Source: an uncultured Spirochaetota bacterium (lineage in GTDB: Bacteria > Spirochaetota > Spirochaetia > SZUA-6 > CAVTHK01). Taken from it: DNA of 64,000 nucleotides. The position numbers and the translations under genes were made by a program. How positions within the stretch are numbered: the first letter of the stretch is position 1; each line of letters starts with the position of its first letter. This document shows positions 1 through 64,000 of this stretch, piece by piece. The notes beneath the pieces are model-generated. The model did not search any database and was not told where the DNA came from. It saw only the letters and a program-made list of their open reading frames with translations. The DNA is taken from NCBI GenBank assembly GCA_963734495.1, contig CAVTHK010000011.1, positions 762,259 to 826,258 on the forward strand. Reading direction: 5' to 3'.

Positions 1-489
1 GGCATCAAGGTCGATCTCGAAGGCCGCACCTCCATCCCGGGCCTGTACGCGGTCGGCGAGTGTTCCTGCACCGGGGTCCACGGCGCCAACCGCCTGGCCT
101 CCGTCTCGCTGCTCGAGGGGCTGTACTGGGGCGCGCGCATCGGGCTTCACGCGGTCCGCGGCGAGGTCGATCCCCGTCTCCAGGCCGCGACGCCCGACTG
201 GTTCTATCCGAAGGACGAAGAGGTGTTCGACCCGGTGCTCGTGAACCAGGATTTCCGCACGATCCAGTCCACGATGTGGAACTACGCGGGGATCATTCGC
301 ACCGCGAAGCGCCTTCAGAGGGCGCTCGCCGACCTGAACTACCTCACGCACCGCATCGAGCAGTTCTACCGGGAGGCGAAGCTCACGCGCGGCATCATCG
401 AGCTGCGCAACGGCGTCGTCGCCGCGGAGCTCATCGTGCAGGCGGCCCTGGCCAACCGGGTGTCGCGAGGCTGCCACTACATCGAGTAG
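1..489 (+). CDS. nadB: L-aspartate oxidase, C-terminal part (5' end outside window)
   Basis: Frame 1 reads GIKVDLEGRTSIPGLYAVGECSCTGVHGANRLASVSLLEG, followed by a C-terminal ELRN...SRGCHY. TAG at 487-489. Confidence 0.9.
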   Translation, partial: GIKVDLEGRTSIPGLYAVGECSCTGVHGANRLASVSLLEGLYWGARIGLHAVRGEVDPRLQAATPDWFYPKDEEVFDPVLVNQDFRTIQSTMWNYAGIIRTAKRLQRALADLNYLTHRIEQFYREAKLTRGIIELRNGVVAAELIVQAALANRVSRGCHYIE

Positions 490-1591
490 AGCGGCCCGTC
501 AGCCGCCGGCGGCCTCCGGGAGCGGCGACGCGGCCCAGCACGAACATCGTCGGGTACACGCCGCTGGTCTCGACGACGCGCGCGTGCAGGATGCGGAAAC
601 CGCCGAACTGCCGCACCACGCGGTTGAACGCGGCCCGCTGCTTGCCGACGAGGATCACCATGCGCCCCTCGGAGACGAGCACCTTCCACGCCGCCTCGAG
701 GAAGCGGATGTACAGCCCGTGAAAGTTCACGTTGCGGCCCATGCGGATGCCGTAGGGCGGGTCGGTGACGACCGCGTCGAACCAGCCGGGCGGGTAGGCG
801 TCCGCGAGGTCACGCGCGTCGAGGCACCGGACGGTCGCCCTCGCCTCCAGCCCCGCGGCGCGGAGGTTCTCGGCGGCGCCCGCCACCGCCTGCGGGTTGT
901 AGTCGGAGCCGTGGATCTCGAAGCCCGGGAGGACGTGGCCGGCCTCGAGCAGGATGTTGCCTGAGCCGCAGAACGGGTCGAGCACGCGGCCGCGCCGGCC
1001 GTGCAGGCCGCAGAGGGCGAGCATGGCGAAGGCCACCGTCGGACGCAGCGTGACGCGCGGCTGGTAGATCTTCTCGTACCGCTTGTCCATGCGCTCGTCG
1101 GTGAGCTGGATGCCCACCAGGCAGAGGCTCTCCACGACGTCGACGCGCACGTTGACTTCGAAGTCCCGCAGGTCCACCGGGACGCCGTAGCGTTCGAGGA
1201 GCACCGCGCCCGCGGCCCTCTGCACGTCCACGCTGCCGAACTCCTGCTCGCCCACGCGCACGGTCGTCACGCGGAAGCTGCGGGCGCCTTGGAGCTCCGG
1301 GATATCGACGCCGCGCAGGCGGAGAGCCAGCGCCTCGAGCGGCGACTGCTCCGGCAGCGTGAACCAGGCGCGATGCTCGATGACGTGGCCCACCGAGCGC
1401 ATCGCGCGCACGACGGCAAGGACGGGGTCGAGGGCGTGAGGCATCTCGACGAGCACGTTTCCGGCGAGGCCGAACGGCTTGCGCTCGCTGGCGAGCAGCT
1501 CGAGACCGGCGTCGCGCAGCAGGCCGCGCAGCTCGGTCTCCACGACGTCTTCGAGCCCGGGATTGGTGGTGAGTCGGAGGACGGTGCCCAC
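431..1591 (-). CDS. THUMP-domain class I SAM-dependent RNA (m2G) methyltransferase, Trm14/TrmN-like
   Basis: THUMP-like SFRVT...GSVDVQRAAG segment, LDPFCGSGNI SAM-binding motif and TDPPYG catalytic motif. Confidence 0.85.
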   Translation of the reverse strand: MGTVLRLTTNPGLEDVVETELRGLLRDAGLELLASERKPFGLAGNVLVEMPHALDPVLAVVRAMRSVGHVIEHRAWFTLPEQSPLEALALRLRGVDIPELQGARSFRVTTVRVGEQEFGSVDVQRAAGAVLLERYGVPVDLRDFEVNVRVDVVESLCLVGIQLTDERMDKRYEKIYQPRVTLRPTVAFAMLALCGLHGRRGRVLDPFCGSGNILLEAGHVLPGFEIHGSDYNPQAVAGAAENLRAAGLEARATVRCLDARDLADAYPPGWFDAVVTDPPYGIRMGRNVNFHGLYIRFLEAAWKVLVSEGRMVILVGKQRAAFNRVVRQFGGFRILHARVVETSGVYPTMFVLGRVAAPGGRRRLTGRSTRCSGSLATPGWPGPPAR

Positions 1592-1678
1592 TGCCCCCAG
1601 CCTAACCCATGTTGCGCGCGCTGAACATGGGCGGATCAGAGGTGAGGCCCAAGGGCCGCGCGCCGGAAAGGCGGCGCG

Positions 1679-2712
<1,034 letters not shown>

Positions 2713-2716
<4 letters not shown>

Positions 2717-3685
2717 GCGGCCCGCTCCGTGAGCCGGCTGACCGCGTCGGCGAGGATCGTGCGCTCGCGGACGTCCGGCAGCCGCTCGACGAGGCGCAGC
2801 GCGCGCTCGCTGTAGCGGCGGGCGACCTGCCTGGCGCGCTCGACCGCCCGGCTCTCGCGCAGGATCTGCAGGATGCGGCCGATCGAGCCGCCGTCGTCTT
2901 CCTGCTCGTCGAGCAGGCGCTCGAGCTCGGAGCGGGCGGGCGACGCGAGGGCGTAGACGACGGGCAGCGTGTACACTCCGTTGCGCAGGTCCTGGCCCAC
3001 GGGCTTGCCGATGCGCTCCGCGTCGCCGTCGACGTCGAGGATGTCGTCCACGATCTGGAACGACATGCCGAGGTAGCGCCCGACCCGCGCGAGCTGCTCG
3101 CAGAGCTCGGCGGAGCACCCGCTCTCCGTCGCCCCCAGCCGGAAGCAGGCGGAGAACAGGGCCGCGGTCTTGCCGTCTATCCTGCGGAAGTAGTCGCCCG
3201 GCTCCAGCGAGATTCCGTGCTCCGAGGCCACCTCGCGCACCTCGCCGGCGCAGATGCGCGACGCGGTGCGCGCGAACGTCTGCGCCGTCGGCAGGCTGGC
3301 GTGGGCGGCCATGGTGAAGAAGCTGCGCGCGAGCAGCCAGTCGCCCGCGAGCACCGCGTCCCGCGTGCCGAGGCGGCTGGCCACCGAGGGCTTCCCGCGC
3401 CGCAGCTCCGCGCCGTCGACGATGTCATCGTGCACCAGCGTGGCGATGTGGAAGAGCTCGACGCCCGCGGCGAGCTGGCAGAGGCGCTCCTCGTCGCAAC
3501 GGCCGAAACGGCCGCCGAGGATGACGAAGCCGGGGCGCAGGAGCTTGCCTCCGTCGTTGAGGAGCTCCTCGATCGCCGGCCCCCAGCGGGGCCGGCACGC
3601 CGCCCCCGCTTTCGCGCAGGATGGCCCGCGTTCGCGTGATCGCCGAGGAGAGGGGAGAATAGCCGTCCCAGAAGCTGCCGTTCAT
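2713..3685 (-). CDS. Polyprenyl diphosphate synthase (HepT/DmkB-like), one frameshift near 3590
   Basis: GGKLLRP, first Asp-rich motif LVHDDIVDGAELRRG, GKTA and second motif FQIVDDILD. The N-terminus MNGSFW is in a different frame. Confidence 0.88.
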
Positions 3686-3710
3686 CCCGCGGGCCGGGCG
3701 TCCGACGGCG

Positions 3711-5726
3711 TCAGTCGACGTACAGGTGCGTGCGACGGGCAATCTTCGTGTGGCTCCACCAGTGCTTGAGCCACGGCATCACCCAGTAGTCGAGGCTCAG
3801 GGTCCGTCCGGCTCCGCCCATAATGGCGATTGCCGCGAAAAAGTACCAGAGGATCTCCCAGCCCGCCATGGACGAGACCGTGAACATCACGCAGAGCACC
3901 AGCGACACGGCGGCGGCCGGAAACGTGAGCAGGCCGCCGATGAGCGCCAGCCCGATCGCCGTCTCCGCGAGCACGACCCCCGCCTGGAAGAGGTATGGGA
4001 AGAGGGTGATGATGTGGTCGGCGAACCAGGTGTAGATCCCGAGCGGCTTCGCCAGGATCGGAATGATCTGCGCCGCCGCCCCGGCGGCCGTCGCCGCTGC
4101 GGCGCCTGTAGCCGCGGTGACCGCGTCCGCGGCCGGCGCCGCGGCCTGGGCCGCGGCCCCCGTCGCCGCGCTGGTCGCCTCGGCGCCGCCGGCAGCGGCC
4201 GCGCCCGTGGCGGCCGACACCGCCGACGCCGCGATGATCTTGATGTTGGCGGGATCGAGCCACCCGCCGAGGATCTTGGTGACGCCTTCGATGAGCCACT
4301 TGGCGCCCACGAAGATGCGCAGGGGGAAGAGCCAGAAGGCCCCCGCCTTGGCCGCCGCCAGCCCCCCGATCAGGGAGCGGCGGTCCGGGATCTCGAAGAA
4401 CTGGTCGCGCACGTAGCTCCACACCGTGTTCAGGCCGCCCATGCCCCACAGGTAGTGGACGTTCACGAGGTGCTTCATGGCCATGGCGGGGAAGCCCCAC
4501 AGCGGGACGCCCGCCAGGTGCGCCACGGCGTACCGGCTGCCGATCGAGACCATGTGGCCGTGGTAGTTGCTTCGGAACTGCTTCTTCTCCTCGCCCGTCG
4601 TGTCCGCGATGATGTTGTGGACGGCGATCTCGGCAGACTGGATGGCGGTCTCGACGATCTGCGGGACCGGCTTGGTGTTCTTGAACTCCGTGTGGTTTTC
4701 CACGTAGTACATGTTGTCGCCGATGAGGTAGACGTTGTCGTAGTCCACGGACTGCATGAAGTCGTTGGCCAGCAGCCGTCCCCTCTTGCCGTTGACGTGC
4801 CGCGTCTCTATGGCGTAGCGGCTCACGTACTGGCACTCGCGCAGCCCGCAGCTCCCTTTGGCCTTCGCGATCTCGCAGTGGGGGTTGGTGCACCGGCCCT
4901 TGGTCAGGTCCAGGTTGGCCGCGAACTCGCTTCCCATCACTCCGCAGGTCCAGACCACGGTCTCGCTCTTGAGGACCTCGCCGTCGGCAAAGGCGACCTC
5001 GCCGGCCTTGCACTCGACGATGGCCTTGCGCAGCATGATCTCCGTGCCGTGGCGCTGCAGGTAGCGGGTGGCGCGGGCCTGCAGCTTCGGCGGCAGGATC
5101 GGCAGCACGCTCGGCAGCGCCTCGACGAGCAGGATGCGGACCTCCTGGCGCGGGATGCCGTACAGGCGGCACAGCTTGGCGCGCCACTCGATCAGCTCCC
5201 CGATCATCTCGACGCCCGTAAAGCCCGCCCCGGCCACGACGAACGTGAGCAGCGCGCGGCGCTTGTTCGGGTCGGTCTCCTTGGAGGCCCGGTGATAGAC
5301 CTCGCGGATGTGATCGCGGAGCCGGACCGCGTCCTCCATCGACCAGAGGGCGAAGGAGTGCTCGGCCACGCCCGGCAGGTTGAAGGTCTCGGGCTCGCCG
5401 CCCGAAGCGAGAACGAGGTAGTCGTAGGCGTACTCGTGCTCGGGAGAGCGCGCGATCCGCGACTCGAAATCGATCTTGTCGATGCGGTCGAGGACGACCC
5501 GGACCTTTCCGTTCGGGAAGAGGCTCTCGAAGGGCACGCGGACGGCGAAGGATTCGACCCGGCCCCCCGCCACTTCGTGCAGCTCCGTCATGAGCGTGTG
5601 GTACGGCTTCTTGTCGACCAGTGTGATCTCGAGCTCACCCTTCCTGCTGCGCTTCTCCAGCCTGTGCGCCGCTTCGACGCCCGCGTAACCACCGCCGATG
5701 ATCAAAACCCGTTTCGCGCAATCCAT
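3711..5726 (-). CDS. ndh: Type II NADH dehydrogenase with C-terminal DoxX-like membrane domain (Listeria Ndh2-type architecture)
   Basis: GGGYAG and GAGFTGVE nucleotide-binding motifs, IGDN. C-terminal hydrophobic helices FPLRIFVGAKWL...ETAIGLALIGGLLT...GAGRTLSLDY. GGAG RBS before ATG 5726. Confidence 0.88.
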   Translation of the reverse strand: MDCAKRVLIIGGGYAGVEAAHRLEKRSRKGELEITLVDKKPYHTLMTELHEVAGGRVESFAVRVPFESLFPNGKVRVVLDRIDKIDFESRIARSPEHEYAYDYLVLASGGEPETFNLPGVAEHSFALWSMEDAVRLRDHIREVYHRASKETDPNKRRALLTFVVAGAGFTGVEMIGELIEWRAKLCRLYGIPRQEVRILLVEALPSVLPILPPKLQARATRYLQRHGTEIMLRKAIVECKAGEVAFADGEVLKSETVVWTCGVMGSEFAANLDLTKGRCTNPHCEIAKAKGSCGLRECQYVSRYAIETRHVNGKRGRLLANDFMQSVDYDNVYLIGDNMYYVENHTEFKNTKPVPQIVETAIQSAEIAVHNIIADTTGEEKKQFRSNYHGHMVSIGSRYAVAHLAGVPLWGFPAMAMKHLVNVHYLWGMGGLNTVWSYVRDQFFEIPDRRSLIGGLAAAKAGAFWLFPLRIFVGAKWLIEGVTKILGGWLDPANIKIIAASAVSAATGAAAAGGAEATSAATGAAAQAAAPAADAVTAATGAAAATAAGAAAQIIPILAKPLGIYTWFADHIITLFPYLFQAGVVLAETAIGLALIGGLLTFPAAAVSLVLCVMFTVSSMAGWEILWYFFAAIAIMGGAGRTLSLDYWVMPWLKHWWSHTKIARRTHLYVD

Positions 5727-6027
5727 GTGTGTGCTCCCAAGGCGATCAGCCCGGCCCGCTCCGAATTTCATACGCCGTCGATCACCAAGAATTTCCGTTT
5801 GTCAATTCGATCTTCTTTGTCTTAGTGCCCGGAGGGCGAAGGAAGTCGGGCCCACTCTACGGGGGAGGGCCTTTGACTGTCAAGTAACTCGTGAATGCAG
5901 GAACGGTTTGGTCCGAAATCGACCTCGCGGCGGAGGCGATTGTCTGGTTTTCATGGATCACGGGGCGTCGGCAGCCCTTGCGCGGAGGTTCCGAGGTGCT
6001 TTGATCGACCCATTGAGAAGTATCATA

Positions 6028-6056
6028 TTGACGACTCGTTCACGATATCTTAGGCT
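6028..6056 (+). promoter_or_regulatory. Putative sigma70 promoter for rex overlapped by a degenerate Rex operator
   Basis: TTGACG-N17-TAGGCT. 6028-6045 TTGACGA-CTCG-TTCACGA resembles the Rex consensus TTGTGAA-N4-TTCACAA. Confidence 0.45.
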
Positions 6057-6208
6057 AGTGCAGCGTGCCGCCGGGCGGCCGCCTGCCGGGGACCTCGGCG
6101 CCTCGGGGGGCCCGGACGGGCCGATGCGGGCTGGTCGCCGCAGAAAGCGAGGCACGCGCTCCCCCGGCTGCGGGACGCGAGGCTCAGGCGCGCCCGAAGG
6201 CAGGTGCC

Positions 6209-6859
6209 GTGAGACCCAAGGAAAGCATTCCGGAACAGACGCTGCGGCGGATCCCTCACTACCACCAGATCCTCTCGGACCTCGAGGCGCAGGGGCGGCA
6301 ATTGATCTCCTCCAGTTATCTCTCGCGGTTCTTCCGCGTGCACGACACCCAGGTCCGCAAGGACGTATCCGTGATCGGCTATCGCGGAAGGCCCAAGGCG
6401 GGGTACTCGGTCTCCGGCCTCAGGCAGGCCATCGGCGATTTTCTGGGCATCAACCTGCAGAACACCGCGATCCTCATCGGAGCCGGCAAGCTCGGCAGCG
6501 CCCTCTGCGGCTATCCGGGGCTCGCCGAGTACGGCCTTCACATTGTCGGGGTCTTCGACAACGACCCGGCCAAGACGGGTCAGCGGGTGGCCGCCTTCGC
6601 CATCCAGGCCCTGGACGCGCTTCCCCAGTTTCTCTCCGGGCGAGGGGTGGGGATCGCGATCCTGACCGTGCCCAAGGAGGCGGCCCAGGGCGTCGCGGAC
6701 CTGACGATCAGCCTGGGGATCCGCGCCATCTGGAATTTCGCCCCTACGCAGCTCTCCGTGCCGCCGGAGGTGTCCGTCAGGCACGAAAACCTGGCCGTAG
6801 GGCTCGCCCTCCTCTCGCACGACCTCAAAAAGAGCCAGCAGCCCCCCCGCGAGGAGTGA
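6209..6859 (+). CDS. rex: Redox-sensing transcriptional repressor Rex
   Basis: IPEQTLRRIPHY, ISS, QVRKD, GY wing, GAGKLG NAD-binding motif, IWNFAP. Confidence 0.95.
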   Translation: MRPKESIPEQTLRRIPHYHQILSDLEAQGRQLISSSYLSRFFRVHDTQVRKDVSVIGYRGRPKAGYSVSGLRQAIGDFLGINLQNTAILIGAGKLGSALCGYPGLAEYGLHIVGVFDNDPAKTGQRVAAFAIQALDALPQFLSGRGVGIAILTVPKEAAQGVADLTISLGIRAIWNFAPTQLSVPPEVSVRHENLAVGLALLSHDLKKSQQPPREE

Positions 6860-6966
6860 CTGGGGGCGTCCCGGGTCTCCGTTCGTGGTCCGGCCGGGCC
6901 CTGGGGGCGTTCCCGGGCAGCCGTCGCAGTTTTTCGACTTTTTTGGCGGACGGCGGCCAAAATCTC

Positions 6967-7014
6967 TTGCGTTTCTTGTGGCCCACGGTATAATCTCCCT
7001 ACAAGATATAGTAG
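6967..7014 (+). promoter_or_regulatory. sigma70 promoter and NrdR box upstream of nrdR-nrdDG
   Basis: TTGCGT-N16-TATAAT (6967-6994), then CTACAAGATATAGTAG (6999-7014) matching the NrdR-box consensus acaCwAtATaTwGtgt. A possible degenerate second box lies near 6966-6981. Confidence 0.75.
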
Positions 7015-7106
7015 GTGCGGGGTTTGAGCAGGGAGTTGCGCCATGGGTGCCCCGGTAAGTCCGCGCCGCAAGTATGAGCAGCCTGCGAGGCCCGGTCCGC
7101 TGATCG

Positions 7107-7580
7107 ATGAGATGCCCGTACTGCCTTTTCGAGGAAACGAAGGTCATCGACTCGCGCGAAAGCTCTGACGCGATCCGCCGGCGGCGCGAATGCCTGCGCT
7201 GCGGAAGGCGGTTCACGACGTACGAGCGGGTCGAGCTTACGGGCATCTCGGTGATCAAGAAGGACGGCCGCCGGGAATCCTTCGACCGGGACAAGATCCT
7301 GGCGGGACTGCTCAAGGCGTGCGAGAAGCGGCCCATCGCGCGGGAGACGATCGAGAGGGTCGCCGACGAGATCAGCCTGGCTCTCATGCATACGGAGAGC
7401 AAGGAGGTGCCGAGCTCCGAGATCGGAAGACTGGTCATGGAGCGGCTCAAGGGCCTGGACAACGTGGCGTACATCCGGTTCGCCAGCGTCTACCGGGCCT
7501 TCGAGGACATTGCGTCGTTCGAGGCGGAGCTCGCCGAGCTCAAGCAGCGGCAGGCACTGGAAGGGGAGGGGAAACAGTGA
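7107..7580 (+). CDS. nrdR: Transcriptional repressor NrdR
   Basis: MRCPYC...VIDSR...IRRRREC..CGRRFTTYE zinc ribbon, ATP cone, VAYIRFASVY. Confidence 0.97.
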   Translation: MRCPYCLFEETKVIDSRESSDAIRRRRECLRCGRRFTTYERVELTGISVIKKDGRRESFDRDKILAGLLKACEKRPIARETIERVADEISLALMHTESKEVPSSEIGRLVMERLKGLDNVAYIRFASVYRAFEDIASFEAELAELKQRQALEGEGKQ

Positions 7581-9778
7581 AGCCGACGTTCGAAAGCATC
7601 CGAAAACGCGACGGGCGGGTCGTGCCGTTCGACACCGGGAAGATCACCCAGGCGATCTGGGAGGCGGCTCAAGCCGTCGGCGGCAAGGACCGCCGGCGGG
7701 CCGAGGCTCTCGCCGGCGAAGTGGTGAGGGCGCTCGGCCGCAGCTATGAGCCGGGCGGGGTGCCTGGTGTCGAGCACGTCCAGGACGTCGTGGAGAAGGT
7801 TCTCATCGAGGGCGGTCACGCGCAGACCGCCAAGGCGTACATCCTCTACAGGGAGCAGCACAAGAACCTCCGGGAGGTCAGCCGGCTCCTCCGCGACATC
7901 ACGATCGTGGACGACTACCTGGACGAGGCCGACTGGAGGGTGCGCGAGAACTCCAACATGACCTACTCGCTGCAGGGGCTGAACGTCCATATCACGCAGA
8001 AGGTGATCGCCAACTACTGGCTCGCCTCCATCTATTCGAAGGAGGTGCGAGAGGCGCACGAGTCGGGCGCCTTCCACATCCACGACCTGGGCACCCTCGG
8101 GCCGTACTGCGTCGGGTGGGACCTGCAGGACCTCCTGCGCGAGGGCTTCCGCGGGGTCAAGGGCAAGGTGGAGAGCCGCCCGGCCCGCCACTTCGACGTC
8201 GCCCTGATGCAGGTGGTCAACTTCCTCTACACGCTCCAGGGCGAAGCGGCGGGCGCGCAGGCGTTCTCCAGCTTCGACACTCTGCTCGCGCCGTTCGTCG
8301 CCAACGACGGCCTCTCCTACGAGGAGGTGCGGCACCTCGTCCAGAAGTTCCTCTACAACATGAACGTGCCGACCCGGGTCGGCTTCCAGACGCCGTTCAC
8401 CAACATCACCATGGACCTCGTGCCGCCCGCCAACCTGGCCGGCGAGGCCGCGATCGTCGGCGGCGAGCTGCGGGACCGCACCTACGGCGAGTTCCAGCGC
8501 GAGATGGACATGATCAACCGCGCCTTTGCCGAGACCATGTGCGCGGGGGACGCGAGCGGCCGGCCGTTCACCTTCCCCATTCCCACCTACAACATCACGC
8601 GCGAGTTCCAGTGGGACAACCCGAACCTCGAGCCGTTGTGGGAGATGACGGCGAAGTACGGGATCCCGTACTTCTCGAACTTCATCAACTCCGATCTCAA
8701 GCCGTGCGACGTGCGCAGCATGTGCTGCCGGCTGCGCCTGGACAACCGCACCCTCACCAGGAGGGGCGGCGGTCTGTTCGGCGCCAACCCGCTGACCGGC
8801 TCCATCGGGGTCGTGACCCTCAACCTTCCGCGCTACGCCTTTATGGCGTCCGGGAGCGTCGACGAGTTCCTGCAGATCGTCGGCGCGCACATGGACATCG
8901 CGCGCGACAGCCTCAAGGTCAAGAGGAAGGTCCTGGAGAAGTTCACCGACCGCGGCCTCTACCCCTACAGCATGTTCTACCTGCGCGGGGTCAAGGAGGG
9001 GACGGGGGAGTACTGGCGCAACCACTTCTCCACGATCGGGATCATCGGGATGAACGACGCGCTGCTGAACCTGATCGGCAAGGACATCGCGACGGACGAG
9101 GGCGTCGCTCTCGCCGTGCGCGCGCTCGACTTTATGCGCGAGCGCCTCGTCGCTTACCAGGAGGAGAGCGGCGAGATCTACAACCTCGAGGCCACGCCCG
9201 CCGAGGGCACCAGCTACCGGCTCGCGCGCATCGACGCGGCCCGCAACCCCGGGATGCTCATCTTCAACAAGACGCTCAACGGTCGCACGCGCGAGACGCC
9301 CTACTACACCAACAGCACGCAGCTCCCCGTCGGGCACACGGACGACATCTTCGAGGCCCTCAGGCTGCAGGACCCGCTGCAGACGCGATATACCGGCGGG
9401 ACGGTGCTGCACGGCTTTCTCGGCGAGCGGATGCCCAGTGTCGCGTCGACCAGGCAGCTCGTGCGCACCATCGCCGAGAACTTCCACCTGCCGTACTACA
9501 CGCTGACCCCCACCTTCAGCATCTGCCCGAACCACGGTTATGTAGCCGGGGAGAACCGCGAGTGCCCGACCTGCGGGGAGACCTGCGAGGTCTGGTCGCG
9601 CTCGGTCGGGTACCTCCGGCCGGTCGACCAGTGGAACGAGGGCAAGCAGGAAGAGTTCCGGGACAGGAGGACGTTCGACCGCCAGGTCCGCGAGGCGCGG
9701 GCGGCCGAGGAGGCGCAGGCCGGCGCGGCCGCCGGGACCCGGCGCGACGAGGCCCTTGCCGCGGGCACGCGCGGATAA
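7577..9778 (+). CDS. nrdD: Anaerobic (class III) ribonucleoside-triphosphate reductase with N-terminal ATP cone
   Basis: IRKRDGR ATP cone, RSMCCRL finger loop, EATPAEG, CPNHG...CPTC zinc site, WSRSVGYLRP glycyl-radical motif. GTG start overlaps the nrdR stop. Confidence 0.95.
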   Translation: MKPTFESIRKRDGRVVPFDTGKITQAIWEAAQAVGGKDRRRAEALAGEVVRALGRSYEPGGVPGVEHVQDVVEKVLIEGGHAQTAKAYILYREQHKNLREVSRLLRDITIVDDYLDEADWRVRENSNMTYSLQGLNVHITQKVIANYWLASIYSKEVREAHESGAFHIHDLGTLGPYCVGWDLQDLLREGFRGVKGKVESRPARHFDVALMQVVNFLYTLQGEAAGAQAFSSFDTLLAPFVANDGLSYEEVRHLVQKFLYNMNVPTRVGFQTPFTNITMDLVPPANLAGEAAIVGGELRDRTYGEFQREMDMINRAFAETMCAGDASGRPFTFPIPTYNITREFQWDNPNLEPLWEMTAKYGIPYFSNFINSDLKPCDVRSMCCRLRLDNRTLTRRGGGLFGANPLTGSIGVVTLNLPRYAFMASGSVDEFLQIVGAHMDIARDSLKVKRKVLEKFTDRGLYPYSMFYLRGVKEGTGEYWRNHFSTIGIIGMNDALLNLIGKDIATDEGVALAVRALDFMRERLVAYQEESGEIYNLEATPAEGTSYRLARIDAARNPGMLIFNKTLNGRTRETPYYTNSTQLPVGHTDDIFEALRLQDPLQTRYTGGTVLHGFLGERMPSVASTRQLVRTIAENFHLPYYTLTPTFSICPNHGYVAGENRECPTCGETCEVWSRSVGYLRPVDQWNEGKQEEFRDRRTFDRQVREARAAEEAQAGAAAGTRRDEALAAGTRG

Positions 9779-9793
9779 GGAGCGCGGCCGGAG

Positions 9794-10537
9794 GTGGTCT
9801 TTCGAGGCTGGCAGAAGACGTCGCTGATCGAGTATCCAGGCCGGGTGGCGACGGTTCTTTTCACGGGCGGCTGCACCCTGCGCTGCCCCTGGTGCTACAA
9901 CCCGGAGCTGGCTCTCGGGCGGGCCGGCGAAGGGGAGATCGAGGAGGAGGAAGTACTCGCCCGTCTTTCCGGCAGCCGGAAGCTGTACCAGGCCGTGGTC
10001 GTCACGGGAGGGGAGCCCTGCTTGAGCCCCGGCCTCGAAGACTTCCTGCGCAGGACCAGGGATCTCGGCCTGCTCGCCGGGCTCGAGACCAACGGCACGC
10101 GATCCGGCGTGCTGGCCCGCCTCTTGGAGCAGGGTCTGCTCGACTACGTCGCGCTCGACATCAAGGCGCCCCCCGACGCGGCTTCCTACGCCCGCGCCAC
10201 GGGAGCAGCTTCCGACGGCGTGGTCGAGCAGGTCTCCGCCTCGTTATCGTTGCTCATCGCCGCCGCCGTCGAGGCCGAGCTGCGCACGACCGTCGTGCCC
10301 GGGTTGCACGGACGGGAGGAGCTGCTCGCGATCGCGGCGTGGCTCTCGGCAGCCGGCTGGCCCGTCGGGGGCGCGGCACGCGCCGCCGGCGCGCCGCGCC
10401 GCCGCTGGGTGCTGCAGCCGTTCGTGCCGGGACGGACGCTCGACCCGAAGCTCGCCGCCGCGGCCCCCTGTCCGCGGGAGCTGCTGGAGGAGGTGGCGGC
10501 CGAGGTCGGGCCCGGCGTTGAGCTGCGGGGGGTCTGA
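9794..10537 (+). CDS. nrdG: Anaerobic RNR activating enzyme (radical SAM)
   Basis: CTLRCPWCYN radical SAM motif, TGGEP, ETNG, adjacent to nrdD. Confidence 0.92.
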   Translation: MVFRGWQKTSLIEYPGRVATVLFTGGCTLRCPWCYNPELALGRAGEGEIEEEEVLARLSGSRKLYQAVVVTGGEPCLSPGLEDFLRRTRDLGLLAGLETNGTRSGVLARLLEQGLLDYVALDIKAPPDAASYARATGAASDGVVEQVSASLSLLIAAAVEAELRTTVVPGLHGREELLAIAAWLSAAGWPVGGAARAAGAPRRRWVLQPFVPGRTLDPKLAAAAPCPRELLEEVAAEVGPGVELRGV

Positions 10538-11124
10538 TGGCTGTTCGCAAGGAGCGCGTCCGCTGTGCCTGGGTCGGCAGCGACCCGCTCATGATCGCCT
10601 ACCACGACAACGAATGGGGCCTGCCCCTGCACGACGACCGCCTTCTTTTCGAGTTCCTGATCCTCGACGGCGCGCAGGCCGGCCTCTCCTGGAGCACCAT
10701 CCTGCGCAAGCGCGAGGCGTACCGCCGCGCGTTCGACGGCTTCGACCCCGAGCGCGTGGCCCGCTACCGCGAGGCGCGGGTCGCGCGCCTGCTCGCGGAC
10801 GCCGGGATCGTGCGCAACCGCCTCAAGATCGAATCGGCGATCAGGAACGCGCGCGCCTTTCTCGCCGTGCGCGAGGAGCTCGGGAGCTTCGACCGCTACC
10901 TGTGGGGCTTCGTCGGCGGCAAGCCGGTGCAGAACCGCTTCGGGAAGATCGGGCAGATCCCCGCAACGAGCCCGCTCTCGGACCTCGTCTCGAAGGACCT
11001 CAAGAAGCGCGGGTTCACCTTCGTGGGCAGCACCATCGTCTATGCGTTCATGCAGGCCGCCGGCCTCGTCAACGACCACCTGGTCGGCTGCTTCCGTCAC
11101 GCCCAGGTCGCGAAGATGCGCTGA
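10537..11124 (+). CDS. tag: DNA-3-methyladenine glycosylase I
   Basis: RCAW...YHDNEWG, QAGLSW, IVRNRLKI, FMQAAGLVNDH...C. Confidence 0.95.
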   Translation: MAVRKERVRCAWVGSDPLMIAYHDNEWGLPLHDDRLLFEFLILDGAQAGLSWSTILRKREAYRRAFDGFDPERVARYREARVARLLADAGIVRNRLKIESAIRNARAFLAVREELGSFDRYLWGFVGGKPVQNRFGKIGQIPATSPLSDLVSKDLKKRGFTFVGSTIVYAFMQAAGLVNDHLVGCFRHAQVAKMR

Positions 11125-11145
11125 CAGGAGGCGGCACCCGGGAGG

Positions 11146-12814
11146 CTACACGACCCGGCGCGCCTTGAGCGTCGCGAGCAGTTTTTCGAAGCTGATGCCG
11201 TGGCGGTCCGCGATGTCCTTGGCGAAGCTGCGCCCGGCCGGGGGCCCGGGCTCGATGTGGTAGGTGCGCCGCGCCTCGCCGTTCGTGGATCCGGGCGGGG
11301 TGGACTCGGCCCCTGCGACGACGCTCACGATCGCGCACGCGCCGCCGCTCTCGCGGTTGATCTCGTCCGCCTTGGCCGCGAGCTCGTGCAGGTGCGTGGC
11401 AAAGACGGCCCGGCACCCGACCAGCCTGAAGGCGCGCAGGATGTCCTCCGCCAGGTACAGGCTCTCGCCGGGGCTCGTGCTCGAGAGCGACTCGTTGAGC
11501 AGCACCAGGCTGTGCCGCGTGACCGTCGAGAAGATGGCGGCGATGCGCGCCGCTTCTTCGCCGAGGCGGCCGGTCTCGAGGTCGCCGTGCTCCTCGCGCG
11601 GGAAATGCGTGACGATCTGGTCGACCGGGCTGATGACCGCGGCCTCCGCGGGCACGGGGAGGCCCGCCTGCGCGAGCGCCTGCGTGATCCCGATGCCCTG
11701 CGTGTACGTCGTCTTGCCGCCGCGGTTCGGCCCCGTCAGTACGAAGATGCCGGCGTCCTCATCCAGCTTCACGTCGTTGAGCACGACGCGCGACGAGAGG
11801 TCCTGGCCCGGGCTCGCCGCGCGGAAGCGGAGGGCCATGGCGAGATTGTAGTAGCCCTTGGCCCGCAACACCCGCTCCGCGGTCGGGCGCAGCTCGGGCC
11901 GCGTCAGAGGCAGCCCCGCGCCGCGGACCAGCACCCCGAGCCTGTGGCCGCCGAGGTAGAAGCCCACTTCGGGGGCCACGGCCGCGAGAAAGCCCGTGTT
12001 GAGGCGGACGTACTTCTCGACGGCGCGCACGATCGGCCGCGAGACCGACTGCAGCAGGCCGTCGAGGTCCTGGAAGAGGGGAGCCAGGGGAAGGGCGACC
12101 TGCGGCAGGGCGGCCGGTCCGCGCGGTCCGGCGTTGGCGTGCATGGGGCCGATGCCCTTGAGGCTCTCCTCGCCGCCGCGGCGCATGAGGCGCGCGAGCA
12201 GCGAGCGCTCGCCGATGCGCCGCTCGTTGATCGACAGCAGCGCCGCTTCCACCGGCCTGAGGCGCTCGTCGAGGTTGATGCCGATCGTCACGCTCGAGCG
12301 CCGCTTGATGGCGGCGCTGAGGCGGGGAAGCTCCTGCCGCAGGTTCTCGAACAGCGGGTCCTCGCGCCGCTCCTCGACGAGCCGCGACAGGGCGCGCAGG
12401 CCGGCCGATCGCACCCGGCCCGAGAGCAGCCCGGGACAGGGAGGCGATGCACTCGACGTACAGCTCCAGCTCGCCCAGCCGCCAGAGCATCTGGCGCAGC
12501 GCCGAGGTCTCGCTCCTCCTCGTCTCGGCGTAGAAGACCAGCTCCGCGATGCGCGGGACGAAGGCGGTGAGCTCCGCGGCCAGGTCGGGGGACTCGTCGA
12601 AATCGGCGAGGATGTCCTGGCGGTAGGCGATGGCCGCGGGGTCATGGCACGGCCGCTGGATCATCCCGAGGATCTGCCCGCGCGACACGTCGCTGCCCGC
12701 CATCGCGTCCGCGATCCTGTCGAGGAGCAGGTCCTCCGCGATCTGGCTGCTCATCGCGCCGGAGGCGGCTTCGGGGTCGAGGCCGGCCGGCCACAGCAGG
12801 CTGAAAGATTCCAT
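11146..12814 (-). CDS. MutS domain V-like ATPase (MutS-related protein), frameshift near 12440
   Basis: Walker A LTGPNRGGKTT, THFPREE...GRLGEE, LLNESLSSTS, FATHLHEL. N-terminus MESFSLLWP...YRQDIL is in another frame. Confidence 0.8.
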
Positions 12815-12825
12815 CGCCAGGAGCG

Positions 12826-12987
12826 AGTATACGAACCGCCTTCGCCGCGTGTCAAAACGCCCGGATATGGCGGCTGTCGCGGGCCCGGCGAGCCGCCGCC
12901 GGCCCCCCGAGCCCGGGCCGCCCGCCATCCCGGGACGTCGAGAAACCGCGCAAGTGCGTTGACGGGCTCCGGGGTGCGTGTTACTTT
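12826..12987. promoter_or_regulatory. Divergent sigma70-like promoters
   Basis: Minus strand TTGACA(12855-12850)-N18-TATACT(12831-12826). Plus strand TTGACG(12959-12964)-N17-TACTTT(12982-12987) with an extended TG. Confidence 0.55.
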
Positions 12988-13127
12988 GCAGGGAAACGTG
13001 CGGGAACCGTGCGCGCAGGAACAGGGACAACAGCCGACGCGCTTCGGGCACGGCTTGCGCATGTGGTGAGAGCCGTGTGCGGCCGCCGGAGCGCGGCCCG
13101 GCCGCGACTCGCGCCCAGGAGGGACCA

Positions 13128-13836
13128 GTGGTAAGAATCGTGACCGGAGTGACGGCCGTGCTCCTCGCGCTCGCGCTCGCCGCGTGCGCGTCGAAGCCCG
13201 CACCCGTCGAACAGCCGGCGCCCGCGCCCCAGCCGGCCCCCGCGGTGCAGCCCGCTCCGCAGCCGGCCCCCGCGCCCGCGGCCGCACCGGCCGTGGCGGC
13301 CCCCGACAAGGAGCTGGCGGGAGCGAGGATCCTTCGGGACCGGGTCGTCCGCTTCAAGCTCGACCAGCAGTATCCGCAGGATTTTGCGGCCGCCGACGCC
13401 AAGCTCATAGAGGGCCAGGCGCAGATGAACAAGGACAACGCGGCGGCCAAGGCGTCGATCGACGCCGCTTCGGCCGGCTACGGCAAGATCCTGCAAGGAC
13501 GGCCTCACTCCGATCGCCCGCAAGAACCGCCAGGACGTCGAGACGGTCCGGGCGAACGCCACGGGGATCAAGGCGCAGGTGGCCGTGGCCGACGACTACG
13601 CGGCGGCCGAAGCGGTCTACCAGAAGGCGCTGGCCAGCGACAACACGGGCGACCTGGAGGCGGCCATCGACGGGTACTCGCAGGCGCGCGATCAGTTCGT
13701 CAAGGTCTACGACTCCGCCAAGGCCAAGAAGGACCGGGCGGAGCGCTCGCTACAGGAAGCGCGCAAGGACCTCTCGGACGCCGAGGCGCAAGCCAAGGCG
13801 GCGGAGGACGCTGCGAAGGCGGAGGGCATACGATGA
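13128..13836 (+). CDS. Helical lipoprotein with Pro/Ala linker, frameshift near 13500
   Basis: AGGAGG RBS, lipobox LAAC-ASKP, PAPAPQ linker, Ala-rich amphipathic helices continuing in ORF 13579-13836. Confidence 0.7.
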
Positions 13837-14267
13837 AGGCAACTGCGATCCTTTCGCTCCTCCTGCTCGCCGTCGTGACCGCGGGCGCCCAGGACCTGCT
13901 GCGGTCGAACCCCAACTACGTCAAGGCGCGGGAGATGCAGCTGCAGGCCGACCAGGCCTACAACCGCGGCGACTACGACAAAGCCGCGCAGCTTGCCGAC
14001 GACTCGCGCAAGCTGCTCGCACAGGCGGAGAACGAGACCACGGCGCGCATCCAGCAGCTTCGCGCCAACGGGTGGAAGAACCGCGCCGCGGACCGCATCG
14101 CCTACGCCAAGGGCATCAAGGCCGACGTCTCCTACCCGGAGCAGTGGGCCAAGGCGAACGCGCTCTACGACACCGCGCAGAAGGCGTACGACGCCAAGGA
14201 CTACGACGCGAGCATAGCCGCCTCGCAGGCGTCGTACTCCGCGCTCGACGGGATAAGGCCGAAGTAG
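13833..14267 (+). CDS. Secreted helical (TPR-like) protein
   Basis: ATGA overlap with the upstream gene, signal peptide MKATAILSLLLLAVVTAGA, AYNRGDYDKA / AYDAKDYDAS repeats. Confidence 0.7.
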   Translation: MKATAILSLLLLAVVTAGAQDLLRSNPNYVKAREMQLQADQAYNRGDYDKAAQLADDSRKLLAQAENETTARIQQLRANGWKNRAADRIAYAKGIKADVSYPEQWAKANALYDTAQKAYDAKDYDASIAASQASYSALDGIRPK

Positions 14268-14294
14268 GGTCCGCTTGGAGTTGAGAACCGGCTC

Positions 14295-14391
14295 GCCCAG
14301 CTAACGCTGGGCGCCGGCTAGCGCTGGGCGAGCCCGGCTAGCGCTGGGCAAGCCCGGCTAGCGCTGGGCAAGCCCAGCTATCGCTGGGCAA
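14295..14391. repeat. Array of five ~20-bp palindromic units (GCCCRGC-TAVC-GCTGGGC-AA)
   Basis: Units start at 14295, 14313, 14332, 14352 and 14372. Each forms a 7-bp hairpin with a 4-nt loop. Confidence 0.9.
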
Positions 14392-15919
14392 GCGCCAGCA
14401 TCGTTTCCCCCACCCAGCGCACGAGCTGCTCCATCCTGCGGTAGGCGAGCTTGCCGGCTTCGTCCGTAACCTCGTGGTAGTCCTCGTGCTCGCCCGTGAA
14501 GAACGAAAGGAACGGGACGCCCGCTTCCGTGAACGGGCCGTAGTCGCTGTTGGCCGGGCTCGGCCCCGCGCCCGACCAGGTCCACTTGAGGTCGAGCGCC
14601 TCGGCCGTCGTCTCGAGCCCGGTCCGCACACGCTCGTCCACGCCCTTGCCGAACACGCGGACCGGCTGATCGGGATTGCGGCCGATCATGTCGAGGTTGA
14701 TCATGAAGCGCAGGCGGTCGCGGGGGACGAGCCCGCGGGCGAAGAGCGCTTCGGAGCCGAACAGCCCTTCCTCCTCCCCCGTGAACGTCATGAAGACCAT
14801 GCTGCGGGCGGGCCGGGGATGAACGGCGGCGAAGTACTGCGCCAGCTCGAGCACCCCCGAGGTGCCGGAGGCATTGTCGTCCGCCCCGTTGTAGATCCCG
14901 TCGCCCGGGGCGTTCGGGATCGCGCCGAGGTGATCGTGATGAGCGCCGACCACGATCCACTCGTCGGCGAGCTTCGGGTCGCTGCCGCGCAGGTACCCCG
15001 CGACGTCGCGCGCGGGCACCTCCTGCGCGGCCGCCGCCGCGGCGCCGACTCCCAGCGACGCGCTGAGGCCGCGCAGATCGACGTCGCGCGGCTTCGCGCC
15101 TCCGTCGACCGCGGCCTGCACCGACTCCGGCGTGTAGCCCGAGGGCTGCAGCAGCTTCGCCGCGAGCTCCCGCGAGATCTGCGCGGACAGCAGCGCGACG
15201 GTCTCGGCGCCTCCCGAAGGCTTCCAGGCCGGGTCCAGGCTCAGCGCGCCGTCGACGCGCAGGTCGTCGCTGCCTGACGGGTGAAAGGCGGGATCGGTGA
15301 ACAACACCATCCCCGCGGCCCCGTGCGCCAGCGCGTTGCGCGCCTTGGTCACGAAGAACGCGTGCCTGGTGAAGTCCTTGTCAGCCCACCGGCTCGCCCC
15401 GCCGTCGGTGACGGGCTCGTGGCGGAGGACGAGGACGATCTTTCCCGACACGTCGAGACCGGCGTAATCGTCCCACCCGTGCTCCGGTGCGGTGATGCCG
15501 TAGCCTGCGAACACGACCGGCGCCCGTACGCTTCCCATCCTCGAGAACCAGAACGGGCGGAAGCTCGCGCCGAGAACCGCGGGGATCTCATCGCCGCCGC
15601 GGGAAAAGGCGAGCCTGGTCTCGGCAGGGTCGTAGGTGTGCCTGTACAGGGTGAAGTCCAGAAAGAAGTCTTTCCGCCCGGGCAGCGGCTGGAGCCGGTC
15701 GCGGGCGAACTGCGAGGCGATAAAGCGCTCCGCCTGCGCCTCCCCGGGCTGACCCGTCTCGCGGCCGGCGAGCGCGTCCGAGGCGAGGTACGTCACGTCG
15801 GCGCGCAAGTCGGCCGCGGTGATCGCGGCCCCCCGATCGCAGGCGCCGAGCAGCGCCACAAGCGGGATCGCCGCGAGCGACGCGAGCCCGAGGCGCGGCG
15901 TGACCCGTCTTTCCCTCAC
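14378..15919 (-). CDS. M28 family peptidase with PA domain, lipoprotein
   Basis: Lipobox LLGAC, YLASDALAGRETG, PA insert (VFAGYGI...DY), GAHHDHLG, NGADDNASG, GEEEGLFGS, NLDMIGR, SDY, YH. Confidence 0.9.
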   Translation of the reverse strand: MRERRVTPRLGLASLAAIPLVALLGACDRGAAITAADLRADVTYLASDALAGRETGQPGEAQAERFIASQFARDRLQPLPGRKDFFLDFTLYRHTYDPAETRLAFSRGGDEIPAVLGASFRPFWFSRMGSVRAPVVFAGYGITAPEHGWDDYAGLDVSGKIVLVLRHEPVTDGGASRWADKDFTRHAFFVTKARNALAHGAAGMVLFTDPAFHPSGSDDLRVDGALSLDPAWKPSGGAETVALLSAQISRELAAKLLQPSGYTPESVQAAVDGGAKPRDVDLRGLSASLGVGAAAAAAQEVPARDVAGYLRGSDPKLADEWIVVGAHHDHLGAIPNAPGDGIYNGADDNASGTSGVLELAQYFAAVHPRPARSMVFMTFTGEEEGLFGSEALFARGLVPRDRLRFMINLDMIGRNPDQPVRVFGKGVDERVRTGLETTAEALDLKWTWSGAGPSPANSDYGPFTEAGVPFLSFFTGEHEDYHEVTDEAGKLAYRRMEQLVRWVGETMLALAQR

Positions 15920-15960
15920 GGCGCAAAGATACCCCGCGCGGCCCGGGACTGCACAGTCAT

Positions 15961-16020
15961 GCCCGGCTAAAGTCGGGCAAGCCCGGCTAACGTCGGGCAG
16001 GCCCACCTAACGGTGGGCAA
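15961..16020. repeat. Array of three 20-bp palindromic units related to the 14295-14391 array
   Basis: GCCCGGCTAAAGTCGGGCAA, GCCCGGCTAACGTCGGGCAG, GCCCACCTAACGGTGGGCAA. Confidence 0.88.
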
Positions 16021-16918
16021 GTACGTCGAGCTGGTGCACGATGAGCCCGAGCCGCGCGGCCCGGAGGTCGGCGAGGCGTGACTGCAGCCACGCGTCGAGC
16101 GAAGCGCCCGCCAGCCCCTGCCGGCCGCCCTCCGCGTGCACGGTCTCGAGGATCGCCTGCAGGAAGACCGCTTCAGAGCCGCGGTAGCGGCCGCCGAACG
16201 GGTAGAGGCTCCAGTCGGAGGCGCCGCACCCGGCGACTTCGAAGCCGCACGTCGGAAGCGCGGCGAGCAGGCGGGTCCCGGCGCGGCTTCCCCCCGTCGC
16301 GGCGCCTCCCACGCGCCGCTCGTCCATCGAGCGGTCGTAGGCCGCCAGCAGCCCTTCCTCGAACCCGCCTTCGGCCTGCGGGGGAAGGAGCGTCGTCCTG
16401 CCGTCGTAAGTGATGGTCGCGTAGAGCAGCCCCGCGGGCGCGAGGAGCCCGCGTAACCGATCGAGCGTCTCCCGCAGCGGCACGATGTCGAGAAAGGCGT
16501 GAGCCATGACCGCGTCGAAAGGCTCGGTGCCGAAACGCCTGGAATCGAAAGGATCCTGCAGGATGTCGCCCGCCGCGAACCGCACGAGCATCGAGTGCCC
16601 GAGGCCGCTCACCACCGCTCCGTCCCGACTCCTTTCGAACGCGAGCCCTCGGGCCCGCGCCTCCTGCTCGAGCAGCTCCCCGGCGACGCTCAGGCTCACG
16701 GGATCGCGGTCGAAGGCGGTGAGGTCGACGTCGCGGGGCAGCTCCTCGTTCGCCAGCTTCCGGACCATGGCGCCCGTGCCGCTTCCCACATCGAGGATGC
16801 GCAGGGGCGAGGAGGCTCGCGCGCGCAGGGCCCCGAGGAAGGCGTCGTAGACTTCGCGGTTGCGGCTGCGCGCGTCGAGCGCGATCTTCGCCTCGAGATA
16901 GACCTGAAACCCGATCAT
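16007..16918 (-). CDS. Class I SAM-dependent methyltransferase-like protein
   Basis: YLEAKIALDARS, ILDVGSGTG, HAFLD, ITYDG. ATGA overlap with the GT4 gene. Confidence 0.8.
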   Translation of the reverse strand: MIGFQVYLEAKIALDARSRNREVYDAFLGALRARASSPLRILDVGSGTGAMVRKLANEELPRDVDLTAFDRDPVSLSVAGELLEQEARARGLAFERSRDGAVVSGLGHSMLVRFAAGDILQDPFDSRRFGTEPFDAVMAHAFLDIVPLRETLDRLRGLLAPAGLLYATITYDGRTTLLPPQAEGGFEEGLLAAYDRSMDERRVGGAATGGSRAGTRLLAALPTCGFEVAGCGASDWSLYPFGGRYRGSEAVFLQAILETVHAEGGRQGLAGASLDAWLQSRLADLRAARLGLIVHQLDVLAHR

Positions 16919-17996
16919 CCGGCTCCCTTTGCGGCCACGAGCTCGCGCAGCCGCAGCGCGAAGCACTCCCCGGTCTCGGCCCACGTGGGCAGCGCCGCCG
17001 CCCGCTCCCGCGAGCGGCGCGCGGCCGCCGCCCGCAGCTCGGGACTCGCCAGCATCGCCGCTATCCCCTCGCCGAGGCCGCGGACGTCGCCGGCGGGCAC
17101 GAGGCCCTCGCCGCCGGCGGTCTCCGACACGCCGCCGACGTCGAAGGCGACGAACGGGAGGCCGAAGGAGAGAGCCTCGGCCAGGGCGATCCCGTACGCC
17201 TCGTAGCGCGACGAGAGGACGAAGAGGTCCGCATCGCGGTACGCGGCGGCGAGGGCTTCGCCGTCGAGGGGACCGGTGAGGTCGACGCGGCCGCCGAGCC
17301 CGCGGCGGCGCACCAGCCGCAGCACCCGGCGCGCGAAAGCGCGGTCGACGGTCGCGTCCCCCACCAGGCGCAGCTTCCAGTCGAGATCCGCGTGCGCGGC
17401 GAGCGCGCGCACGAGCAGGTCCTGCCCCTTGACGCGAAAGAGGTTGCCGACCGCGAGGACGACAGGCGGGCCGGCCGCGCGGGCGCGGGCCGCCCGCGGG
17501 GGAGCGACGGCATCGCGGCCGGGCGGGCAGACCGCCACCGCGACGCCGGCGTCCCGCGAGTCGAACGATCTCGCGGCGGGAGGCGCGGCTGTTGGTGACG
17601 ACGAGGTCGGAGGCGCGGAGCAGCGCCCGCTCCAGGCGAGCGGCCAGCGGACGCAGCAGCGTTCGCGGCTCCTCCCGGCTCTTGAGCATGTGGACCACGG
17701 TGACGAGCACGGGCCGCGGGCGGCGCGTCCTTGGGCGCAGCGCGAACGCGGGCGCGGCCGACGCGTGCGCCAGGCCGTCGACGATGACGGCGTCCGGGCG
17801 CCTCCGGCCCTCGAGGGCGCGGCGCAGCCTCCCGTCGAGCGCCTGCAGCGGCGCGAACGCGTAGGGCAGCCGCGGCAGCGCGAGCGTCTCGGACCGCATC
17901 GCCCCGCGCGCGCAGCGCCTCGACGATCTTGAGGTTGTAGAGGGTGCCGCCGGTGATGCGCGCGCCCGTCCGGCACGTGATCAGGAGCACGTTCAT
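16915..17996 (-). CDS. Glycosyltransferase family 4, two frameshifts
   Basis: TGGTLYN N-terminus, VDGLA, VGNLFRVKG, SRYEAYGIALAEA (ExYG...E motif). Confidence 0.85.
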
Positions 17997-18382
17997 CGGC
18001 CGCTCCACGGCTCTTCGTACGATGCCCATGCGTCGTCGCTCTCCCAGATCGTGACCTCGGAGCGGCCGATGCCGGACGCCGCGGCCCCGAGCAGCCGGCG
18101 CAGCTCGGACGTGACGAACACGGCCACGTTCTCGACGCTCGGAGCCCGCGAGGAGAAGAACGGCAGGGCGTTCAGGTCGGCCCCGTCCAGGGCGCGGCAG
18201 ACTCCACCTAGACATCTCTTGAGCTCCGAGATGTCGACCGAGTAGCCTTTCTCGTCGAGCCCGCCTGTGGCGCAGGACCACTGGATCGCGTAGTCGTGGG
18301 CGTGCGGCGACGCCTCGCTCCCGCCCTCGGCAGGCAGCGCGTGGATCGCGCGCAGGCGGTTCTTGACGCCGGCTCGGAACAT
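17993..18382 (-). CDS. 6-pyruvoyl-tetrahydropterin synthase / QueD family (COG0720) protein
   Basis: AIH...EASPHAHDY, VDI, LN.L, PSVENVA, WES. The CxxxHGH Cys of canonical QueD is absent. Confidence 0.82.
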   Translation of the reverse strand: MFRAGVKNRLRAIHALPAEGGSEASPHAHDYAIQWSCATGGLDEKGYSVDISELKRCLGGVCRALDGADLNALPFFSSRAPSVENVAVFVTSELRRLLGAAASGIGRSEVTIWESDDAWASYEEPWSGR

Positions 18383-18397
18383 CGGCCGCTCCTTTCC

Positions 18398-19385
18398 TCA
18401 CGGCTCCAGCACGACCTGCAGGGTCTCCCCGGGGCGCTCGCAGATGAGGTTGAAGGCATCCTGCGCCTTCTCGAGAGCGAAGCGATGAGTGATGTACTTC
18501 GAAGGCCGGACGCGGCGCACCATCGCCAGCGCCAGGGCGAGCCGCCGCCGCTTGTCCCATCGCGCCGAAAGGGCGGGGCTGATCGTGGAGACCTGGCTCG
18601 CCCGGATGGCGAGCCGCTTGCGGTGGAAGGCCTCGCCCAGCGCGAGGCTCACGCTGCGGCTCCCGTAGTAGGAGGCCTCGATCACGGCGGCCTCGAACGC
18701 GAGCGCGTCGATCGCGGTCTGAAGGCCTGAGCCTTCGGCGCTCGCGTTGATCGCGACGTCGAAGCCGCGGCCCTCCGTCGCTTCGGCGAGCCTCGCGGCC
18801 GCGGACGGGTCGTTGGGGTCGAGCGCGAGGCAGCCGAGCGCCTCCGAGGCGCGCCGGCGGCGCGGCGTGCGGCTCGAGGGTCACGATCCTCGCGGGCGAC
18901 GAGGCGGCCAGGATCTCGGCCACCAGCAGCCCGATGACGCCCTGGCCGACGACGAGGACCCGGTCGCCGAGGACCGGCGCCGCGTCGTGGCAGATCGCGA
19001 CGGCGGTCTCCATGCTCGCGAGGAACACGGCATCTTCGAACGGGACCTCCGGACCGAGCGCGACGGTCTCGTCCTCCCGCACGCGGAAGCGGGTCTGATG
19101 GGGGTAGAAGGCGAACACGCGGCCGCCGCCCGGCGTCAGGCCGACGTTGGTGTAGCCATAACGAAGAGGATAGCGCATCGGGCAGACGAGGGCGCTCAGG
19201 CTCGCGTCCGCGGTTCCGTTGCCCTGGAACTCGCCCCTGAAGATGAGCATCTCCGTGCCGTGGCTGATGCCGATCAGGGCGCTCGTCACCTCTATCTCGC
19301 CCGGCGCGGCGGGAGCGGGCACCTCCACGTCGCGGACCGAGACGATGCGCGGGGCGTCAAAGAAGAGCGCCCTCGCCTTACCCAT
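18398..19385 (-). CDS. Zinc-binding alcohol dehydrogenase-family (MDR) protein, frameshift near 18865
   Basis: ISHGTE, YPLRYGY, FYPHQ, META, VVGQGVIGLL, SYYG...AFHRKRL.IRASQV. Confidence 0.82.
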
Positions 19386-20052
19386 TCGCGACGGGCTCCA
19401 GGTCCCACACGACGTCCTCGCCGCGCTGCTCCAGGCGCACCGGGCGGAACCGCAGCGCTCTCGCGAGATCGTCGATGCCGAGATCCGCGACCGCGGGCAC
19501 GCCGGCGCCGATCACGAGAGGCGCCGTGACGATCAGCAGCCGGTCCACGAGCCCGGACCTCAGGAAGGCCGTGATCACGGAGCTGCCCCCCTCGACAAAG
19601 AGAGTCCCGATCCCGCGGGCGGACAGCGCCTCGAGCGCGGGCCCCAGGGCGACGCCGCCGCCCCCGCCCGGCCCCGCGGCCCGCTCGGCAGCGATCACCT
19701 CGACCCCGAGACGCCGCAGCCGCTCGACCTTCGCGGCATCGGGGGCGAGCGAAAACACGACCGTCGCGTACCGGTCCGCGCTCCGCGCGATCCGACCGTC
19801 CTCAGGCAGCCGCAGGCGCGAATCGAGGACGACGCGCACCGGCGAAGAGCAGCCGGGGAGGCGGCAGGTGAGGAGGGGGTCGTCGCGGAGGACCGTGCCG
19901 ATGCCCACGAGGATCGCATCGTTGTCCCGCCGCAATTCCTGGGCGAGCTCGAGCGTCCCGGGGCCGGAGATCCACTGCGACTGGCCGGTCCGCGTGGCAA
20001 TCCGCCCGTCGAGACTCTGCGCATAACTTACCGTGACGCGCGGCCGGCCCAT
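19378..20052 (-). CDS. RibD C-terminal (pyrimidine reductase) domain protein, no deaminase domain
   Basis: YAQSLDGRIAT, SQWISG, ILVGIGTVLRDDPLLTCR, VEGG. Confidence 0.88.
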   Translation of the reverse strand: MGRPRVTVSYAQSLDGRIATRTGQSQWISGPGTLELAQELRRDNDAILVGIGTVLRDDPLLTCRLPGCSSPVRVVLDSRLRLPEDGRIARSADRYATVVFSLAPDAAKVERLRRLGVEVIAAERAAGPGGGGGVALGPALEALSARGIGTLFVEGGSSVITAFLRSGLVDRLLIVTAPLVIGAGVPAVADLGIDDLARALRFRPVRLEQRGEDVVWDLEPVANG

Positions 20053-20110
20053 CTTACCACTATACGTACGCGGTTTGCCGGCGGGCAAGCTCGCAGGCTA
20101 TCCTTGCCTG

Positions 20111-21193
20111 ATGGGGTCGATCGCCCTGCCGAAACCGCTGCTCAAGCGCTGGCACCTCGCGCTGGCCGTCTCCATTGCGGCCTGCGCGGCTGTCGCGGCG
20201 GCCGTGAGCCCGGCACTCGGCGGCGAGGCGGTGATGCTGCGGGCGGGGCTGGTGTTCGCCGGGGCGGCCTGGCTGCTCGCGAGCTGTCGGCTGCACCTGA
20301 GGGACAACCGGGGCCCGGGAGGGGCGCTCTACGAGAGCCTCGGGCCTGCGAACCGGCTGACCCTGGCGCGCGGCCTGGCTGTGGCGGCGCTCGCGGCGTT
20401 CTATTTGACGCCGGGCCGCGGCGGTTTCGTGGACTGGCTCCCGGCCCTGCTGTACGCGGCGGTCGTCGCCGGCGACTACCTCGACGGCCTGATCGCGCGC
20501 CGTTCCGCGCGACTCACGCGGCTGGGCGAGCGCCTCGACACCGAGGTCGATGCCCTCGGCGTGCTCTTCGCTTCGGCGCTCGCGGTCTCGCGGCAGGCCC
20601 TGCCGCCGTGGTTCCTGCTGGTCGGCTTTGCCCGCTACCTGTGGGTGCTCACGCTGGCGCTGCGGCGCCGCCTGGGCGGCAGAGTCGTCTCCATATCCGG
20701 CACGGCAAGCGGCCGCTTTCTCGCGGGCGCGATGATGGGCCTCCTCACGGCCGCGCTCGCGCCCGCGGTCTCGCGGCAGCGGCTCGCGATCGCGGCCGTC
20801 GTGTTCGCCGTCCCGTTCCTGGCCGGCTTCGCGCGCGACTGGCTGCGGGCAGCGGACATCGTCCCGGAGAGCTCGTCGCTGTACCGCGGCGCGGCGCGCA
20901 TCGGGCGGCTCGTCCTGGACTGGCTGCCGCTGCCCCTGCGCGCCGCGTCAGCCGCGGCGCTGGCGGCGCTCGCGTGGGCCTCGGCCCCGCTGATGGCCGC
21001 GCCGGCGCTCGCGCTGCTGCTCGGCGCCGCGGGGCGGGCGGCCGCGCTGGCCCTGGTCCTTCTCTCCGCCCTGCGACTCATACCGCTCGACGGGGCGGCG
21101 CTGGCGGGAGTGCTGTCTCTGCTGATCCTCGGAACAGGCAGGTGGTCCGTTTGGTCGCCGGAGCGCAGGCTGTTCGCAAGAAACGCTGGCTGA
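20111..21193 (+). CDS. CDP-alcohol phosphatidyltransferase family membrane protein
   Basis: ANRLTLAR and the signature DYLDGLIARR...LGERLDTEVD. Confidence 0.88.
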   Translation: MGSIALPKPLLKRWHLALAVSIAACAAVAAAVSPALGGEAVMLRAGLVFAGAAWLLASCRLHLRDNRGPGGALYESLGPANRLTLARGLAVAALAAFYLTPGRGGFVDWLPALLYAAVVAGDYLDGLIARRSARLTRLGERLDTEVDALGVLFASALAVSRQALPPWFLLVGFARYLWVLTLALRRRLGGRVVSISGTASGRFLAGAMMGLLTAALAPAVSRQRLAIAAVVFAVPFLAGFARDWLRAADIVPESSSLYRGAARIGRLVLDWLPLPLRAASAAALAALAWASAPLMAAPALALLLGAAGRAAALALVLLSALRLIPLDGAALAGVLSLLILGTGRWSVWSPERRLFARNAG

Positions 21194-22132
21194 GCCGCCT
21201 GTTCTGGACGGCCGTGCTCGCCCTCGCCGTGCGCGTGCTCGCGAGTGTGCCCCTGCCTGCCCTGGCGGCCGTGCTGCGGGGCCTCGACCCGGCGCGTCTG
21301 GCGGCGATCCTCGCGGTTGACCTCCTTCTCGTGGCCGCCGCGCCGGTGCGCCTGTGGCTTCTCTCGCGCGGGGGCGGGACAAAGCTGCCCGTACGTTCCG
21401 CTGATCCTCTACCGCCTGGCGTCCTCGGCGGTCAATTACCTCACCCCCGGCGCGCAGGTAGGCGGCGAGCCCCTGCAGGCGATGCTGCTTTCGGCGCGCC
21501 ACGGCATGGCCGCCGCCGAGGCCGCCGGCCTTACCGTGCTCGCCCGCCTGGTGGATTCCGCGAGCGCCGCGGCGTTCTTCGGCCTCGGCGTCGCGCTTAT
21601 GGCGGCAGGCCGCGGACCTTCGGCCCTGTTGCCGCTCGCGGCTGCGCTGGCCCTGCTCGCGGCACCGTTCGCCTACGGGATCGCGCTGCGATCGGGTCGC
21701 CGGCCCGCCACCGCGGTTGCCGCGCGGCTGGCCGCCGGGCTCGCGCGCTTCGCCGCGGGCGTGCGCGATACCGAGGAGGCGCTTGCGGTCCTCTGCGCTC
21801 GGAAGCCCGCAGCCATCGCGCGGGCGCTCGCAGCCTCCGCCCTCCTGTGGGTGCCGGTCGTGCTCGAGTACAGGCTGCTGCTGGCCGCGCTCGGCCTTCA
21901 CCTCGATCTGCGCGCGTCGATCGAGGCGCTCACGCTCGCGCGCGCGGCTCTGCTCGCCCCTATCCCCGGAGCGGTCGCCGTTCTGGAGGCTGCACAGGTC
22001 GTCGGGCTGCGGCGGCTGGGCGAGTCCGCGGCGAGCGGCCTGGCCCTGGGGCTCCTGATCCGCGCGCGCGACCTGTTTTTCGTGCTGCCCGGCCTCGCGG
22101 CCGCGCGGCTGCTGCGCCCGAGGCGCCCATAG
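21142..22132 (+). CDS. Lysylphosphatidylglycerol synthase TM / flippase-like (UPF0104) protein, frameshift near 21385
   Basis: Hydrophobic, with NYLTPGAQVGGE, R.VD, PIPGAVAVLEAA and LLIR motifs. The start is uncertain. Confidence 0.75.
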
Positions 22133-22193
22133 GCGCCTGGAGCCGTGTGCGCGCGGGCTTGCCCGCGATCCGCGCCCGGCTTAATCTACATCC

Positions 22194-23308
22194 ATGGTCA
22201 CCCGCGAGATGATCCGCCAGCTGCCGAAGGTGGAGCTCCACGACCACCTCGACGGCAGCGTGAGGGCTTCCACGATCGTCGAGCTCGCGCGCGAGCAGGG
22301 CGTCGAGCTGCCCGCGCGGGACCCCGCCGCTCTCGCCGAGTGGTTCCACCGGGGCGCGGATCGCAAGAGCCTCAAGCTGTACCTCGAGGGGTTCGGCGTG
22401 ACCGTCTCCGTGATGCAGACCGAGGAGGCGTTGGAGCGCGTCGCGCGCGAGGCGATCGAGGACCTGGCGGCGGACCACGTGATGTACGCGGAGGTCCGCT
22501 TCGCCCCGATGCTGCACCTCGGCGCGCGGGCTGAACCTGGAGCGCGTCGTGCTCGCCGTGCTGCGGGGCCTCGAGGCGGGGCGCGCCGCGACCGGGCACC
22601 GACTTCGGTCTGATCCTGTCCTCGCTGCGCGACCAGCAGGTCTCGCTGGAGACCGCCGAGCTGGCCGTCGCCTTCCGCGACAAGGGGGTGGTGGCGTTCG
22701 ACCTCGCCGGCGACGAGTACGGGCACCCGCCCAAGCGCCACCTCGACGCCTTCGAGTACATCCGCAGCAAGAACTTCAACATCACGATCCACGCCGGCGA
22801 GGCGTTCGGCATGGAGAGCATCTGGCAGGCGCTGCAGATCTGCGGCGCGCACCGCATCGGGCACGCGACGCGGCTGCGCGAGGACATGGTGGTGAGCGGC
22901 ACGCGGATCGTGCAGATGGGGACGCTCGCCCAGTTCATCCTGGACAAGCGGGTGCCCATGGAGATGTGCCTGTCCTCGAACGTGCAGACCGGCGCCGCCG
23001 AGTCGCTCGACGCCCACCCGTTCCCGCTGTACTACCGGAACAACTTCCGCGTGTTCCTCTGCACGGACAACCGGCTGATGAGCGACACCACGCTGAGCCG
23101 CGAGATGGAGCTCGCGGTCAAGCACTACAACCTGACGCTCGAGGATCTCGAGAAGATCACGATCAACGCCATGAAGAGCGCGTTTGCGCACCACGACGAG
23201 CGCATCCGGATCATCTACGACGTGCTCAAGCCCCGCTTCGCGCGCATGAGGCAGGAGATCACATCGCTTGCCGTGACCGCAAGGCCAGGCTTGCTGACCG
23301 AAGATTAG
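22194..23308 (+). CDS. add: Adenosine deaminase, two frameshifts (about 22525 and 22600)
   Basis: LPKVELHDHLDG, YAEVRFAP, FDLAGDE, TIHAGE, RIGH, EMCLSSN, CTDN. Confidence 0.9.
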
Positions 23309-23579
23309 GCTCGCCTGACCGGGGAAGCCGCCGGGGGCGCCATCTCCGGCCTCCGCAACCTCCGCGCTGAGATCGTGGTCATTGGGGTCGATTTGCGGTT
23401 GCCCCGGCCGGGGCGGAGCGGGCGGGGTCGGACAGCGGGCCGCTTCTGTCTCGACAGAGTCGGCCGGCCAGTGCTATATTGGCCCGGCTTTGACTGGCAC
23501 GCCCCTCACCGTGAATTCTCAGCGGAGCCGCCGTTGCGGCCTCGAAGCATAGCCTGATCACCAACTTCCGGAGGTAACC

Positions 23580-26500
23580 ATGCCTGAGGTCGCCCAGAAA
23601 AGGACTCAGGTAGCCACCTTCCTCGACCTTTACCGATCCATGAGGACGACGCGCGCGGTGGAGGCGCTGGAGCAGGACTTTACCCGCAGGGGCGAAGCCT
23701 TCTTCTACGTCTCGTGCGCCGGCCACGAAGCGGCCGCGACGCTCGCGCCTCATCTCATCGAAGAGGACTGGCTCCAGGCCCACTACCGCGACAAGGCGCT
23801 GCTTCTGGCGCGCGGCATGAGCGTCGAGACGCTCTTTCTCGCCCTGTTCGCCAAGGACGCCTCCGAGTCCCGCGGCCGCGCCATGAACGCGATCATGAGC
23901 GACGCGGACCACCGCGTCATGGGCATGCCCGGGCGCGGTGGGCAGCGGCGGGCTGCACGCGTGCGGCGTCGCCGAGACGATCAAGGCCGACCCGGCGCGG
24001 CCGATCGTCTACTGCTCCGTCGGCGACGGCACGAGCCAGCAGGGCGAGATGCTCGAGGCGATCCTCACGTCGGCTGCGCGCGAGCTGCCGGTGCTCTGGG
24101 TCGTGCAGGACAACGGGCTCGCGATCTCCACGCGCACCAGCGGGCCGCACCTTCTTCTCGCTGCCGAGCGGGCGACCAGGACGTCTTCTGCGGCATCCCG
24201 ATCCGCCGCATCGACGGCCACGACATCATCGGCGCCTACCGCGCCTACGGCGAGATCGTCGACGAGATGCGCGAGACGCGCAAGCCCGCCATCGTGATCC
24301 TGCGCGTGGAGCGGCTGGACAGCCACAGCAACGCCGACGATCAGACCCTCTACCGCACCGCCGAGGAGATCGATGAGGTGCGCCAGACCGCCGACCCCCT
24401 CGCGCTCTTCGAGGAGAGCCTCGAGGGGCTGGGCGTCAAGCGGCAGGAGCTCGAGCGGATCAAGGCCGAGATCGCCGAGCAGGTCAAGAGCGACGCGCTG
24501 CGCGCCCAGCGCAGCGGCGGACCCCTTCGCGACGTTCCACGCCAAGAAGGAGCTGCCCCGCGATCTCGAGGACCCGCCGCCGCGAGTACCGCGGCGACGC
24601 GAGCGAGCCGAGGTTCACGATGCTCGAGGCGGTGCGCGAGCTCTTCCGCAAGCGCATGCAGCGCGACAAGCGCATCGTCATGTTCGGCGAGGACCTCGAG
24701 GACCCCAAGGGCGACGTCTTCGGCCTCACCCGCGGGCTGACCGAGGCCTATCCCGGCCGCGTGCGCAACTCGCCGCTCTCCGAGTCGACGATCATCGGCT
24801 TCTCGGTCGGCGAGGCGCTGGCCGGCCGCAGGCCGATCGCCTTCCTTCAATTCGCCGACTTCCTCCCGCTCGCCTTCAACCAGATCACCACCGAGCTCGC
24901 CACCATGTACTGGCGCACCGACGGCCGCTACCAGGCGCCGGTCATCGTGATGGCGACCACCGGCGGCTACAAGCCCGGCCTCGGGCCGTTCCACGCGAGC
25001 AGCATGGAGTCGTACGCCGTCCACACTCCCGGGCGTCGACGTGTTCGAGCCGAGCACCGCGGCCGACGCGGTCGGGCCTGCTCAACGCGGCGATGCAGTC
25101 GGGGCGGCCGACGATCTTCTTCTACCCCAAGAACCTCGCTCAACGACCGCGAGAACACGACGAGCGCCGACGTCGAGCGCCAGCTCGTTCCGATCGGCAA
25201 GGCGCGCATCGTGGAGAAGGGCGACGACATCACGCTCGTCGGCTGGGGCAACGCCGATGCCCATGTGCCGCAAGGCCGCGGCGGCCCTGCGCGGCGTCGG
25301 CTACGGCGCGGAAGTGATCGACCTGCGCAGTCTCTCGCCCTGGGACGAGCAGGCGGTGCTCGCCAGCGCCGAGCGCACCGGGCGACTCATGATCGTGCAC
25401 GAGGAGAACCTCACCTGCGGCTTCGGCGCGGAGATCGCGGCCACGGTGGCCGAAAAGGCCCGCGTCGCGGTGCTGGTCAGGCGCGTGACGCGCCCCGACA
25501 CGTTCGTCCCTTCAACTTCGCCAACCAGCTCGAGGTGCTGCCGGGCTTCAAGCGCACGCTCGAAGAAGCCGCGGCCATGCTGGGCGCGGAGGTGAGCTGG
25601 CAGGCCCCGCCCAAGGCGGAGAGCCGGCGTCTTCCTCATCGAGGCGATCGGCTCGAGCCCTTCCGACGAGTCGGTCACGGTGCTCGACTGGCAGGTCAAG
25701 GCCGGCGACAAGATCGAGGCCGGAGCGATCGTCGCCAATCTCGAGGCGGACAAGGCGGTGCAGGAGCTCTCTTCGCCCGTGCAGGGCGTGGTGGCTCGAG
25801 CTGCTCGTGCCCGCGGGCGAGATGGTCAAGGTGGGCACGCCGCTCGCGAAGATCAAGACCGCCGAAGGCGGCGATGCCGCGCTCAAGCCCGTCTCGCGCG
25901 AGGAGCCGGGCACTCCCATCATCACCAAGGGGAAGGCGCCCGCCGCCGCCCGCGGCGCGTGCCTCGGCCGTCGCCGCGGTTCCTGCCGCGGGCGAAGCGC
26001 CGGCCGCCGAATCCAGGCGGGAGACGGCGGTCGAGATCGGGCTCGCCGGCGTCGAGGTGGCGACCGGGTCGCGCAAGGTGTCCAACGACGAGATCGCGGC
26101 CAAGTGCCCCGACTGGACGGCGGGCGAGATCCTCAAGCGCGTCGGCATCGAGAGCCGCTACTGGGTGGGCGAGGGCGAGACGGTCGTGACCCTCGGCGCG
26201 AAGGCCGCGCGCAAGCTGCTCGCGGCGCAGGGGCTCACGATCCGCGACATCGACCTGCTGATCGCGACCACGGGGACGCCGCCGACCACGACGCCGTCGA
26301 CCGCGGCGCTCATCCTGCACGACCTGTCCGAGGGAGCCTCCGACATCTACGTGCAGGCGCACGACATCAACGCCGCCTGCTCGGGCTACCTCTACGGGCT
26401 GCAGGCCGCCTACGACTACCTGTACACGCGGCCCGACAGGCGCGTCGCTGCTCGTGACGACGGAGACGCTCTCGCTGCGCACCGACCCGGCCGACCCGTC

Positions 26501-26994
26501 GACGGCGCCGATCTTCGGCGACGCCGCGACCGCGACGCTGCGTCGTGACCGCCGGCGGCAAGCAGAAGCTCCGCGCGCGCCTCTGGCCCCCGGCGCTCTC
26601 GGCCAAGGGCGAGGACGGGACGATCCTGCGCGTGCCCAACCAGGACGGGAGCTTCATCTACATGGACGGGCCCAAGGTGTTCCTCGAGGCGATCAAGGGC
26701 ATGATCATGATGCTCGAGCAGGCCTGCGCCATCGCGGGCAAGACGCTCGCCGACCTGGCGCTCGTGGTCCCGCACCAGGCCAACCAGCGCATCATCAACG
26801 CCGTGGCCATGAAGCTCAAGGCGCCGAAGGGGCTGCTCTACAGCAACATCCGGGAGTACGGCAACACCTCTTCGAGCACGATCCCGATCTGCCTGGCGAA
26901 GCTGCTCGGCGAGCGCAAGAGCGGCGAGCTGCTCGGGCTCACCGCCTTCGGCGGCGGGTTCACGTTCGGCGGGGCGGTCATCCAGATCGTGTAG
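23580..26994 (+). CDS. Fused 2-oxoacid dehydrogenase E1alpha-E1beta-lipoyl domain-beta-ketoacyl-ACP synthase III (about 1130 aa, many frameshifts)
   Basis: E1alpha: AGHEA, HYRD, GDGTSQQGE...QDN, SHSNADD. E1beta: GEDLEDPKGDVFG, NSPLSESTI, IDLRSLSPWD. Lipoyl: LEADKAVQELSSPVQG. FabH: DINAACSG, PHQAN, GNTSSST, FGGGFT. Confidence 0.8.
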
Positions 26995-27050
26995 TCGCGC
27001 AGACCGGGGCGGCGCCGGCTCCGCGGGCGGCGCCGCCTTCGCACTCCAGG

Positions 27051-27497
27051 TCAGTTGCCCGGCGAGTATCGCACGTTGCCGGTGTAGCTCACCATCCACC
27101 CGATCCCGAATTTGTCGACGCACATGCCGTACTTTTCGGCCCACTGCGTCTTCTGCAGCGGCATCTCGGGCTTCCCGCCCGCCGAGAGGCCTTTGAACAC
27201 CCTTTCCGCTTCGGTCTCGTTGTCAGCCTCGAGGGCGATATAGAAGTTGTTCCCGGCCTTGACGGGGCGCTTCTGGGACTCGAGGATATCCGATCCCATG
27301 AGGATGTTGCCGTTGCCGATGGGCAGGGCGACGTGCATGATCTTGTCCAGCTCTTTGGCCGGGACCTTCATCGCCTCGCCGCCGGAGTCCTTGAATGTGA
27401 TCAGGGCGTTGAACTCCCCGCCGAACACGGACTTATAGAACGTGAAGGCCTCCCGGGTGTTCCCGTGGAAATTGAGGTACGGGTTCGCTACCTTCAT
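27051..27497 (-). CDS. VOC/PhnB family protein
   Basis: NPYLNFHGN..EAF.FY..VFGG, IMH, MGSD, MPLQKT.W...YGM..DKFGI.W. Confidence 0.9.
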   Translation of the reverse strand: MKVANPYLNFHGNTREAFTFYKSVFGGEFNALITFKDSGGEAMKVPAKELDKIMHVALPIGNGNILMGSDILESQKRPVKAGNNFYIALEADNETEAERVFKGLSAGGKPEMPLQKTQWAEKYGMCVDKFGIGWMVSYTGNVRYSPGN

Positions 27498-27645
27498 GGC
27501 TGCTCTCCTCGTGCGGATGTCTGCGGCGCCCCTGGGCCGCCCGAGGCGGCGCGCCACCGTCGTCCGGCTCCGCGGGCGCCAGCCAAAAAGATAACTCCGG
27601 CGGTCAGGTTAGGCTACAAGAAGTCGTAAGGGCGCACGGGGGCGA

Positions 27646-28176
27646 CTACCCGCGCGGCGACACTTCCCACGCCCTGAGGTTCTCGCTGCTCCACTTGAGC
27701 GACAGCGGGGGAAGCTCCACGGCGTGGAACTCCGGGCCGATGGCCCTCCGGACCGGGTCGGTGACCTTGATGCCCGGCAGACGGTTGAGCACGGCCGCGT
27801 GCGCCACGGTCTCGCCCATCACGTCGTCGACCCTGAGAGACTTGTGGCCGAAGATGCCGCGAGTGACCTCGCCGCTGCTGACAGCGGCGCCCAACTCGGC
27901 CACCTGCACGATCTCGTAGCTCTCGACAAGCGCCGCGAAGTCCTTGCGCATCCGCACGGCGCATCGGACGGCTTCGTTTTCCCTGCCGCGCGGAAACACG
28001 CAGAGCATCGCGTCGCCGATGTACTTCAGGATCGAGCCGCCGTTGTCCACGACGGCGGTGCCGGCCTTCTCGTAGAACTTCTGGACAAAGGCGGGCATCC
28101 GCTTCCCCAGCGCGACGCTCAGGCGCATGAAGCCCCTGATGTCGCAGAAGAGAACGACGAGGGACACTTTCTTCAT
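27646..28176 (-). CDS. Stand-alone class III adenylate/guanylate cyclase-like domain
   Basis: LFCDIRGF, GG.ILKYIGDAML, GEV..G..G, VMGETV. Confidence 0.8.
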   Translation of the reverse strand: MKKVSLVVLFCDIRGFMRLSVALGKRMPAFVQKFYEKAGTAVVDNGGSILKYIGDAMLCVFPRGRENEAVRCAVRMRKDFAALVESYEIVQVAELGAAVSSGEVTRGIFGHKSLRVDDVMGETVAHAAVLNRLPGIKVTDPVRRAIGPEFHAVELPPLSLKWSSENLRAWEVSPRG

Positions 28177-28331
28177 GGCGGCGACTCCTTCGCCCCAGCG
28201 TAGCCCCGCCTCTCGCCCGCCGTCAACGCGCAGCGCTGACGGCGGAGCCTCGTACCGCGCCCGGCGCCTGCACGTCCCCCGCGAGTGCGGGTCGAGTACC
28301 CGGCAGGCAGCGGAGCCATCGTGCCTGTACC

Positions 28332-28361
28332 TTGACCCTCGGTATTACCGAGTCATATCCT
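28332..28361 (+). promoter_or_regulatory. Promoter with a perfect palindromic operator in the spacer
   Basis: TTGACC-N18-TATCCT. CTCGGTA-T-TACCGAG at 28338-28352. Confidence 0.6.
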
Positions 28362-28423
28362 TGGGGACGAGGCTCGGGTACGCGGCCGCCCGCTGCGCCG
28401 AGCCGGGCCCGCAGGGAGGCGCG

Positions 28424-28726
28424 ATGGCTCGCAAGCCGAGGCTCGAAGTCGTCACGTTCAAGGCGGATCCCGCGCTCATGGCGGCGCTCAGGAGCATCCC
28501 CAACCGCAGCGCGTTCATCCGCGACTCGATCCTCGCCGCGCTCGAAAACATCTGCCCGCTCTGCAGCGGAGCAGGCTTCCTCAGCCCCGATCAGAAGCAG
28601 CACTGGGAGAGCTTTGCGCACGACCACAGCGTGGAGGAGTGCGACGACTGCCACGCGCTGCACCTCGTCTGCGGCGCGGGCGGCCTGGCCGGTCCGCAGG
28701 GCCGCGCGAGCGGAGCCCGCCACTGA
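28424..28726 (+). CDS. CopG/ribbon-helix-helix regulator with C-terminal Cys/His-rich metal-binding domain
   Basis: GGAGG RBS, VVTFKAD...NRSAFIRDSIL (RHH), then CPLC...H...H.H...CDDCH..H..C. Confidence 0.75.
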   Translation: MARKPRLEVVTFKADPALMAALRSIPNRSAFIRDSILAALENICPLCSGAGFLSPDQKQHWESFAHDHSVEECDDCHALHLVCGAGGLAGPQGRASGARH

Positions 28727-29478
28727 TGGCCGGCGACCCGCCCGTCCTGCTTTCGAGCGTCTCGTTCGCGTACGAGGGCACGAACGCCCTGAGCGACGTG
28801 AGCCTCGCCATCGAAGCCGGCGACACGGTGAGCGTCGTCGGCCCGAACGGCGGCGGCAAGACGACCCTGCTCAAGCTCATCCTCGGGCTGCTGCGCCCTA
28901 CGCGCGGCACGGTCCGGCTCTTCGGCCGGCCGGCCGAGGAATCGCGCAGGCGCGTCGGCTACGTTCCCCAGCAGGTGCTCTACGACCCGCAGTTTCCCAT
29001 GCAGGTCGAGGACGTCGCCCTCATGGGGCGTCTCGGGAGCCGGCTGGTGGGGCCCTGGTCGCGCCGGGACCGCGGGGCTGCGTCGGCCGCGCTCGATGCC
29101 GTCGGGCTCTCGGGCCTCGAGCATCGCGCGTTCGCCGAGCTGTCCGGCGGCCAGCGCCAGCGCGTGCTGATCGCCCGCGCGCTCGCCTCCGAAGCGGAGC
29201 TCCTCCTGCTCGACGAGCCGACCTCGCACGTCGACCGGGTCGCGGAAGAGGGGCTGTACGCGCTGCTCGGCGAGCTCTCGAAGAAGCTCACCCTCGTGAT
29301 CGCTTCGCACGACCTCGGGGTCGTGTGGTCTCTCACCAGCAAGGTGATATGCGTCAATGTGACAGCGAAGATACATCCCACCGCGACGCTCACCGGCGAG
29401 ATGATCCAGACCCTCTACGGCCACGACGTGAGCGTGGTGCGCCATGCCGAGGAGGTCGCACGCCATGGACGGCGGTAG
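28726..29478 (+). CDS. znuC: Zn/Mn ABC transporter ATP-binding protein
   Basis: GPNGGGKTT, VGYVPQ, FP..V, LSGGQRQR, LDEPT, SHD. Confidence 0.85.
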   Translation: MAGDPPVLLSSVSFAYEGTNALSDVSLAIEAGDTVSVVGPNGGGKTTLLKLILGLLRPTRGTVRLFGRPAEESRRRVGYVPQQVLYDPQFPMQVEDVALMGRLGSRLVGPWSRRDRGAASAALDAVGLSGLEHRAFAELSGGQRQRVLIARALASEAELLLLDEPTSHVDRVAEEGLYALLGELSKKLTLVIASHDLGVVWSLTSKVICVNVTAKIHPTATLTGEMIQTLYGHDVSVVRHAEEVARHGRR

Positions 29479-30329
29479 CTTCTTTTCCGACCTGCTCGCG
29501 TTCCCGTTCCTCCGCTACGCGGCGGCGGCCGGCGTGCTGTCCTCGGTCGCCTGCGGCGTGGTCGGCAGCTACGTCACGGTCAAGCGCATCGGCTACATCG
29601 CCGGCGCGATCGCCCACAGCGTGCTCGCGGGCATGGGCGCCGCGCGCTACCTGCGGGTCGTCGCGGGCTGGACCTTCCTCACGCCGGTGCACGGGGCGAC
29701 CGCCGCGGCGGTGGTCGCGGCCCTCATCATCGGCGTCGTGTCGCTTCGCGGGCGCGAGCGCGTGGACACGGTCCTCGGCGCGATCTGGGCGATCGGGATG
29801 GCGGTCGGGATCCTCTTTATCCAGGCGACTCCCGGCTACAGCCAGGAGCTGATGAGCTACCTCTTCGGCAACATCCTGCTCGTCTCGCCGCAGGACCTCG
29901 CGGCCATCGCGGTGCTCGACCTCGTGGTGGTCGCGGTGGCGCTGCTCTTCTACAACAACCTGCTCGCGATCGCCTTTGACGAGGAGTTCGCCCGCCTCCG
30001 CGGCATCAGGACCGAGCGCACCTACCTTCTCCTGCTGGTGCTGACCGCCCTCACCATCGTCACCCTCGCCCAGGTCGTGGGCATCCTCATGGTGATCGCG
30101 CTGCTCACCCTGCCCGGCCGCGACGGCCTCAGGCCTGACCCGCCGGCTCTGGCAGATGGTGGCGCTCTCGATCGGCTTGAGCATCCTCTACACGACGGGC
30201 GGGCTGGCGCTGAGCTACGGCCCGAACCTTCCGGCCGGCGCCACGATCATCCTGTTCGCCGGCGGGATCTACCTGCTGGTGATCGGAGCGCAGGCCCTCC
30301 TGCGCAGGGTCCGCCGCGCGAGTGCCTGA
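29465..30329 (+). CDS. znuB: Zn/Mn ABC transporter permease, frameshift near 30118
   Basis: AIAHSVLAG, SYLFGNIL, FDEEFA, VGILMVIALLTLP, continuing ATA...PAGATII in another frame. Confidence 0.85.
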
Positions 30330-30783
30330 CGACGCGCGCCGCCTCCCCGGCCTCCGGCCCGATCCTCGGCCGCGCAGGTCCTGCCGGGCATCGGCTGCAC
30401 GTTCACCAGGAACGGACTGGCAGGTTGAAGGCATCGACCCCCGCTGGACCGCCCGCCTGCTCCGGGGCTTCCGCGTCATCGGTGAGAGCCGCTGGCCGCC
30501 CGCGCTCTGGTTCTGCGCGGCCGCCGCGTCGTTCAATCTCGTCAGCCTCGGCTCGACGGCGATCGCGTTGCGCGTGGCCTTGCAGGCGGGCGGACGGCTT
30601 CCCGCCGTGTTCCTCGCGGGCGCCTTCACCATGATCGTCGTACGTGCGGGCGACGCTCTACTCAGCGCCGCGCTCGCGCGGGACGCCCCCGCCGCCGCCG
30701 ACGCAACGAAAAGGGGCCTGTCTCCCGGCCCCTCGCGTGGCGTGTCCGCTTCCCGCGCTCCGACAGGTGCCGCGCGACGCTGA
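30322..30783 (+). CDS. Possible small membrane protein or gene fragment
   Basis: Two hydrophobic segments in the C-terminal half. The N-terminus looks non-coding. Confidence 0.25.
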   Translation: MPDDARRLPGLRPDPRPRRSCRASAARSPGTDWQVEGIDPRWTARLLRGFRVIGESRWPPALWFCAAAASFNLVSLGSTAIALRVALQAGGRLPAVFLAGAFTMIVVRAGDALLSAALARDAPAAADATKRGLSPGPSRGVSASRAPTGAARR

Positions 30784-30789
30784 TGCCTC

Positions 30790-31130
30790 CCGCCTCGCAG
30801 CCGATGCGCATGATCCCCGAGGTGTAGATCGCGATCGTCGTGCGCGCCTGAGTGAACTCGGGTTCCGGCACTGTCAGCGTCTTCCAGGTCCCGGTGGTTC
30901 TCTCCGCGTACTCCGGAGAGGCAAAGGAGGCGTCATAGCAGGAGATGTGGGGCTTCCCGTTCGCGTCGAGGGCCAGGGCGCGATACAAGCCGGTGATCCC
31001 TGGCACGTCCACGCCCCCGCGCGTCAAGGTGACGACGGGCCGAGCGCCGTCGCGTAGTCCTGGTCGCCGTTGTTCCCGCCGCAGCAGGCGATCAGGACGC
31101 GGTCGTCCCGTCGTTGTAGACCGTCATCGA
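30790..31130 (-). pseudogene. Remnant of a beta-propeller-type surface protein repeat
   Basis: GLYRALALDANGKPHISCYD...YA....GTW and VLIACCGGNNGDQDYAT resemble the (S)LALDxxGxPHISYYD...LKYA repeat. Broken frames. Confidence 0.45.
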
Positions 31131-31320
31131 CAGGTGCCCGCAGGTTCCCGTTCCGGTGAGGTTGGCCTTGGTGGCAAGACTGACGCCGCCGTCGGTGGGC
31201 AGCCGGTCGCGGTCGAATTTGCCCACCCGTTGTGCTATCGGGCATAATCACGGCCTCGGCGTCGCGGCGACCGGCGGGACCGCCGCGCGCCCGCGCAAAC
31301 TGACCCGGATCGGAGGCTCC

Positions 31321-32772
31321 ATGCGCACAAAGGAAGACGTCATACGCTGGCTCAACGCCAACCAGTCACGCTTCACCGCCATGTCCGACGCGATCTGGGA
31401 GCACCCTGAGGTCGCGTGGCAGGAGTTCAGATCCAGCCGGCTGCAGGCCGACTCGCTCGCGGCCGAGGGCTTCCGCATCACCTGGGACCTCGGCGGCATC
31501 AACACCGCCTTCGTCGCCGAGTGGGGGAGCGGCCGGCCGATCCTCGGCTTCCTCGGCGAATACGACGCGCTCGCCGGGCTCTCGCAGAAGAGCCAGCCGA
31601 CCGAAGAGCCGGCCGTACCCGGCGGACCCGGCCACGGCTGCGGGCACAACCTGCTCGGCACCGGCTGCCTCGCCTCCGCCGTCGCGCTCAAGGAGTGGCT
31701 CGCCGCCACCGGCTCAAAGGGCACCGTGCGCTACTACGGCTGCCCCGCGGAGGAGCAGATCAGCGGCAAGACCTTCATGGCCCGCGCGGGCGCTTTCGAC
31801 GACCTGGACGCGGCGCTCAACTACCACCCCGACCGCGTCAACATGCCTGGCAAAGGCAGCCAGGTCGGCGTCTACGACCTCGTCTTCCGCTTCCACGGCC
31901 GCACCGCTCACGCGGGCGGCGCGCCCCACCAGGGCCGCTCCGCCCTCGACGCGGTCGAGCTCATGAACGTCGGCGTCAACTACCTCCGCGAGCACATCAC
32001 CGAGAAGACGCGCATCCACTACGTGATCACCAACGGCGGGCGGCTCCCCAACGTCGTGCCCGACGAGGCCGAGGTCTGGTACTTCGTGCGCGCGCACAAG
32101 CGCCGCGAGCTCGACGACGTCGCCGGCCGCGTGCGCAGGATCGCGCACGGTGCCGCGATGATGACCGAGACCACGGTGGAGGAGCGGTTCCGCGGCGCCT
32201 GCTCCAACGTGCTGAACAACCACGCGCTCGCCGACCTCCACTACGAGGCGATGAAGCTCGTGGGCCCGATCGCGTTCACCGCGGAGGAGAAGGCCTACGC
32301 GCAGAAGATCAACGACGCCTTTCCGCCCGAGAACGCGCGCAGCGTCTTCGAAAAGATGCAGGTCCCCCCTGAGTCAAAAATGAAGGTCGCCGCCCTGGTG
32401 GGCGAGCCCCTGCTCGGCGAGAACTTCCCGCCGTGGGACGAGCACCACATCGGCACCGGCAGCACCGACGTCGGCGACGTGAGCTGGATCACGCCGCTTT
32501 CGATGCTGCGCACCGCGTGCGCGGCCACGGGCGCCCCCGGCCACAGCTGGGCGGTCGCGGCGACGGGAGCCACCTCCATCGGACACAAGGGGATGATGCA
32601 CGCGGCCAAGGTGATGGCGCTCGCGGCGATCGACCTGGTCCAGCGGCCGGAGACGCTCGCGGCAGCCCGCCGCGAGCACGAGGAGCGCACGCGGGAGGAG
32701 CCGTACAGCTCGCCCATCCCCGCGAACGTCGAGCCGCCGCATTTCCCGGACCCCGAGCGCGGAGGCCACTAG
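31321..32772 (+). CDS. M20 amidohydrolase, AbgB-like (aminobenzoyl-glutamate utilisation protein B family)
   Basis: HPEVAWQE, GEYDALAGL, GHGCGHN, CPAEE, RSALDAVE, GSTDVGDVSW. Confidence 0.9.
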   Translation: MRTKEDVIRWLNANQSRFTAMSDAIWEHPEVAWQEFRSSRLQADSLAAEGFRITWDLGGINTAFVAEWGSGRPILGFLGEYDALAGLSQKSQPTEEPAVPGGPGHGCGHNLLGTGCLASAVALKEWLAATGSKGTVRYYGCPAEEQISGKTFMARAGAFDDLDAALNYHPDRVNMPGKGSQVGVYDLVFRFHGRTAHAGGAPHQGRSALDAVELMNVGVNYLREHITEKTRIHYVITNGGRLPNVVPDEAEVWYFVRAHKRRELDDVAGRVRRIAHGAAMMTETTVEERFRGACSNVLNNHALADLHYEAMKLVGPIAFTAEEKAYAQKINDAFPPENARSVFEKMQVPPESKMKVAALVGEPLLGENFPPWDEHHIGTGSTDVGDVSWITPLSMLRTACAATGAPGHSWAVAATGATSIGHKGMMHAAKVMALAAIDLVQRPETLAAARREHEERTREEPYSSPIPANVEPPHFPDPERGGH

Positions 32773-32773
32773 G

Positions 32774-33623
32774 ATGAGCAAGCAGGGAACGAAGGACGCG
32801 CCCCCCGAGGTGAGGTACTGGATGTGCCGGCCGGACCAGATCGTGGCCCGCAGGCAGGCGTGCCCCGTCGCCTACATCCCCATCGGCACCCTCGAGTGGC
32901 ACGGACCGCACAACCCGGTGGGGGCCGATACGCTTCAAGCGGAGGCGCTCGCGCTCCTCTGCGCCCGCAGCGGCGGAGGCCTCGTCTTCCCGCCGCTGTA
33001 CTACGGCGAAAGCCGCAGCGAGGCGCTGATGGAGGCCAACGCGGCCGATCGCGAGAAGATCGCGGCGGCCATGGCCCTGCCGCCCGACAACTTCCTGCCG
33101 GAGCGGCAGCCCTTCTCGCCTACCGAGCAGGCGCTCAACTACCAGCGGCTGCTGCTGCACATACTGGTGGAGGCCGAGAGCCTGGGCTTCCAGCTCGGCG
33201 TGCTCGTGGCGGGCCACTACCCGCTGATCGACCACGCGCGCGCCGCGGCGCTGCTCCACAACAAGCGCGAGCACAGCCGGCGCTTCGGCCTGCTCGCGTG
33301 GGCGTGCGTCGATTACCTGTTCCTCGCCGACCGCTACGAGTTTGCCGGCGACCACGCCGCGGGCTGGGAGACCTCGCACTGCCTCGCGATCTGCCCCGAA
33401 GCCGTGGACCTGAGCCGGCTGCCTCCCGAGGGCGAGCCGCTGGTCGGCATCGGCGGCAAGCTGCCCCCGCAGCGCGCGACGGCCGAGCTCGGGCCGCAAG
33501 ACGCTGGAGGAGGCGGCTGAATGCGTGGTGCGCGAGGTCGCGCACAGGCTCGCGCATCCCGACGCCTACAAGCGGCACGGGGCGAGCCTGCTCGAAGGAT
33601 TGTGGAAGACGGACAAAAGCTGA
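32774..33623 (+). CDS. Creatininase/amidohydrolase family protein, frameshift near 33492
   Basis: PIGTLEWHGPHNPVGAD, GHY, DHAAGWETS. The C-terminus RKTLEE...KTDKS* is in another frame. Confidence 0.85.
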
Positions 33624-33652
33624 AGGTCAGCCGGCGGCGGCCTTCTTCAATT

Positions 33653-34915
33653 TCACGTCCCTTCCTTCCAGCTCGACATGTAGGCGACCTGCTCTTCGGT
33701 CATCCTGTCGATCCCGATGCCCATCACCTTGAGCTGGAGCGCCGCGATCGCGTCATCGACGTCCTCGGGGAGCTGGATCACCTGCACGGGCATCTTGCCG
33801 CGGTTCTTGACCCCGTACTCGCACGAGAGCGCCTGGCCGCAGAACGAGGTGGACATGACTTCGCTCGGGTGGCCCTCGGCGGCGGCGAGGTTCACGAGGC
33901 GGCCTTCGCCGAGGATAAAGAGCTTCCTGCCGCCTAACACGTATTCGTCGAGGAAGGGCCGGACGCGGCGCGTCGAGCTCGCGGCCTTGCCCAGGGCGGC
34001 GATGTCGACCTCGACGTCGAAGTGGCCGGCGTTGGCCATGAGGGCGCCCTGCTTCATGCGCTTCATGTGCTCAAGGCGTATGACGTGCTTGTTGCCGCTC
34101 ACGGTGCAGAAGATGTCGCCGATCGCGGCGGCCTCGGCCATCGGCATCACGCGGAAGCCGTCGTAGGCGGCCTGCAGCGCGCGGAACGGGTCGACCTCGC
34201 AGACGATGACGTTGGCGCCGAGGCCGCGGGCGCGCATCGAGACGCCCTTGCCGCAGCTCCCGTAGCCCACGACGACGAAGTTCTTGCCCGCCACGAGGAC
34301 GTTGGTGGCGCGGAGGATCCCGTCGAGCGTGGACTGGCCGGTGCCGTAGTAGTTGTCGACGAGGTGCTTGGTCTTGTTGTCGTTGACCGCGATCATGGGG
34401 TACTTGAGCGAGCGGTCCTTCTCCATGGCCTTGAGGCGGATGACGCCGGTGGTCGTCTCTTCGCACCCGCAGATGATGTCGCGGATGAGCTCGGGATGGT
34501 GGGTGTGGATCTCGCTCACGAGATCGCAGCCGTCGTCGATGGTGATGTTCGGCTTCTGCGCGATGACGGAACCGAGGTAGCGGTAGTAGTCCTCACGGGT
34601 CTCGCCCTTGTAGGCCCAGACCTTGACGCCCTCCTCCGCGAGGGCGGCTGCCACGTCGTCCTGCGTGGAGAGGGGGTTGCAGCCGGTGATCGCGACGTCG
34701 GCGCCGCCGGCACGGAGCGTGCGCACGAGGATGCCGGTCTCCTTGGTCACGTGCAGCGCGAGGCCGATGCGCACCCCGGCGAGGGGCCGCTCCTTCTCGA
34801 AGCGCGCGCGCACCTGCATGAGCGCGCCCATGGCGAGCTCCGCCAGCTCCATGTTGCGCCTGCCCTGCTCGGCCAGCGCCGGGTCGCGGACCTCGAAATG
34901 CTCGCCCTTCTTCAT
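33653..34915 (-). CDS. ahcY: Adenosylhomocysteinase
   Basis: LHVTKET, CNPLSTQD, DDGCD, EETTTG, VNDNKTKH..DN.YGTGQS, GYGSCGKG, GRLVNL...GHP. Confidence 0.96.
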   Translation of the reverse strand: MKKGEHFEVRDPALAEQGRRNMELAELAMGALMQVRARFEKERPLAGVRIGLALHVTKETGILVRTLRAGGADVAITGCNPLSTQDDVAAALAEEGVKVWAYKGETREDYYRYLGSVIAQKPNITIDDGCDLVSEIHTHHPELIRDIICGCEETTTGVIRLKAMEKDRSLKYPMIAVNDNKTKHLVDNYYGTGQSTLDGILRATNVLVAGKNFVVVGYGSCGKGVSMRARGLGANVIVCEVDPFRALQAAYDGFRVMPMAEAAAIGDIFCTVSGNKHVIRLEHMKRMKQGALMANAGHFDVEVDIAALGKAASSTRRVRPFLDEYVLGGRKLFILGEGRLVNLAAAEGHPSEVMSTSFCGQALSCEYGVKNRGKMPVQVIQLPEDVDDAIAALQLKVMGIGIDRMTEEQVAYMSSWKEGT

Positions 34916-35055
34916 CGCGTGCTCCTCTCTGTCGTGTGTGTCTGCGTGATGGCGAGCTTGCACCGCGCTTCGCGGCGTGGTCAAGACCGCTCGCGGCGGC
35001 TGCTTGTGGCGGCACGGGCTGCCGCGGCCGGGCGCAGCGTCAGCCAGGCGCAGCC

Positions 35056-35949
35056 TCAGCCCTTGATGGCGCCGATCATGACGCCCTTGACGAAGTATCG
35101 CTGGATGAAAGGGTAGACGGCGAGGATCGGCACCGTGGCCACGACGATAGCCGCGTAGCGCAGCACCTCTCCGATGAGCATGCGCGAGGCGTCCTCGCCG
35201 GCGGCCTTTCCGGCCATCGCCTCGATGCTGTTCGTGATGAGGATCTCGCGCAGGACGAGCTGCAGCGGATAGAGGTCCCGCTTGCGCAGGTACATCAGGG
35301 CGCGGAAGAACGCGTTCCAGTGATCGACGCTGTAGAACAGGATCATGACCGCCACGACCGGCATGGCCAGCGGGAGGATGATCTGGAACAGGATCCGGGG
35401 GTCCGCGGCCCCGTCGATTTTGGCCGACTCCTCGAGGCTGTCGGGCATAGCCTCGAGGTAGGTCTTCATGACCAGCAGGTTGTAGGCCCGCACGAGGGCG
35501 GTGAGGATCAGCGCCCACAGCGAGTTCAGCAGCCCCAGGCCGCGGACGACCAGGTAGGTCGGGATGATCCCGCCGGAGAAGAACATCGTGACGCTGATGT
35601 AGAACAGGATCGCCACACGCGGCTTGAAGTACTTGCGCGAGAGGACGTAGGCGCCCATGGACGTGATCAGCACGTTGGCCGTGGTGCCGACCGTCACCAG
35701 GAACAGGGTGTTGAGGAACCCGGTGCGGATCATCGGGTTCTCCAGGGTGAGCTTGTAGCCCTCGAGCGTGAAGCCGAGGGGGTGCAGCATGATCCCACGG
35801 TAGCGGAACAGCTGCTCCGGCTCGCTCACCGACGCGTTGACCACGTGCAGCAGCGGGTAGATCGTGACGACGCACAGCGCCAGCAGGATGAGCGTGTTGA
35901 CCCAGTTGAAGGCGGCATCGGCGACGCCGGCGCGGATCCTGTTCTTCAT
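35056..35949 (-). CDS. Carbohydrate ABC transporter permease
   Basis: MFFSGGIIP, EAA loop SLEESAKIDGA, YPFIQRYFVKG. Confidence 0.92.
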   Translation of the reverse strand: MKNRIRAGVADAAFNWVNTLILLALCVVTIYPLLHVVNASVSEPEQLFRYRGIMLHPLGFTLEGYKLTLENPMIRTGFLNTLFLVTVGTTANVLITSMGAYVLSRKYFKPRVAILFYISVTMFFSGGIIPTYLVVRGLGLLNSLWALILTALVRAYNLLVMKTYLEAMPDSLEESAKIDGAADPRILFQIILPLAMPVVAVMILFYSVDHWNAFFRALMYLRKRDLYPLQLVLREILITNSIEAMAGKAAGEDASRMLIGEVLRYAAIVVATVPILAVYPFIQRYFVKGVMIGAIKG

Positions 35950-35962
35950 CGCCTGCCCCCGC

Positions 35963-36901
35963 CTACCAGAGGCTCGTCTGCGTGAGCTGCCGGCTCAGCC
36001 TGTTGGCCACGAGCAGCAGCGAAAAGTTGACCACGGAGTTGAACAGCCCCACCGCGGTGCCGTAGCTGAAGTTCATTTCCAGGAGCCCCGTGCGGTAGAC
36101 AAAGGTCTGGATCACATCCGCGGTCTCGTAGTTCATCGGGTTGTACATCAGCAGGACCTTGTCGATCCCGACGTCCATCATATGGCCGACCTGAAGGAGG
36201 AACAGGATCACGATCGTCGGAAAGATGCTCGGCAGCGTGATGGAGGCGATCTTGCGGAAGCGTCCAGCCCCGTCGATCTCCGCAGCTTCATAGAGGCTGG
36301 GGTCGATGCCCGTGATGGCGGCCAGGTAGATGATAGAGTTCCACCCGATCGTCTGCCAGATGCCCGACCCGATGTACAGAGGTCGGAACCACCGCGGGTC
36401 CGACACAAAGGCCAGGGGTTCGCGCCCGAGGGCCTTGAGGCCCTGGTTGACGAGCCCGTCGCGCGCAAAGAAGTCGATCAGCATCCCGACCACGACCACG
36501 AGCGAGATGAAGTAAGGCACATAGGTGATCGTCTGGACGGTGCGCTTGAGCCAGGGGACCTGGACCTCGTTGAGCAGGATCGCGAGGAGGATCGGCGCGG
36601 GAAAGCCGAACAAGAGCCCGAGGCCGTTGAGCATGAGCGTGTTGCGCATGATGCGCCACACGTACATGCTGTTCATGACGAAGAACTCGCGGTAGTGCGC
36701 GAGGCCGACCCACGGGCTGCGCGCGAACCCGCGCGCCGGCGCGTAGTCCTTGAATGCGATGATCAGGCCGTAGATCGGTCCGTAGTGGAAGATGGTGAAG
36801 TAGACCACCACCGGCGCGACCATGAGGTACAGATACCGGTACTTGACCACGTGGGCCCAGGCCCTGGCCGGGCCGGAGCCCGCTGCCGCAGCCCCGCTCA
36901 T
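35963..36901 (-). CDS. Carbohydrate ABC transporter permease (LplB-like)
   Basis: AFKDY...WVGL, LYEAAEIDGA, TAVGLFNS. Confidence 0.92.
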   Translation of the reverse strand: MSGAAAAGSGPARAWAHVVKYRYLYLMVAPVVVYFTIFHYGPIYGLIIAFKDYAPARGFARSPWVGLAHYREFFVMNSMYVWRIMRNTLMLNGLGLLFGFPAPILLAILLNEVQVPWLKRTVQTITYVPYFISLVVVVGMLIDFFARDGLVNQGLKALGREPLAFVSDPRWFRPLYIGSGIWQTIGWNSIIYLAAITGIDPSLYEAAEIDGAGRFRKIASITLPSIFPTIVILFLLQVGHMMDVGIDKVLLMYNPMNYETADVIQTFVYRTGLLEMNFSYGTAVGLFNSVVNFSLLLVANRLSRQLTQTSLW

Positions 36902-36939
36902 GCTTCCGCTCCCGCGAGCTCAGAGTACCGCATGACAAA

Positions 36940-36962
36940 GGGGGGGCGCCAGGCGCCCCCCC
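36940..36962 (-). terminator. Stem-loop between the SBP and permease genes
   Basis: 10-bp G/C stem with a 3-nt loop, followed by TTTGT on the minus strand. Confidence 0.55.
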
Positions 36963-36986
36963 CCTCGGCCGGAAGTCGGATTTCTC

Positions 36987-38564
36987 TTACCTCTTGGCCC
37001 ACCGGTCGATGGCCGCCTGCTGGACGGCCAGCGCGTCGTCGATCCCGAGCTTCTTGAGGTTCTCGACAAAGGCGGAGTAATTGGCGATCGGCTCCGCGCC
37101 GGTGACGAACTTTACGAACATCTCGTCCATGTAGGTGTTGACGCGGCCCATGATCGTCGCGAGCTTCTTGCTCTCCTCCGAGGTCGGCGAAAGCCCTTCG
37201 GGAAGCGCCTTGTTGACCGCAGACTTCATCCAGATGTTGAGAGCGTCGAGCAGGACCGGATCGTCGGCCTTCTGGTACGACCATTCCCTCGACTTCACGA
37301 AGGGCCCGGAGGCCGACATCATGCCGTAGCGCGCGATGGCCTGAGCGAGGCCGAGGCCGTTCGGGTTCTTCTTGATGAGGTCGGTGAACATAGGCCGGCC
37401 GTTGACCATCGTGTAGGACTCGCCTTCCTTGCCGAAGTTGATGAGAAGGTGTCCCTCCGGGCTGTAGAGGTAGTCGGACACCTTGATGGCCGCGTCCACC
37501 TTTTTGCTCGTGGTAGTGATGGCCGCACCGGAGGAGCTCACGACGGCCTCGAACCACGCCGTGGGCATCGGGCCGTCCTTGCGCGCCTTGGGGAACGGAA
37601 CCGCGATCATGCTGTAGCCGGGGTCGGTCTTCCTGACGAGCTGGTTGTACATGCCGAGCTGCGTCGACTGCTGGCCCGTCAGCGCGCCCACCTTGCCCTG
37701 TGTAGCCTTGACGTCGACGGCCTTGCGGTCGTTGGCCATGAAGTCGTTGTCCAGCAGCTTGTCGGCGTACCAGCCGCGGAGCCCCGCGAGGAACTCGCGG
37801 TACTCGGGCTGCAGCGCGCCGTACTTCGCCTTGCCGCCTTCGTAATAGAAGTGGGGATAGATGCCGTAGGCGCCGGCGATGTCCTGGAAGGCATTGTTCC
37901 CGGTCACGGGCGGGGTCACCTTGCCCTCGATGGTGAACGGGATGATATCGGCTCCAAGAGTCTTGAAGGCCCGCAGGGTCTTGTCCCAGTCGGCCAGGGT
38001 CTCAGGAATCGGAAGCCCCAGCTTCTTCAGCCAGTCGCCGCGCATCATGAGGCCGAAGGATGTGTCGCCCAGCTTTTCGCGTATGCCCGGGAACATGTAC
38101 AAAGTCCCATCGTCGGTGAAGGCCGGCTTCTTGTAGTCCTCGGGCTTGCCGTTCAGCGTGGCCATGAGGTACGGCATTTTGCTCAGGTAGGGGTTGAGCT
38201 TGATGATGACGCCGTCGTCGATCGCTTTGAGGCCGCCGCCGGGATAGCCGCCCCAGTTCCAGACCATGACGTCCGGAAAGTCGCGGGAGGCCAGGATCAG
38301 GTTGAACTGCTCACGGTCCTGTCCGACCGCCGGATGGATGAACTCGATGTTGACGCCGGTCCGCCTCTGGACCTCCTGCCAGCAGTAGACATCACCGAGG
38401 CTCTTGAGCGAAGCGGCAGTCTGCGTCGGCAGGCCCATGAAGTAGGTTATCTTGGCCGGAGCGGCGGTCGCACGGTCCGCCTGCGGGCTCGCCGCGGCGG
38501 GAACGACGGCGAGCAGAACAAGTGCTGCAGCGACGGCGAACACCGCCCTTCTTGCGTTTCTCAT
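36987..38564 (-). CDS. Carbohydrate ABC transporter extracellular solute-binding protein
   Basis: AGGAGGTG RBS, signal peptide, TGVNIEF, RGDWLKKLGL.IPET, FG.EG..Y, FVTG..PI. Confidence 0.9.
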   Translation of the reverse strand: MRNARRAVFAVAAALVLLAVVPAAASPQADRATAAPAKITYFMGLPTQTAASLKSLGDVYCWQEVQRRTGVNIEFIHPAVGQDREQFNLILASRDFPDVMVWNWGGYPGGGLKAIDDGVIIKLNPYLSKMPYLMATLNGKPEDYKKPAFTDDGTLYMFPGIREKLGDTSFGLMMRGDWLKKLGLPIPETLADWDKTLRAFKTLGADIIPFTIEGKVTPPVTGNNAFQDIAGAYGIYPHFYYEGGKAKYGALQPEYREFLAGLRGWYADKLLDNDFMANDRKAVDVKATQGKVGALTGQQSTQLGMYNQLVRKTDPGYSMIAVPFPKARKDGPMPTAWFEAVVSSSGAAITTTSKKVDAAIKVSDYLYSPEGHLLINFGKEGESYTMVNGRPMFTDLIKKNPNGLGLAQAIARYGMMSASGPFVKSREWSYQKADDPVLLDALNIWMKSAVNKALPEGLSPTSEESKKLATIMGRVNTYMDEMFVKFVTGAEPIANYSAFVENLKKLGIDDALAVQQAAIDRWAKR

Positions 38565-38595
38565 CGCCTCACCTCCTGGATTACGGGTAACGCCA

Positions 38596-38679
38596 ACGCT
38601 ATGCCAGGCCAGAGCATTTGTCAAGCTCTGTGTACTCATCTGACCAGTTCTTGACGCTGCGTGGGCTGCTTGGTAGACT
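38596..38679. promoter_or_regulatory. Back-to-back sigma70 promoters with a FadR/GntR-type operator between them
   Basis: Minus TTGACA(38624-38619)-N17-TAGCGT. Plus TTGACG(38651-38656)-N17-TAGACT. TACTCATCTGACCAGTT (38633-38649) resembles the FadR consensus AACTGGTCnGACCAGTT. Confidence 0.65.
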
Positions 38680-38706
38680 TCCGAACGAGGGACCGCGCCG
38701 GCAAAC

Positions 38707-39480
38707 ATGAGAGTGGTCAAGCTGCGCAGAATTTCGACGCCAGAGGCTGTCGTCAACTACTTCCGCGAGCAGATTCGTGCGGGCGCCCTCAAGCCGGGGG
38801 AGGCCCTGCCCAGCGAGCGCGTGCTCGTCAACCGGATGGGCATCAGCCGCCTCAGCCTCCGGGAGGGGCTGGCGCGGCTGAACGCGCTTGGAGTGATCAC
38901 CACGCGACACGGCAAGGGCGCCTGCGTCGGGAGCGACGTCAACAGTGAATCCCTGAGCGATGCGCTCCTTCCGATCGCTTCAGACCCCAGCTCGCGGAGC
39001 TTCCGGGACCTCCTGGACGCGAGGATCGTCATCGAAGCCGAGGTCGGCGCCCGCGCTGCCCTCAACAGGACGGAGGAGGACGCGGCCCTCCTGAGCGGGA
39101 TCCTCGCGCAGAGCGAGGAGTGCCTCGACGACCCCACCAAGTTCGGGAAGCTCGACCTTCAGTTCCACCGCGAGACGGCCCGCATGGCAGGCAACACCGT
39201 GCTCGCCAAGATCCACGGCATGATTCTCCGCAGCGTCGAGGATTTCGTCATGGAGAACGTGAGGAATCCCGGGACGCGGCAGAGGGCCTACGAAGACCAC
39301 GTGCGCATCTCGGACGGCATCACGAAGGGGCTCGACCATCAACCGGTGATTCCGCCGGTCAGCTCCGCGCGCGACGACCTCGTTCCTGATGCTCCTCGGC
39401 GGCGGCCTTTCGGGTGTCAGCCGCGGCGCGGGACGCGCGGGACATCGGCGCGCCTTGCTTTCCCGGTTCCGGGGCAGTAG
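38707..39480 (+). CDS. GntR family regulator, FadR subfamily (C-terminus appears truncated or replaced)
   Basis: LKPGEALPSER..GISR..LREGL wHTH, FCD with D..FH...GN and EDH. Unrelated-looking tail after about 39336. Confidence 0.85.
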   Translation: MRVVKLRRISTPEAVVNYFREQIRAGALKPGEALPSERVLVNRMGISRLSLREGLARLNALGVITTRHGKGACVGSDVNSESLSDALLPIASDPSSRSFRDLLDARIVIEAEVGARAALNRTEEDAALLSGILAQSEECLDDPTKFGKLDLQFHRETARMAGNTVLAKIHGMILRSVEDFVMENVRNPGTRQRAYEDHVRISDGITKGLDHQPVIPPVSSARDDLVPDAPRRRPFGCQPRRGTRGTSARLAFPVPGQ

Positions 39481-39540
39481 CCTGTCTCCCTGGCTGCGCC
39501 GCCTGGCAGGACGTGGCACGGCGCGCACAAAGAGGGACGC

Positions 39541-40272
39541 GTGAGCTCGAGTACGGCCGGCGAGAGGGACCGGCGCGGCGAATGGTTCGTGCCGCGGATC
39601 GGACCTCCGGGATTCAGGACCTTCGTGGGCCTGCTGTTCCTGCCCTACACGGGCATGGTCCTCTCCTACACGGTGATCGGCGCCCTGATCGCCCCGGTCG
39701 TCCACTGGGACAGGGTCGCGGCTGCTCTCGTCGTGTACTTTCTCGCTCTGGGCATCGCGGCCCACGCCCTCGATGCGGTCGGGAGCAAAGCCCGGAAGCC
39801 GTGGGGCGCGGTGCTCTCCAGGAAGAAGCTGTGGCTCCTGGCCGCCGCCTCGCTTGTGCTGGCCTACGCCATCGGCGCCTACTACATGGTCCGCTACACT
39901 CCGTGGTTGTGGCCGGTGGCGATCCTCGAAGGTTTCTTCGTGCTTGCCTACAACCTGGAGTGGTTCAAAGGAAGGTTCCACACCGACGGCTGGTTCTGCT
40001 TCTCATGGGGTCTTCTCCCCGTCGTGGCCGGGTACGTGCTTCAGACCAACGCGATTTCTCCCGCGGCGATCGTGCTGGGTGCGTCGATGGCGTACTTGAG
40101 CCGCATCGAGATCAAGGCGTCCAGGCCGTACAAGGAGCTCAGAAAACGCGCTGGCACGCTCGCTGAGGAGGAAACGCGCCTGATGGAGCGATACGAGACG
40201 GTGCTGAAGTCGGTGAGCATAGGAGTGATCCTGCTCGCGGCCGGGTTGCTCGCCTGGCGCGTTCTCGGGTGA
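39541..40272 (+). CDS. Multi-pass membrane protein, possibly UbiA-like fold
   Basis: About 7 hydrophobic helices, LPYT...HALD, YNLEWF.G.FH.D..F..SWG. Confidence 0.65.
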   Translation: MSSSTAGERDRRGEWFVPRIGPPGFRTFVGLLFLPYTGMVLSYTVIGALIAPVVHWDRVAAALVVYFLALGIAAHALDAVGSKARKPWGAVLSRKKLWLLAAASLVLAYAIGAYYMVRYTPWLWPVAILEGFFVLAYNLEWFKGRFHTDGWFCFSWGLLPVVAGYVLQTNAISPAAIVLGASMAYLSRIEIKASRPYKELRKRAGTLAEEETRLMERYETVLKSVSIGVILLAAGLLAWRVLG

Positions 40273-40323
40273 CCCGAAGGACCCCCAGCCGGGACTCCGG
40301 GCGCGCAGGCGGTGCAGGCGCGC

Positions 40324-41040
40324 TCACTGATCCTTCGGCCTGACGGCCGTGAGCATCGTCGCGATGCCGAGAGTGAGCGATTCCCGCCGGATCGTCCGGA
40401 ACCCGCGGCGCTCGAGCGACTGCGTCGCCCGGTCGATCCAGTCGGTGGCTCGCAGCAGGACGGGAAGCTCGCGGAACACCGTTCGCCATTCGGGGAACAG
40501 GGGGCTGCCCAGGAGGCGCATGACACGGAAGTAGGCTTCGACGGCCCGGGCAGCCGCCGGCCGGGTCGGATAGCTGAAGTCGTGCATGACGAGGACGCCC
40601 CCCGGTCTGAGCATCCGCCGGATATTCGCGATCAGAAGGTCCAGATCGGCGTACTTGGCCAGGTACGAAGAAGTCACGCAATCGAAGCCTGAATCGAGGA
40701 CGACATCCTCGGCCCGGCCTATGATGAGCTCGACGTTGTCGAGACCCAGGGAACGCCTCCGGCGCTCGGCTACCTCGCCATACTCCTCCCGCAGCTCCAC
40801 GCCGATCACGCGGGCCCGGGGGAACCTTCGGGCGATCGCAAAGGTGAGGATGCCGGTCCCCGACGCCTGGTCCAGGATGCGGGACGAGCCCGCCGGGATG
40901 GACGCGAGAATCCGGTGCTTCCACCACATGTCGAAGCCGAGCGTCCACAGCTTGACCACGACGTCGTAGGAGAGCCCTGTTCCGGAAAAGAACCGGTGAA
41001 CCAGGGCGAGGCTGGAACCCGGCGCATGCTCAGCCTTCAT
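40324..41040 (-). CDS. UbiE/MenG-like SAM-dependent methyltransferase
   Basis: FF....YD......T.G.D..WK, ILDQASGTG, LRPGG.L..HDF. Confidence 0.82.
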   Translation of the reverse strand: MKAEHAPGSSLALVHRFFSGTGLSYDVVVKLWTLGFDMWWKHRILASIPAGSSRILDQASGTGILTFAIARRFPRARVIGVELREEYGEVAERRRRSLGLDNVELIIGRAEDVVLDSGFDCVTSSYLAKYADLDLLIANIRRMLRPGGVLVMHDFSYPTRPAAARAVEAYFRVMRLLGSPLFPEWRTVFRELPVLLRATDWIDRATQSLERRGFRTIRRESLTLGIATMLTAVRPKDQ

Positions 41041-41994
41041 ATCAACCTCCGCATCAGGGCGCCCGCCTGCCTGATCCCGATCCGCATGCCCATCCTCCGC
41101 GAGTTGCTCTTGAGGACCCACGCATCCGCGATCCCGAGGCGCCTGCCCCCGCGGAGCCGGTCCAGTACGCGGCGCTCACGCTCCATCCACCCGAACTCGC
41201 GGAGCACGGCGCGCCCGTACGCCTCCGCATCGTCCCAGCAATCGAGCAGGATGCGCGCACTGCGAAGCCCCGCAAGGATGCCGTCGCCCACGAGGGGCGC
41301 GACGCACCCGATGGACTCGCCCACGCCCCACACCTTCCCTTCGACAAACGGCTGCGAATATCGAGGAGAGGTCAGCCGGATCCTTCCACCGCACCGGCAG
41401 ATGATCGCGGAGCCCGGTCCCGAGTCCAGCCACCCCAGCGACCCCAGGATCGATGCCGCGTCCGCGGCGAGGCTCCCGCACCCGACGTGGTACTCGCCGG
41501 CGTTCAGCGGGAAGGTCCAGGCGTAGCCGATGGATCCCAGCCGGACGCGGTTGGGCTTCTCAGCTGCTCCTCACCCGGTACTGCGTGCATTCGAGCGTGA
41601 CATCGCCATCGATCGGCGGCAGGAAGGCGCGTGCCACGCCCGTCGCGTCGATGAGCCGGTCGTAGCGCTGCGCATCCGGGGAGCCGCCGCGGACGGCGGC
41701 CCCCTGCAGCAGATCGCAGATGAGCGCCGGCTTGTCCATGGTCATGAGGCAGGCTCTGACCTTGACGCCGTCCATGTACAGATGGTCCATGCGCGCGAGC
41801 AGGTATTTGTCCGGATCGAGGCCCGCCAGCCGGATCATTTCGCCAAAGCCCTGCGAGACGCCCCAGGCGCACGGGCTTGCCCCGCAGGCGGTGCCCTCGG
41901 CCCTGCCGTACAGGTCGGCCTCGACGCCCCTGCGAGCGAGCATCCTGTACGTGTAGGCGCCGACGATCCCCGCCCCGGCGATCGCTACGCGCAC
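41037..41994 (-). CDS. FAD-dependent oxidoreductase, geranylgeranyl reductase-like, frameshift near 41560
   Basis: VAIAGAGIVG, PCAWG, IDATG, GYAWTFP, VGESIGCVAPLVGDGI. Confidence 0.78.
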
Positions 41995-42200
41995 CGGTCC
42001 CTCCTGCCGCAAGAATCGATCCCTGCCGGGACGCGGCTCCACGCGGCACCACCATCATAGCGCAGAACGACCCCCGGCAGGTGCCGCGGTATACGCCGGG
42101 CTTCGAAGGCGCAGTGCAACCAGAATACTCATACAAGCCAACGCGCGTCTTGCGTCCTCGAGGGTCGCCTGATACAGTTCCATCAGAACAAAGGAGGCCC

Positions 42201-43205
42201 GTGTTGAAGAGACTCGTCGCGTTCGTGCTCGTCCTCGGACTGTTCGGCGCCGCCGCATTTGCCGGCGGGTCCAAGGAAGCGGCCAAGCCCGCAGATGTCC
42301 CGACTGTCACCTACAAGCTTGCCCATGTGTATTCCATCTCCCATTCCTTCTCCAAGGGATGCAAAGAGCTGGCCAGGCTCGTGTCAGAGAAAACCGGCGG
42401 CAAGTTCATCATCAACGAATACCCGGCCGCCCAGCTCGGCTCGGAAAAGGACCTGGCCGACGGCCTGGTCAACGGCGTGATCGAGATGGCCATCGTCGGC
42501 CCCGGCGAGATCGGCAAGCGCTACGCGCCGGTGCTCATCTTTGACGGCCCGTTCATCTTCCGCAACGTCGACCACGCCATGAACGCTCTCAAGAGCGACG
42601 TGGGCAAGGAGCTCTGGAAGGGACTCGAAGAAAAGACCGGCTTGATGAACCTGAGCACCCTCTACTACGGCACGCGTTACGTCACGAGCAAGAAACCGAT
42701 CCGCACGCCCGAGGACATGAAGGGCATGAAGCTGCGCGCTCCCGACATGCCCCTTTCGGTCGCCAACGCCAAAGCCATGGGCGCCAACCCCACCCCGATG
42801 GCCTTGTCCGAGGTCTACCTCGCGCTGCAGCAGAACGTCGTGGACGGCCAGGAGAACCCCATCCCGACCATCTACACCCAGAAGTTCCACGAGGTGCAGA
42901 GCCACATCGCCCTGACGGGCCACGTCATCCAGCTCACCCCTGTTTTCATCGCGAAGAAGAAGTTCGACGCCCTCCCGGCCTCTTTCCAGAAGGCGCTTCG
43001 GGAATCCATCGACACCGTGACGCCGCAGATCAACAAGTGGATCGCCGATGACGAGAAAGCCCAGCTCGACGAAATGTCGAAGAAGGGCATGACCGTCACC
43101 CAGCCCGACATCGAAGCGTTCCGCAAGGCGACCCAGCCTGTCATCAAGGAGTTCGAGAGCAGGTGGGGCGCGGGCCTGTACGAGAGGATCCAGGCGGTCA
43201 AATAG
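42201..43205 (+). CDS. dctP: TRAP transporter substrate-binding protein
   Basis: AAGGAGG RBS, YPAAQLG.E, DMKGMKLR, EVYLALQQNVVDGQENP. Confidence 0.93.
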   Translation: MLKRLVAFVLVLGLFGAAAFAGGSKEAAKPADVPTVTYKLAHVYSISHSFSKGCKELARLVSEKTGGKFIINEYPAAQLGSEKDLADGLVNGVIEMAIVGPGEIGKRYAPVLIFDGPFIFRNVDHAMNALKSDVGKELWKGLEEKTGLMNLSTLYYGTRYVTSKKPIRTPEDMKGMKLRAPDMPLSVANAKAMGANPTPMALSEVYLALQQNVVDGQENPIPTIYTQKFHEVQSHIALTGHVIQLTPVFIAKKKFDALPASFQKALRESIDTVTPQINKWIADDEKAQLDEMSKKGMTVTQPDIEAFRKATQPVIKEFESRWGAGLYERIQAVK

Positions 43206-43216
43206 CTGCATCCGTT

Positions 43217-43246
43217 GCGGGGGGCGCCAGGCCCCCCGCTTGTTTT
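43217..43246 (+). terminator. Stem-loop plus U-tract after dctP
   Basis: GCGGGGGGC-GCCAG-GCCCCCCGC-TTGTTTT. Confidence 0.6.
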
Positions 43247-43262
43247 CCGGCAAGGCTGCAAC

Positions 43263-43730
43263 ATGCTCAAGATACTCGACCTGATAGAAGACCTCTTCGT
43301 GACTGTCGGCCTCTCGGTCATGTGCGTGGTGCTGGCCGTGCAGGTCTTCTGCCGCTATGTCCTGAACTATCCGCTCGTCTGGAGCGAGGAGATGGCCCGC
43401 TACATCTTTGTCTGGGTCACCTTTGTGGGCGCAAGCTTCGGCCTGCGGCACGGCTCGCACATCTCGATGGAGTTCTTTGTCGACAAGATGCCCCGGGCGG
43501 TTCAGAAAGCTCTCGGCATCGCGCTCAATGTCGTGGCGTTCTGCGCTCTCGCGTACCTGGTGCCCGTCGGCGTTCTGTTTACTCTCGATCAGGTCCCGAT
43601 CGCCTCTTCGGCCATGCAGATCTCCATGGGCCTGGTAGTCAGCGCCGTGCCGGTCGGCTGCGTTCTGATGTGCATCCGGCTCGTCCTCGACACCGTCGCG
43701 AAGATCACCGCCGGGAGAGACGCATCATGA
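43263..43730 (+). CDS. dctQ: TRAP transporter small permease
   Basis: QVFCRYVLN.PL.WSEE.ARY..VW..F.GA, HI. Confidence 0.92.
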   Translation: MLKILDLIEDLFVTVGLSVMCVVLAVQVFCRYVLNYPLVWSEEMARYIFVWVTFVGASFGLRHGSHISMEFFVDKMPRAVQKALGIALNVVAFCALAYLVPVGVLFTLDQVPIASSAMQISMGLVVSAVPVGCVLMCIRLVLDTVAKITAGRDAS

Positions 43731-45007
43731 CGCTTCTGCTGGGCTCGTTCCTGATCCTGCTGCTTCTGAAATTCCCGGTTTCCCTCTCGCTGCTGGTGAG
43801 CTCGCTCCTGTACATGCTCGGCGCCGGCATCAACCCGGTGGTGGCCATTCAGCGCATGTCGATGGGCATCGGCGACTCCTTTCCGCTGATGGCGGTGCCG
43901 TTCTTCGTGCTGGCCGGCAACATCATGAACAGCGCCGGCATCACCAAACGGATCTTCAACTTTGCCAACGTGCTGGTCGGGCACATCACCGGCGGCCTGG
44001 GACACGTCAACATCCTGGGCAGCGTGATCTTTGCCGGAATGTCGGGCACCGCCATCGCCGACGCGGGGGGTCTCGGGGCCATCGAGATCAAGGCAATGAC
44101 GGACGCCGGCTACGACGAGGACTTTTCCATCGCGGTCACCGGGGCCTCCTCGCTCATCGGCCCGATCATCCCGCCCTCGGTCCCGGCTGTCGTCTTTGGC
44201 GTCATCGCGGGAGTCTCGGTCGGGCGGCTTTTCGTCGCCGGCATCATCCCGGGGCTGCTCATGGCGGGCGTGATGGCCGTCTTTGTGTTCTTCGTGGCCA
44301 GGAAGCACAACTACCCCAAGAACAAGCGGGCGAGCCTGAAGCAGATCTTTGTCGCGACGAAAGAGGCGTTCTGGTGCCTGCTCACACCGGTGCTGATCAT
44401 CGGCAGCATCCTGGGCGGGATCATAACGCCGACCGAAGCGGCCGTGCTGGCGGTCATCTACTCGCTGATCCTGGGGCTGGCGTACGGGGAGATCACCTGG
44501 AAGGATATCCCCAAGCTCCTGTTCGATTCCGCCAAGGTCACCGTCGGAGTCATGCTGATCGTTGCCTGCGCTTCGTTGTTTGCATGGGTCCTCGCGAGCG
44601 AACAGATCCCCCAGAAGCTCACGCAGTTCTTTGTCGCCACCATCCCCAACCTGGCGACGGCCATCATCGTCGTCAACGTCCTGCTGCTCGTCGTCGGCTG
44701 CTTCATGGAGACCATAGCCGCGCTCACGATCCTCACCCCGGTGCTGCTCCCGGTGATGGAGAGCTTCGGCATGGACCCGGTCCATTTCGGCCTGATCATG
44801 ATCCTGAACCTGATGATCGGCCTGCTGACGCCCCCGGTGGGCATGGTGCTGTACGTGCTGTCCAGCGTGACCAAGGTTCCGTTCACGCGCATCGCCCGGG
44901 TCTGCTTTCCCTACGTCGTGCTCATGACCGCCCTGGTGCTCGGGCTGGCCTTTGCGCCGCCGCTGGCCACCTGGCTGCCGAACCTCGTGTTCGGGGTGGC
45001 GAAATAG
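43727..45007 (+). CDS. dctM: TRAP transporter large permease
   Basis: AVPFFVLAG, GMSGTAIAD, IIPPS, TPTEA, GLLTPPVG. Confidence 0.94.
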   Translation: MTLLLGSFLILLLLKFPVSLSLLVSSLLYMLGAGINPVVAIQRMSMGIGDSFPLMAVPFFVLAGNIMNSAGITKRIFNFANVLVGHITGGLGHVNILGSVIFAGMSGTAIADAGGLGAIEIKAMTDAGYDEDFSIAVTGASSLIGPIIPPSVPAVVFGVIAGVSVGRLFVAGIIPGLLMAGVMAVFVFFVARKHNYPKNKRASLKQIFVATKEAFWCLLTPVLIIGSILGGIITPTEAAVLAVIYSLILGLAYGEITWKDIPKLLFDSAKVTVGVMLIVACASLFAWVLASEQIPQKLTQFFVATIPNLATAIIVVNVLLLVVGCFMETIAALTILTPVLLPVMESFGMDPVHFGLIMILNLMIGLLTPPVGMVLYVLSSVTKVPFTRIARVCFPYVVLMTALVLGLAFAPPLATWLPNLVFGVAK

Positions 45008-45140
45008 CGGTACGAGCCTGCGAGGGCCGCGGTGCAACGCGCGACGCACGGGATAGCGGCCGCAGCGCGCGGCGTGCGTGCGCGGCCGCTGCGGATGCCT
45101 CCGATGGGCCCCGGCGCGTGAGGGACTGGAGGGGGTCACC

Positions 45141-45430
45141 ACGGGCGACCACGCTGACCATCGACGACGATCTGCTTCGGCGTCTCAAGGCGAAGGCCCG
45201 CAAGGCAGGCATCCCGTTCAAGGACGCGGTCGGCATGCTCTGAGGCACGGGATCGAGGCCGTGGGCGCTCCCATACGACCGAGCTACAGGTGCCCCGAGT
45301 TCTCGCTTGGCCACCCTCCGAAGGCCGATCTCGACAGAGCACTCGACCTCGCGGAAACGTTGGAAAACGCGGAGATCGCTCGCAAGCTCGAGATGCGCAA
45401 GTGAAGATCGTTAGGTCAACGTCCTCATCC
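45141..45430 (+). pseudogene. Degraded vapBC toxin-antitoxin locus
   Basis: RBS, then TTLTIDDDLLRRLK..AR (VapB RHH) with no valid start and a frameshift. After the stop, only VKIV(D)VNVLI of a PIN toxin remains. Confidence 0.65.
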
Positions 45431-45929
45431 TCCGGTATGCGTTCGCGGGGTTGTAGAGCCTGACGTCGGTGTCGGCGTTGGTGACCGACTCGCCCTCGGC
45501 CGCTTTGCCTCCGTCGCTCGAGGATCTCGAGCAGCGGTAGCGCCGGCGCGGCCTGGTGCAGAGAGCCTTTACCTCTGCCGCCAATCAGGTACAATCAGGG
45601 CAGCAGCGCATCGCGGGATCGGCCTCTGCGGGCCTCCAGTCACGCATCGTGCTCGCCGTGTCTGCTGGCTTCGTCTGCCGCCATCCGCACCCGCAGGCGC
45701 CCTTTCCCTTGTTTGGCGCCCTCTCCTGCGTGACTGTGCAACCTGGGACGTTCTTGCGACGGGCGAGGGCCACGCTCGCGCCGTTCGTGCAGAAAGGAGG
45801 CCCCCCGCATCAAAGCACCACAAGGAGCCCCGTCGCATTCGGCGTCGGCAGAGGCCGGCCGCCGCCGCGGACGGGGTTCCTTGGCACGTCTCGTCGGCGG
45901 CCGGAACACCCGGCCAAAGGAGTTTCGGA

Positions 45930-46430
45930 ATGAAAGTGTGTCGCGCTCTCGTTTCTGTGACGCTCATGGCCCTGCTCGCGGCGTGTGCGAGCCTGCCGCA
46001 GCCCGAACAGGGGAACAGGACTCTGCTGGCAATCGTGGTCAAGAACGAAGGGATGACCAGCACCGAACAACTCGGCTACGCCTTTGGGCTGGCTGAAAAT
46101 GATACGCGGCTGGAGGTTACCCCGCAGAACGGCGTCGTCGTGTTCGATCAGCTCGCTCCGGGGACTTACACGATCAACCGCTACTATGTAACGTCGGGTC
46201 AGGTGGGCAACAGGTTCATCGGCTCTCGGGAGCCGTATGCCCTCAAGCCGCTGAGCTTCAAGCTGGTCGAAGGTTCCATCACCATCCTCCCGTTCTCCCT
46301 CGTTGTCTCGGAGGAGCTGAAGGGGCAGGTCATCATGCAGGGCAACCGGTTCGAGCTCACGAATCGCGACGAGGCGGTGGCGATGCTGGCCAAGCGCGGC
46401 AACTTCGAGCGCTGGCGCATCGCAGAATGA
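45930..46430 (+). CDS. Hypothetical lipoprotein
   Basis: AAGGAG RBS, lipobox LAAC, L.PG.Y beta-sandwich motif. Confidence 0.75.
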   Translation: MKVCRALVSVTLMALLAACASLPQPEQGNRTLLAIVVKNEGMTSTEQLGYAFGLAENDTRLEVTPQNGVVVFDQLAPGTYTINRYYVTSGQVGNRFIGSREPYALKPLSFKLVEGSITILPFSLVVSEELKGQVIMQGNRFELTNRDEAVAMLAKRGNFERWRIAE

Positions 46431-46462
46431 CCGGTGCTCCGTTGAAGAGAGGAGCTCTCCCA

Positions 46463-47578
46463 ATGAAGAAAGTAGGAGCGTCGCCGCATGCGTGGACAGC
46501 GTTCGGGCTGGCCTGCGTGGCGCTTGCGTTCGCCGGTTGCGCTTCAACGGGCCCGGCGGTGCCGTCAGGCCCCGACTCGACCCTGCTCGTGATCCCCGCG
46601 GAATCGAAGGTCAGGTTGCTCCAGGAGAATATGCGGCGGGCGCCAAACCCGGTCTTTGTTACCGGGGCCGTGGGGCTGCGCGATCTCTCCTACGCCGTCG
46701 CCGTTCAGGGAACCGGCGTGCAGATCTCCGTCAATCCCGAGGAGGGGAACTCCTATGTCACCGGCCTGAAACCGGGCAGGTACAGGCTGGGCGCTCTCGT
46801 CCAGTTCTGTACCCCCACGCTCGGGGCGGCCTCCCAGTACGTAAAGGAGCGGTCGCTTGACTTTGAGTTCGAGTTGCGGCCGCGCCAGGTAACGGTGCTG
46901 CCCTACAAGTTCGTCTTCGTCCTGGTCAACGAGGACGCGGAGAGCGGGATGGGCACGATTGCGCTCAAAGTGCGCAACCTGACCAGGCAGGAGCGCGAGC
47001 GGATCGAGACGGACGTCGAGGGAAAGGGACCGCCCAACGCGCTGGAACCGCGCCCGCCCCGCGTTGCGATCAAGGCCTGGGACAGGATCGACCTCGCCGG
47101 GGCGCCCGAGACAGCGAGGATCTACCCGGTAGAGTCTGCAGGCATCACGCGTCCCGTCGTCTCGGTTTCGCCGGAGTATCCTCCGCCGCCGGTGAGGGTG
47201 GCAGTCCTCGCCCTCAGGCCGCAGGGCGTTGCCGCGGGTGACGCTTCCACGCTGACGGACCTGCTGGGCAGCGCGCTTGCGAGGGCACCGTGGTTCTCGG
47301 TGCTCGAGCACGCCCGCGTCGAGCGAGCGGTCAAGGAATCGCAGCCCGGCTCCGACGCCGCGGACCAGGGCCTGCAGGTTCAGGCTGCAAAGGGGCTCGG
47401 AGCCGACTACGTGGTGGTCGGGACCGTAAGCCGACTGGGGGCTCGCTACGTCATGGATGCGAAGCTGATCGATGCCGTATCGGGCGAGACGAAGCGGTCA
47501 TCCTCCGCCGCACAGAACAACATAGAAGAGCTGGTCGCCAGTGTGGGCCGCATGGCCGCGGAGCTCAGCTCGCCGTAG
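46463..47578 (+). CDS. Lipoprotein with C-terminal CsgG/FlgO/TolB-N-like domain
   Basis: Lipobox FAGC. N-domain resembles the upstream gene (LLVI...LKPG.Y...VTVLPY.F). C-domain RVAVL...F.VLE...GADYVV.G.V..LG..Y....KLID..SG. Confidence 0.72.
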   Translation: MKKVGASPHAWTAFGLACVALAFAGCASTGPAVPSGPDSTLLVIPAESKVRLLQENMRRAPNPVFVTGAVGLRDLSYAVAVQGTGVQISVNPEEGNSYVTGLKPGRYRLGALVQFCTPTLGAASQYVKERSLDFEFELRPRQVTVLPYKFVFVLVNEDAESGMGTIALKVRNLTRQERERIETDVEGKGPPNALEPRPPRVAIKAWDRIDLAGAPETARIYPVESAGITRPVVSVSPEYPPPPVRVAVLALRPQGVAAGDASTLTDLLGSALARAPWFSVLEHARVERAVKESQPGSDAADQGLQVQAAKGLGADYVVVGTVSRLGARYVMDAKLIDAVSGETKRSSSAAQNNIEELVASVGRMAAELSSP

Positions 47579-47685
47579 GCCGGAATCGGCCGGCGCGTTG
47601 GTCCGCGAGCGCGCTTTCGCGTGTCAGCGCTTTCGAGGCGACAAGTCGGCCGGGCGGACAACGGCGCAAACACGGGGAGATCGAC

Positions 47686-48816
47686 ATGCCAGAGAAGTAT
47701 CGTGCGGGGATCATCGGGTTCGGCCACATGCATATCAACGATGTCGCCGAGCATTTCGACGAAAACCCGCAGATCGAATGGGGCGCGTGCGCTGACACGG
47801 TGCCCGCCGTCGCTGAATCGCGGAAGGCTCCCTACACGAGGAGCTGGAATCTCGAGCATGCGGTAAAGAGATTCGGCATACCGAAATCATACGCCGACTA
47901 CCGCGATATGCTGCACAAAGAGAAGCTCGATCTTGTCATCGTGACCTCGGAGAATTCGCGCCACCCGGAAATTGTCGAAGCGTGCGCGGCTGCCCGCGCC
48001 GCGGTCTGTGTCGAAAAGCCCATGGCCATGTCGATGGACGATGCGCTGCGGATGGCACGGGCGTGCGACCGGGCCGGGTCGTTGATGATGGTCAACTGGC
48101 CGTCGACCTGGTGGCCCGAAGGCTGGAAGATGAAGAGTCTCATCGACGAGGGCGTCATCGGGCGTCTGCTCGAGGTCAAGCTGCGCGGGGGGCACAACGG
48201 ACCCCTGGGGCCCGGCAACGTCCACAAGGGCGTCACGGAACAGGCCGCCCCGATGTCGGGACACGAAAGAGCGAGCACCTGGTGGCACCAGGCGGCCATG
48301 GGCGGAGGAGCCTTCCTCGATTACTGCTGCTACGGCGCCATGCTATCGCGGTGGTTTGTGGGGCGTCAGGCCGTGTCGGCTTTGGGCATCAAGGCCAACC
48401 TGAACAGTCACTGGGGGGACGCCGAAGACAACGGCGTGATGATCGTCCGTTTTCCCGACGCGATCGCCCTGCTCGAAGCCACCTGGACGACGCTGGACCA
48501 CGGTGTCCCTGGCGGCCCGATCGTCTACGGCACGGAGGGTACCCTCGTCAGGGAGACCGTCGATGGCCGCGCGCGCATACGTCTCGAGCGCGGCCACGGT
48601 CAAACTCAAGTGTTCCAGTCCGATCCGCTGCCCGAGGGCCGCCGCGACATAGCGCAGGAATACGTACACCACATGAATACCGGCGAGCCGGTGTTCGAAA
48701 CGCTGGGGACTGCCTTGAACCTGGAGGCCATGGCGATCATCGATGCAGGACTCCGGTCTTCCGCGAGCGGGAAGATCGAAGTCGTCGACAACACTGCCTG
48801 GCGCTTTGGATCCTAG
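47686..48816 (+). CDS. Gfo/Idh/MocA family oxidoreductase
   Basis: GIIGFGH, CVEKPMA, GGGAFLDYCCY. Confidence 0.9.
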   Translation: MPEKYRAGIIGFGHMHINDVAEHFDENPQIEWGACADTVPAVAESRKAPYTRSWNLEHAVKRFGIPKSYADYRDMLHKEKLDLVIVTSENSRHPEIVEACAAARAAVCVEKPMAMSMDDALRMARACDRAGSLMMVNWPSTWWPEGWKMKSLIDEGVIGRLLEVKLRGGHNGPLGPGNVHKGVTEQAAPMSGHERASTWWHQAAMGGGAFLDYCCYGAMLSRWFVGRQAVSALGIKANLNSHWGDAEDNGVMIVRFPDAIALLEATWTTLDHGVPGGPIVYGTEGTLVRETVDGRARIRLERGHGQTQVFQSDPLPEGRRDIAQEYVHHMNTGEPVFETLGTALNLEAMAIIDAGLRSSASGKIEVVDNTAWRFGS

Positions 48817-48936
48817 GGACTCACGCGGCGATCCTATCATGGATTCCGAGGATCAAGGCCGCCAGTCGCCAAGACGGCCATCAGCGTTGTAGACTGCCGC
48901 AAGCCCGCGACGCGGGCACAAGGGGGTGAGCGAGAT

Positions 48937-49785
48937 ATGCAGGCCGGCTTTCCGAGAACCGTCGTTGGTGGCGTGTCCTTGTCGAGGATGATCATCGGAA
49001 CCAATTGGATCCTCGGATACAGTCACACGAGCCCCGCGGCGGATCAGCACATCAAGCGGATGAACGGCAGCAGAGAAGCCGTGGCTGCTATACTGGAGGC
49101 GTTCCTCGAAGCCGGCGTGGACACGCTCATGGGTCTTTTCAAGGGCAACCCGATCCTTCTCGACGCCGTGAAGCTCGCTCAGGACAGGACCGGCAGGAAG
49201 GTCATTCTCATCGATACGCCGATCCTCAACGTCGCCGACTCGAAGGAGGCGCGAAAGGAAGCTGAGCAGACGATCAAGCTGTCGCAGGCGAGCGGAGCGA
49301 CGTTCTGTTTTCCCCACCACACCGCGGTGGAGCGGCTGGTCTACAAGGGGACCGAGACCATCGACCGCCTTCCGGACTACCTGGCCATGATCCGGGATCA
49401 CGGCATGATCCCGGGGCTCTCGGCCCACATGCCGGAGGTCATCGTGTACTCCGACAAGAATGAGTACGATGTCGAGAGCTACATCCAGCTCTACAACTGC
49501 GCCGGCTTCCTCATGCAGGTCGAGGTGGAGTACATCAACAAGGTGATCTGGGACGCCAGGAAGCCCGTGATGACGATCAAGCCCATGGCAGCCGGGCGGG
49601 TGACGCCGTTCGTCGGCCTGTCCTTCTCCTGGGCCACCATCAGGCCGCAGGACATGGTCACCGTCGGCTGCATGACGCCGGACGAAGCGCGGGAGGACAT
49701 CGAGATTTCCCGCGCAGCCCTCGAGCGCCGCAGGCCGCAGCTTCAGGGAAGAGCCAGTCCCGCGAAGACGTCGATCATGTCGTGA
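48937..49785 (+). CDS. Conserved hypothetical protein, aldo/keto reductase-like barrel
   Basis: SRMIIGTN...GYSH, PGLSAH.PE, IKPMAAGR. Confidence 0.7.
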   Translation: MQAGFPRTVVGGVSLSRMIIGTNWILGYSHTSPAADQHIKRMNGSREAVAAILEAFLEAGVDTLMGLFKGNPILLDAVKLAQDRTGRKVILIDTPILNVADSKEARKEAEQTIKLSQASGATFCFPHHTAVERLVYKGTETIDRLPDYLAMIRDHGMIPGLSAHMPEVIVYSDKNEYDVESYIQLYNCAGFLMQVEVEYINKVIWDARKPVMTIKPMAAGRVTPFVGLSFSWATIRPQDMVTVGCMTPDEAREDIEISRAALERRRPQLQGRASPAKTSIMS

Positions 49786-50067
49786 GACTCGGCGGCGCGC
49801 GGCGCGCGCGCGCGGCCGGCGGCGGAGGCGGCCGGCGGGCGCCAGCGCGTGAGGGACCGGAGGGGCGGGGCGGCGAAGCCGCCCCGGTCCGAGCCCGCCT
49901 CGGGCGAGGACGGAACCCCCGAAGGGCCCGACCCCGAGCCGGCAAGCAGCGAGCGCCGCTCGGGGGCACGCCCAGACGCGCATGATGGAATCGTAGAACC
50001 TGGCGCCGATGTACGCGAGTAGTGACGGCGAGTTCCCGTCCCCGGGAAAAGCGGGTACACTCCCCGC

Positions 50068-51738
50068 ATGCCTTCGGACACACAGATCATCTACTCCATG
50101 GTGCGCGTCGGGCGCATCCATCCCCCCGCCAAGCAGGTCCTGCAGGACATCTCGCTGGGCTTCTTCTATGGGGCCAAGATCGGCGTGCTGGGCCTGAACG
50201 GCGCCGGCAAGTCCACCCTGCTCCGCATCATGGCCGGCGTCGACACGGACTACGTCGGCGAAGTCGCCATGTCCAAAGGCTACACCGTCGGGATGCTCGA
50301 GCAGGAGCCGCAGCTCGACCCGGACAAGACCGTCATCGAGGTCGTGCGCGAGGCAGTCCAGCCCGTCGTGGACATGCTGGCCCGTTTCGACCGGGTCAAC
50401 GAGCAATACGGCGAACCGGATGCCGATTTCGATGCGCTGGGGGCCGAGCAGGCCAAACTTCAGGAAGCGCTCGACAAGGCCGACGCCTGGAACCTCGACT
50501 CGCACCTCGAGCTGGCGATGGACGCCCTCCGTTGCCCACCCGTGCAGACGCCGGTGCGGGTGCTCTCCGGTGGCGAACGCCGGCGCGTGGCCCTGACCCG
50601 GCTCCTGCTGACCGAGCCCGACATTCTCCTGCTCGACGAGCCTACCAACCACCTCGACGCGGAATCCGTGGCCTGGCTCGAGCACCACCTGCGCGACTAC
50701 AAGGGCACGGTCATCGCCGTCACCCACGACCGCTACTTTCTGGACAACGTGGCCGGCTGGATCCTGGAGCTCGACCGCGGCCACGGCATCCCCTGGAAGG
50801 GCAACTACTCGTCCTGGCTCGAGCAGAAGAAGGAAGTCCTGCGGCAGGAGGAGAAGATCGAATCAAAGCGGCAGAAGACCCTGGAGCGCGAGCTGGAATG
50901 GGTGCGAATGTCCCCCAAGGCGCGCCAGGCCAAGGGCCAGGCCCGCGTCACGGCCTACGAGAAACTGCTCTCGCAGGAGACGGAAAAGTACCGCGGCGAA
51001 CAGGAGATCTACATCCCGCCCGGACCGCGCCTGGGCGACATCGCCATCGAGCTCCAGAACGTCACCAAGGGCTACGGCGACCGTCTGCTGCTGGAGAACT
51101 TCAGCGCCACGATCGCGCCCGGGTCCATCGTGGGGGTGATCGGGCCGAACGGGTCGGGGAAAACCACCCTGCTCAGGATGATCACCGGAAAGGAACCTCT
51201 CGACGGCGGCGCGATTCGAGTCGGTGAGACCGTCAAGCTGGCCTACGCCGACCAGATGCGACCGCTCGACGGTGAGAAGACCGTCTGGCAGGAGATCTGC
51301 GACGGCGTGGACGAGCTCGCCCTCGGCGAGCGGACGATGAACTCCCGAGCCTACTGCACCTCGTTCAACTTCAGGGGCACAGACCAGCAGAAGAAGGTCG
51401 CCACCCTCTCGGGCGGCGAGCGCAACCGGCTCCACCTGGCCAAGGTTCTCAAGGAAGGCGCCAACGTGCTGCTGCTCGACGAGCCGACCAACGACCTCGA
51501 CGTCAACACCCTGCGAGCCCTGGAAGAAGCGCTGGAGACTTTCGCCGGCTGCGTGGTGGTGGTCAGTCACGACCGCTGGTTCCTGGACCGCATCTGCACC
51601 CACATCCTGGCGTTCGAAGGCGACAGCCAGGCGCGCTTGTTCCTCGGCAACTGGTCCGACTACGAAGCCCACCTGCTGCAACAATTCGGAAAGAATCTCA
51701 CCCCGCACCGGATCAAGTACCGGATGCTCAAGCGCTGA
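50068..51738 (+). CDS. ettA: Energy-dependent translational throttle ABC-F protein
   Basis: ISLGFFYGAKIGVLGLNGAGKST, WILELDRG.GIPW.GNYSSWLEQK, ELEWVR..PK.RQAK, IPPGPRLG. Confidence 0.96.
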   Translation: MPSDTQIIYSMVRVGRIHPPAKQVLQDISLGFFYGAKIGVLGLNGAGKSTLLRIMAGVDTDYVGEVAMSKGYTVGMLEQEPQLDPDKTVIEVVREAVQPVVDMLARFDRVNEQYGEPDADFDALGAEQAKLQEALDKADAWNLDSHLELAMDALRCPPVQTPVRVLSGGERRRVALTRLLLTEPDILLLDEPTNHLDAESVAWLEHHLRDYKGTVIAVTHDRYFLDNVAGWILELDRGHGIPWKGNYSSWLEQKKEVLRQEEKIESKRQKTLERELEWVRMSPKARQAKGQARVTAYEKLLSQETEKYRGEQEIYIPPGPRLGDIAIELQNVTKGYGDRLLLENFSATIAPGSIVGVIGPNGSGKTTLLRMITGKEPLDGGAIRVGETVKLAYADQMRPLDGEKTVWQEICDGVDELALGERTMNSRAYCTSFNFRGTDQQKKVATLSGGERNRLHLAKVLKEGANVLLLDEPTNDLDVNTLRALEEALETFAGCVVVVSHDRWFLDRICTHILAFEGDSQARLFLGNWSDYEAHLLQQFGKNLTPHRIKYRMLKR

Positions 51739-51830
51739 CGCGGAACCCGAAGCGGTCGCGGCTGGGGGCATTCGATAGCGGAGAGCTCGCTGCCCGACCA
51801 CAGACTGCCCGCGGCATCTGAGGAGGAACG

Positions 51831-52500
51831 ATGAAGGAGACTCTATCCGGAATGTCAGCCTCGACGGCCGCGTGGCGATCGTCACCGGCGGCAACGGCGG
51901 CATAGGCAAAGGCATCGCGCGCGGGCTTGCGGGCGCCGGAGCCGCGGTGGTGATCGCGGCCCGCGACGAGGCCAGGACTGCCGCCGCTGTCGCCGAGATC
52001 CAGCGCGACTTTGCCGTGGAGGTTCTCGGCGTCGCAACCAACGTGCGCCACGAGCAGGACAACCAGCAGATGGTGCAGAAGACGCTCGACCGCTTCGGCC
52101 GCATCGACATCCTCGTGTGCAACGCGGGTCGCGGCGGTGGCAGGCCGGCGCAGGAGATGACCGTTGCGGAGTGGGACGAGATCCTCGAGACCAACCTTCG
52201 CAGTTTCTTTATCGCCTCCAAGGCCGTGTACCCGACCATGGTGCGGCAGGGCGGCGGCAAGATCATCGGCATCGGCTCGCTCACTTCGTTGATGGCCATC
52301 CGCGGCGGTGCCGCTTACGGGGCCAGCAAGGGCGGCGTCGTGCAGATCGCGCGGAGCCTCGCCGTGGGATGGGCCAGGGACAACATCCAGGTCAACTGCA
52401 TCCTTCCCGGCTGGGTGCGCACGGACATGACCGAGCGCTCCCGCATGAACAAGGCCGGGTTCATAAGCGGCGTGGAGGGACCGGACGCCGGCGGCGTACC
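51831..52500 (+). pseudogene. Truncated SDR (KduD/IdnO-like) oxidoreductase
   Basis: AGGAGG RBS plus ATG 51831, frameshift near 51855. TGGNGGIG, NAG, YGASKGG, QVNCILPGW. Similarity stops after (R)TPA and the last ~35 aa are missing. Confidence 0.7.
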
Positions 52501-52609
52501 TGTCCCACCCGTTCTCGAGGCGCCGCCCGCCCGTTGCCGTCCCTGGCGCCGGCACGCGCAGGCGAGGCCGGTGCCGCCGCACCCGGTCCGCCATCAACAG
52601 GAGAGAGAA

Positions 52610-55120
52610 ATGAAGAGCACCACAGAGCTGAGCAGTTGGCAGATCGTCCGGCTGGATCCATGCCAGAGGCTCAGCGAAGAGTGGCTGCGCTCGGCCCGCA
52701 GGGACGGCCCCGGAGGCGAATGGATCGAGGCGCAGGCGCCTGCGCAGGTGCACGAGATACTGCTGAGCCACGGGATGATCAAGGACCCATCTCTGTTGAA
52801 CGCGGCCAGAGAGTGCCTGTGGGTGGCGGAAAGCGACTGGGTCTACAGGTGCGCCTTCGCGGCGCCGGAATCCAGTGGCAGGGCCTACCTCCGATTTGGC
52901 GGCCTCGACACGCTGGTCGACGTCTACCTCAACGAGGAGCACGTGGCCTATCACGACGACATGTACGTCCCGTTGGAGATCGACGTCACAGGGCGCCTGA
53001 AGAAGGAGAACTTCCTCATTCTCCACTTTCATTCCCCTCATGACTTCATCAAGAGGAACAAGCTGCCCGCCGAGTGGGTGGGCAAGGTCAAACCCAACCG
53101 CCTGATCCGCAAGGACGACATGGACTTCTCGGACTACCTCGGTGTGAAGCCCTATCTGACCCGCATAGGGGTCTACGACAGGATCACATTCGAGGTGGTC
53201 GACGAGCTCGAGATCCGGGAAGTCGATGTCGCCACGAGCCTGGCCGATGGGTACAGGAGCGCGGCGGTCGATCTGGCCGTGCGCGGCCGCGGACACGGCG
53301 ACGGCGCCCGGCTCAGGGTCGACCTGCTCGGCCCGGATCGAAAGGTCGTCGCAACCCGCACGGACCCGATTGCCCCGGCGGCTGGAGCAGACGGCGACGC
53401 CTGGACTCTCAGGTGCCGGATCGTCGTGAAAGACGCGCAGCTTTGGTGGCCGCGGGGCTACGGCAGTCAGCCGCTCTACGACCTGACCGTCTCCCTCGTC
53501 CGTGCGGGCGAGACAAAGGACGTCGACAGGAGGCGGATCGGCTTCAGGGACGCCAGGATGGTCAAGCCCTTCGACTTCGTGATCAACGGCCGGACCATCA
53601 AGCTGTGGGGCGCTCAGCCCGCCCAGGTCCAGGGAATCACGCACTGCTGGAACAGTGAGAAGGCCAGGATCACGCTGGACATGGCCGAGAACTGCAACAT
53701 GAATGCTCTCCGGATATGGGGAGGCTCGGACAGGTACGGCGACGACTACTACGACGAGGCCGACAGGAGGGGGATCCTCATCTGGCAGGAGTTCTTCCAC
53801 GACTACGGCATGTACCCGGACACGCGGGAATACCGGGACCGCTGCAGGAAGGAAGTGGAGTTCCAGGTCAAGCGACTGAAGCATCATCCGTGCCTGCTGT
53901 TCTGGTGCGGCGGAAACGAAAGCATCATGGGCGCGGAGTTCGATCACCCGGGAGAGAAGTGCATCGGGATCGAGATATTCACAGAAGACTACAGGAAGGT
54001 GTGCGAGACCCTGGACCCGCAGCGCTACTTCCACATCAGTTCCCCCTCGGGGGGCTCCTACGCCAATGATCCCCTGGGGGGAGACACGCACAGCTACACG
54101 AACCAGCGTTTCGTGCCCGGGTCCGACTACCCGGTGATGGTGGCCGAGGAGATCAGGGCCTCCGCGCCGTCGCTCAAGAGCCTGCTCAGGTACCTGCCGG
54201 ACGGCCTGGCCTGGCCAAAGGGCTATTCCGGGATGGTCACGAAGGACGGCGAGTATCCCTGGCCGGACACGTGGACCCAGCGCACGGGCACCCAGGCCTG
54301 GAAGAAGATCCCCGAGATCGAGCGGTTCTACGACTCGGATGACCTGGAGTCGGCTGTGTACAAGTTCGGCGCCGCCCACGCGCTGTACCTCCGCAGGATC
54401 CTGGAGAACAACAGGAGAGGGAAGCCGTCTGAGCGGCCCGACGGAGAGCGGATCTGCAAGGGTCACTTCGTCTGCCGGTGGAACGACTGCTGGCCCATCA
54501 TCTACGGGAGCATGCTCGACTACTACCTCGAGCCGTACATGCCCTATTACGCCACGAAAAGGGCCTACGAACCGGTGCTTCTGTCCTTCGACATCCAGAA
54601 CTTCATCTACCTCTGGATCGTGAACGACACGCCTGGCGACGTCGAAGGGACGGTCTCGGTGGGGCTCTTTAATATGGCGAAGAACGCCGTCTTCAAGGAG
54701 ACGCGGAGGGAAGTTCGGGCGCGCAGTGGAGAGTCGAAGGTCATAACCGACCTCAACGAGTTCGGCCAGTTCTTCCGCGAATACGTTCTCTATGCGCGAA
54801 TGGTGGACCGAAGGGGGAACGTTATCGCCTGGACACACGACTTCGCCGACATAGAGCGGCACCTGAAGTTCCCCGACGCGAAGCTTGAGGTGCAGATCAC
54901 GGGAAACGAGCTTTCCATCACGACCGACAGGTTCGCGCGATGCGTGGAGCTCGGCGGCGACGACGATGGGGACGAGTTCGGTTGGGTGTTCGAGGATAAC
55001 TACTTCGACCTGCTCCCCGGAGAGGCGAAGAAGGTGAGAATCCTGGGAAGACACAAGAGGGGAACCATCACTGCGAAGCCCCATTTCTCGGGCTCTGCGA
55101 CCTCTGTGGAGTACGCGTAA
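52610..55120 (+). CDS. Glycoside hydrolase family 2, beta-mannosidase-like, no signal peptide
   Basis: Own RBS AGGAG, F.GLDT, LWWP.GYG.Q.LY, N.LR.WGG, D..GILIWQEF, HHP....WCGGNE, DNYFDLLPGE. Confidence 0.88.
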   Translation: MKSTTELSSWQIVRLDPCQRLSEEWLRSARRDGPGGEWIEAQAPAQVHEILLSHGMIKDPSLLNAARECLWVAESDWVYRCAFAAPESSGRAYLRFGGLDTLVDVYLNEEHVAYHDDMYVPLEIDVTGRLKKENFLILHFHSPHDFIKRNKLPAEWVGKVKPNRLIRKDDMDFSDYLGVKPYLTRIGVYDRITFEVVDELEIREVDVATSLADGYRSAAVDLAVRGRGHGDGARLRVDLLGPDRKVVATRTDPIAPAAGADGDAWTLRCRIVVKDAQLWWPRGYGSQPLYDLTVSLVRAGETKDVDRRRIGFRDARMVKPFDFVINGRTIKLWGAQPAQVQGITHCWNSEKARITLDMAENCNMNALRIWGGSDRYGDDYYDEADRRGILIWQEFFHDYGMYPDTREYRDRCRKEVEFQVKRLKHHPCLLFWCGGNESIMGAEFDHPGEKCIGIEIFTEDYRKVCETLDPQRYFHISSPSGGSYANDPLGGDTHSYTNQRFVPGSDYPVMVAEEIRASAPSLKSLLRYLPDGLAWPKGYSGMVTKDGEYPWPDTWTQRTGTQAWKKIPEIERFYDSDDLESAVYKFGAAHALYLRRILENNRRGKPSERPDGERICKGHFVCRWNDCWPIIYGSMLDYYLEPYMPYYATKRAYEPVLLSFDIQNFIYLWIVNDTPGDVEGTVSVGLFNMAKNAVFKETRREVRARSGESKVITDLNEFGQFFREYVLYARMVDRRGNVIAWTHDFADIERHLKFPDAKLEVQITGNELSITTDRFARCVELGGDDDGDEFGWVFEDNYFDLLPGEAKKVRILGRHKRGTITAKPHFSGSATSVEYA

Positions 55121-55151
55121 CGGCCCGGACTTGTTCCAGAGGAGGCGGAAG

Positions 55152-56114
55152 ATGCGTGTGGTCGTGATCGGCGGCAGCGGACACATCGGGACCTACCTGG
55201 TGCCGCGGCTCGTGGAGGCAGGTTACGAAGTGGTGTCGGTAAGCCGAGGCCAGCGTGAAGCGTACCAGTCACACGGCGCGTGGAGCCATGTCCAGAAGTT
55301 GGTCATGGATCGCGCCGAGGGTGAGAAGACCGGCGGGTTCGGCAAGAGCATCGTCGGGCTGAAGCCCGACGTCGTCGTCGACCTCATCTGCTTCAAGCTC
55401 GACAGTGCCCGCCACCTGGTGGAAGCCCTGAAGGGCAGGGTGCAGCACTACCTCTGCGCCGGGACGATATGGGTGCACGGCGCGGCGGTCAAAGTGCCCG
55501 CGACGGAAGACCAGCCCAGGCGCCCCTTTGGCGAGTACGGGATCGAGAAGGCGAACATCGAGGCATACCTGCTGAGGGAGGCCAGGTTCGCCGGTTTCCC
55601 GGCCACCGTGCTTCACCCGGGGCATATCACCGGGCCTGGCTGGGTCTGCATCAACCCCGCCGGCAACTTCGATCCCAAGGTGTACGAAGAACTGGCCCGC
55701 GGCGACGACGTCGCTCTGCCGAACCTCGGCATGGAGACCGTGCACCACGTCCACGCCGACGACGTCGCCCAGGGATTCATGAAGGCGATCTTCAGCTGGA
55801 GGACCTCCGTCGGCGAGAACTTCCATGTGGTCTCCCCCGAAGCCCTGACTCTGCGAGGGTTCGCGGAGTCGGTGGCCGCGTGGTTCGGCAAGCCAGCCAA
55901 CCTGCGCTACCTGCCGTGGGAGGAGTGGAAGAAGACGGTCAGAGATCCGAGCTATGCCCGCTCGACCTGGGATCACATAGCCCACAGCGACAACTACAGC
56001 ATAGAGAAGGCGCGACGGCTTATCGGCTACCAGCCTCGATATTCGACGCTGGAGGCGGTGCATGAGTGCGTCCAGTGGCTGATCGAGCACAAAGTCATCG
56101 ACGTGTCCCGGTAG
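55152..56114 (+). CDS. NAD-dependent epimerase/dehydratase family protein
   Basis: IGGSGHIG, YGIEK (YxxxK), HVHADDVA. Confidence 0.9.
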   Translation: MRVVVIGGSGHIGTYLVPRLVEAGYEVVSVSRGQREAYQSHGAWSHVQKLVMDRAEGEKTGGFGKSIVGLKPDVVVDLICFKLDSARHLVEALKGRVQHYLCAGTIWVHGAAVKVPATEDQPRRPFGEYGIEKANIEAYLLREARFAGFPATVLHPGHITGPGWVCINPAGNFDPKVYEELARGDDVALPNLGMETVHHVHADDVAQGFMKAIFSWRTSVGENFHVVSPEALTLRGFAESVAAWFGKPANLRYLPWEEWKKTVRDPSYARSTWDHIAHSDNYSIEKARRLIGYQPRYSTLEAVHECVQWLIEHKVIDVSR

Positions 56115-56215
56115 GCGGGTTTGGCGCCTCGGACGTTCATCCGTCCGCTTTCAGCACCACGGCCTCGTAGTGCTCGAGCCGCGGCAGGACGAACTCGACC
56201 GCGCCGTCCCGCACT

Positions 56216-56490
56216 GATAGCGGTTTTCATGCTGCGGAATGAGTTTGCAGGCGTTCTGATGCTCGCCGGCCCCCTCGGTGGTCTTCTGGGACAGCCGCCG
56301 GACAGGGGGCAGGCGGCTCCAGCGGGAGTGGGTGCGGCAGGAGTACAGGCCGTAGCGGCGGATGGAATGCACGGCTTTGGGCGGGATGTGGTGGGTGAGC
56401 TCGGCGATGAAGTCGGCGACGGCGAAGAGCTACCGGTTCCCGCCGAAGTTGGTATGAAAGAGCACCTTGCCGCCCAGTTCCTCGAACCAC
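56216..56490 (-). mobile_element. Remnant of an IS91-like (Y2) transposase 3' end
   Basis: EELGGKVLFHT..(stop)LFAVADFIAELTHHIPPKAVHSIRRYGLYS aligns with the transposase at 63352-64000. Confidence 0.8.
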
Positions 56491-56534
56491 GAGTGGCGCG
56501 CCGGCGGCCGTGGACGCCCACCTGGCCTGGTCCC

Positions 56535-57566
56535 CTACAGCAGCGGGATGCCGGCTGCCGCGCAACGCTCGCGCATCGCGGTCGGCCAGACTCCCACCTG
56601 GACCTCGCCGACGTGCGCCTTGTGCAGCAGGAGCATGCACATCCGCGACTGCCCGACGCCGCCGCCGATCGACAGCGGCAGCGTGCCGTCGGCCACGCCG
56701 CGGTGGAACTCCAGCGCCGCACGGTCGCTTTGTCCCATGAGGGCGAGCTGACGTGAGAGCGAGTGGGCGTCGACGCGGATGCCCATCGAGGAGAGCTCCA
56801 GCGCGCGCCTGCGCGTCGCATCCCACGCGATGATGTCGCCGTTGAGGCCGGGCAACCCGTTGCCGTCCACGGAAGTCCAGTCGTCGTAGTCGGCGGCGCG
56901 CAGGTCGTGCGGGCTTCCCGACCGCAGCGCCGCGCCGATTCCGACCACGAAGGTCGCGCCGTGCTCCGCGGCCGCGTTGTCCTCGCGCTCGCGGGGCTGC
57001 AGCCCCGGCCAGCGGTCCTCGAGCTCCCGGGCGTGGACGAACGTGATGGCGCGCGGAAGCCGCTTCTCGAGGACGGGGAAGGCGGCGCAAACGCGCTCCT
57101 CGGTGTCGAGCAGCGCCTCGTATATGCGGCGAACCACCGACTTGAGGAACTCGACGGTCCGGTCCCCCGGCCCGATCACCAGCTCCCAGTCCCACTGGTC
57201 GACATACGCGCTGTGGATGTCGTCGACCGCTTCGTCCTTGCGCACCGCGTCCATGTCCGTATAGAGACCGGTCCCTCGGGCAAAACCGTAGCGGCTGAGG
57301 GCCATTCGCTTCCACTTGGCGAGGCTGTGGACCATCTCGACCGGATGCTCGACCTGGGGCACCCGGAAGCTCACCGGCACCTGGGTGCCGGCGAGGTCGT
57401 CCTGGAGCCCGTTGCCCGTCTCGAGAAAGCGAGGAGCGCTCACGCGCTCGAGGCGCAGCGACTCCGCGAGCCGCCTCTCGAAGGTGTCCTTGATGAGCTT
57501 GATGCCGCGCTCGGTGTCGCGGAGGCCCAGCTTGGGGCGATAGAGGTCCGTTTCTCGAGTGTCCAT
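56535..57566 (-). CDS. asnA: Aspartate--ammonia ligase
   Basis: VHSLAKWKR, GLYTDM.A.R.DE, HS.YVDQWDWE, RAADYDDW, ELSSMGIRV, SIGGG.GQSR. Confidence 0.96.
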   Translation of the reverse strand: MDTRETDLYRPKLGLRDTERGIKLIKDTFERRLAESLRLERVSAPRFLETGNGLQDDLAGTQVPVSFRVPQVEHPVEMVHSLAKWKRMALSRYGFARGTGLYTDMDAVRKDEAVDDIHSAYVDQWDWELVIGPGDRTVEFLKSVVRRIYEALLDTEERVCAAFPVLEKRLPRAITFVHARELEDRWPGLQPREREDNAAAEHGATFVVGIGAALRSGSPHDLRAADYDDWTSVDGNGLPGLNGDIIAWDATRRRALELSSMGIRVDAHSLSRQLALMGQSDRAALEFHRGVADGTLPLSIGGGVGQSRMCMLLLHKAHVGEVQVGVWPTAMRERCAAAGIPLL

Positions 57567-57625
57567 CGTGGGCGCCACCTTAGCGGAGGGGGCGCCCGCG
57601 CGTCAAACCGAGGACCCGCCCGGGC

Positions 57626-58142
57626 TCAGCGCCGACTCGGCAGGCCGACGGCGGCCAGGCTCGCAAGCACGGCGCCGCGGTGCTCCCCGTAGTGCCCGAA
57701 GGGGCCAGCGGCCTCGACGAGAGCGAGGTCGCGGCCGGAGACCGCGAGGGCCGTCAGGTAGACCCAGTCCTCGCCGCCCAGCGGCGCGACCCACTCGTAC
57801 GGCGCGCCGTCGCCGATGGGAGCCTAAGGGCTCCTCCGCGAGCAGGCGGGGCGGAGGCCCTCAAGGTGCACATGCCGGGCAGCGGCTTCAGAACGCGAGT
57901 CCCTGTTCGGGCTCGTTGGGCACCAGCCTCAGGCTGAGGACGACCGCTTCGGGCTGACCGCCCGGTACCGCTCGCCCTCGAAGAGGGCGAAGCCGGCCGG
58001 CCGCTCCGGGACCGGGCCGCGCTTGACGCACGAGACGACCGGTGCGGCCACGGCAAGGAGCGCGAGGCGCGCCACGCTGTCTACTCGGACAAAGCCCCAA
58101 CGGCGCAGACACGGCGGCGATGTGTCTCGCCGTCAAACACAT
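57626..58142 (-). pseudogene. Lipoprotein gene disrupted by frameshifts and a 41-bp internal inversion
   Basis: Segments VARLALLAVAAPVVSC, PAGFALFEGERYRAVSP, RLVPNEP..GLAF, [inverted WAEALKVHMPGSGF], RLLAEE, YEWVAP...VEAAG...* join into one coherent protein. Confidence 0.65.
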
Positions 58143-58272
58143 GACCTCCGCTATCAATAGGGAGCGGTGCGGCGCGCAGCGAGCCGCCGCTCTGGACCCC
58201 ATCGACGACGCTCTCCGCTACGGGGTGCGCGAACGCGCCGCGCCCGCATGTTTCCGCCCGGCGGCGGGGGGA

Positions 58273-60117
58273 TCAGTTCCCCCTCCTGCCGCCTCCCGAG
58301 CCGTCCTGCTCAATATCGACCCAGTGGCCGTTGATGAACGCCCTGGCCTTTCGCCTTTGCCTGGCCGGGCCGGCGTCCCCGGGCGGGCGCTCGCCCCGCG
58401 GGGCCCTCTCTATCGTCGGCCCGCCGGCCTGGGGCTGCGGGGCCTCCGGCCGGCCGCCGCGAACCGTCGGCTGGCCCGGACCGCGGGGACGATCCTGCTG
58501 CGCCTGACCGTTGTCGGGCGGCCGCACGAGGTCCTGCCCGGGGTTCTGCGGTCGCGGCGGGAGCGAGCGCTCCTGCGTCGCAGGGGGCCGCTGCTCGGGC
58601 TGCCGGCCCTCGGGCTGGGAAGCGCGGGGGCTCCGCAGGACCCTGAATCCCGGCCTGTCGACTCCCTCCTTCGCCGGCGGCCTCGAATCGGGTGTGGAAT
58701 CGAAGGGGCGGCCGGGTCTGGCCTGGATCTGTCTCTGGCGTTCATCGAAAGGTACCGGCGCGGGAGGGGGTTCGCGGCGAACCAGGACCGGCCGTCGGTC
58801 CAGCTCAGCCGGTGGTCGGGGAACCCTGCCGGCGGGCGCTTCCGGCCTGGCAAGGACGCTCTCGCGCCGGGGAACCAGCTGGGGGGCCATGCCCGTCACG
58901 GGAACCTGATCCGCGTGCTGGAACGGAACGGCCACACGGGAGATATGCTCGCCTCTGACGAAAGCCTGCCGCGGGACGAACGTCACCGCCCCGGCGACTG
59001 AGCGGTTGGCGTAGTGCGCCTGCGTGATATCGATGTCGATCCTGATGCTCGTGCCGACGTTGATGTTGATCCGCTGAACGTAGGTCGTGCTCACTCTGTA
59101 CGGCGGCACGTAGACCTCGCGAGGAGCCAGGGGGCACCAGCCGACTCCCTCACCGCCGGCGATCACCGGGCCGCGCTCTCCGCCGCCGATGAACACGACC
59201 AGCGCGGGGGCATAGACGGGGCGCACCACGCGGGGACCGGGCAGCCACACCCATGCGCCGGCGACGAACACCCAGCGCCCGTAGTGGAACGGGGCGAAGC
59301 CCCAAGGGGCTTCGTCGATCCAGGTCCACCCCCACGGGTCGACCCAGGCCCAGTGTCCAAAGCGGTAGGGCGCCCAACCGGCGGGCAGACTCCGGGGCGC
59401 CCAGCCGATGCCGTAGTCGGCGACCGGCTGCCAGGCGCCGTAGGCGTCCAAGTCTTCATATCCGACCATGGAATCCGACACGTAGCGGTTGTTGGCGAGC
59501 CGGTCCTCCCTCCCGTCCCGGACCGCGCACCAGCGGTCCCAGTCGTCCGGCGGAGGCGCCGCGCCGATCTCAAAGTCGGCATCCGCGTTCGCAACGGACA
59601 CCTGCTGGCCCGGGAACACGGGCACCGAGGACACGCTGGAAGCGAAGTCCGCTTTGCCGGACCTCACGATGACGTCCGATGTGCCATCGTCTTCGACGTT
59701 GATCTCGTACGAGCCCGGCTCGACGAGCTTGACGCTGGCGCCCGGTGTGGCGACCTCGAAGCTCTCGTCGGCAGCCAGCCCTCGAAGGCGGATGTTGATC
59801 GTGCCGTCGGAGAGCTGCAGCTGCACTGTCTGGTCGTCCAGTTGCAGGATGGAAAGCTCCGTGGCCGGCGCGAGCCTGACCGCGGTGGCCCCGATGTGGA
59901 TCTCGGCCTGCGAGGTCTCATCCGTCCAGAGATGGTCTGCGGTGGTCAGGGGGTAGTTGAGGGTCGCGGGGACCCACTCGTCCAGGCTGCCGGGCCGGAA
60001 GGAAACCTGGCCGTCGATCAGGTTGATCCTGCCGACAGTGGACGGCGGGTCCGCCCACAAAGCGGCCGCGCACGCCACCACCATGAATACAAGGGGGAAA
60101 GTGCGTTTGAAGTTCAA
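58273..60117 (-). CDS. Secreted FecR-like / DUF6600-type protein with Pro/Arg-rich tail
   Basis: GAGGAG RBS plus TTG, signal peptide, ADPP..VGR, LN.PLT..D.LWTD, DLD.YG.W, WAPYR.GHW.W..PWGWTW..APWGFAPFHYGRW. Confidence 0.8.
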   Translation of the reverse strand: MNFKRTFPLVFMVVACAAALWADPPSTVGRINLIDGQVSFRPGSLDEWVPATLNYPLTTADHLWTDETSQAEIHIGATAVRLAPATELSILQLDDQTVQLQLSDGTINIRLRGLAADESFEVATPGASVKLVEPGSYEINVEDDGTSDVIVRSGKADFASSVSSVPVFPGQQVSVANADADFEIGAAPPPDDWDRWCAVRDGREDRLANNRYVSDSMVGYEDLDAYGAWQPVADYGIGWAPRSLPAGWAPYRFGHWAWVDPWGWTWIDEAPWGFAPFHYGRWVFVAGAWVWLPGPRVVRPVYAPALVVFIGGGERGPVIAGGEGVGWCPLAPREVYVPPYRVSTTYVQRININVGTSIRIDIDITQAHYANRSVAGAVTFVPRQAFVRGEHISRVAVPFQHADQVPVTGMAPQLVPRRESVLARPEAPAGRVPRPPAELDRRPVLVRREPPPAPVPFDERQRQIQARPGRPFDSTPDSRPPAKEGVDRPGFRVLRSPRASQPEGRQPEQRPPATQERSLPPRPQNPGQDLVRPPDNGQAQQDRPRGPGQPTVRGGRPEAPQPQAGGPTIERAPRGERPPGDAGPARQRRKARAFINGHWVDIEQDGSGGGRRGN

Positions 60118-60607
60118 GCTGTTCTCCTCTTCGCCTGCTCGACACATGTAAAGATACTCCATCGTGAGCGCGCGGTCCGTCTCGGGCGATCGGCCGGCCA
60201 CCCCTGGACGCCGTCGGCTCTGCGGTCCTGTCCTTAAGTGCAACAACTGTCTGAGGTTCTTGTGTTACCCGGAGCGCAGCCATTCCGCCGCTATCTCGCG
60301 CGGAATATCTGCCAGCGTCGAGTAGGAGAAGTAGTTCAGGCCGAAGCTCCCCGAAAACGTCGTAGAGGATCCCCAGGGCAAGCGCCTGTATCTGCAGCAC
60401 AAGGCGGACCGCACCGTCCGCTTCTCGGTCGAGGTCGGTTTTCTGCGTCACACATGCGTAACAAGCGGTGCGTCACGAGCCGACCGCCTCACGGCCTGTA
60501 TAGTCAGGCCGATCGTTTGAGGCGACTGATGCGTGACGTGAGTTGAATGAGCCTCGCGGACAGAGGGATGGACCTGGATATGGGACGGCGCAGAGGCCGC
60601 CGAGGGT

Positions 60608-61768
60608 CTATGTCGGCTTCAGGGGCGCATCATCCCGGACTTCCGGCGCGGGCTCCCCAGGCTTCCACCCGGAAGCAGCCTGCGGCGCGGCGGCAGCCTC
60701 GAACTCCTCCTGCAGGGAGTCCAAAAGCTGCTTGACCGGGACAATCTCCGTCTCCCTGAAGGCGTTTGCCCCTGCAAACGCGAACCCGCTCTTGAGGTTG
60801 CCCTTCTTCGCGTTCATCAGGGCCAGCGCTATGCAGTAGGGGCTGTTCTGATAGTCGCAAGTCAGCAGGCAGTGATACGGGCATTTGTACGGCTTCCTCT
60901 TGCCCTCGTCGACATCGTCGATGAACCTGTTACGGATGGCCCGCCCGGGCATGCCGACAGGGCTCTTGATGATCACGATGTCTTCCGGCCTCGCTTCTAT
61001 GTAGGTCTTCTTGAACTCGGGGGATGCGTCGCATTCGTCGGTGGTGACGAACCGGGTCGCCATCTGCACTCCCGCGGTGCCCATCCGCATGTATTTCAAC
61101 ACGTCTCCGCCAGTGTAAATGCCGCCTGCAGCCACCACGGGTATTTCCTTGCCCGCGTGCTCCTCGAACGGCCGCACGGCCTCGATAACCTCGGGCACGA
61201 TGCTCTCCAACGCGTAGTGCGGATCGCCGATCTGCTCTGGCTTGAAACCGAGGTGCCCCCCGGCCATCGGACCCTCGACGACGACCGCGTCGGGCACATA
61301 GTGGTGTTTTTCGAGCCAGCGCCTGATGATGATCCGCGCCGCCTTGCCCGAAGACACGATGGGGACCAGCTTGGTCTTCCTGCTTGCTCCGAGCAACTCG
61401 GGGAGGTTCATCGGCAGCCCGGCGCCTGCGAAAATGACATCGATCGCCTCTTCGACGGCGACCCGCACCATGTCCGCGAAGTTCGACATGGCGACCATGA
61501 TGTTCACCCCCAGGATTCCCCGCGTCCGCTCCCTCGCCTTACGGATCTCGTTTCTCAACGCCCTGATGTTGGCTTCGAGGAAGTTTGAAAAGAAGTCCGG
61601 CTCGTTCATGCCAATGGCCGCGGCGCTGATGACGCCGATCGCTCCCTCGTTCGCCACGGCGGATGCGAGTCCCGACATCGAGATGCCGACTCCCATTCCT
61701 CCCTGGATGACCGGGATCCGGGCACCCATGAGGCGCTGTCCGAGCTTGGCAAGGCTGTGAAACTGCAC
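60608..61768 (-). CDS. Nitronate monooxygenase / FabK-FabX family flavoprotein
   Basis: IQGGMGVGIS, GAGLP, EGP.AGGHLG, AAGGI, QMATRF, SPVGMPGRA, C-terminal CxxxCxxxC...YC. Confidence 0.88.
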   Translation of the reverse strand: MQFHSLAKLGQRLMGARIPVIQGGMGVGISMSGLASAVANEGAIGVISAAAIGMNEPDFFSNFLEANIRALRNEIRKARERTRGILGVNIMVAMSNFADMVRVAVEEAIDVIFAGAGLPMNLPELLGASRKTKLVPIVSSGKAARIIIRRWLEKHHYVPDAVVVEGPMAGGHLGFKPEQIGDPHYALESIVPEVIEAVRPFEEHAGKEIPVVAAGGIYTGGDVLKYMRMGTAGVQMATRFVTTDECDASPEFKKTYIEARPEDIVIIKSPVGMPGRAIRNRFIDDVDEGKRKPYKCPYHCLLTCDYQNSPYCIALALMNAKKGNLKSGFAFAGANAFRETEIVPVKQLLDSLQEEFEAAAAPQAASGWKPGEPAPEVRDDAPLKPT

Positions 61769-62316
61769 TGGTATCGACCTTTCAGATACGGCTCAGGAGA
61801 TGCACTGGCGCCATTGCGCGCGGAATCGACACTCCTTGTGGAAATGCCGCTGAACGTTCCTGCCGGAGGGTTCATGAGCCTGCACCGCACCTGGCGGCGG
61901 CGCACGCCCAATGATGAGACCGCCTCAGGGCGTGCAAGGTTGCACGAGAACGTCACCCCGTTCGCGCCGGAAAGGCGGTCCTGCGTCCGCGTCCTGGCGG
62001 CGTGCCGCGCAATCGCAACCACAGAGTTGCTGGTACCGAAAGCTATCCCGCACCCGTGCTGTATTCTGATCGCGGACGAAGGCCCTGCCCACAGGCTTTA
62101 AGTGGGGCGTGTGCTCGACCGCCTCGCGCGAGGGCGGTCGCGGATAGTGAGGACTCGGCCGGAAGCACGGAACGCCGGGCGCGAGTGACGCGCGCCGCAT
62201 CACGGCCCAGTGGCGCACGCGGTGGAAACAGCCGGCAGCACGGCTTCGACAGGTCCCTCGGCGTCATGGCACCTCGAGTCGGAGGCGTGACGTGCGCTGC
62301 CGGCCAAAGCCGCCGG

Positions 62317-62802
62317 CTACGCGTCGGCGTCCAGCGAATCGAGATAGTCGGCGAAGGCGGCCAGCTCCGACTTGAGCGCTTCCCAGGTGGCGGCGAGGCC
62401 ACTCACGAGCGGCTCAAGCTGGGAGGCGTTGATATTTGCGGCGTAGATGTTGCGTACCCGATGGCGGAACCGGCGGTACTCGTCCAGTCTTTGGCGGGTC
62501 TCCCGCGAGATCACTGCGGGTCGAAGCGAGGGGATCTCCAGCTCGACCTGGCGCAGGAGTTCGGCGTGCCAGGCGTCCCCTCCCAAGGCGGCGCCGTCCA
62601 GGTCCACGGCGATCAGCTCCAGCAGCCGCTCGATGCCGTTGTAGAAGCCGTGCAGGTTCAGCGCGACGGAATTCAGGTATGCATCCTGGTCCTCCGGCCG
62701 CGTGCTCGCACGCTCCCAATGTCGCAGCGCGGCCGTCACGGCACCGTCGAGCTCGGGGACCTCGCTGCGTATCCTCTGCGCCAGGCTCTTCCGCTTGCCC
62801 AT
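62317..62802 (-). CDS. HEPN-domain toxin (HepT-like RNase)
   Basis: LHGFYNGIER, WH.ELL, RPAVIS, EYRRFRHRVRNIY. Confidence 0.85.
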   Translation of the reverse strand: MGKRKSLAQRIRSEVPELDGAVTAALRHWERASTRPEDQDAYLNSVALNLHGFYNGIERLLELIAVDLDGAALGGDAWHAELLRQVELEIPSLRPAVISRETRQRLDEYRRFRHRVRNIYAANINASQLEPLVSGLAATWEALKSELAAFADYLDSLDADA

Positions 62803-63185
62803 CACAACTCGAGTCCGTCCCGCCGGATGGCCTCGCTCAACGCGCGCGGCGCCGTGCTCAGATCCACGAGGTCGATCTCGAAGCCATCCCCGATCTCCTC
62901 CAGGCGGCAGTCCGCCCGCCAGAAGTCGCGCGCCTTCAGGCCCTCGACCGCCAGGTCCACATCCGAGCGGTCATGAAACCACGCCCGCGTCGCGAGTGAC
63001 CCGAACAGCAGCACGCGGGTCGCCCCGAAACTGGCCTTGAGAAGCTCGGCGGCCTTCCGAGCGACGCGCAGAGCGTGCTCCTGCCGCTCCTGCCGCGCCC
63101 GGCTCTCCATCTGGTCACGCCGGCGTACGCCGCGGCGGTACATCTCTTTCTCGCTTGGTGTGAGTTGGGCGGCCGTCCTTCCCAC
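62802..63185 (-). CDS. Minimal nucleotidyltransferase (MNT) antitoxin
   Basis: GGAGGAG RBS, LFGSLA...SDVDLAV (GSx10DxD), IDLV. Overlaps the HEPN start. Confidence 0.88.
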   Translation of the reverse strand: MGRTAAQLTPSEKEMYRRGVRRRDQMESRARQERQEHALRVARKAAELLKASFGATRVLLFGSLATRAWFHDRSDVDLAVEGLKARDFWRADCRLEEIGDGFEIDLVDLSTAPRALSEAIRRDGLEL

Positions 63186-63351
63186 CGGACTCCTCCGGTT
63201 CGCAGTATAGGAGGAAAGCCGGGGCCCGGCAACGGCAGCGGGTGATCGCCGGCCTGCGGCCGGTTCGCGGCGGTCTCGACGCGGCTTTCTGGGCGCTTGC
63301 CGCGACCCGATCGCCTCGGCAGCAGCCCTGTTGCGAAAAGTGGGATGTCAG

Positions 63352-64000
63352 CTATTGATAATGATTTTCATCCTGCGACAGGCGGTTGCGACGCGGCGGC
63401 AGGGATCGGAGGGTGGAGAGGGGCCGGCGGGAGGCGAGCTCCAAGAGGGCTGACAGCCAGCGACGAGGTGGGGGCGGGCCTTGGGCCGCGGCCCGCAAGA
63501 GCATCTGCCCGGCGTTGCTGGGACGGCCGGGAGTGCTGTTTCCCGCAGCGGAGGCGAGGTGACTGCCGCAGGCGCGACAGACGAAAGGATCTTCCCCGCT
63601 GTCGTCGGTGGTCTTGCGAGACAGCCGCAGGAGGTGAGGCGGGCGGCTCCAACGGGAGCGCGTGCGGGAGGAGTACAGCCCGTAGCGGCGGATGTAGTGG
63701 GTGCCTCTGGGCGGGATGTGCTGTCTGAGTTCCGCGATGAAGTCCGTGACGGCGAACAGCTTCAGGTTCTCGCCGAAGTAGGGATTGTACTTGGTATGAA
63801 ACAGCACCTTACCGCCCTGCTCCTCCAGGATGACCTTGGCCGGGGAGATAGGGGGCTGAGCCATGTACTGGGCCAGGCGCTCCATGGCGGCGGGGTCTGT
63901 AGCGCGCAGCACGATGGAGCCGTCGATGCTGAACCCGGAGTGTCTCCAGCGCAGCAGGCTCTGGGCGCGGTCGCGCATTCTCGCCGCGGGGCTGCCAGCG
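63352..64000 (-). mobile_element. IS91-family (Y2_Tnp) transposase, partial, with degenerate C-terminus
   Basis: W.HSGFSID, LAQYM..PPIS, FIAEL.QHIPP....IRRYGLYS, DP..C..CG. Continues beyond the window. Confidence 0.85.

Follow-up and report, generated by a model that had tools for sequence, protein, structure and literature searches.

The window analysed here is a stretch of 64,000 nucleotides (C11:762259-826258) from the genome of an uncultured Spirochaetota bacterium (G000, assembly GCA_963734495.1). On its forward strand it carries a gene that joins the E1alpha and E1beta parts of a 2-oxoacid dehydrogenase, a lipoyl domain and a FabH-type KAS III domain. Its features, in window coordinates, are the following:

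23451..23480, + strand: sigma-70-like promoter TCGACA-18-TATATT, with TG before the -10 (10/12 matches; shuffles mean 0.2)
23571-23575, + strand: RBS GGAGG, ahead of the ATG at 23580
23580..26994, + strand: whole fused gene E1alpha-E1beta-lipoyl-FabH, about 1130 aa read through 15 one-base shifts (frameshift-aware alignment)
23631..24522, + strand: E1alpha part (E1_dh; PF00676 8.3e-43 on the ortholog, coordinates mapped to the window)
24022-24030 (GDG) and 24112 (N180), + strand: TPP motif GDG...N, inside the E1alpha part
24617..25534, + strand: E1beta part (Transket_pyr + Transketolase_C; PF02779 8e-26 and PF02780 2.9e-32 on the ortholog)
25671..25854, + strand: lipoyl domain with EADKA, lipoyl-lysine codon at 25752 (PF00364 1e-15 on the ortholog)
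25879..25926, + strand: post-lipoyl motif SLKPxTREEPGTPVI (K768, E773, G776 and P778 invariant, 32/32)
25939..26026, + strand: Ala/Pro-rich flexible linker (ortholog residues 786-807, pLDDT <50 in AlphaFold2)
26036..26988, + strand: FabH-type KAS III domain (PF08545 + PF08541 on the ortholog)
26378, 26773, 26863 and 26788, + strand: Cys, His, Asn and ACP-docking Arg of the FabH part, mapped from the ortholog
26126 and 26496, + strand: clamp positions of the FabH part, Glu as the Trp32 equivalent and Pro as the Arg151 equivalent, mapped from the ortholog
ending at 26994, + strand: stop codon of the fused gene

The reading path was determined by a frameshift-aware alignment of window positions 23560-27010 with an intact 1126-aa ortholog from a sister species (P0001; G001, L013:9108-12494:-), which served as the reference. 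The alignment gives one path (23574-26991) with 15 frameshifts, of which 14 are one-base insertions and 1 is a one-base deletion, and with 0 in-frame stops; 941 of 1113 residues (84.5%) are identical. The first-pass annotation, made from the letters of the window, had proposed a single path across about 15 one-base shifts and had named stops between the domains of a corrected sequence as evidence to the contrary; the count is exactly 15, and no such stop lies along the path. In the sister species, the open frame is uninterrupted for 1145 aa (1126 aa counted from the ATG) and contains all six Pfam domains. The promoter at 23451-23480 is the sole promoter-like site within 23200-27300, and none lies inside the gene, in keeping with the earlier remark that no RBS or ATG is evident ahead of the FabH part. 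Both promoter hexamers are kept upstream of the G001 ortholog, the RBS is likewise conserved, and Rfam gave 0 matches at E <= 1 in the 5' region (23200-23650). Judged by its sequence, E1-lipoyl-FabH is one gene in design.

Special attention was given to the 15 shifts, since they could be real and the fused gene of this genome a decaying pseudogene, whatever the family does elsewhere. Their density favours decay: 15 in 3.4 kb (4.4/kb) vs 3 in the 4.96 kb of four neighbouring orthologous genes (0.6/kb), a difference of about 7x. In the same direction, 7 of the 15 sites, at 24139, 24167, 24574, 25138, 25256, 25625 and 25948, are spanned by none of the 32 contig pieces listed among the matches, and at four places (23934, 24512, 25073 and 25796) the correcting indel is absent from part of the depth. 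However, the path is free of in-frame stops, and its identity to the sister species is level with that of the adjacent adenosine deaminase (315/372). The shifts fall mostly in short G/C runs and 14 of the 15 are +1, as are all 3 of the neighbours, and the promoter and RBS are conserved. Moreover, a compensating indel is present at eight sites (23928, 24516, 25028, 25074, 25506, 25794, 26447 and 26541) in independent short-read contigs from runs X1, X2 and X10, one of which is an RNA library. Because these compensating indels come from other public runs, the shifts are most likely assembly errors and not gene decay, and we consider a pseudogene very improbable.

Pfam recognises in the ortholog E1_dh (residues 20-315, 146.9 bits), Transket_pyr (347-521, 91.2 bits) and Transketolase_C (539-651, 111.6 bits), all above their cut-offs, followed by Biotin_lipoyl (697-757; PF00364, 57.7 bits), ACP_syn_III (919-983, 67.8 bits) and ACP_syn_III_C (1043-1127, 79 bits). 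Neither E3_binding (PF02817, no match at E <= 0.01) nor the 2-oxoacid_dh E2 core (PF00198, no match) was found in the ortholog by Pfam. Invariant in 32/32 family members are G150, G152 and N180 of the GDG-(~27 residues)-N TPP motif, the lipoyl EADKA (E721, A722, D723, K724 and A725), the triad C925, H1056 and N1086, and R1061 in HQANQRI, the equivalent of E. coli Arg249, whose role we take to be ACP docking. The window copy retains GDG/N180, the lipoyl Lys, the Cys, His and Asn, and the ACP-docking Arg. Pfam and residue mapping therefore agree on the order read in the first-pass annotation, from E1alpha and E1beta through the EADKA lipoyl domain and the Ala/Pro linker to a KAS III with Cys-His-Asn. 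The post-lipoyl motif has no match in Pfam, and the region following the lipoyl domain forms a short strand at 777-781 in the AlphaFold2 model of the ortholog. A complex prediction for the lipoyl domain (683-765) with a dimer of the FabH domain (800-1128) scored 0.02 (mark 0.32) and is counted on neither side.

The closest solved relatives of the E1 part are the chains of the T. thermophilus 2-oxo acid dehydrogenase (the beta chain 1um9_B, 4.3e-62; 1um9_A, 2.8e-31), followed by PDH and BCKD E1s. Its best NCBIfam models all score under their cut-offs (PRK11892, 218.5 vs 454; TIGR03181, 170.6 vs 411), and since these PDH/BCKD equivalog cut-offs are not reached, no substrate class was assigned. 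The FabH part has bona fide FabHs as its closest solved chains (2ebd, 4ryb, 4nhd and 1zow) and lies below the NCBIfam FabH cut-offs (PRK09352, 241.2 vs 249; TIGR00747, 203.7 vs 292.1).

A search for the architecture E1_dh + Transket_pyr + Transketolase_C + lipoyl + ACP_syn_III, which had been proposed at first pass, found it in 115 of the best 120 database relatives; homologues that are always separate genes, which the first-pass annotation would have taken as speaking against the fusion, are thus not what is seen. The other five of these 120 lack E1_dh and measure 628-773 aa, and three of the five are labelled partial. At the genome level, 61 of 79 loci, from at least six phyla, align from the E1 part through FabH with 43-56% identity. 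The family is large and its distribution patchy, with carriers in Spirochaetota, Planctomycetota, Kiritimatiellota, Verrucomicrobiota and some Pseudomonadota, including cultured Rhizobium and Cysteiniphilum. Across 47 loci no neighbour gene is conserved, an E2 included; the commonest cluster, an ABC ATPase, occurs in 10 of the 47 at a distance of about 2-9 kb, and synteny is lineage-specific only (aconitase in spirochaetes, a PtsP-like gene in Kiritimatiellales, and MsrB). The first-pass annotation knew of no biochemical characterisation of this architecture, and our literature text search likewise found no published study of it. In the databases, family members are named 'beta-ketoacyl-ACP synthase 3', 'transketolase' or '2-oxoisovalerate dehydrogenase E1 component', names that conceal the E1-lipoyl-FabH architecture.

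The FabH domains of the family form a clade apart from ordinary FabHs with 100% support and a stem of 1.27-1.6 changes per column. A passage in PMC4606726 describes the adenine of CoA as stacked between Trp32 and Arg151 of FabH. At the position of E. coli Trp32, the fused proteins have D/E in 30/32 and W in 0/32, and at the Arg151 position Pro in 24/32 and R in 0/32, whereas stand-alone FabHs, the carriers' own included (n=27), have W in 27/27 and R in 26/27, and both residues are present in the 4 best solved FabHs. The equivalents of T28, W32 and R151 are W, D/E and P in the fused proteins, and GDAATA stands in place of GDGAGA. Compared with FabH/KAS III enzymes (2ebd, 4ryb, 4nhd, 1zow and 1hn9), the fused domain shares ACP_syn_III + ACP_syn_III_C, Cys-His-Asn, and HQANxRI with the ACP-docking Arg, but it differs in the clamp, in GDAATA, in its position below the NCBIfam cut-offs and in forming its own clade. 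As far as residues can tell, the CoA-adenine clamp is lost in the fused FabH clade, while the triad and the ACP-docking Arg are kept.

A second arrangement of the same parts was identified at locus L075, where a 659-aa E1alpha-beta gene is followed, after a gap of 13 nt, by a gene for a 511-aa protein with lipoyl, E3_binding (28.7 bits; cut-off 23.7) and FabH domains. This split form comprises 53 listed clusters, including Salinispira pacifica and Spirochaeta lutea as well as other Spirochaetota. By its domain layout, the lipoyl-E3-binding-FabH protein corresponds to an E2 whose core is FabH, and this full E2 layout upholds the earlier proposal that FabH occupies the position of the E2 core. 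The split form and a fused relative (L082) have the same parts in the same order as the window's family; the split form differs from that family in its two genes, in the E3-binding domain that it keeps, and in sequence (~28-30% identity). All ten split-lineage FabHs considered (10/10) keep Arg151, with Tyr at position 32, Ile at T28 and Val at R36; since Arg151 is kept alongside Tyr32, clamp loss is not universal among lipoyl-linked FabHs. In a quick tree the two lipoyl-linked lineages are parted only by a weak branch, and the AU test did not reject a single clade for all lipoyl-linked FabH domains (p 0.557). On these two results we claim neither convergence nor a single origin. One further locus, L086, had been considered as an E1-lipoyl protein without FabH, and it was rejected as an ordinary E1alpha/E1beta/E2 operon.

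Comparison with an E2 acyltransferase (lipoyl - peripheral subunit-binding - core) shows which elements are shared by the fused protein, namely the DKA lysine, the Ala/Pro linker and a catalytic domain that accepts acyl groups. Its core, in contrast, has the thiolase fold of a KAS III, where an E2 has the chloramphenicol-acetyltransferase-like 2-oxoacid_dh domain; the lipoyl domain is joined to E1beta, and there is no binding domain.

A profile search of the contigs found neither an E2 core nor an E3 gene in the window, as the first-pass annotation had also read: the PF00198 matches of the genome lie on C13, C16 and C7, and those of PF02852 on C16, C13, C11:42934 and C1. E1 and E2 occur together at three loci of this genome, and E3 accompanies them at two of the three. 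It had also been suggested that carriers might lack a bkd E2 or a free fabH, and these losses are not seen. At least one E2 core is kept in 12/12 carriers tested and a stand-alone FabH in 7/7, so that neither an E2-free nor a CoA-free route follows of necessity from gene content; nevertheless, in 2 of the 12, Rhizobium sp. (G043) and Cysteiniphilum litorale (G044), the E2 genes number just two each, which NCBIfam equivalogs identify as OGDH and PDH, and there is no BKD-type E2.

The link between these two chemistries is well known from Bacillus, Staphylococcus and Listeria, in which a branched-chain 2-oxoacid dehydrogenase complex (E1alpha2beta2/E2/E3) feeds FabH through acyl-CoA. The end chemistries match those expected of the fused protein: reductive acylation of a lipoyl-lysine by a TPP-dependent E1 at one end and, at the other, condensation of a short acyl primer and malonyl-ACP by a KAS III with the Cys-His-Asn triad. 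The fused protein, however, is a single polypeptide with no E2 core and no E3-binding domain, its clamp is lost, and it presumably skips the acyl-CoA intermediate. A TPP/lipoyl-mediated step in the biosynthesis of quinocarcin and naphthyridinomycin also loads a two-carbon unit onto a carrier protein and not onto CoA, by means of an E1-like enzyme and a lipoyl arm; unlike the fused protein, that system keeps an E2-type transferase, loads ACP and has no ketosynthase fused to the arm.

We lean slightly towards reading the fused protein as an initiation enzyme sufficient in itself, whose FabH-type condensing domain stands in place of the E2 core and would be primed directly from the lipoyl arm, skipping acyl-CoA. 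The fused E1alpha-beta would decarboxylate a 2-oxoacid with thiamine diphosphate, probably a branched-chain one (2-oxoisovalerate), with pyruvate as a possible alternative, and would reductively acylate the protein's own lipoyl-lysine. The acyl-dihydrolipoyl arm, on its flexible linker of about 20 residues, would then enter the FabH tunnel and acylate the Cys with no acyl-CoA involved; malonyl-ACP would dock and be condensed to 3-oxoacyl-ACP for type II fatty-acid or related lipid synthesis. Finally, a dihydrolipoamide dehydrogenase (E3) whose gene lies elsewhere would re-oxidise the reduced lipoyl arm. Direct transfer, substrate, ACP product and E3 use are inferred. Arguments for direct priming are the conserved architecture of a single gene, catalytic residues that are all intact, the loss of the clamp and the split E2-like relative, and the absence of a conserved neighbour in 47 loci, together with two carriers that have OGDH and PDH E2s only, was counted as a sign of self-sufficiency. 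It is important to consider that the main fused family has no E3-binding domain, which counts against this reading as regards re-oxidation of the arm; E3 is needed for turnover and must be supplied from elsewhere in the genome. The E2 cores and stand-alone FabHs of the carriers, the Arg151 kept in the second lineage and the FabH scores below the NCBIfam cut-offs also count against it.

As to the substrate, iso fatty acids of even chain length derive from an isobutyryl primer, and the fused gene is present in Pontiella MAGs. Pontiella makes i-C12:0, i-C14:0 and i-C18:0, according to a passage of PMC7356697. These acids, along with 1um9 as the best E1 relative, are taken as a hint of the substrate. 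The Rhizobium carriers are not known to make branched fatty acids, and a literature text search for anteiso fatty acids of Cysteiniphilum found nothing.

Two other explanations accept the same architecture. The FabH-like domain could be a transacylase only, which takes the acyl group off dihydrolipoamide and puts it on holo-ACP or CoA without condensation; its product, acyl-ACP or acyl-CoA, would then go into a specialised lipid or metabolite. KAS III-like enzymes limited to acyl transfer are known; the domain stands in the E2-core position, in the split form behind lipoyl and E3_binding, and its sub-cut-off FabH scores and long stem branch would also suit such a role. The residues speak differently, given that the Cys-His-Asn set of decarboxylative condensation and the ACP-docking Arg are invariant in 32/32 and that the lost clamp argues against CoA as acceptor, and we regard transfer without condensation as unlikely. 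Alternatively, the protein could be a Rosetta-stone fusion that merely co-regulates or co-localises its parts, with a separate cellular E2 making the acyl-CoA that the fused FabH uses. The E2 cores of all carriers tested and the three E1-E2 loci of G000 are in keeping with this, but the lipoyl domain sits on the E1-FabH protein and not on an E2, the CoA-adenine residues are gone in all 32 members, the two cultured carriers have no E2s beyond OGDH and PDH, and no E2 is conserved nearby, which makes such a fusion quite unlikely.

Returning to direct lipoyl-to-FabH priming, we consider the chances evenly balanced for the wider proposal that chain initiation bypasses acyl-CoA and that the fused family evolved from a lipoyl-E3-binding-FabH protein, an 'E2 with a FabH core'. 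On the fused branch, E1 would have been joined covalently and the binding domain lost, and FabH would have had its CoA-nucleotide site reshaped to suit a lipoyl-lysine donor. Cultured carriers make a direct test of the hypothesis feasible, namely Rhizobium spp. and Cysteiniphilum litorale for the fused form and Salinispira pacifica and Spirochaeta lutea for the split form.

If direct priming is true, a ketosynthase would receive its acyl group from lipoamide. Textbooks do not connect 2-oxoacid dehydrogenases with type II fatty-acid synthesis in this way, and fatty-acid initiation would gain an extra route in addition to FabH with acyl-CoA, malonyl-ACP decarboxylase and FabB/FabY-type initiation. 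The fused protein would also offer a compact one-gene part for the engineering of branched-chain lipids. For the carriers themselves, it would couple the catabolism of branched-chain amino acids (or pyruvate) to the make-up of the membrane lipids without any demand on the CoA pool.

The window is about 70% G+C, and its stretch 23580-26994 (+) is fragmented over all three forward frames in the table-11 ORF lists. When the N-terminal FabH piece was compared with 41 related genomes, one strong relative was found outside the source genome, at 79% identity in a sister species of the same genus (G001), where it sits within a stop-free open frame of 1145 aa. Counted from its ATG, which GGAGG precedes, this ortholog (L013:9108-12494:-) has 1126 aa and carries all six domains listed below in one intact ORF; a domain search of these 1126 aa found neither a 2-oxoacid_dh nor an E3_binding domain. 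Frameshift-aware alignment of the ortholog to the window gives a single path, 23574-26991, with 941 of 1113 residues identical, exactly 15 one-base shifts (14 insertions and one deletion) and no in-frame stops. The first-pass annotation, which had proposed one gene of about 1130 aa with some 15 shifts, proved exact, and the window copy has every residue it had named: GDG/N, the lipoyl lysine of EADKA, and the Cys, His and Asn. The gene and its surroundings are as follows.

21245-22132: LPG_synthase_TM protein, upstream of the fused gene
22194-23308: adenosine deaminase, upstream; split into two ORFs by +1 shifts at 22521 and 22594 relative to the sister species
23451-23480 (+): promoter-like TCGACA-18-TATATT, the sole such site in 23200-27300, kept in G001
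23580 (+): start codon ATG of the fused gene, preceded by GGAGG
Ortholog residues 20-315: E1_dh
Ortholog residues 347-521: Transket_pyr
Ortholog residues 539-651: Transketolase_C
Ortholog residues 697-757: Biotin_lipoyl
25879-25926 (+), ortholog residues 766-781: motif SLKPxTREEPGTPVI, directly after the lipoyl domain
Ortholog residues 919-983: ACP_syn_III
Ortholog residues 1043-1127: ACP_syn_III_C
27051-27557, opposite strand: glyoxalase/PhnB-like protein, downstream
27646-28176, opposite strand: nucleotide cyclase domain protein, downstream
After the nucleotide cyclase domain gene: ABC ATPase

Some 100 nt ahead of the start, the window and L013 (~12585-12625) share the promoter-like site and the block TGCTATATTGGC without a single difference, and the leader matches no Rfam family. 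None of the immediate neighbours is tied to lipid or 2-oxoacid metabolism. Elsewhere, the window holds an intact NRDD + ATP-cone anaerobic ribonucleotide reductase (7190-9778, +), a sign that the organism may live anaerobically, whether facultatively or strictly, and a 657-aa DUF6600 protein (58273-60246, -). An ATG-started ORF of 1152 aa (51728-55186, -) has no Pfam match at 1e-5 and is overlapped on the opposite strand by an ORF of 1082 aa; either or neither may be real.

It is important to consider whether the shifts reflect decay of the gene or errors of assembly. Short-read contigs from three public runs, two of DNA (X1, X2) and one an RNA library (X10), were aligned to the region where they were at least 90% alike; being from related strains, 90-99% alike, they are evidence for an intact frame in nature and not for the reads of the source sample. 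Among the 32 contig pieces listed, compensating indels occur at no fewer than 8 of the 15 sites, all in the predicted direction (seven leave out one base, one puts in a C), and at four places the indel is missing from part of the contig depth; the remaining seven sites are spanned by none of these 32 (175 further pieces lie outside the list). That the window copy is a real pseudogene, a reading limited to this one copy, which could be true alongside any of the mechanisms weighed below, draws on shift density: 4.4 per kb in the fused gene against 0.6 per kb in four orthologous neighbours within 11100-23350, about seven times higher (15 in 3.4 kb versus 3 in 4.96 kb, the latter comprising two in 1124 nt of the adenosine deaminase, one in 1714 nt, and none in 1461 and 660 nt). 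However, the path has no stops, its identity to the sister species (84.5%) is the same as that of the adenosine deaminase, and 17 of the 18 shifts in these genes are +1 insertions; because of these three observations we strongly favour assembly error over decay, and consider a pseudogene very improbable.

The same architecture recurs widely. A search with residues 660-1128 against proteins of 620-1974 aa gave 1311 matches among 8000 scored; 115 of the 120 listed carry E1_dh, Transket_pyr, Transketolase_C, lipoyl and ACP_syn_III together, the combination that the first-pass annotation had suggested seeking, and the five without E1_dh have 628-773 aa, three of them being marked partial. In a set limited to a single genome for each species, a relative is encoded by 594 of 600 pattern stretches; 79 loci were kept, and in 61 of them the match spans everything from the E1 part to FabH, with 43-56% identity. 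These 61 belong to Spirochaetota, Sumerlaeota, Planctomycetota, Kiritimatiellota (Pontiella, Tichowtungia), Verrucomicrobiota, Actinomycetota and Pseudomonadota, the last including the cultured Rhizobium sp. ICMP 5592, P40RR-XXII and BK602 and Cysteiniphilum litorale DSM 101832. The distribution is patchy: among 41 genomes in the order of the window the gene occurs in 2, both members of the window's genus, and among 201 sampled in the phylum to which genome G041 belongs it occurs in 4. The 32 aligned members have a mean column identity of 57%. Database names are generic, and full-text searches of the literature outside subscription journals, aimed at the architecture or at carrier phenotypes, found no study of it; the window gene adds a member to an uncharacterised family that combines two known kinds, the 2-oxoacid dehydrogenase complex and FabH.

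The closest solved relatives of the last domain are true FabHs (2ebd at 6e-44, 4ryb, 4nhd, 1zow, 1hn9 and others). The Cys-His-Asn triad is invariant in 32 of 32 members, as is the Arg of HQANQRI, the equivalent of E. coli Arg249, the residue that docks ACP. While these are kept, the clamp of ordinary FabHs is lost: the Trp32 position holds D in 26, E in 4, K in 1 and G in 1, the Arg151 position P in 24, Y in 3, K in 2 and S, F or V in the rest, Thr28 is replaced by an invariant Trp, and GDGAGA has become GDAATA. In contrast, 27 stand-alone FabHs (10 from genomes in the same order as the window, 9 that were the nearest stand-alone matches of other phyla, and 8 belonging to carriers, including G000, the source genome, and G001) have W in 27, R in 26 and T in 26 at these positions. 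According to the E. coli FabH-CoA structures as described in PMC4606726, Trp32 and Arg151 sandwich the CoA adenine and Thr28 hydrogen-bonds it; it is this nucleotide-binding end of the CoA site that differs in the fused FabHs. They group in a single clade on a long stem (SH-aLRT support 100%).

Among solved structures, the E1 part most resembles T. thermophilus 2-oxo acid dehydrogenase, in its beta (4.3e-62) and alpha (2.8e-31) chains, and next PDH and BCKD E1s; no NCBIfam E1 equivalog that would name a substrate reaches its cut-off for the fused protein. AlphaFold2 (32-row alignment; mean pLDDT 81.8, pTM 0.63) orders the domains and leaves residues 764-768 and 786-807 disordered, with a short strand (777-781) in SLKPxTREEPGTPVI between them. 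This motif, with four residues invariant in 32 of 32 members and no Pfam match, may serve to dock E3 or the enzyme body.

The window had been described as lacking both an E2 core and an E3 gene, and the genome search agrees: the E2 cores lie on contigs C13, C16 and C7, each adjoined by an E1, and the E3-type genes on C16, C13, C1 and at C11:42934, the window itself being C11:762259-826258. A 686-aa Pyr_redox_2 flavoprotein ORF (3711-5771, -) was ruled out as an E3, the Pyr_redox_dim search of the genome giving no match in the window. The genome also has three lipoate/biotin ligase family matches and, on C1, a stand-alone FabH. The predicted loss of stand-alone fabH in carriers did not hold (a free FabH is kept in 7 of 7 examined), and neither did that of E2: 12 of 12 carriers examined have at least one PF00198 match. 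However, in the cultured Rhizobium sp. (G043) and C. litorale (G044) there are exactly two E2 genes each, those of OGDH and PDH (NCBIfam, above cut-off), from which it would follow that their fused enzyme has no E2 of its own. Even-numbered iso acids begin from isobutyryl, the product of 2-oxoisovalerate. Pontiella MAGs carry the fused gene, together with E2 genes, and i-C12:0, i-C14:0 and i-C18:0 are given as major fatty acids of Pontiella in the text of PMC7356697; this is a correlation only.

A second lineage of lipoyl-linked FabHs exists in split form. At locus L075 (Spirochaetales; 9977-13504), a 659-aa fused E1alpha-beta gene is followed 13 nt on by a 511-aa protein with Biotin_lipoyl, E3_binding (28.7 bits, above the cut-off of 23.7) and both FabH domains, ACP_syn_III and ACP_syn_III_C: an E2 in all respects but its core, which is FabH. 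Among the matches listed, the split form accounts for at least 53 database clusters, 22 with a precomputed E3_binding match; two cultured species, Salinispira pacifica and Spirochaeta lutea, are among the 53. Locus L082 (1-2988, Planctomycetaceae MAG) encodes a fused E1-lipoyl-FabH of this lineage, with the stretch between E1beta and lipoyl domain masked (X) and its 5' end running off the contig. All 10 members sampled have Tyr at position 32, Arg151 kept, Ile at Thr28 and Val at Arg36, and their FabH domains form a clade (99% support). A single clade of all lipoyl-linked FabHs is not rejected by the AU test (p 0.557; constrained tree 2.65 lnL better), so a single origin, with E1 fused later, is possible.

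How the fused enzyme works can be weighed against these observations. An acylated arm could serve a FabH domain that is a mere transacylase, handing the acyl group to ACP or CoA; with the triad and the HQANQRI Arg kept and the CoA clamp lost, we regard this as unlikely. Fusion without channelling, in which a cellular E2 and acyl-CoA are used, we hold to be more doubtful still; E2 genes are present in the carriers, but the clamp on the CoA adenine has been lost. Our preferred reading, which we consider somewhat better than an even bet, is that E1 would decarboxylate a 2-oxoacid and acylate its own lipoyl arm, that the arm would carry the acyl group to Cys925 (ortholog numbering) of FabH, that condensation with malonyl-ACP would yield 3-oxoacyl-ACP, and that a cellular E3 would re-oxidise the arm. 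Clustering of all flanking ORFs at 47 loci revealed no conserved partner gene (the largest cluster, an ABC ATPase, occurs at 10 of 47 loci, ~2-9 kb away, and the others reflect lineage synteny), from which we infer that the fused enzyme would work with housekeeping partners only.
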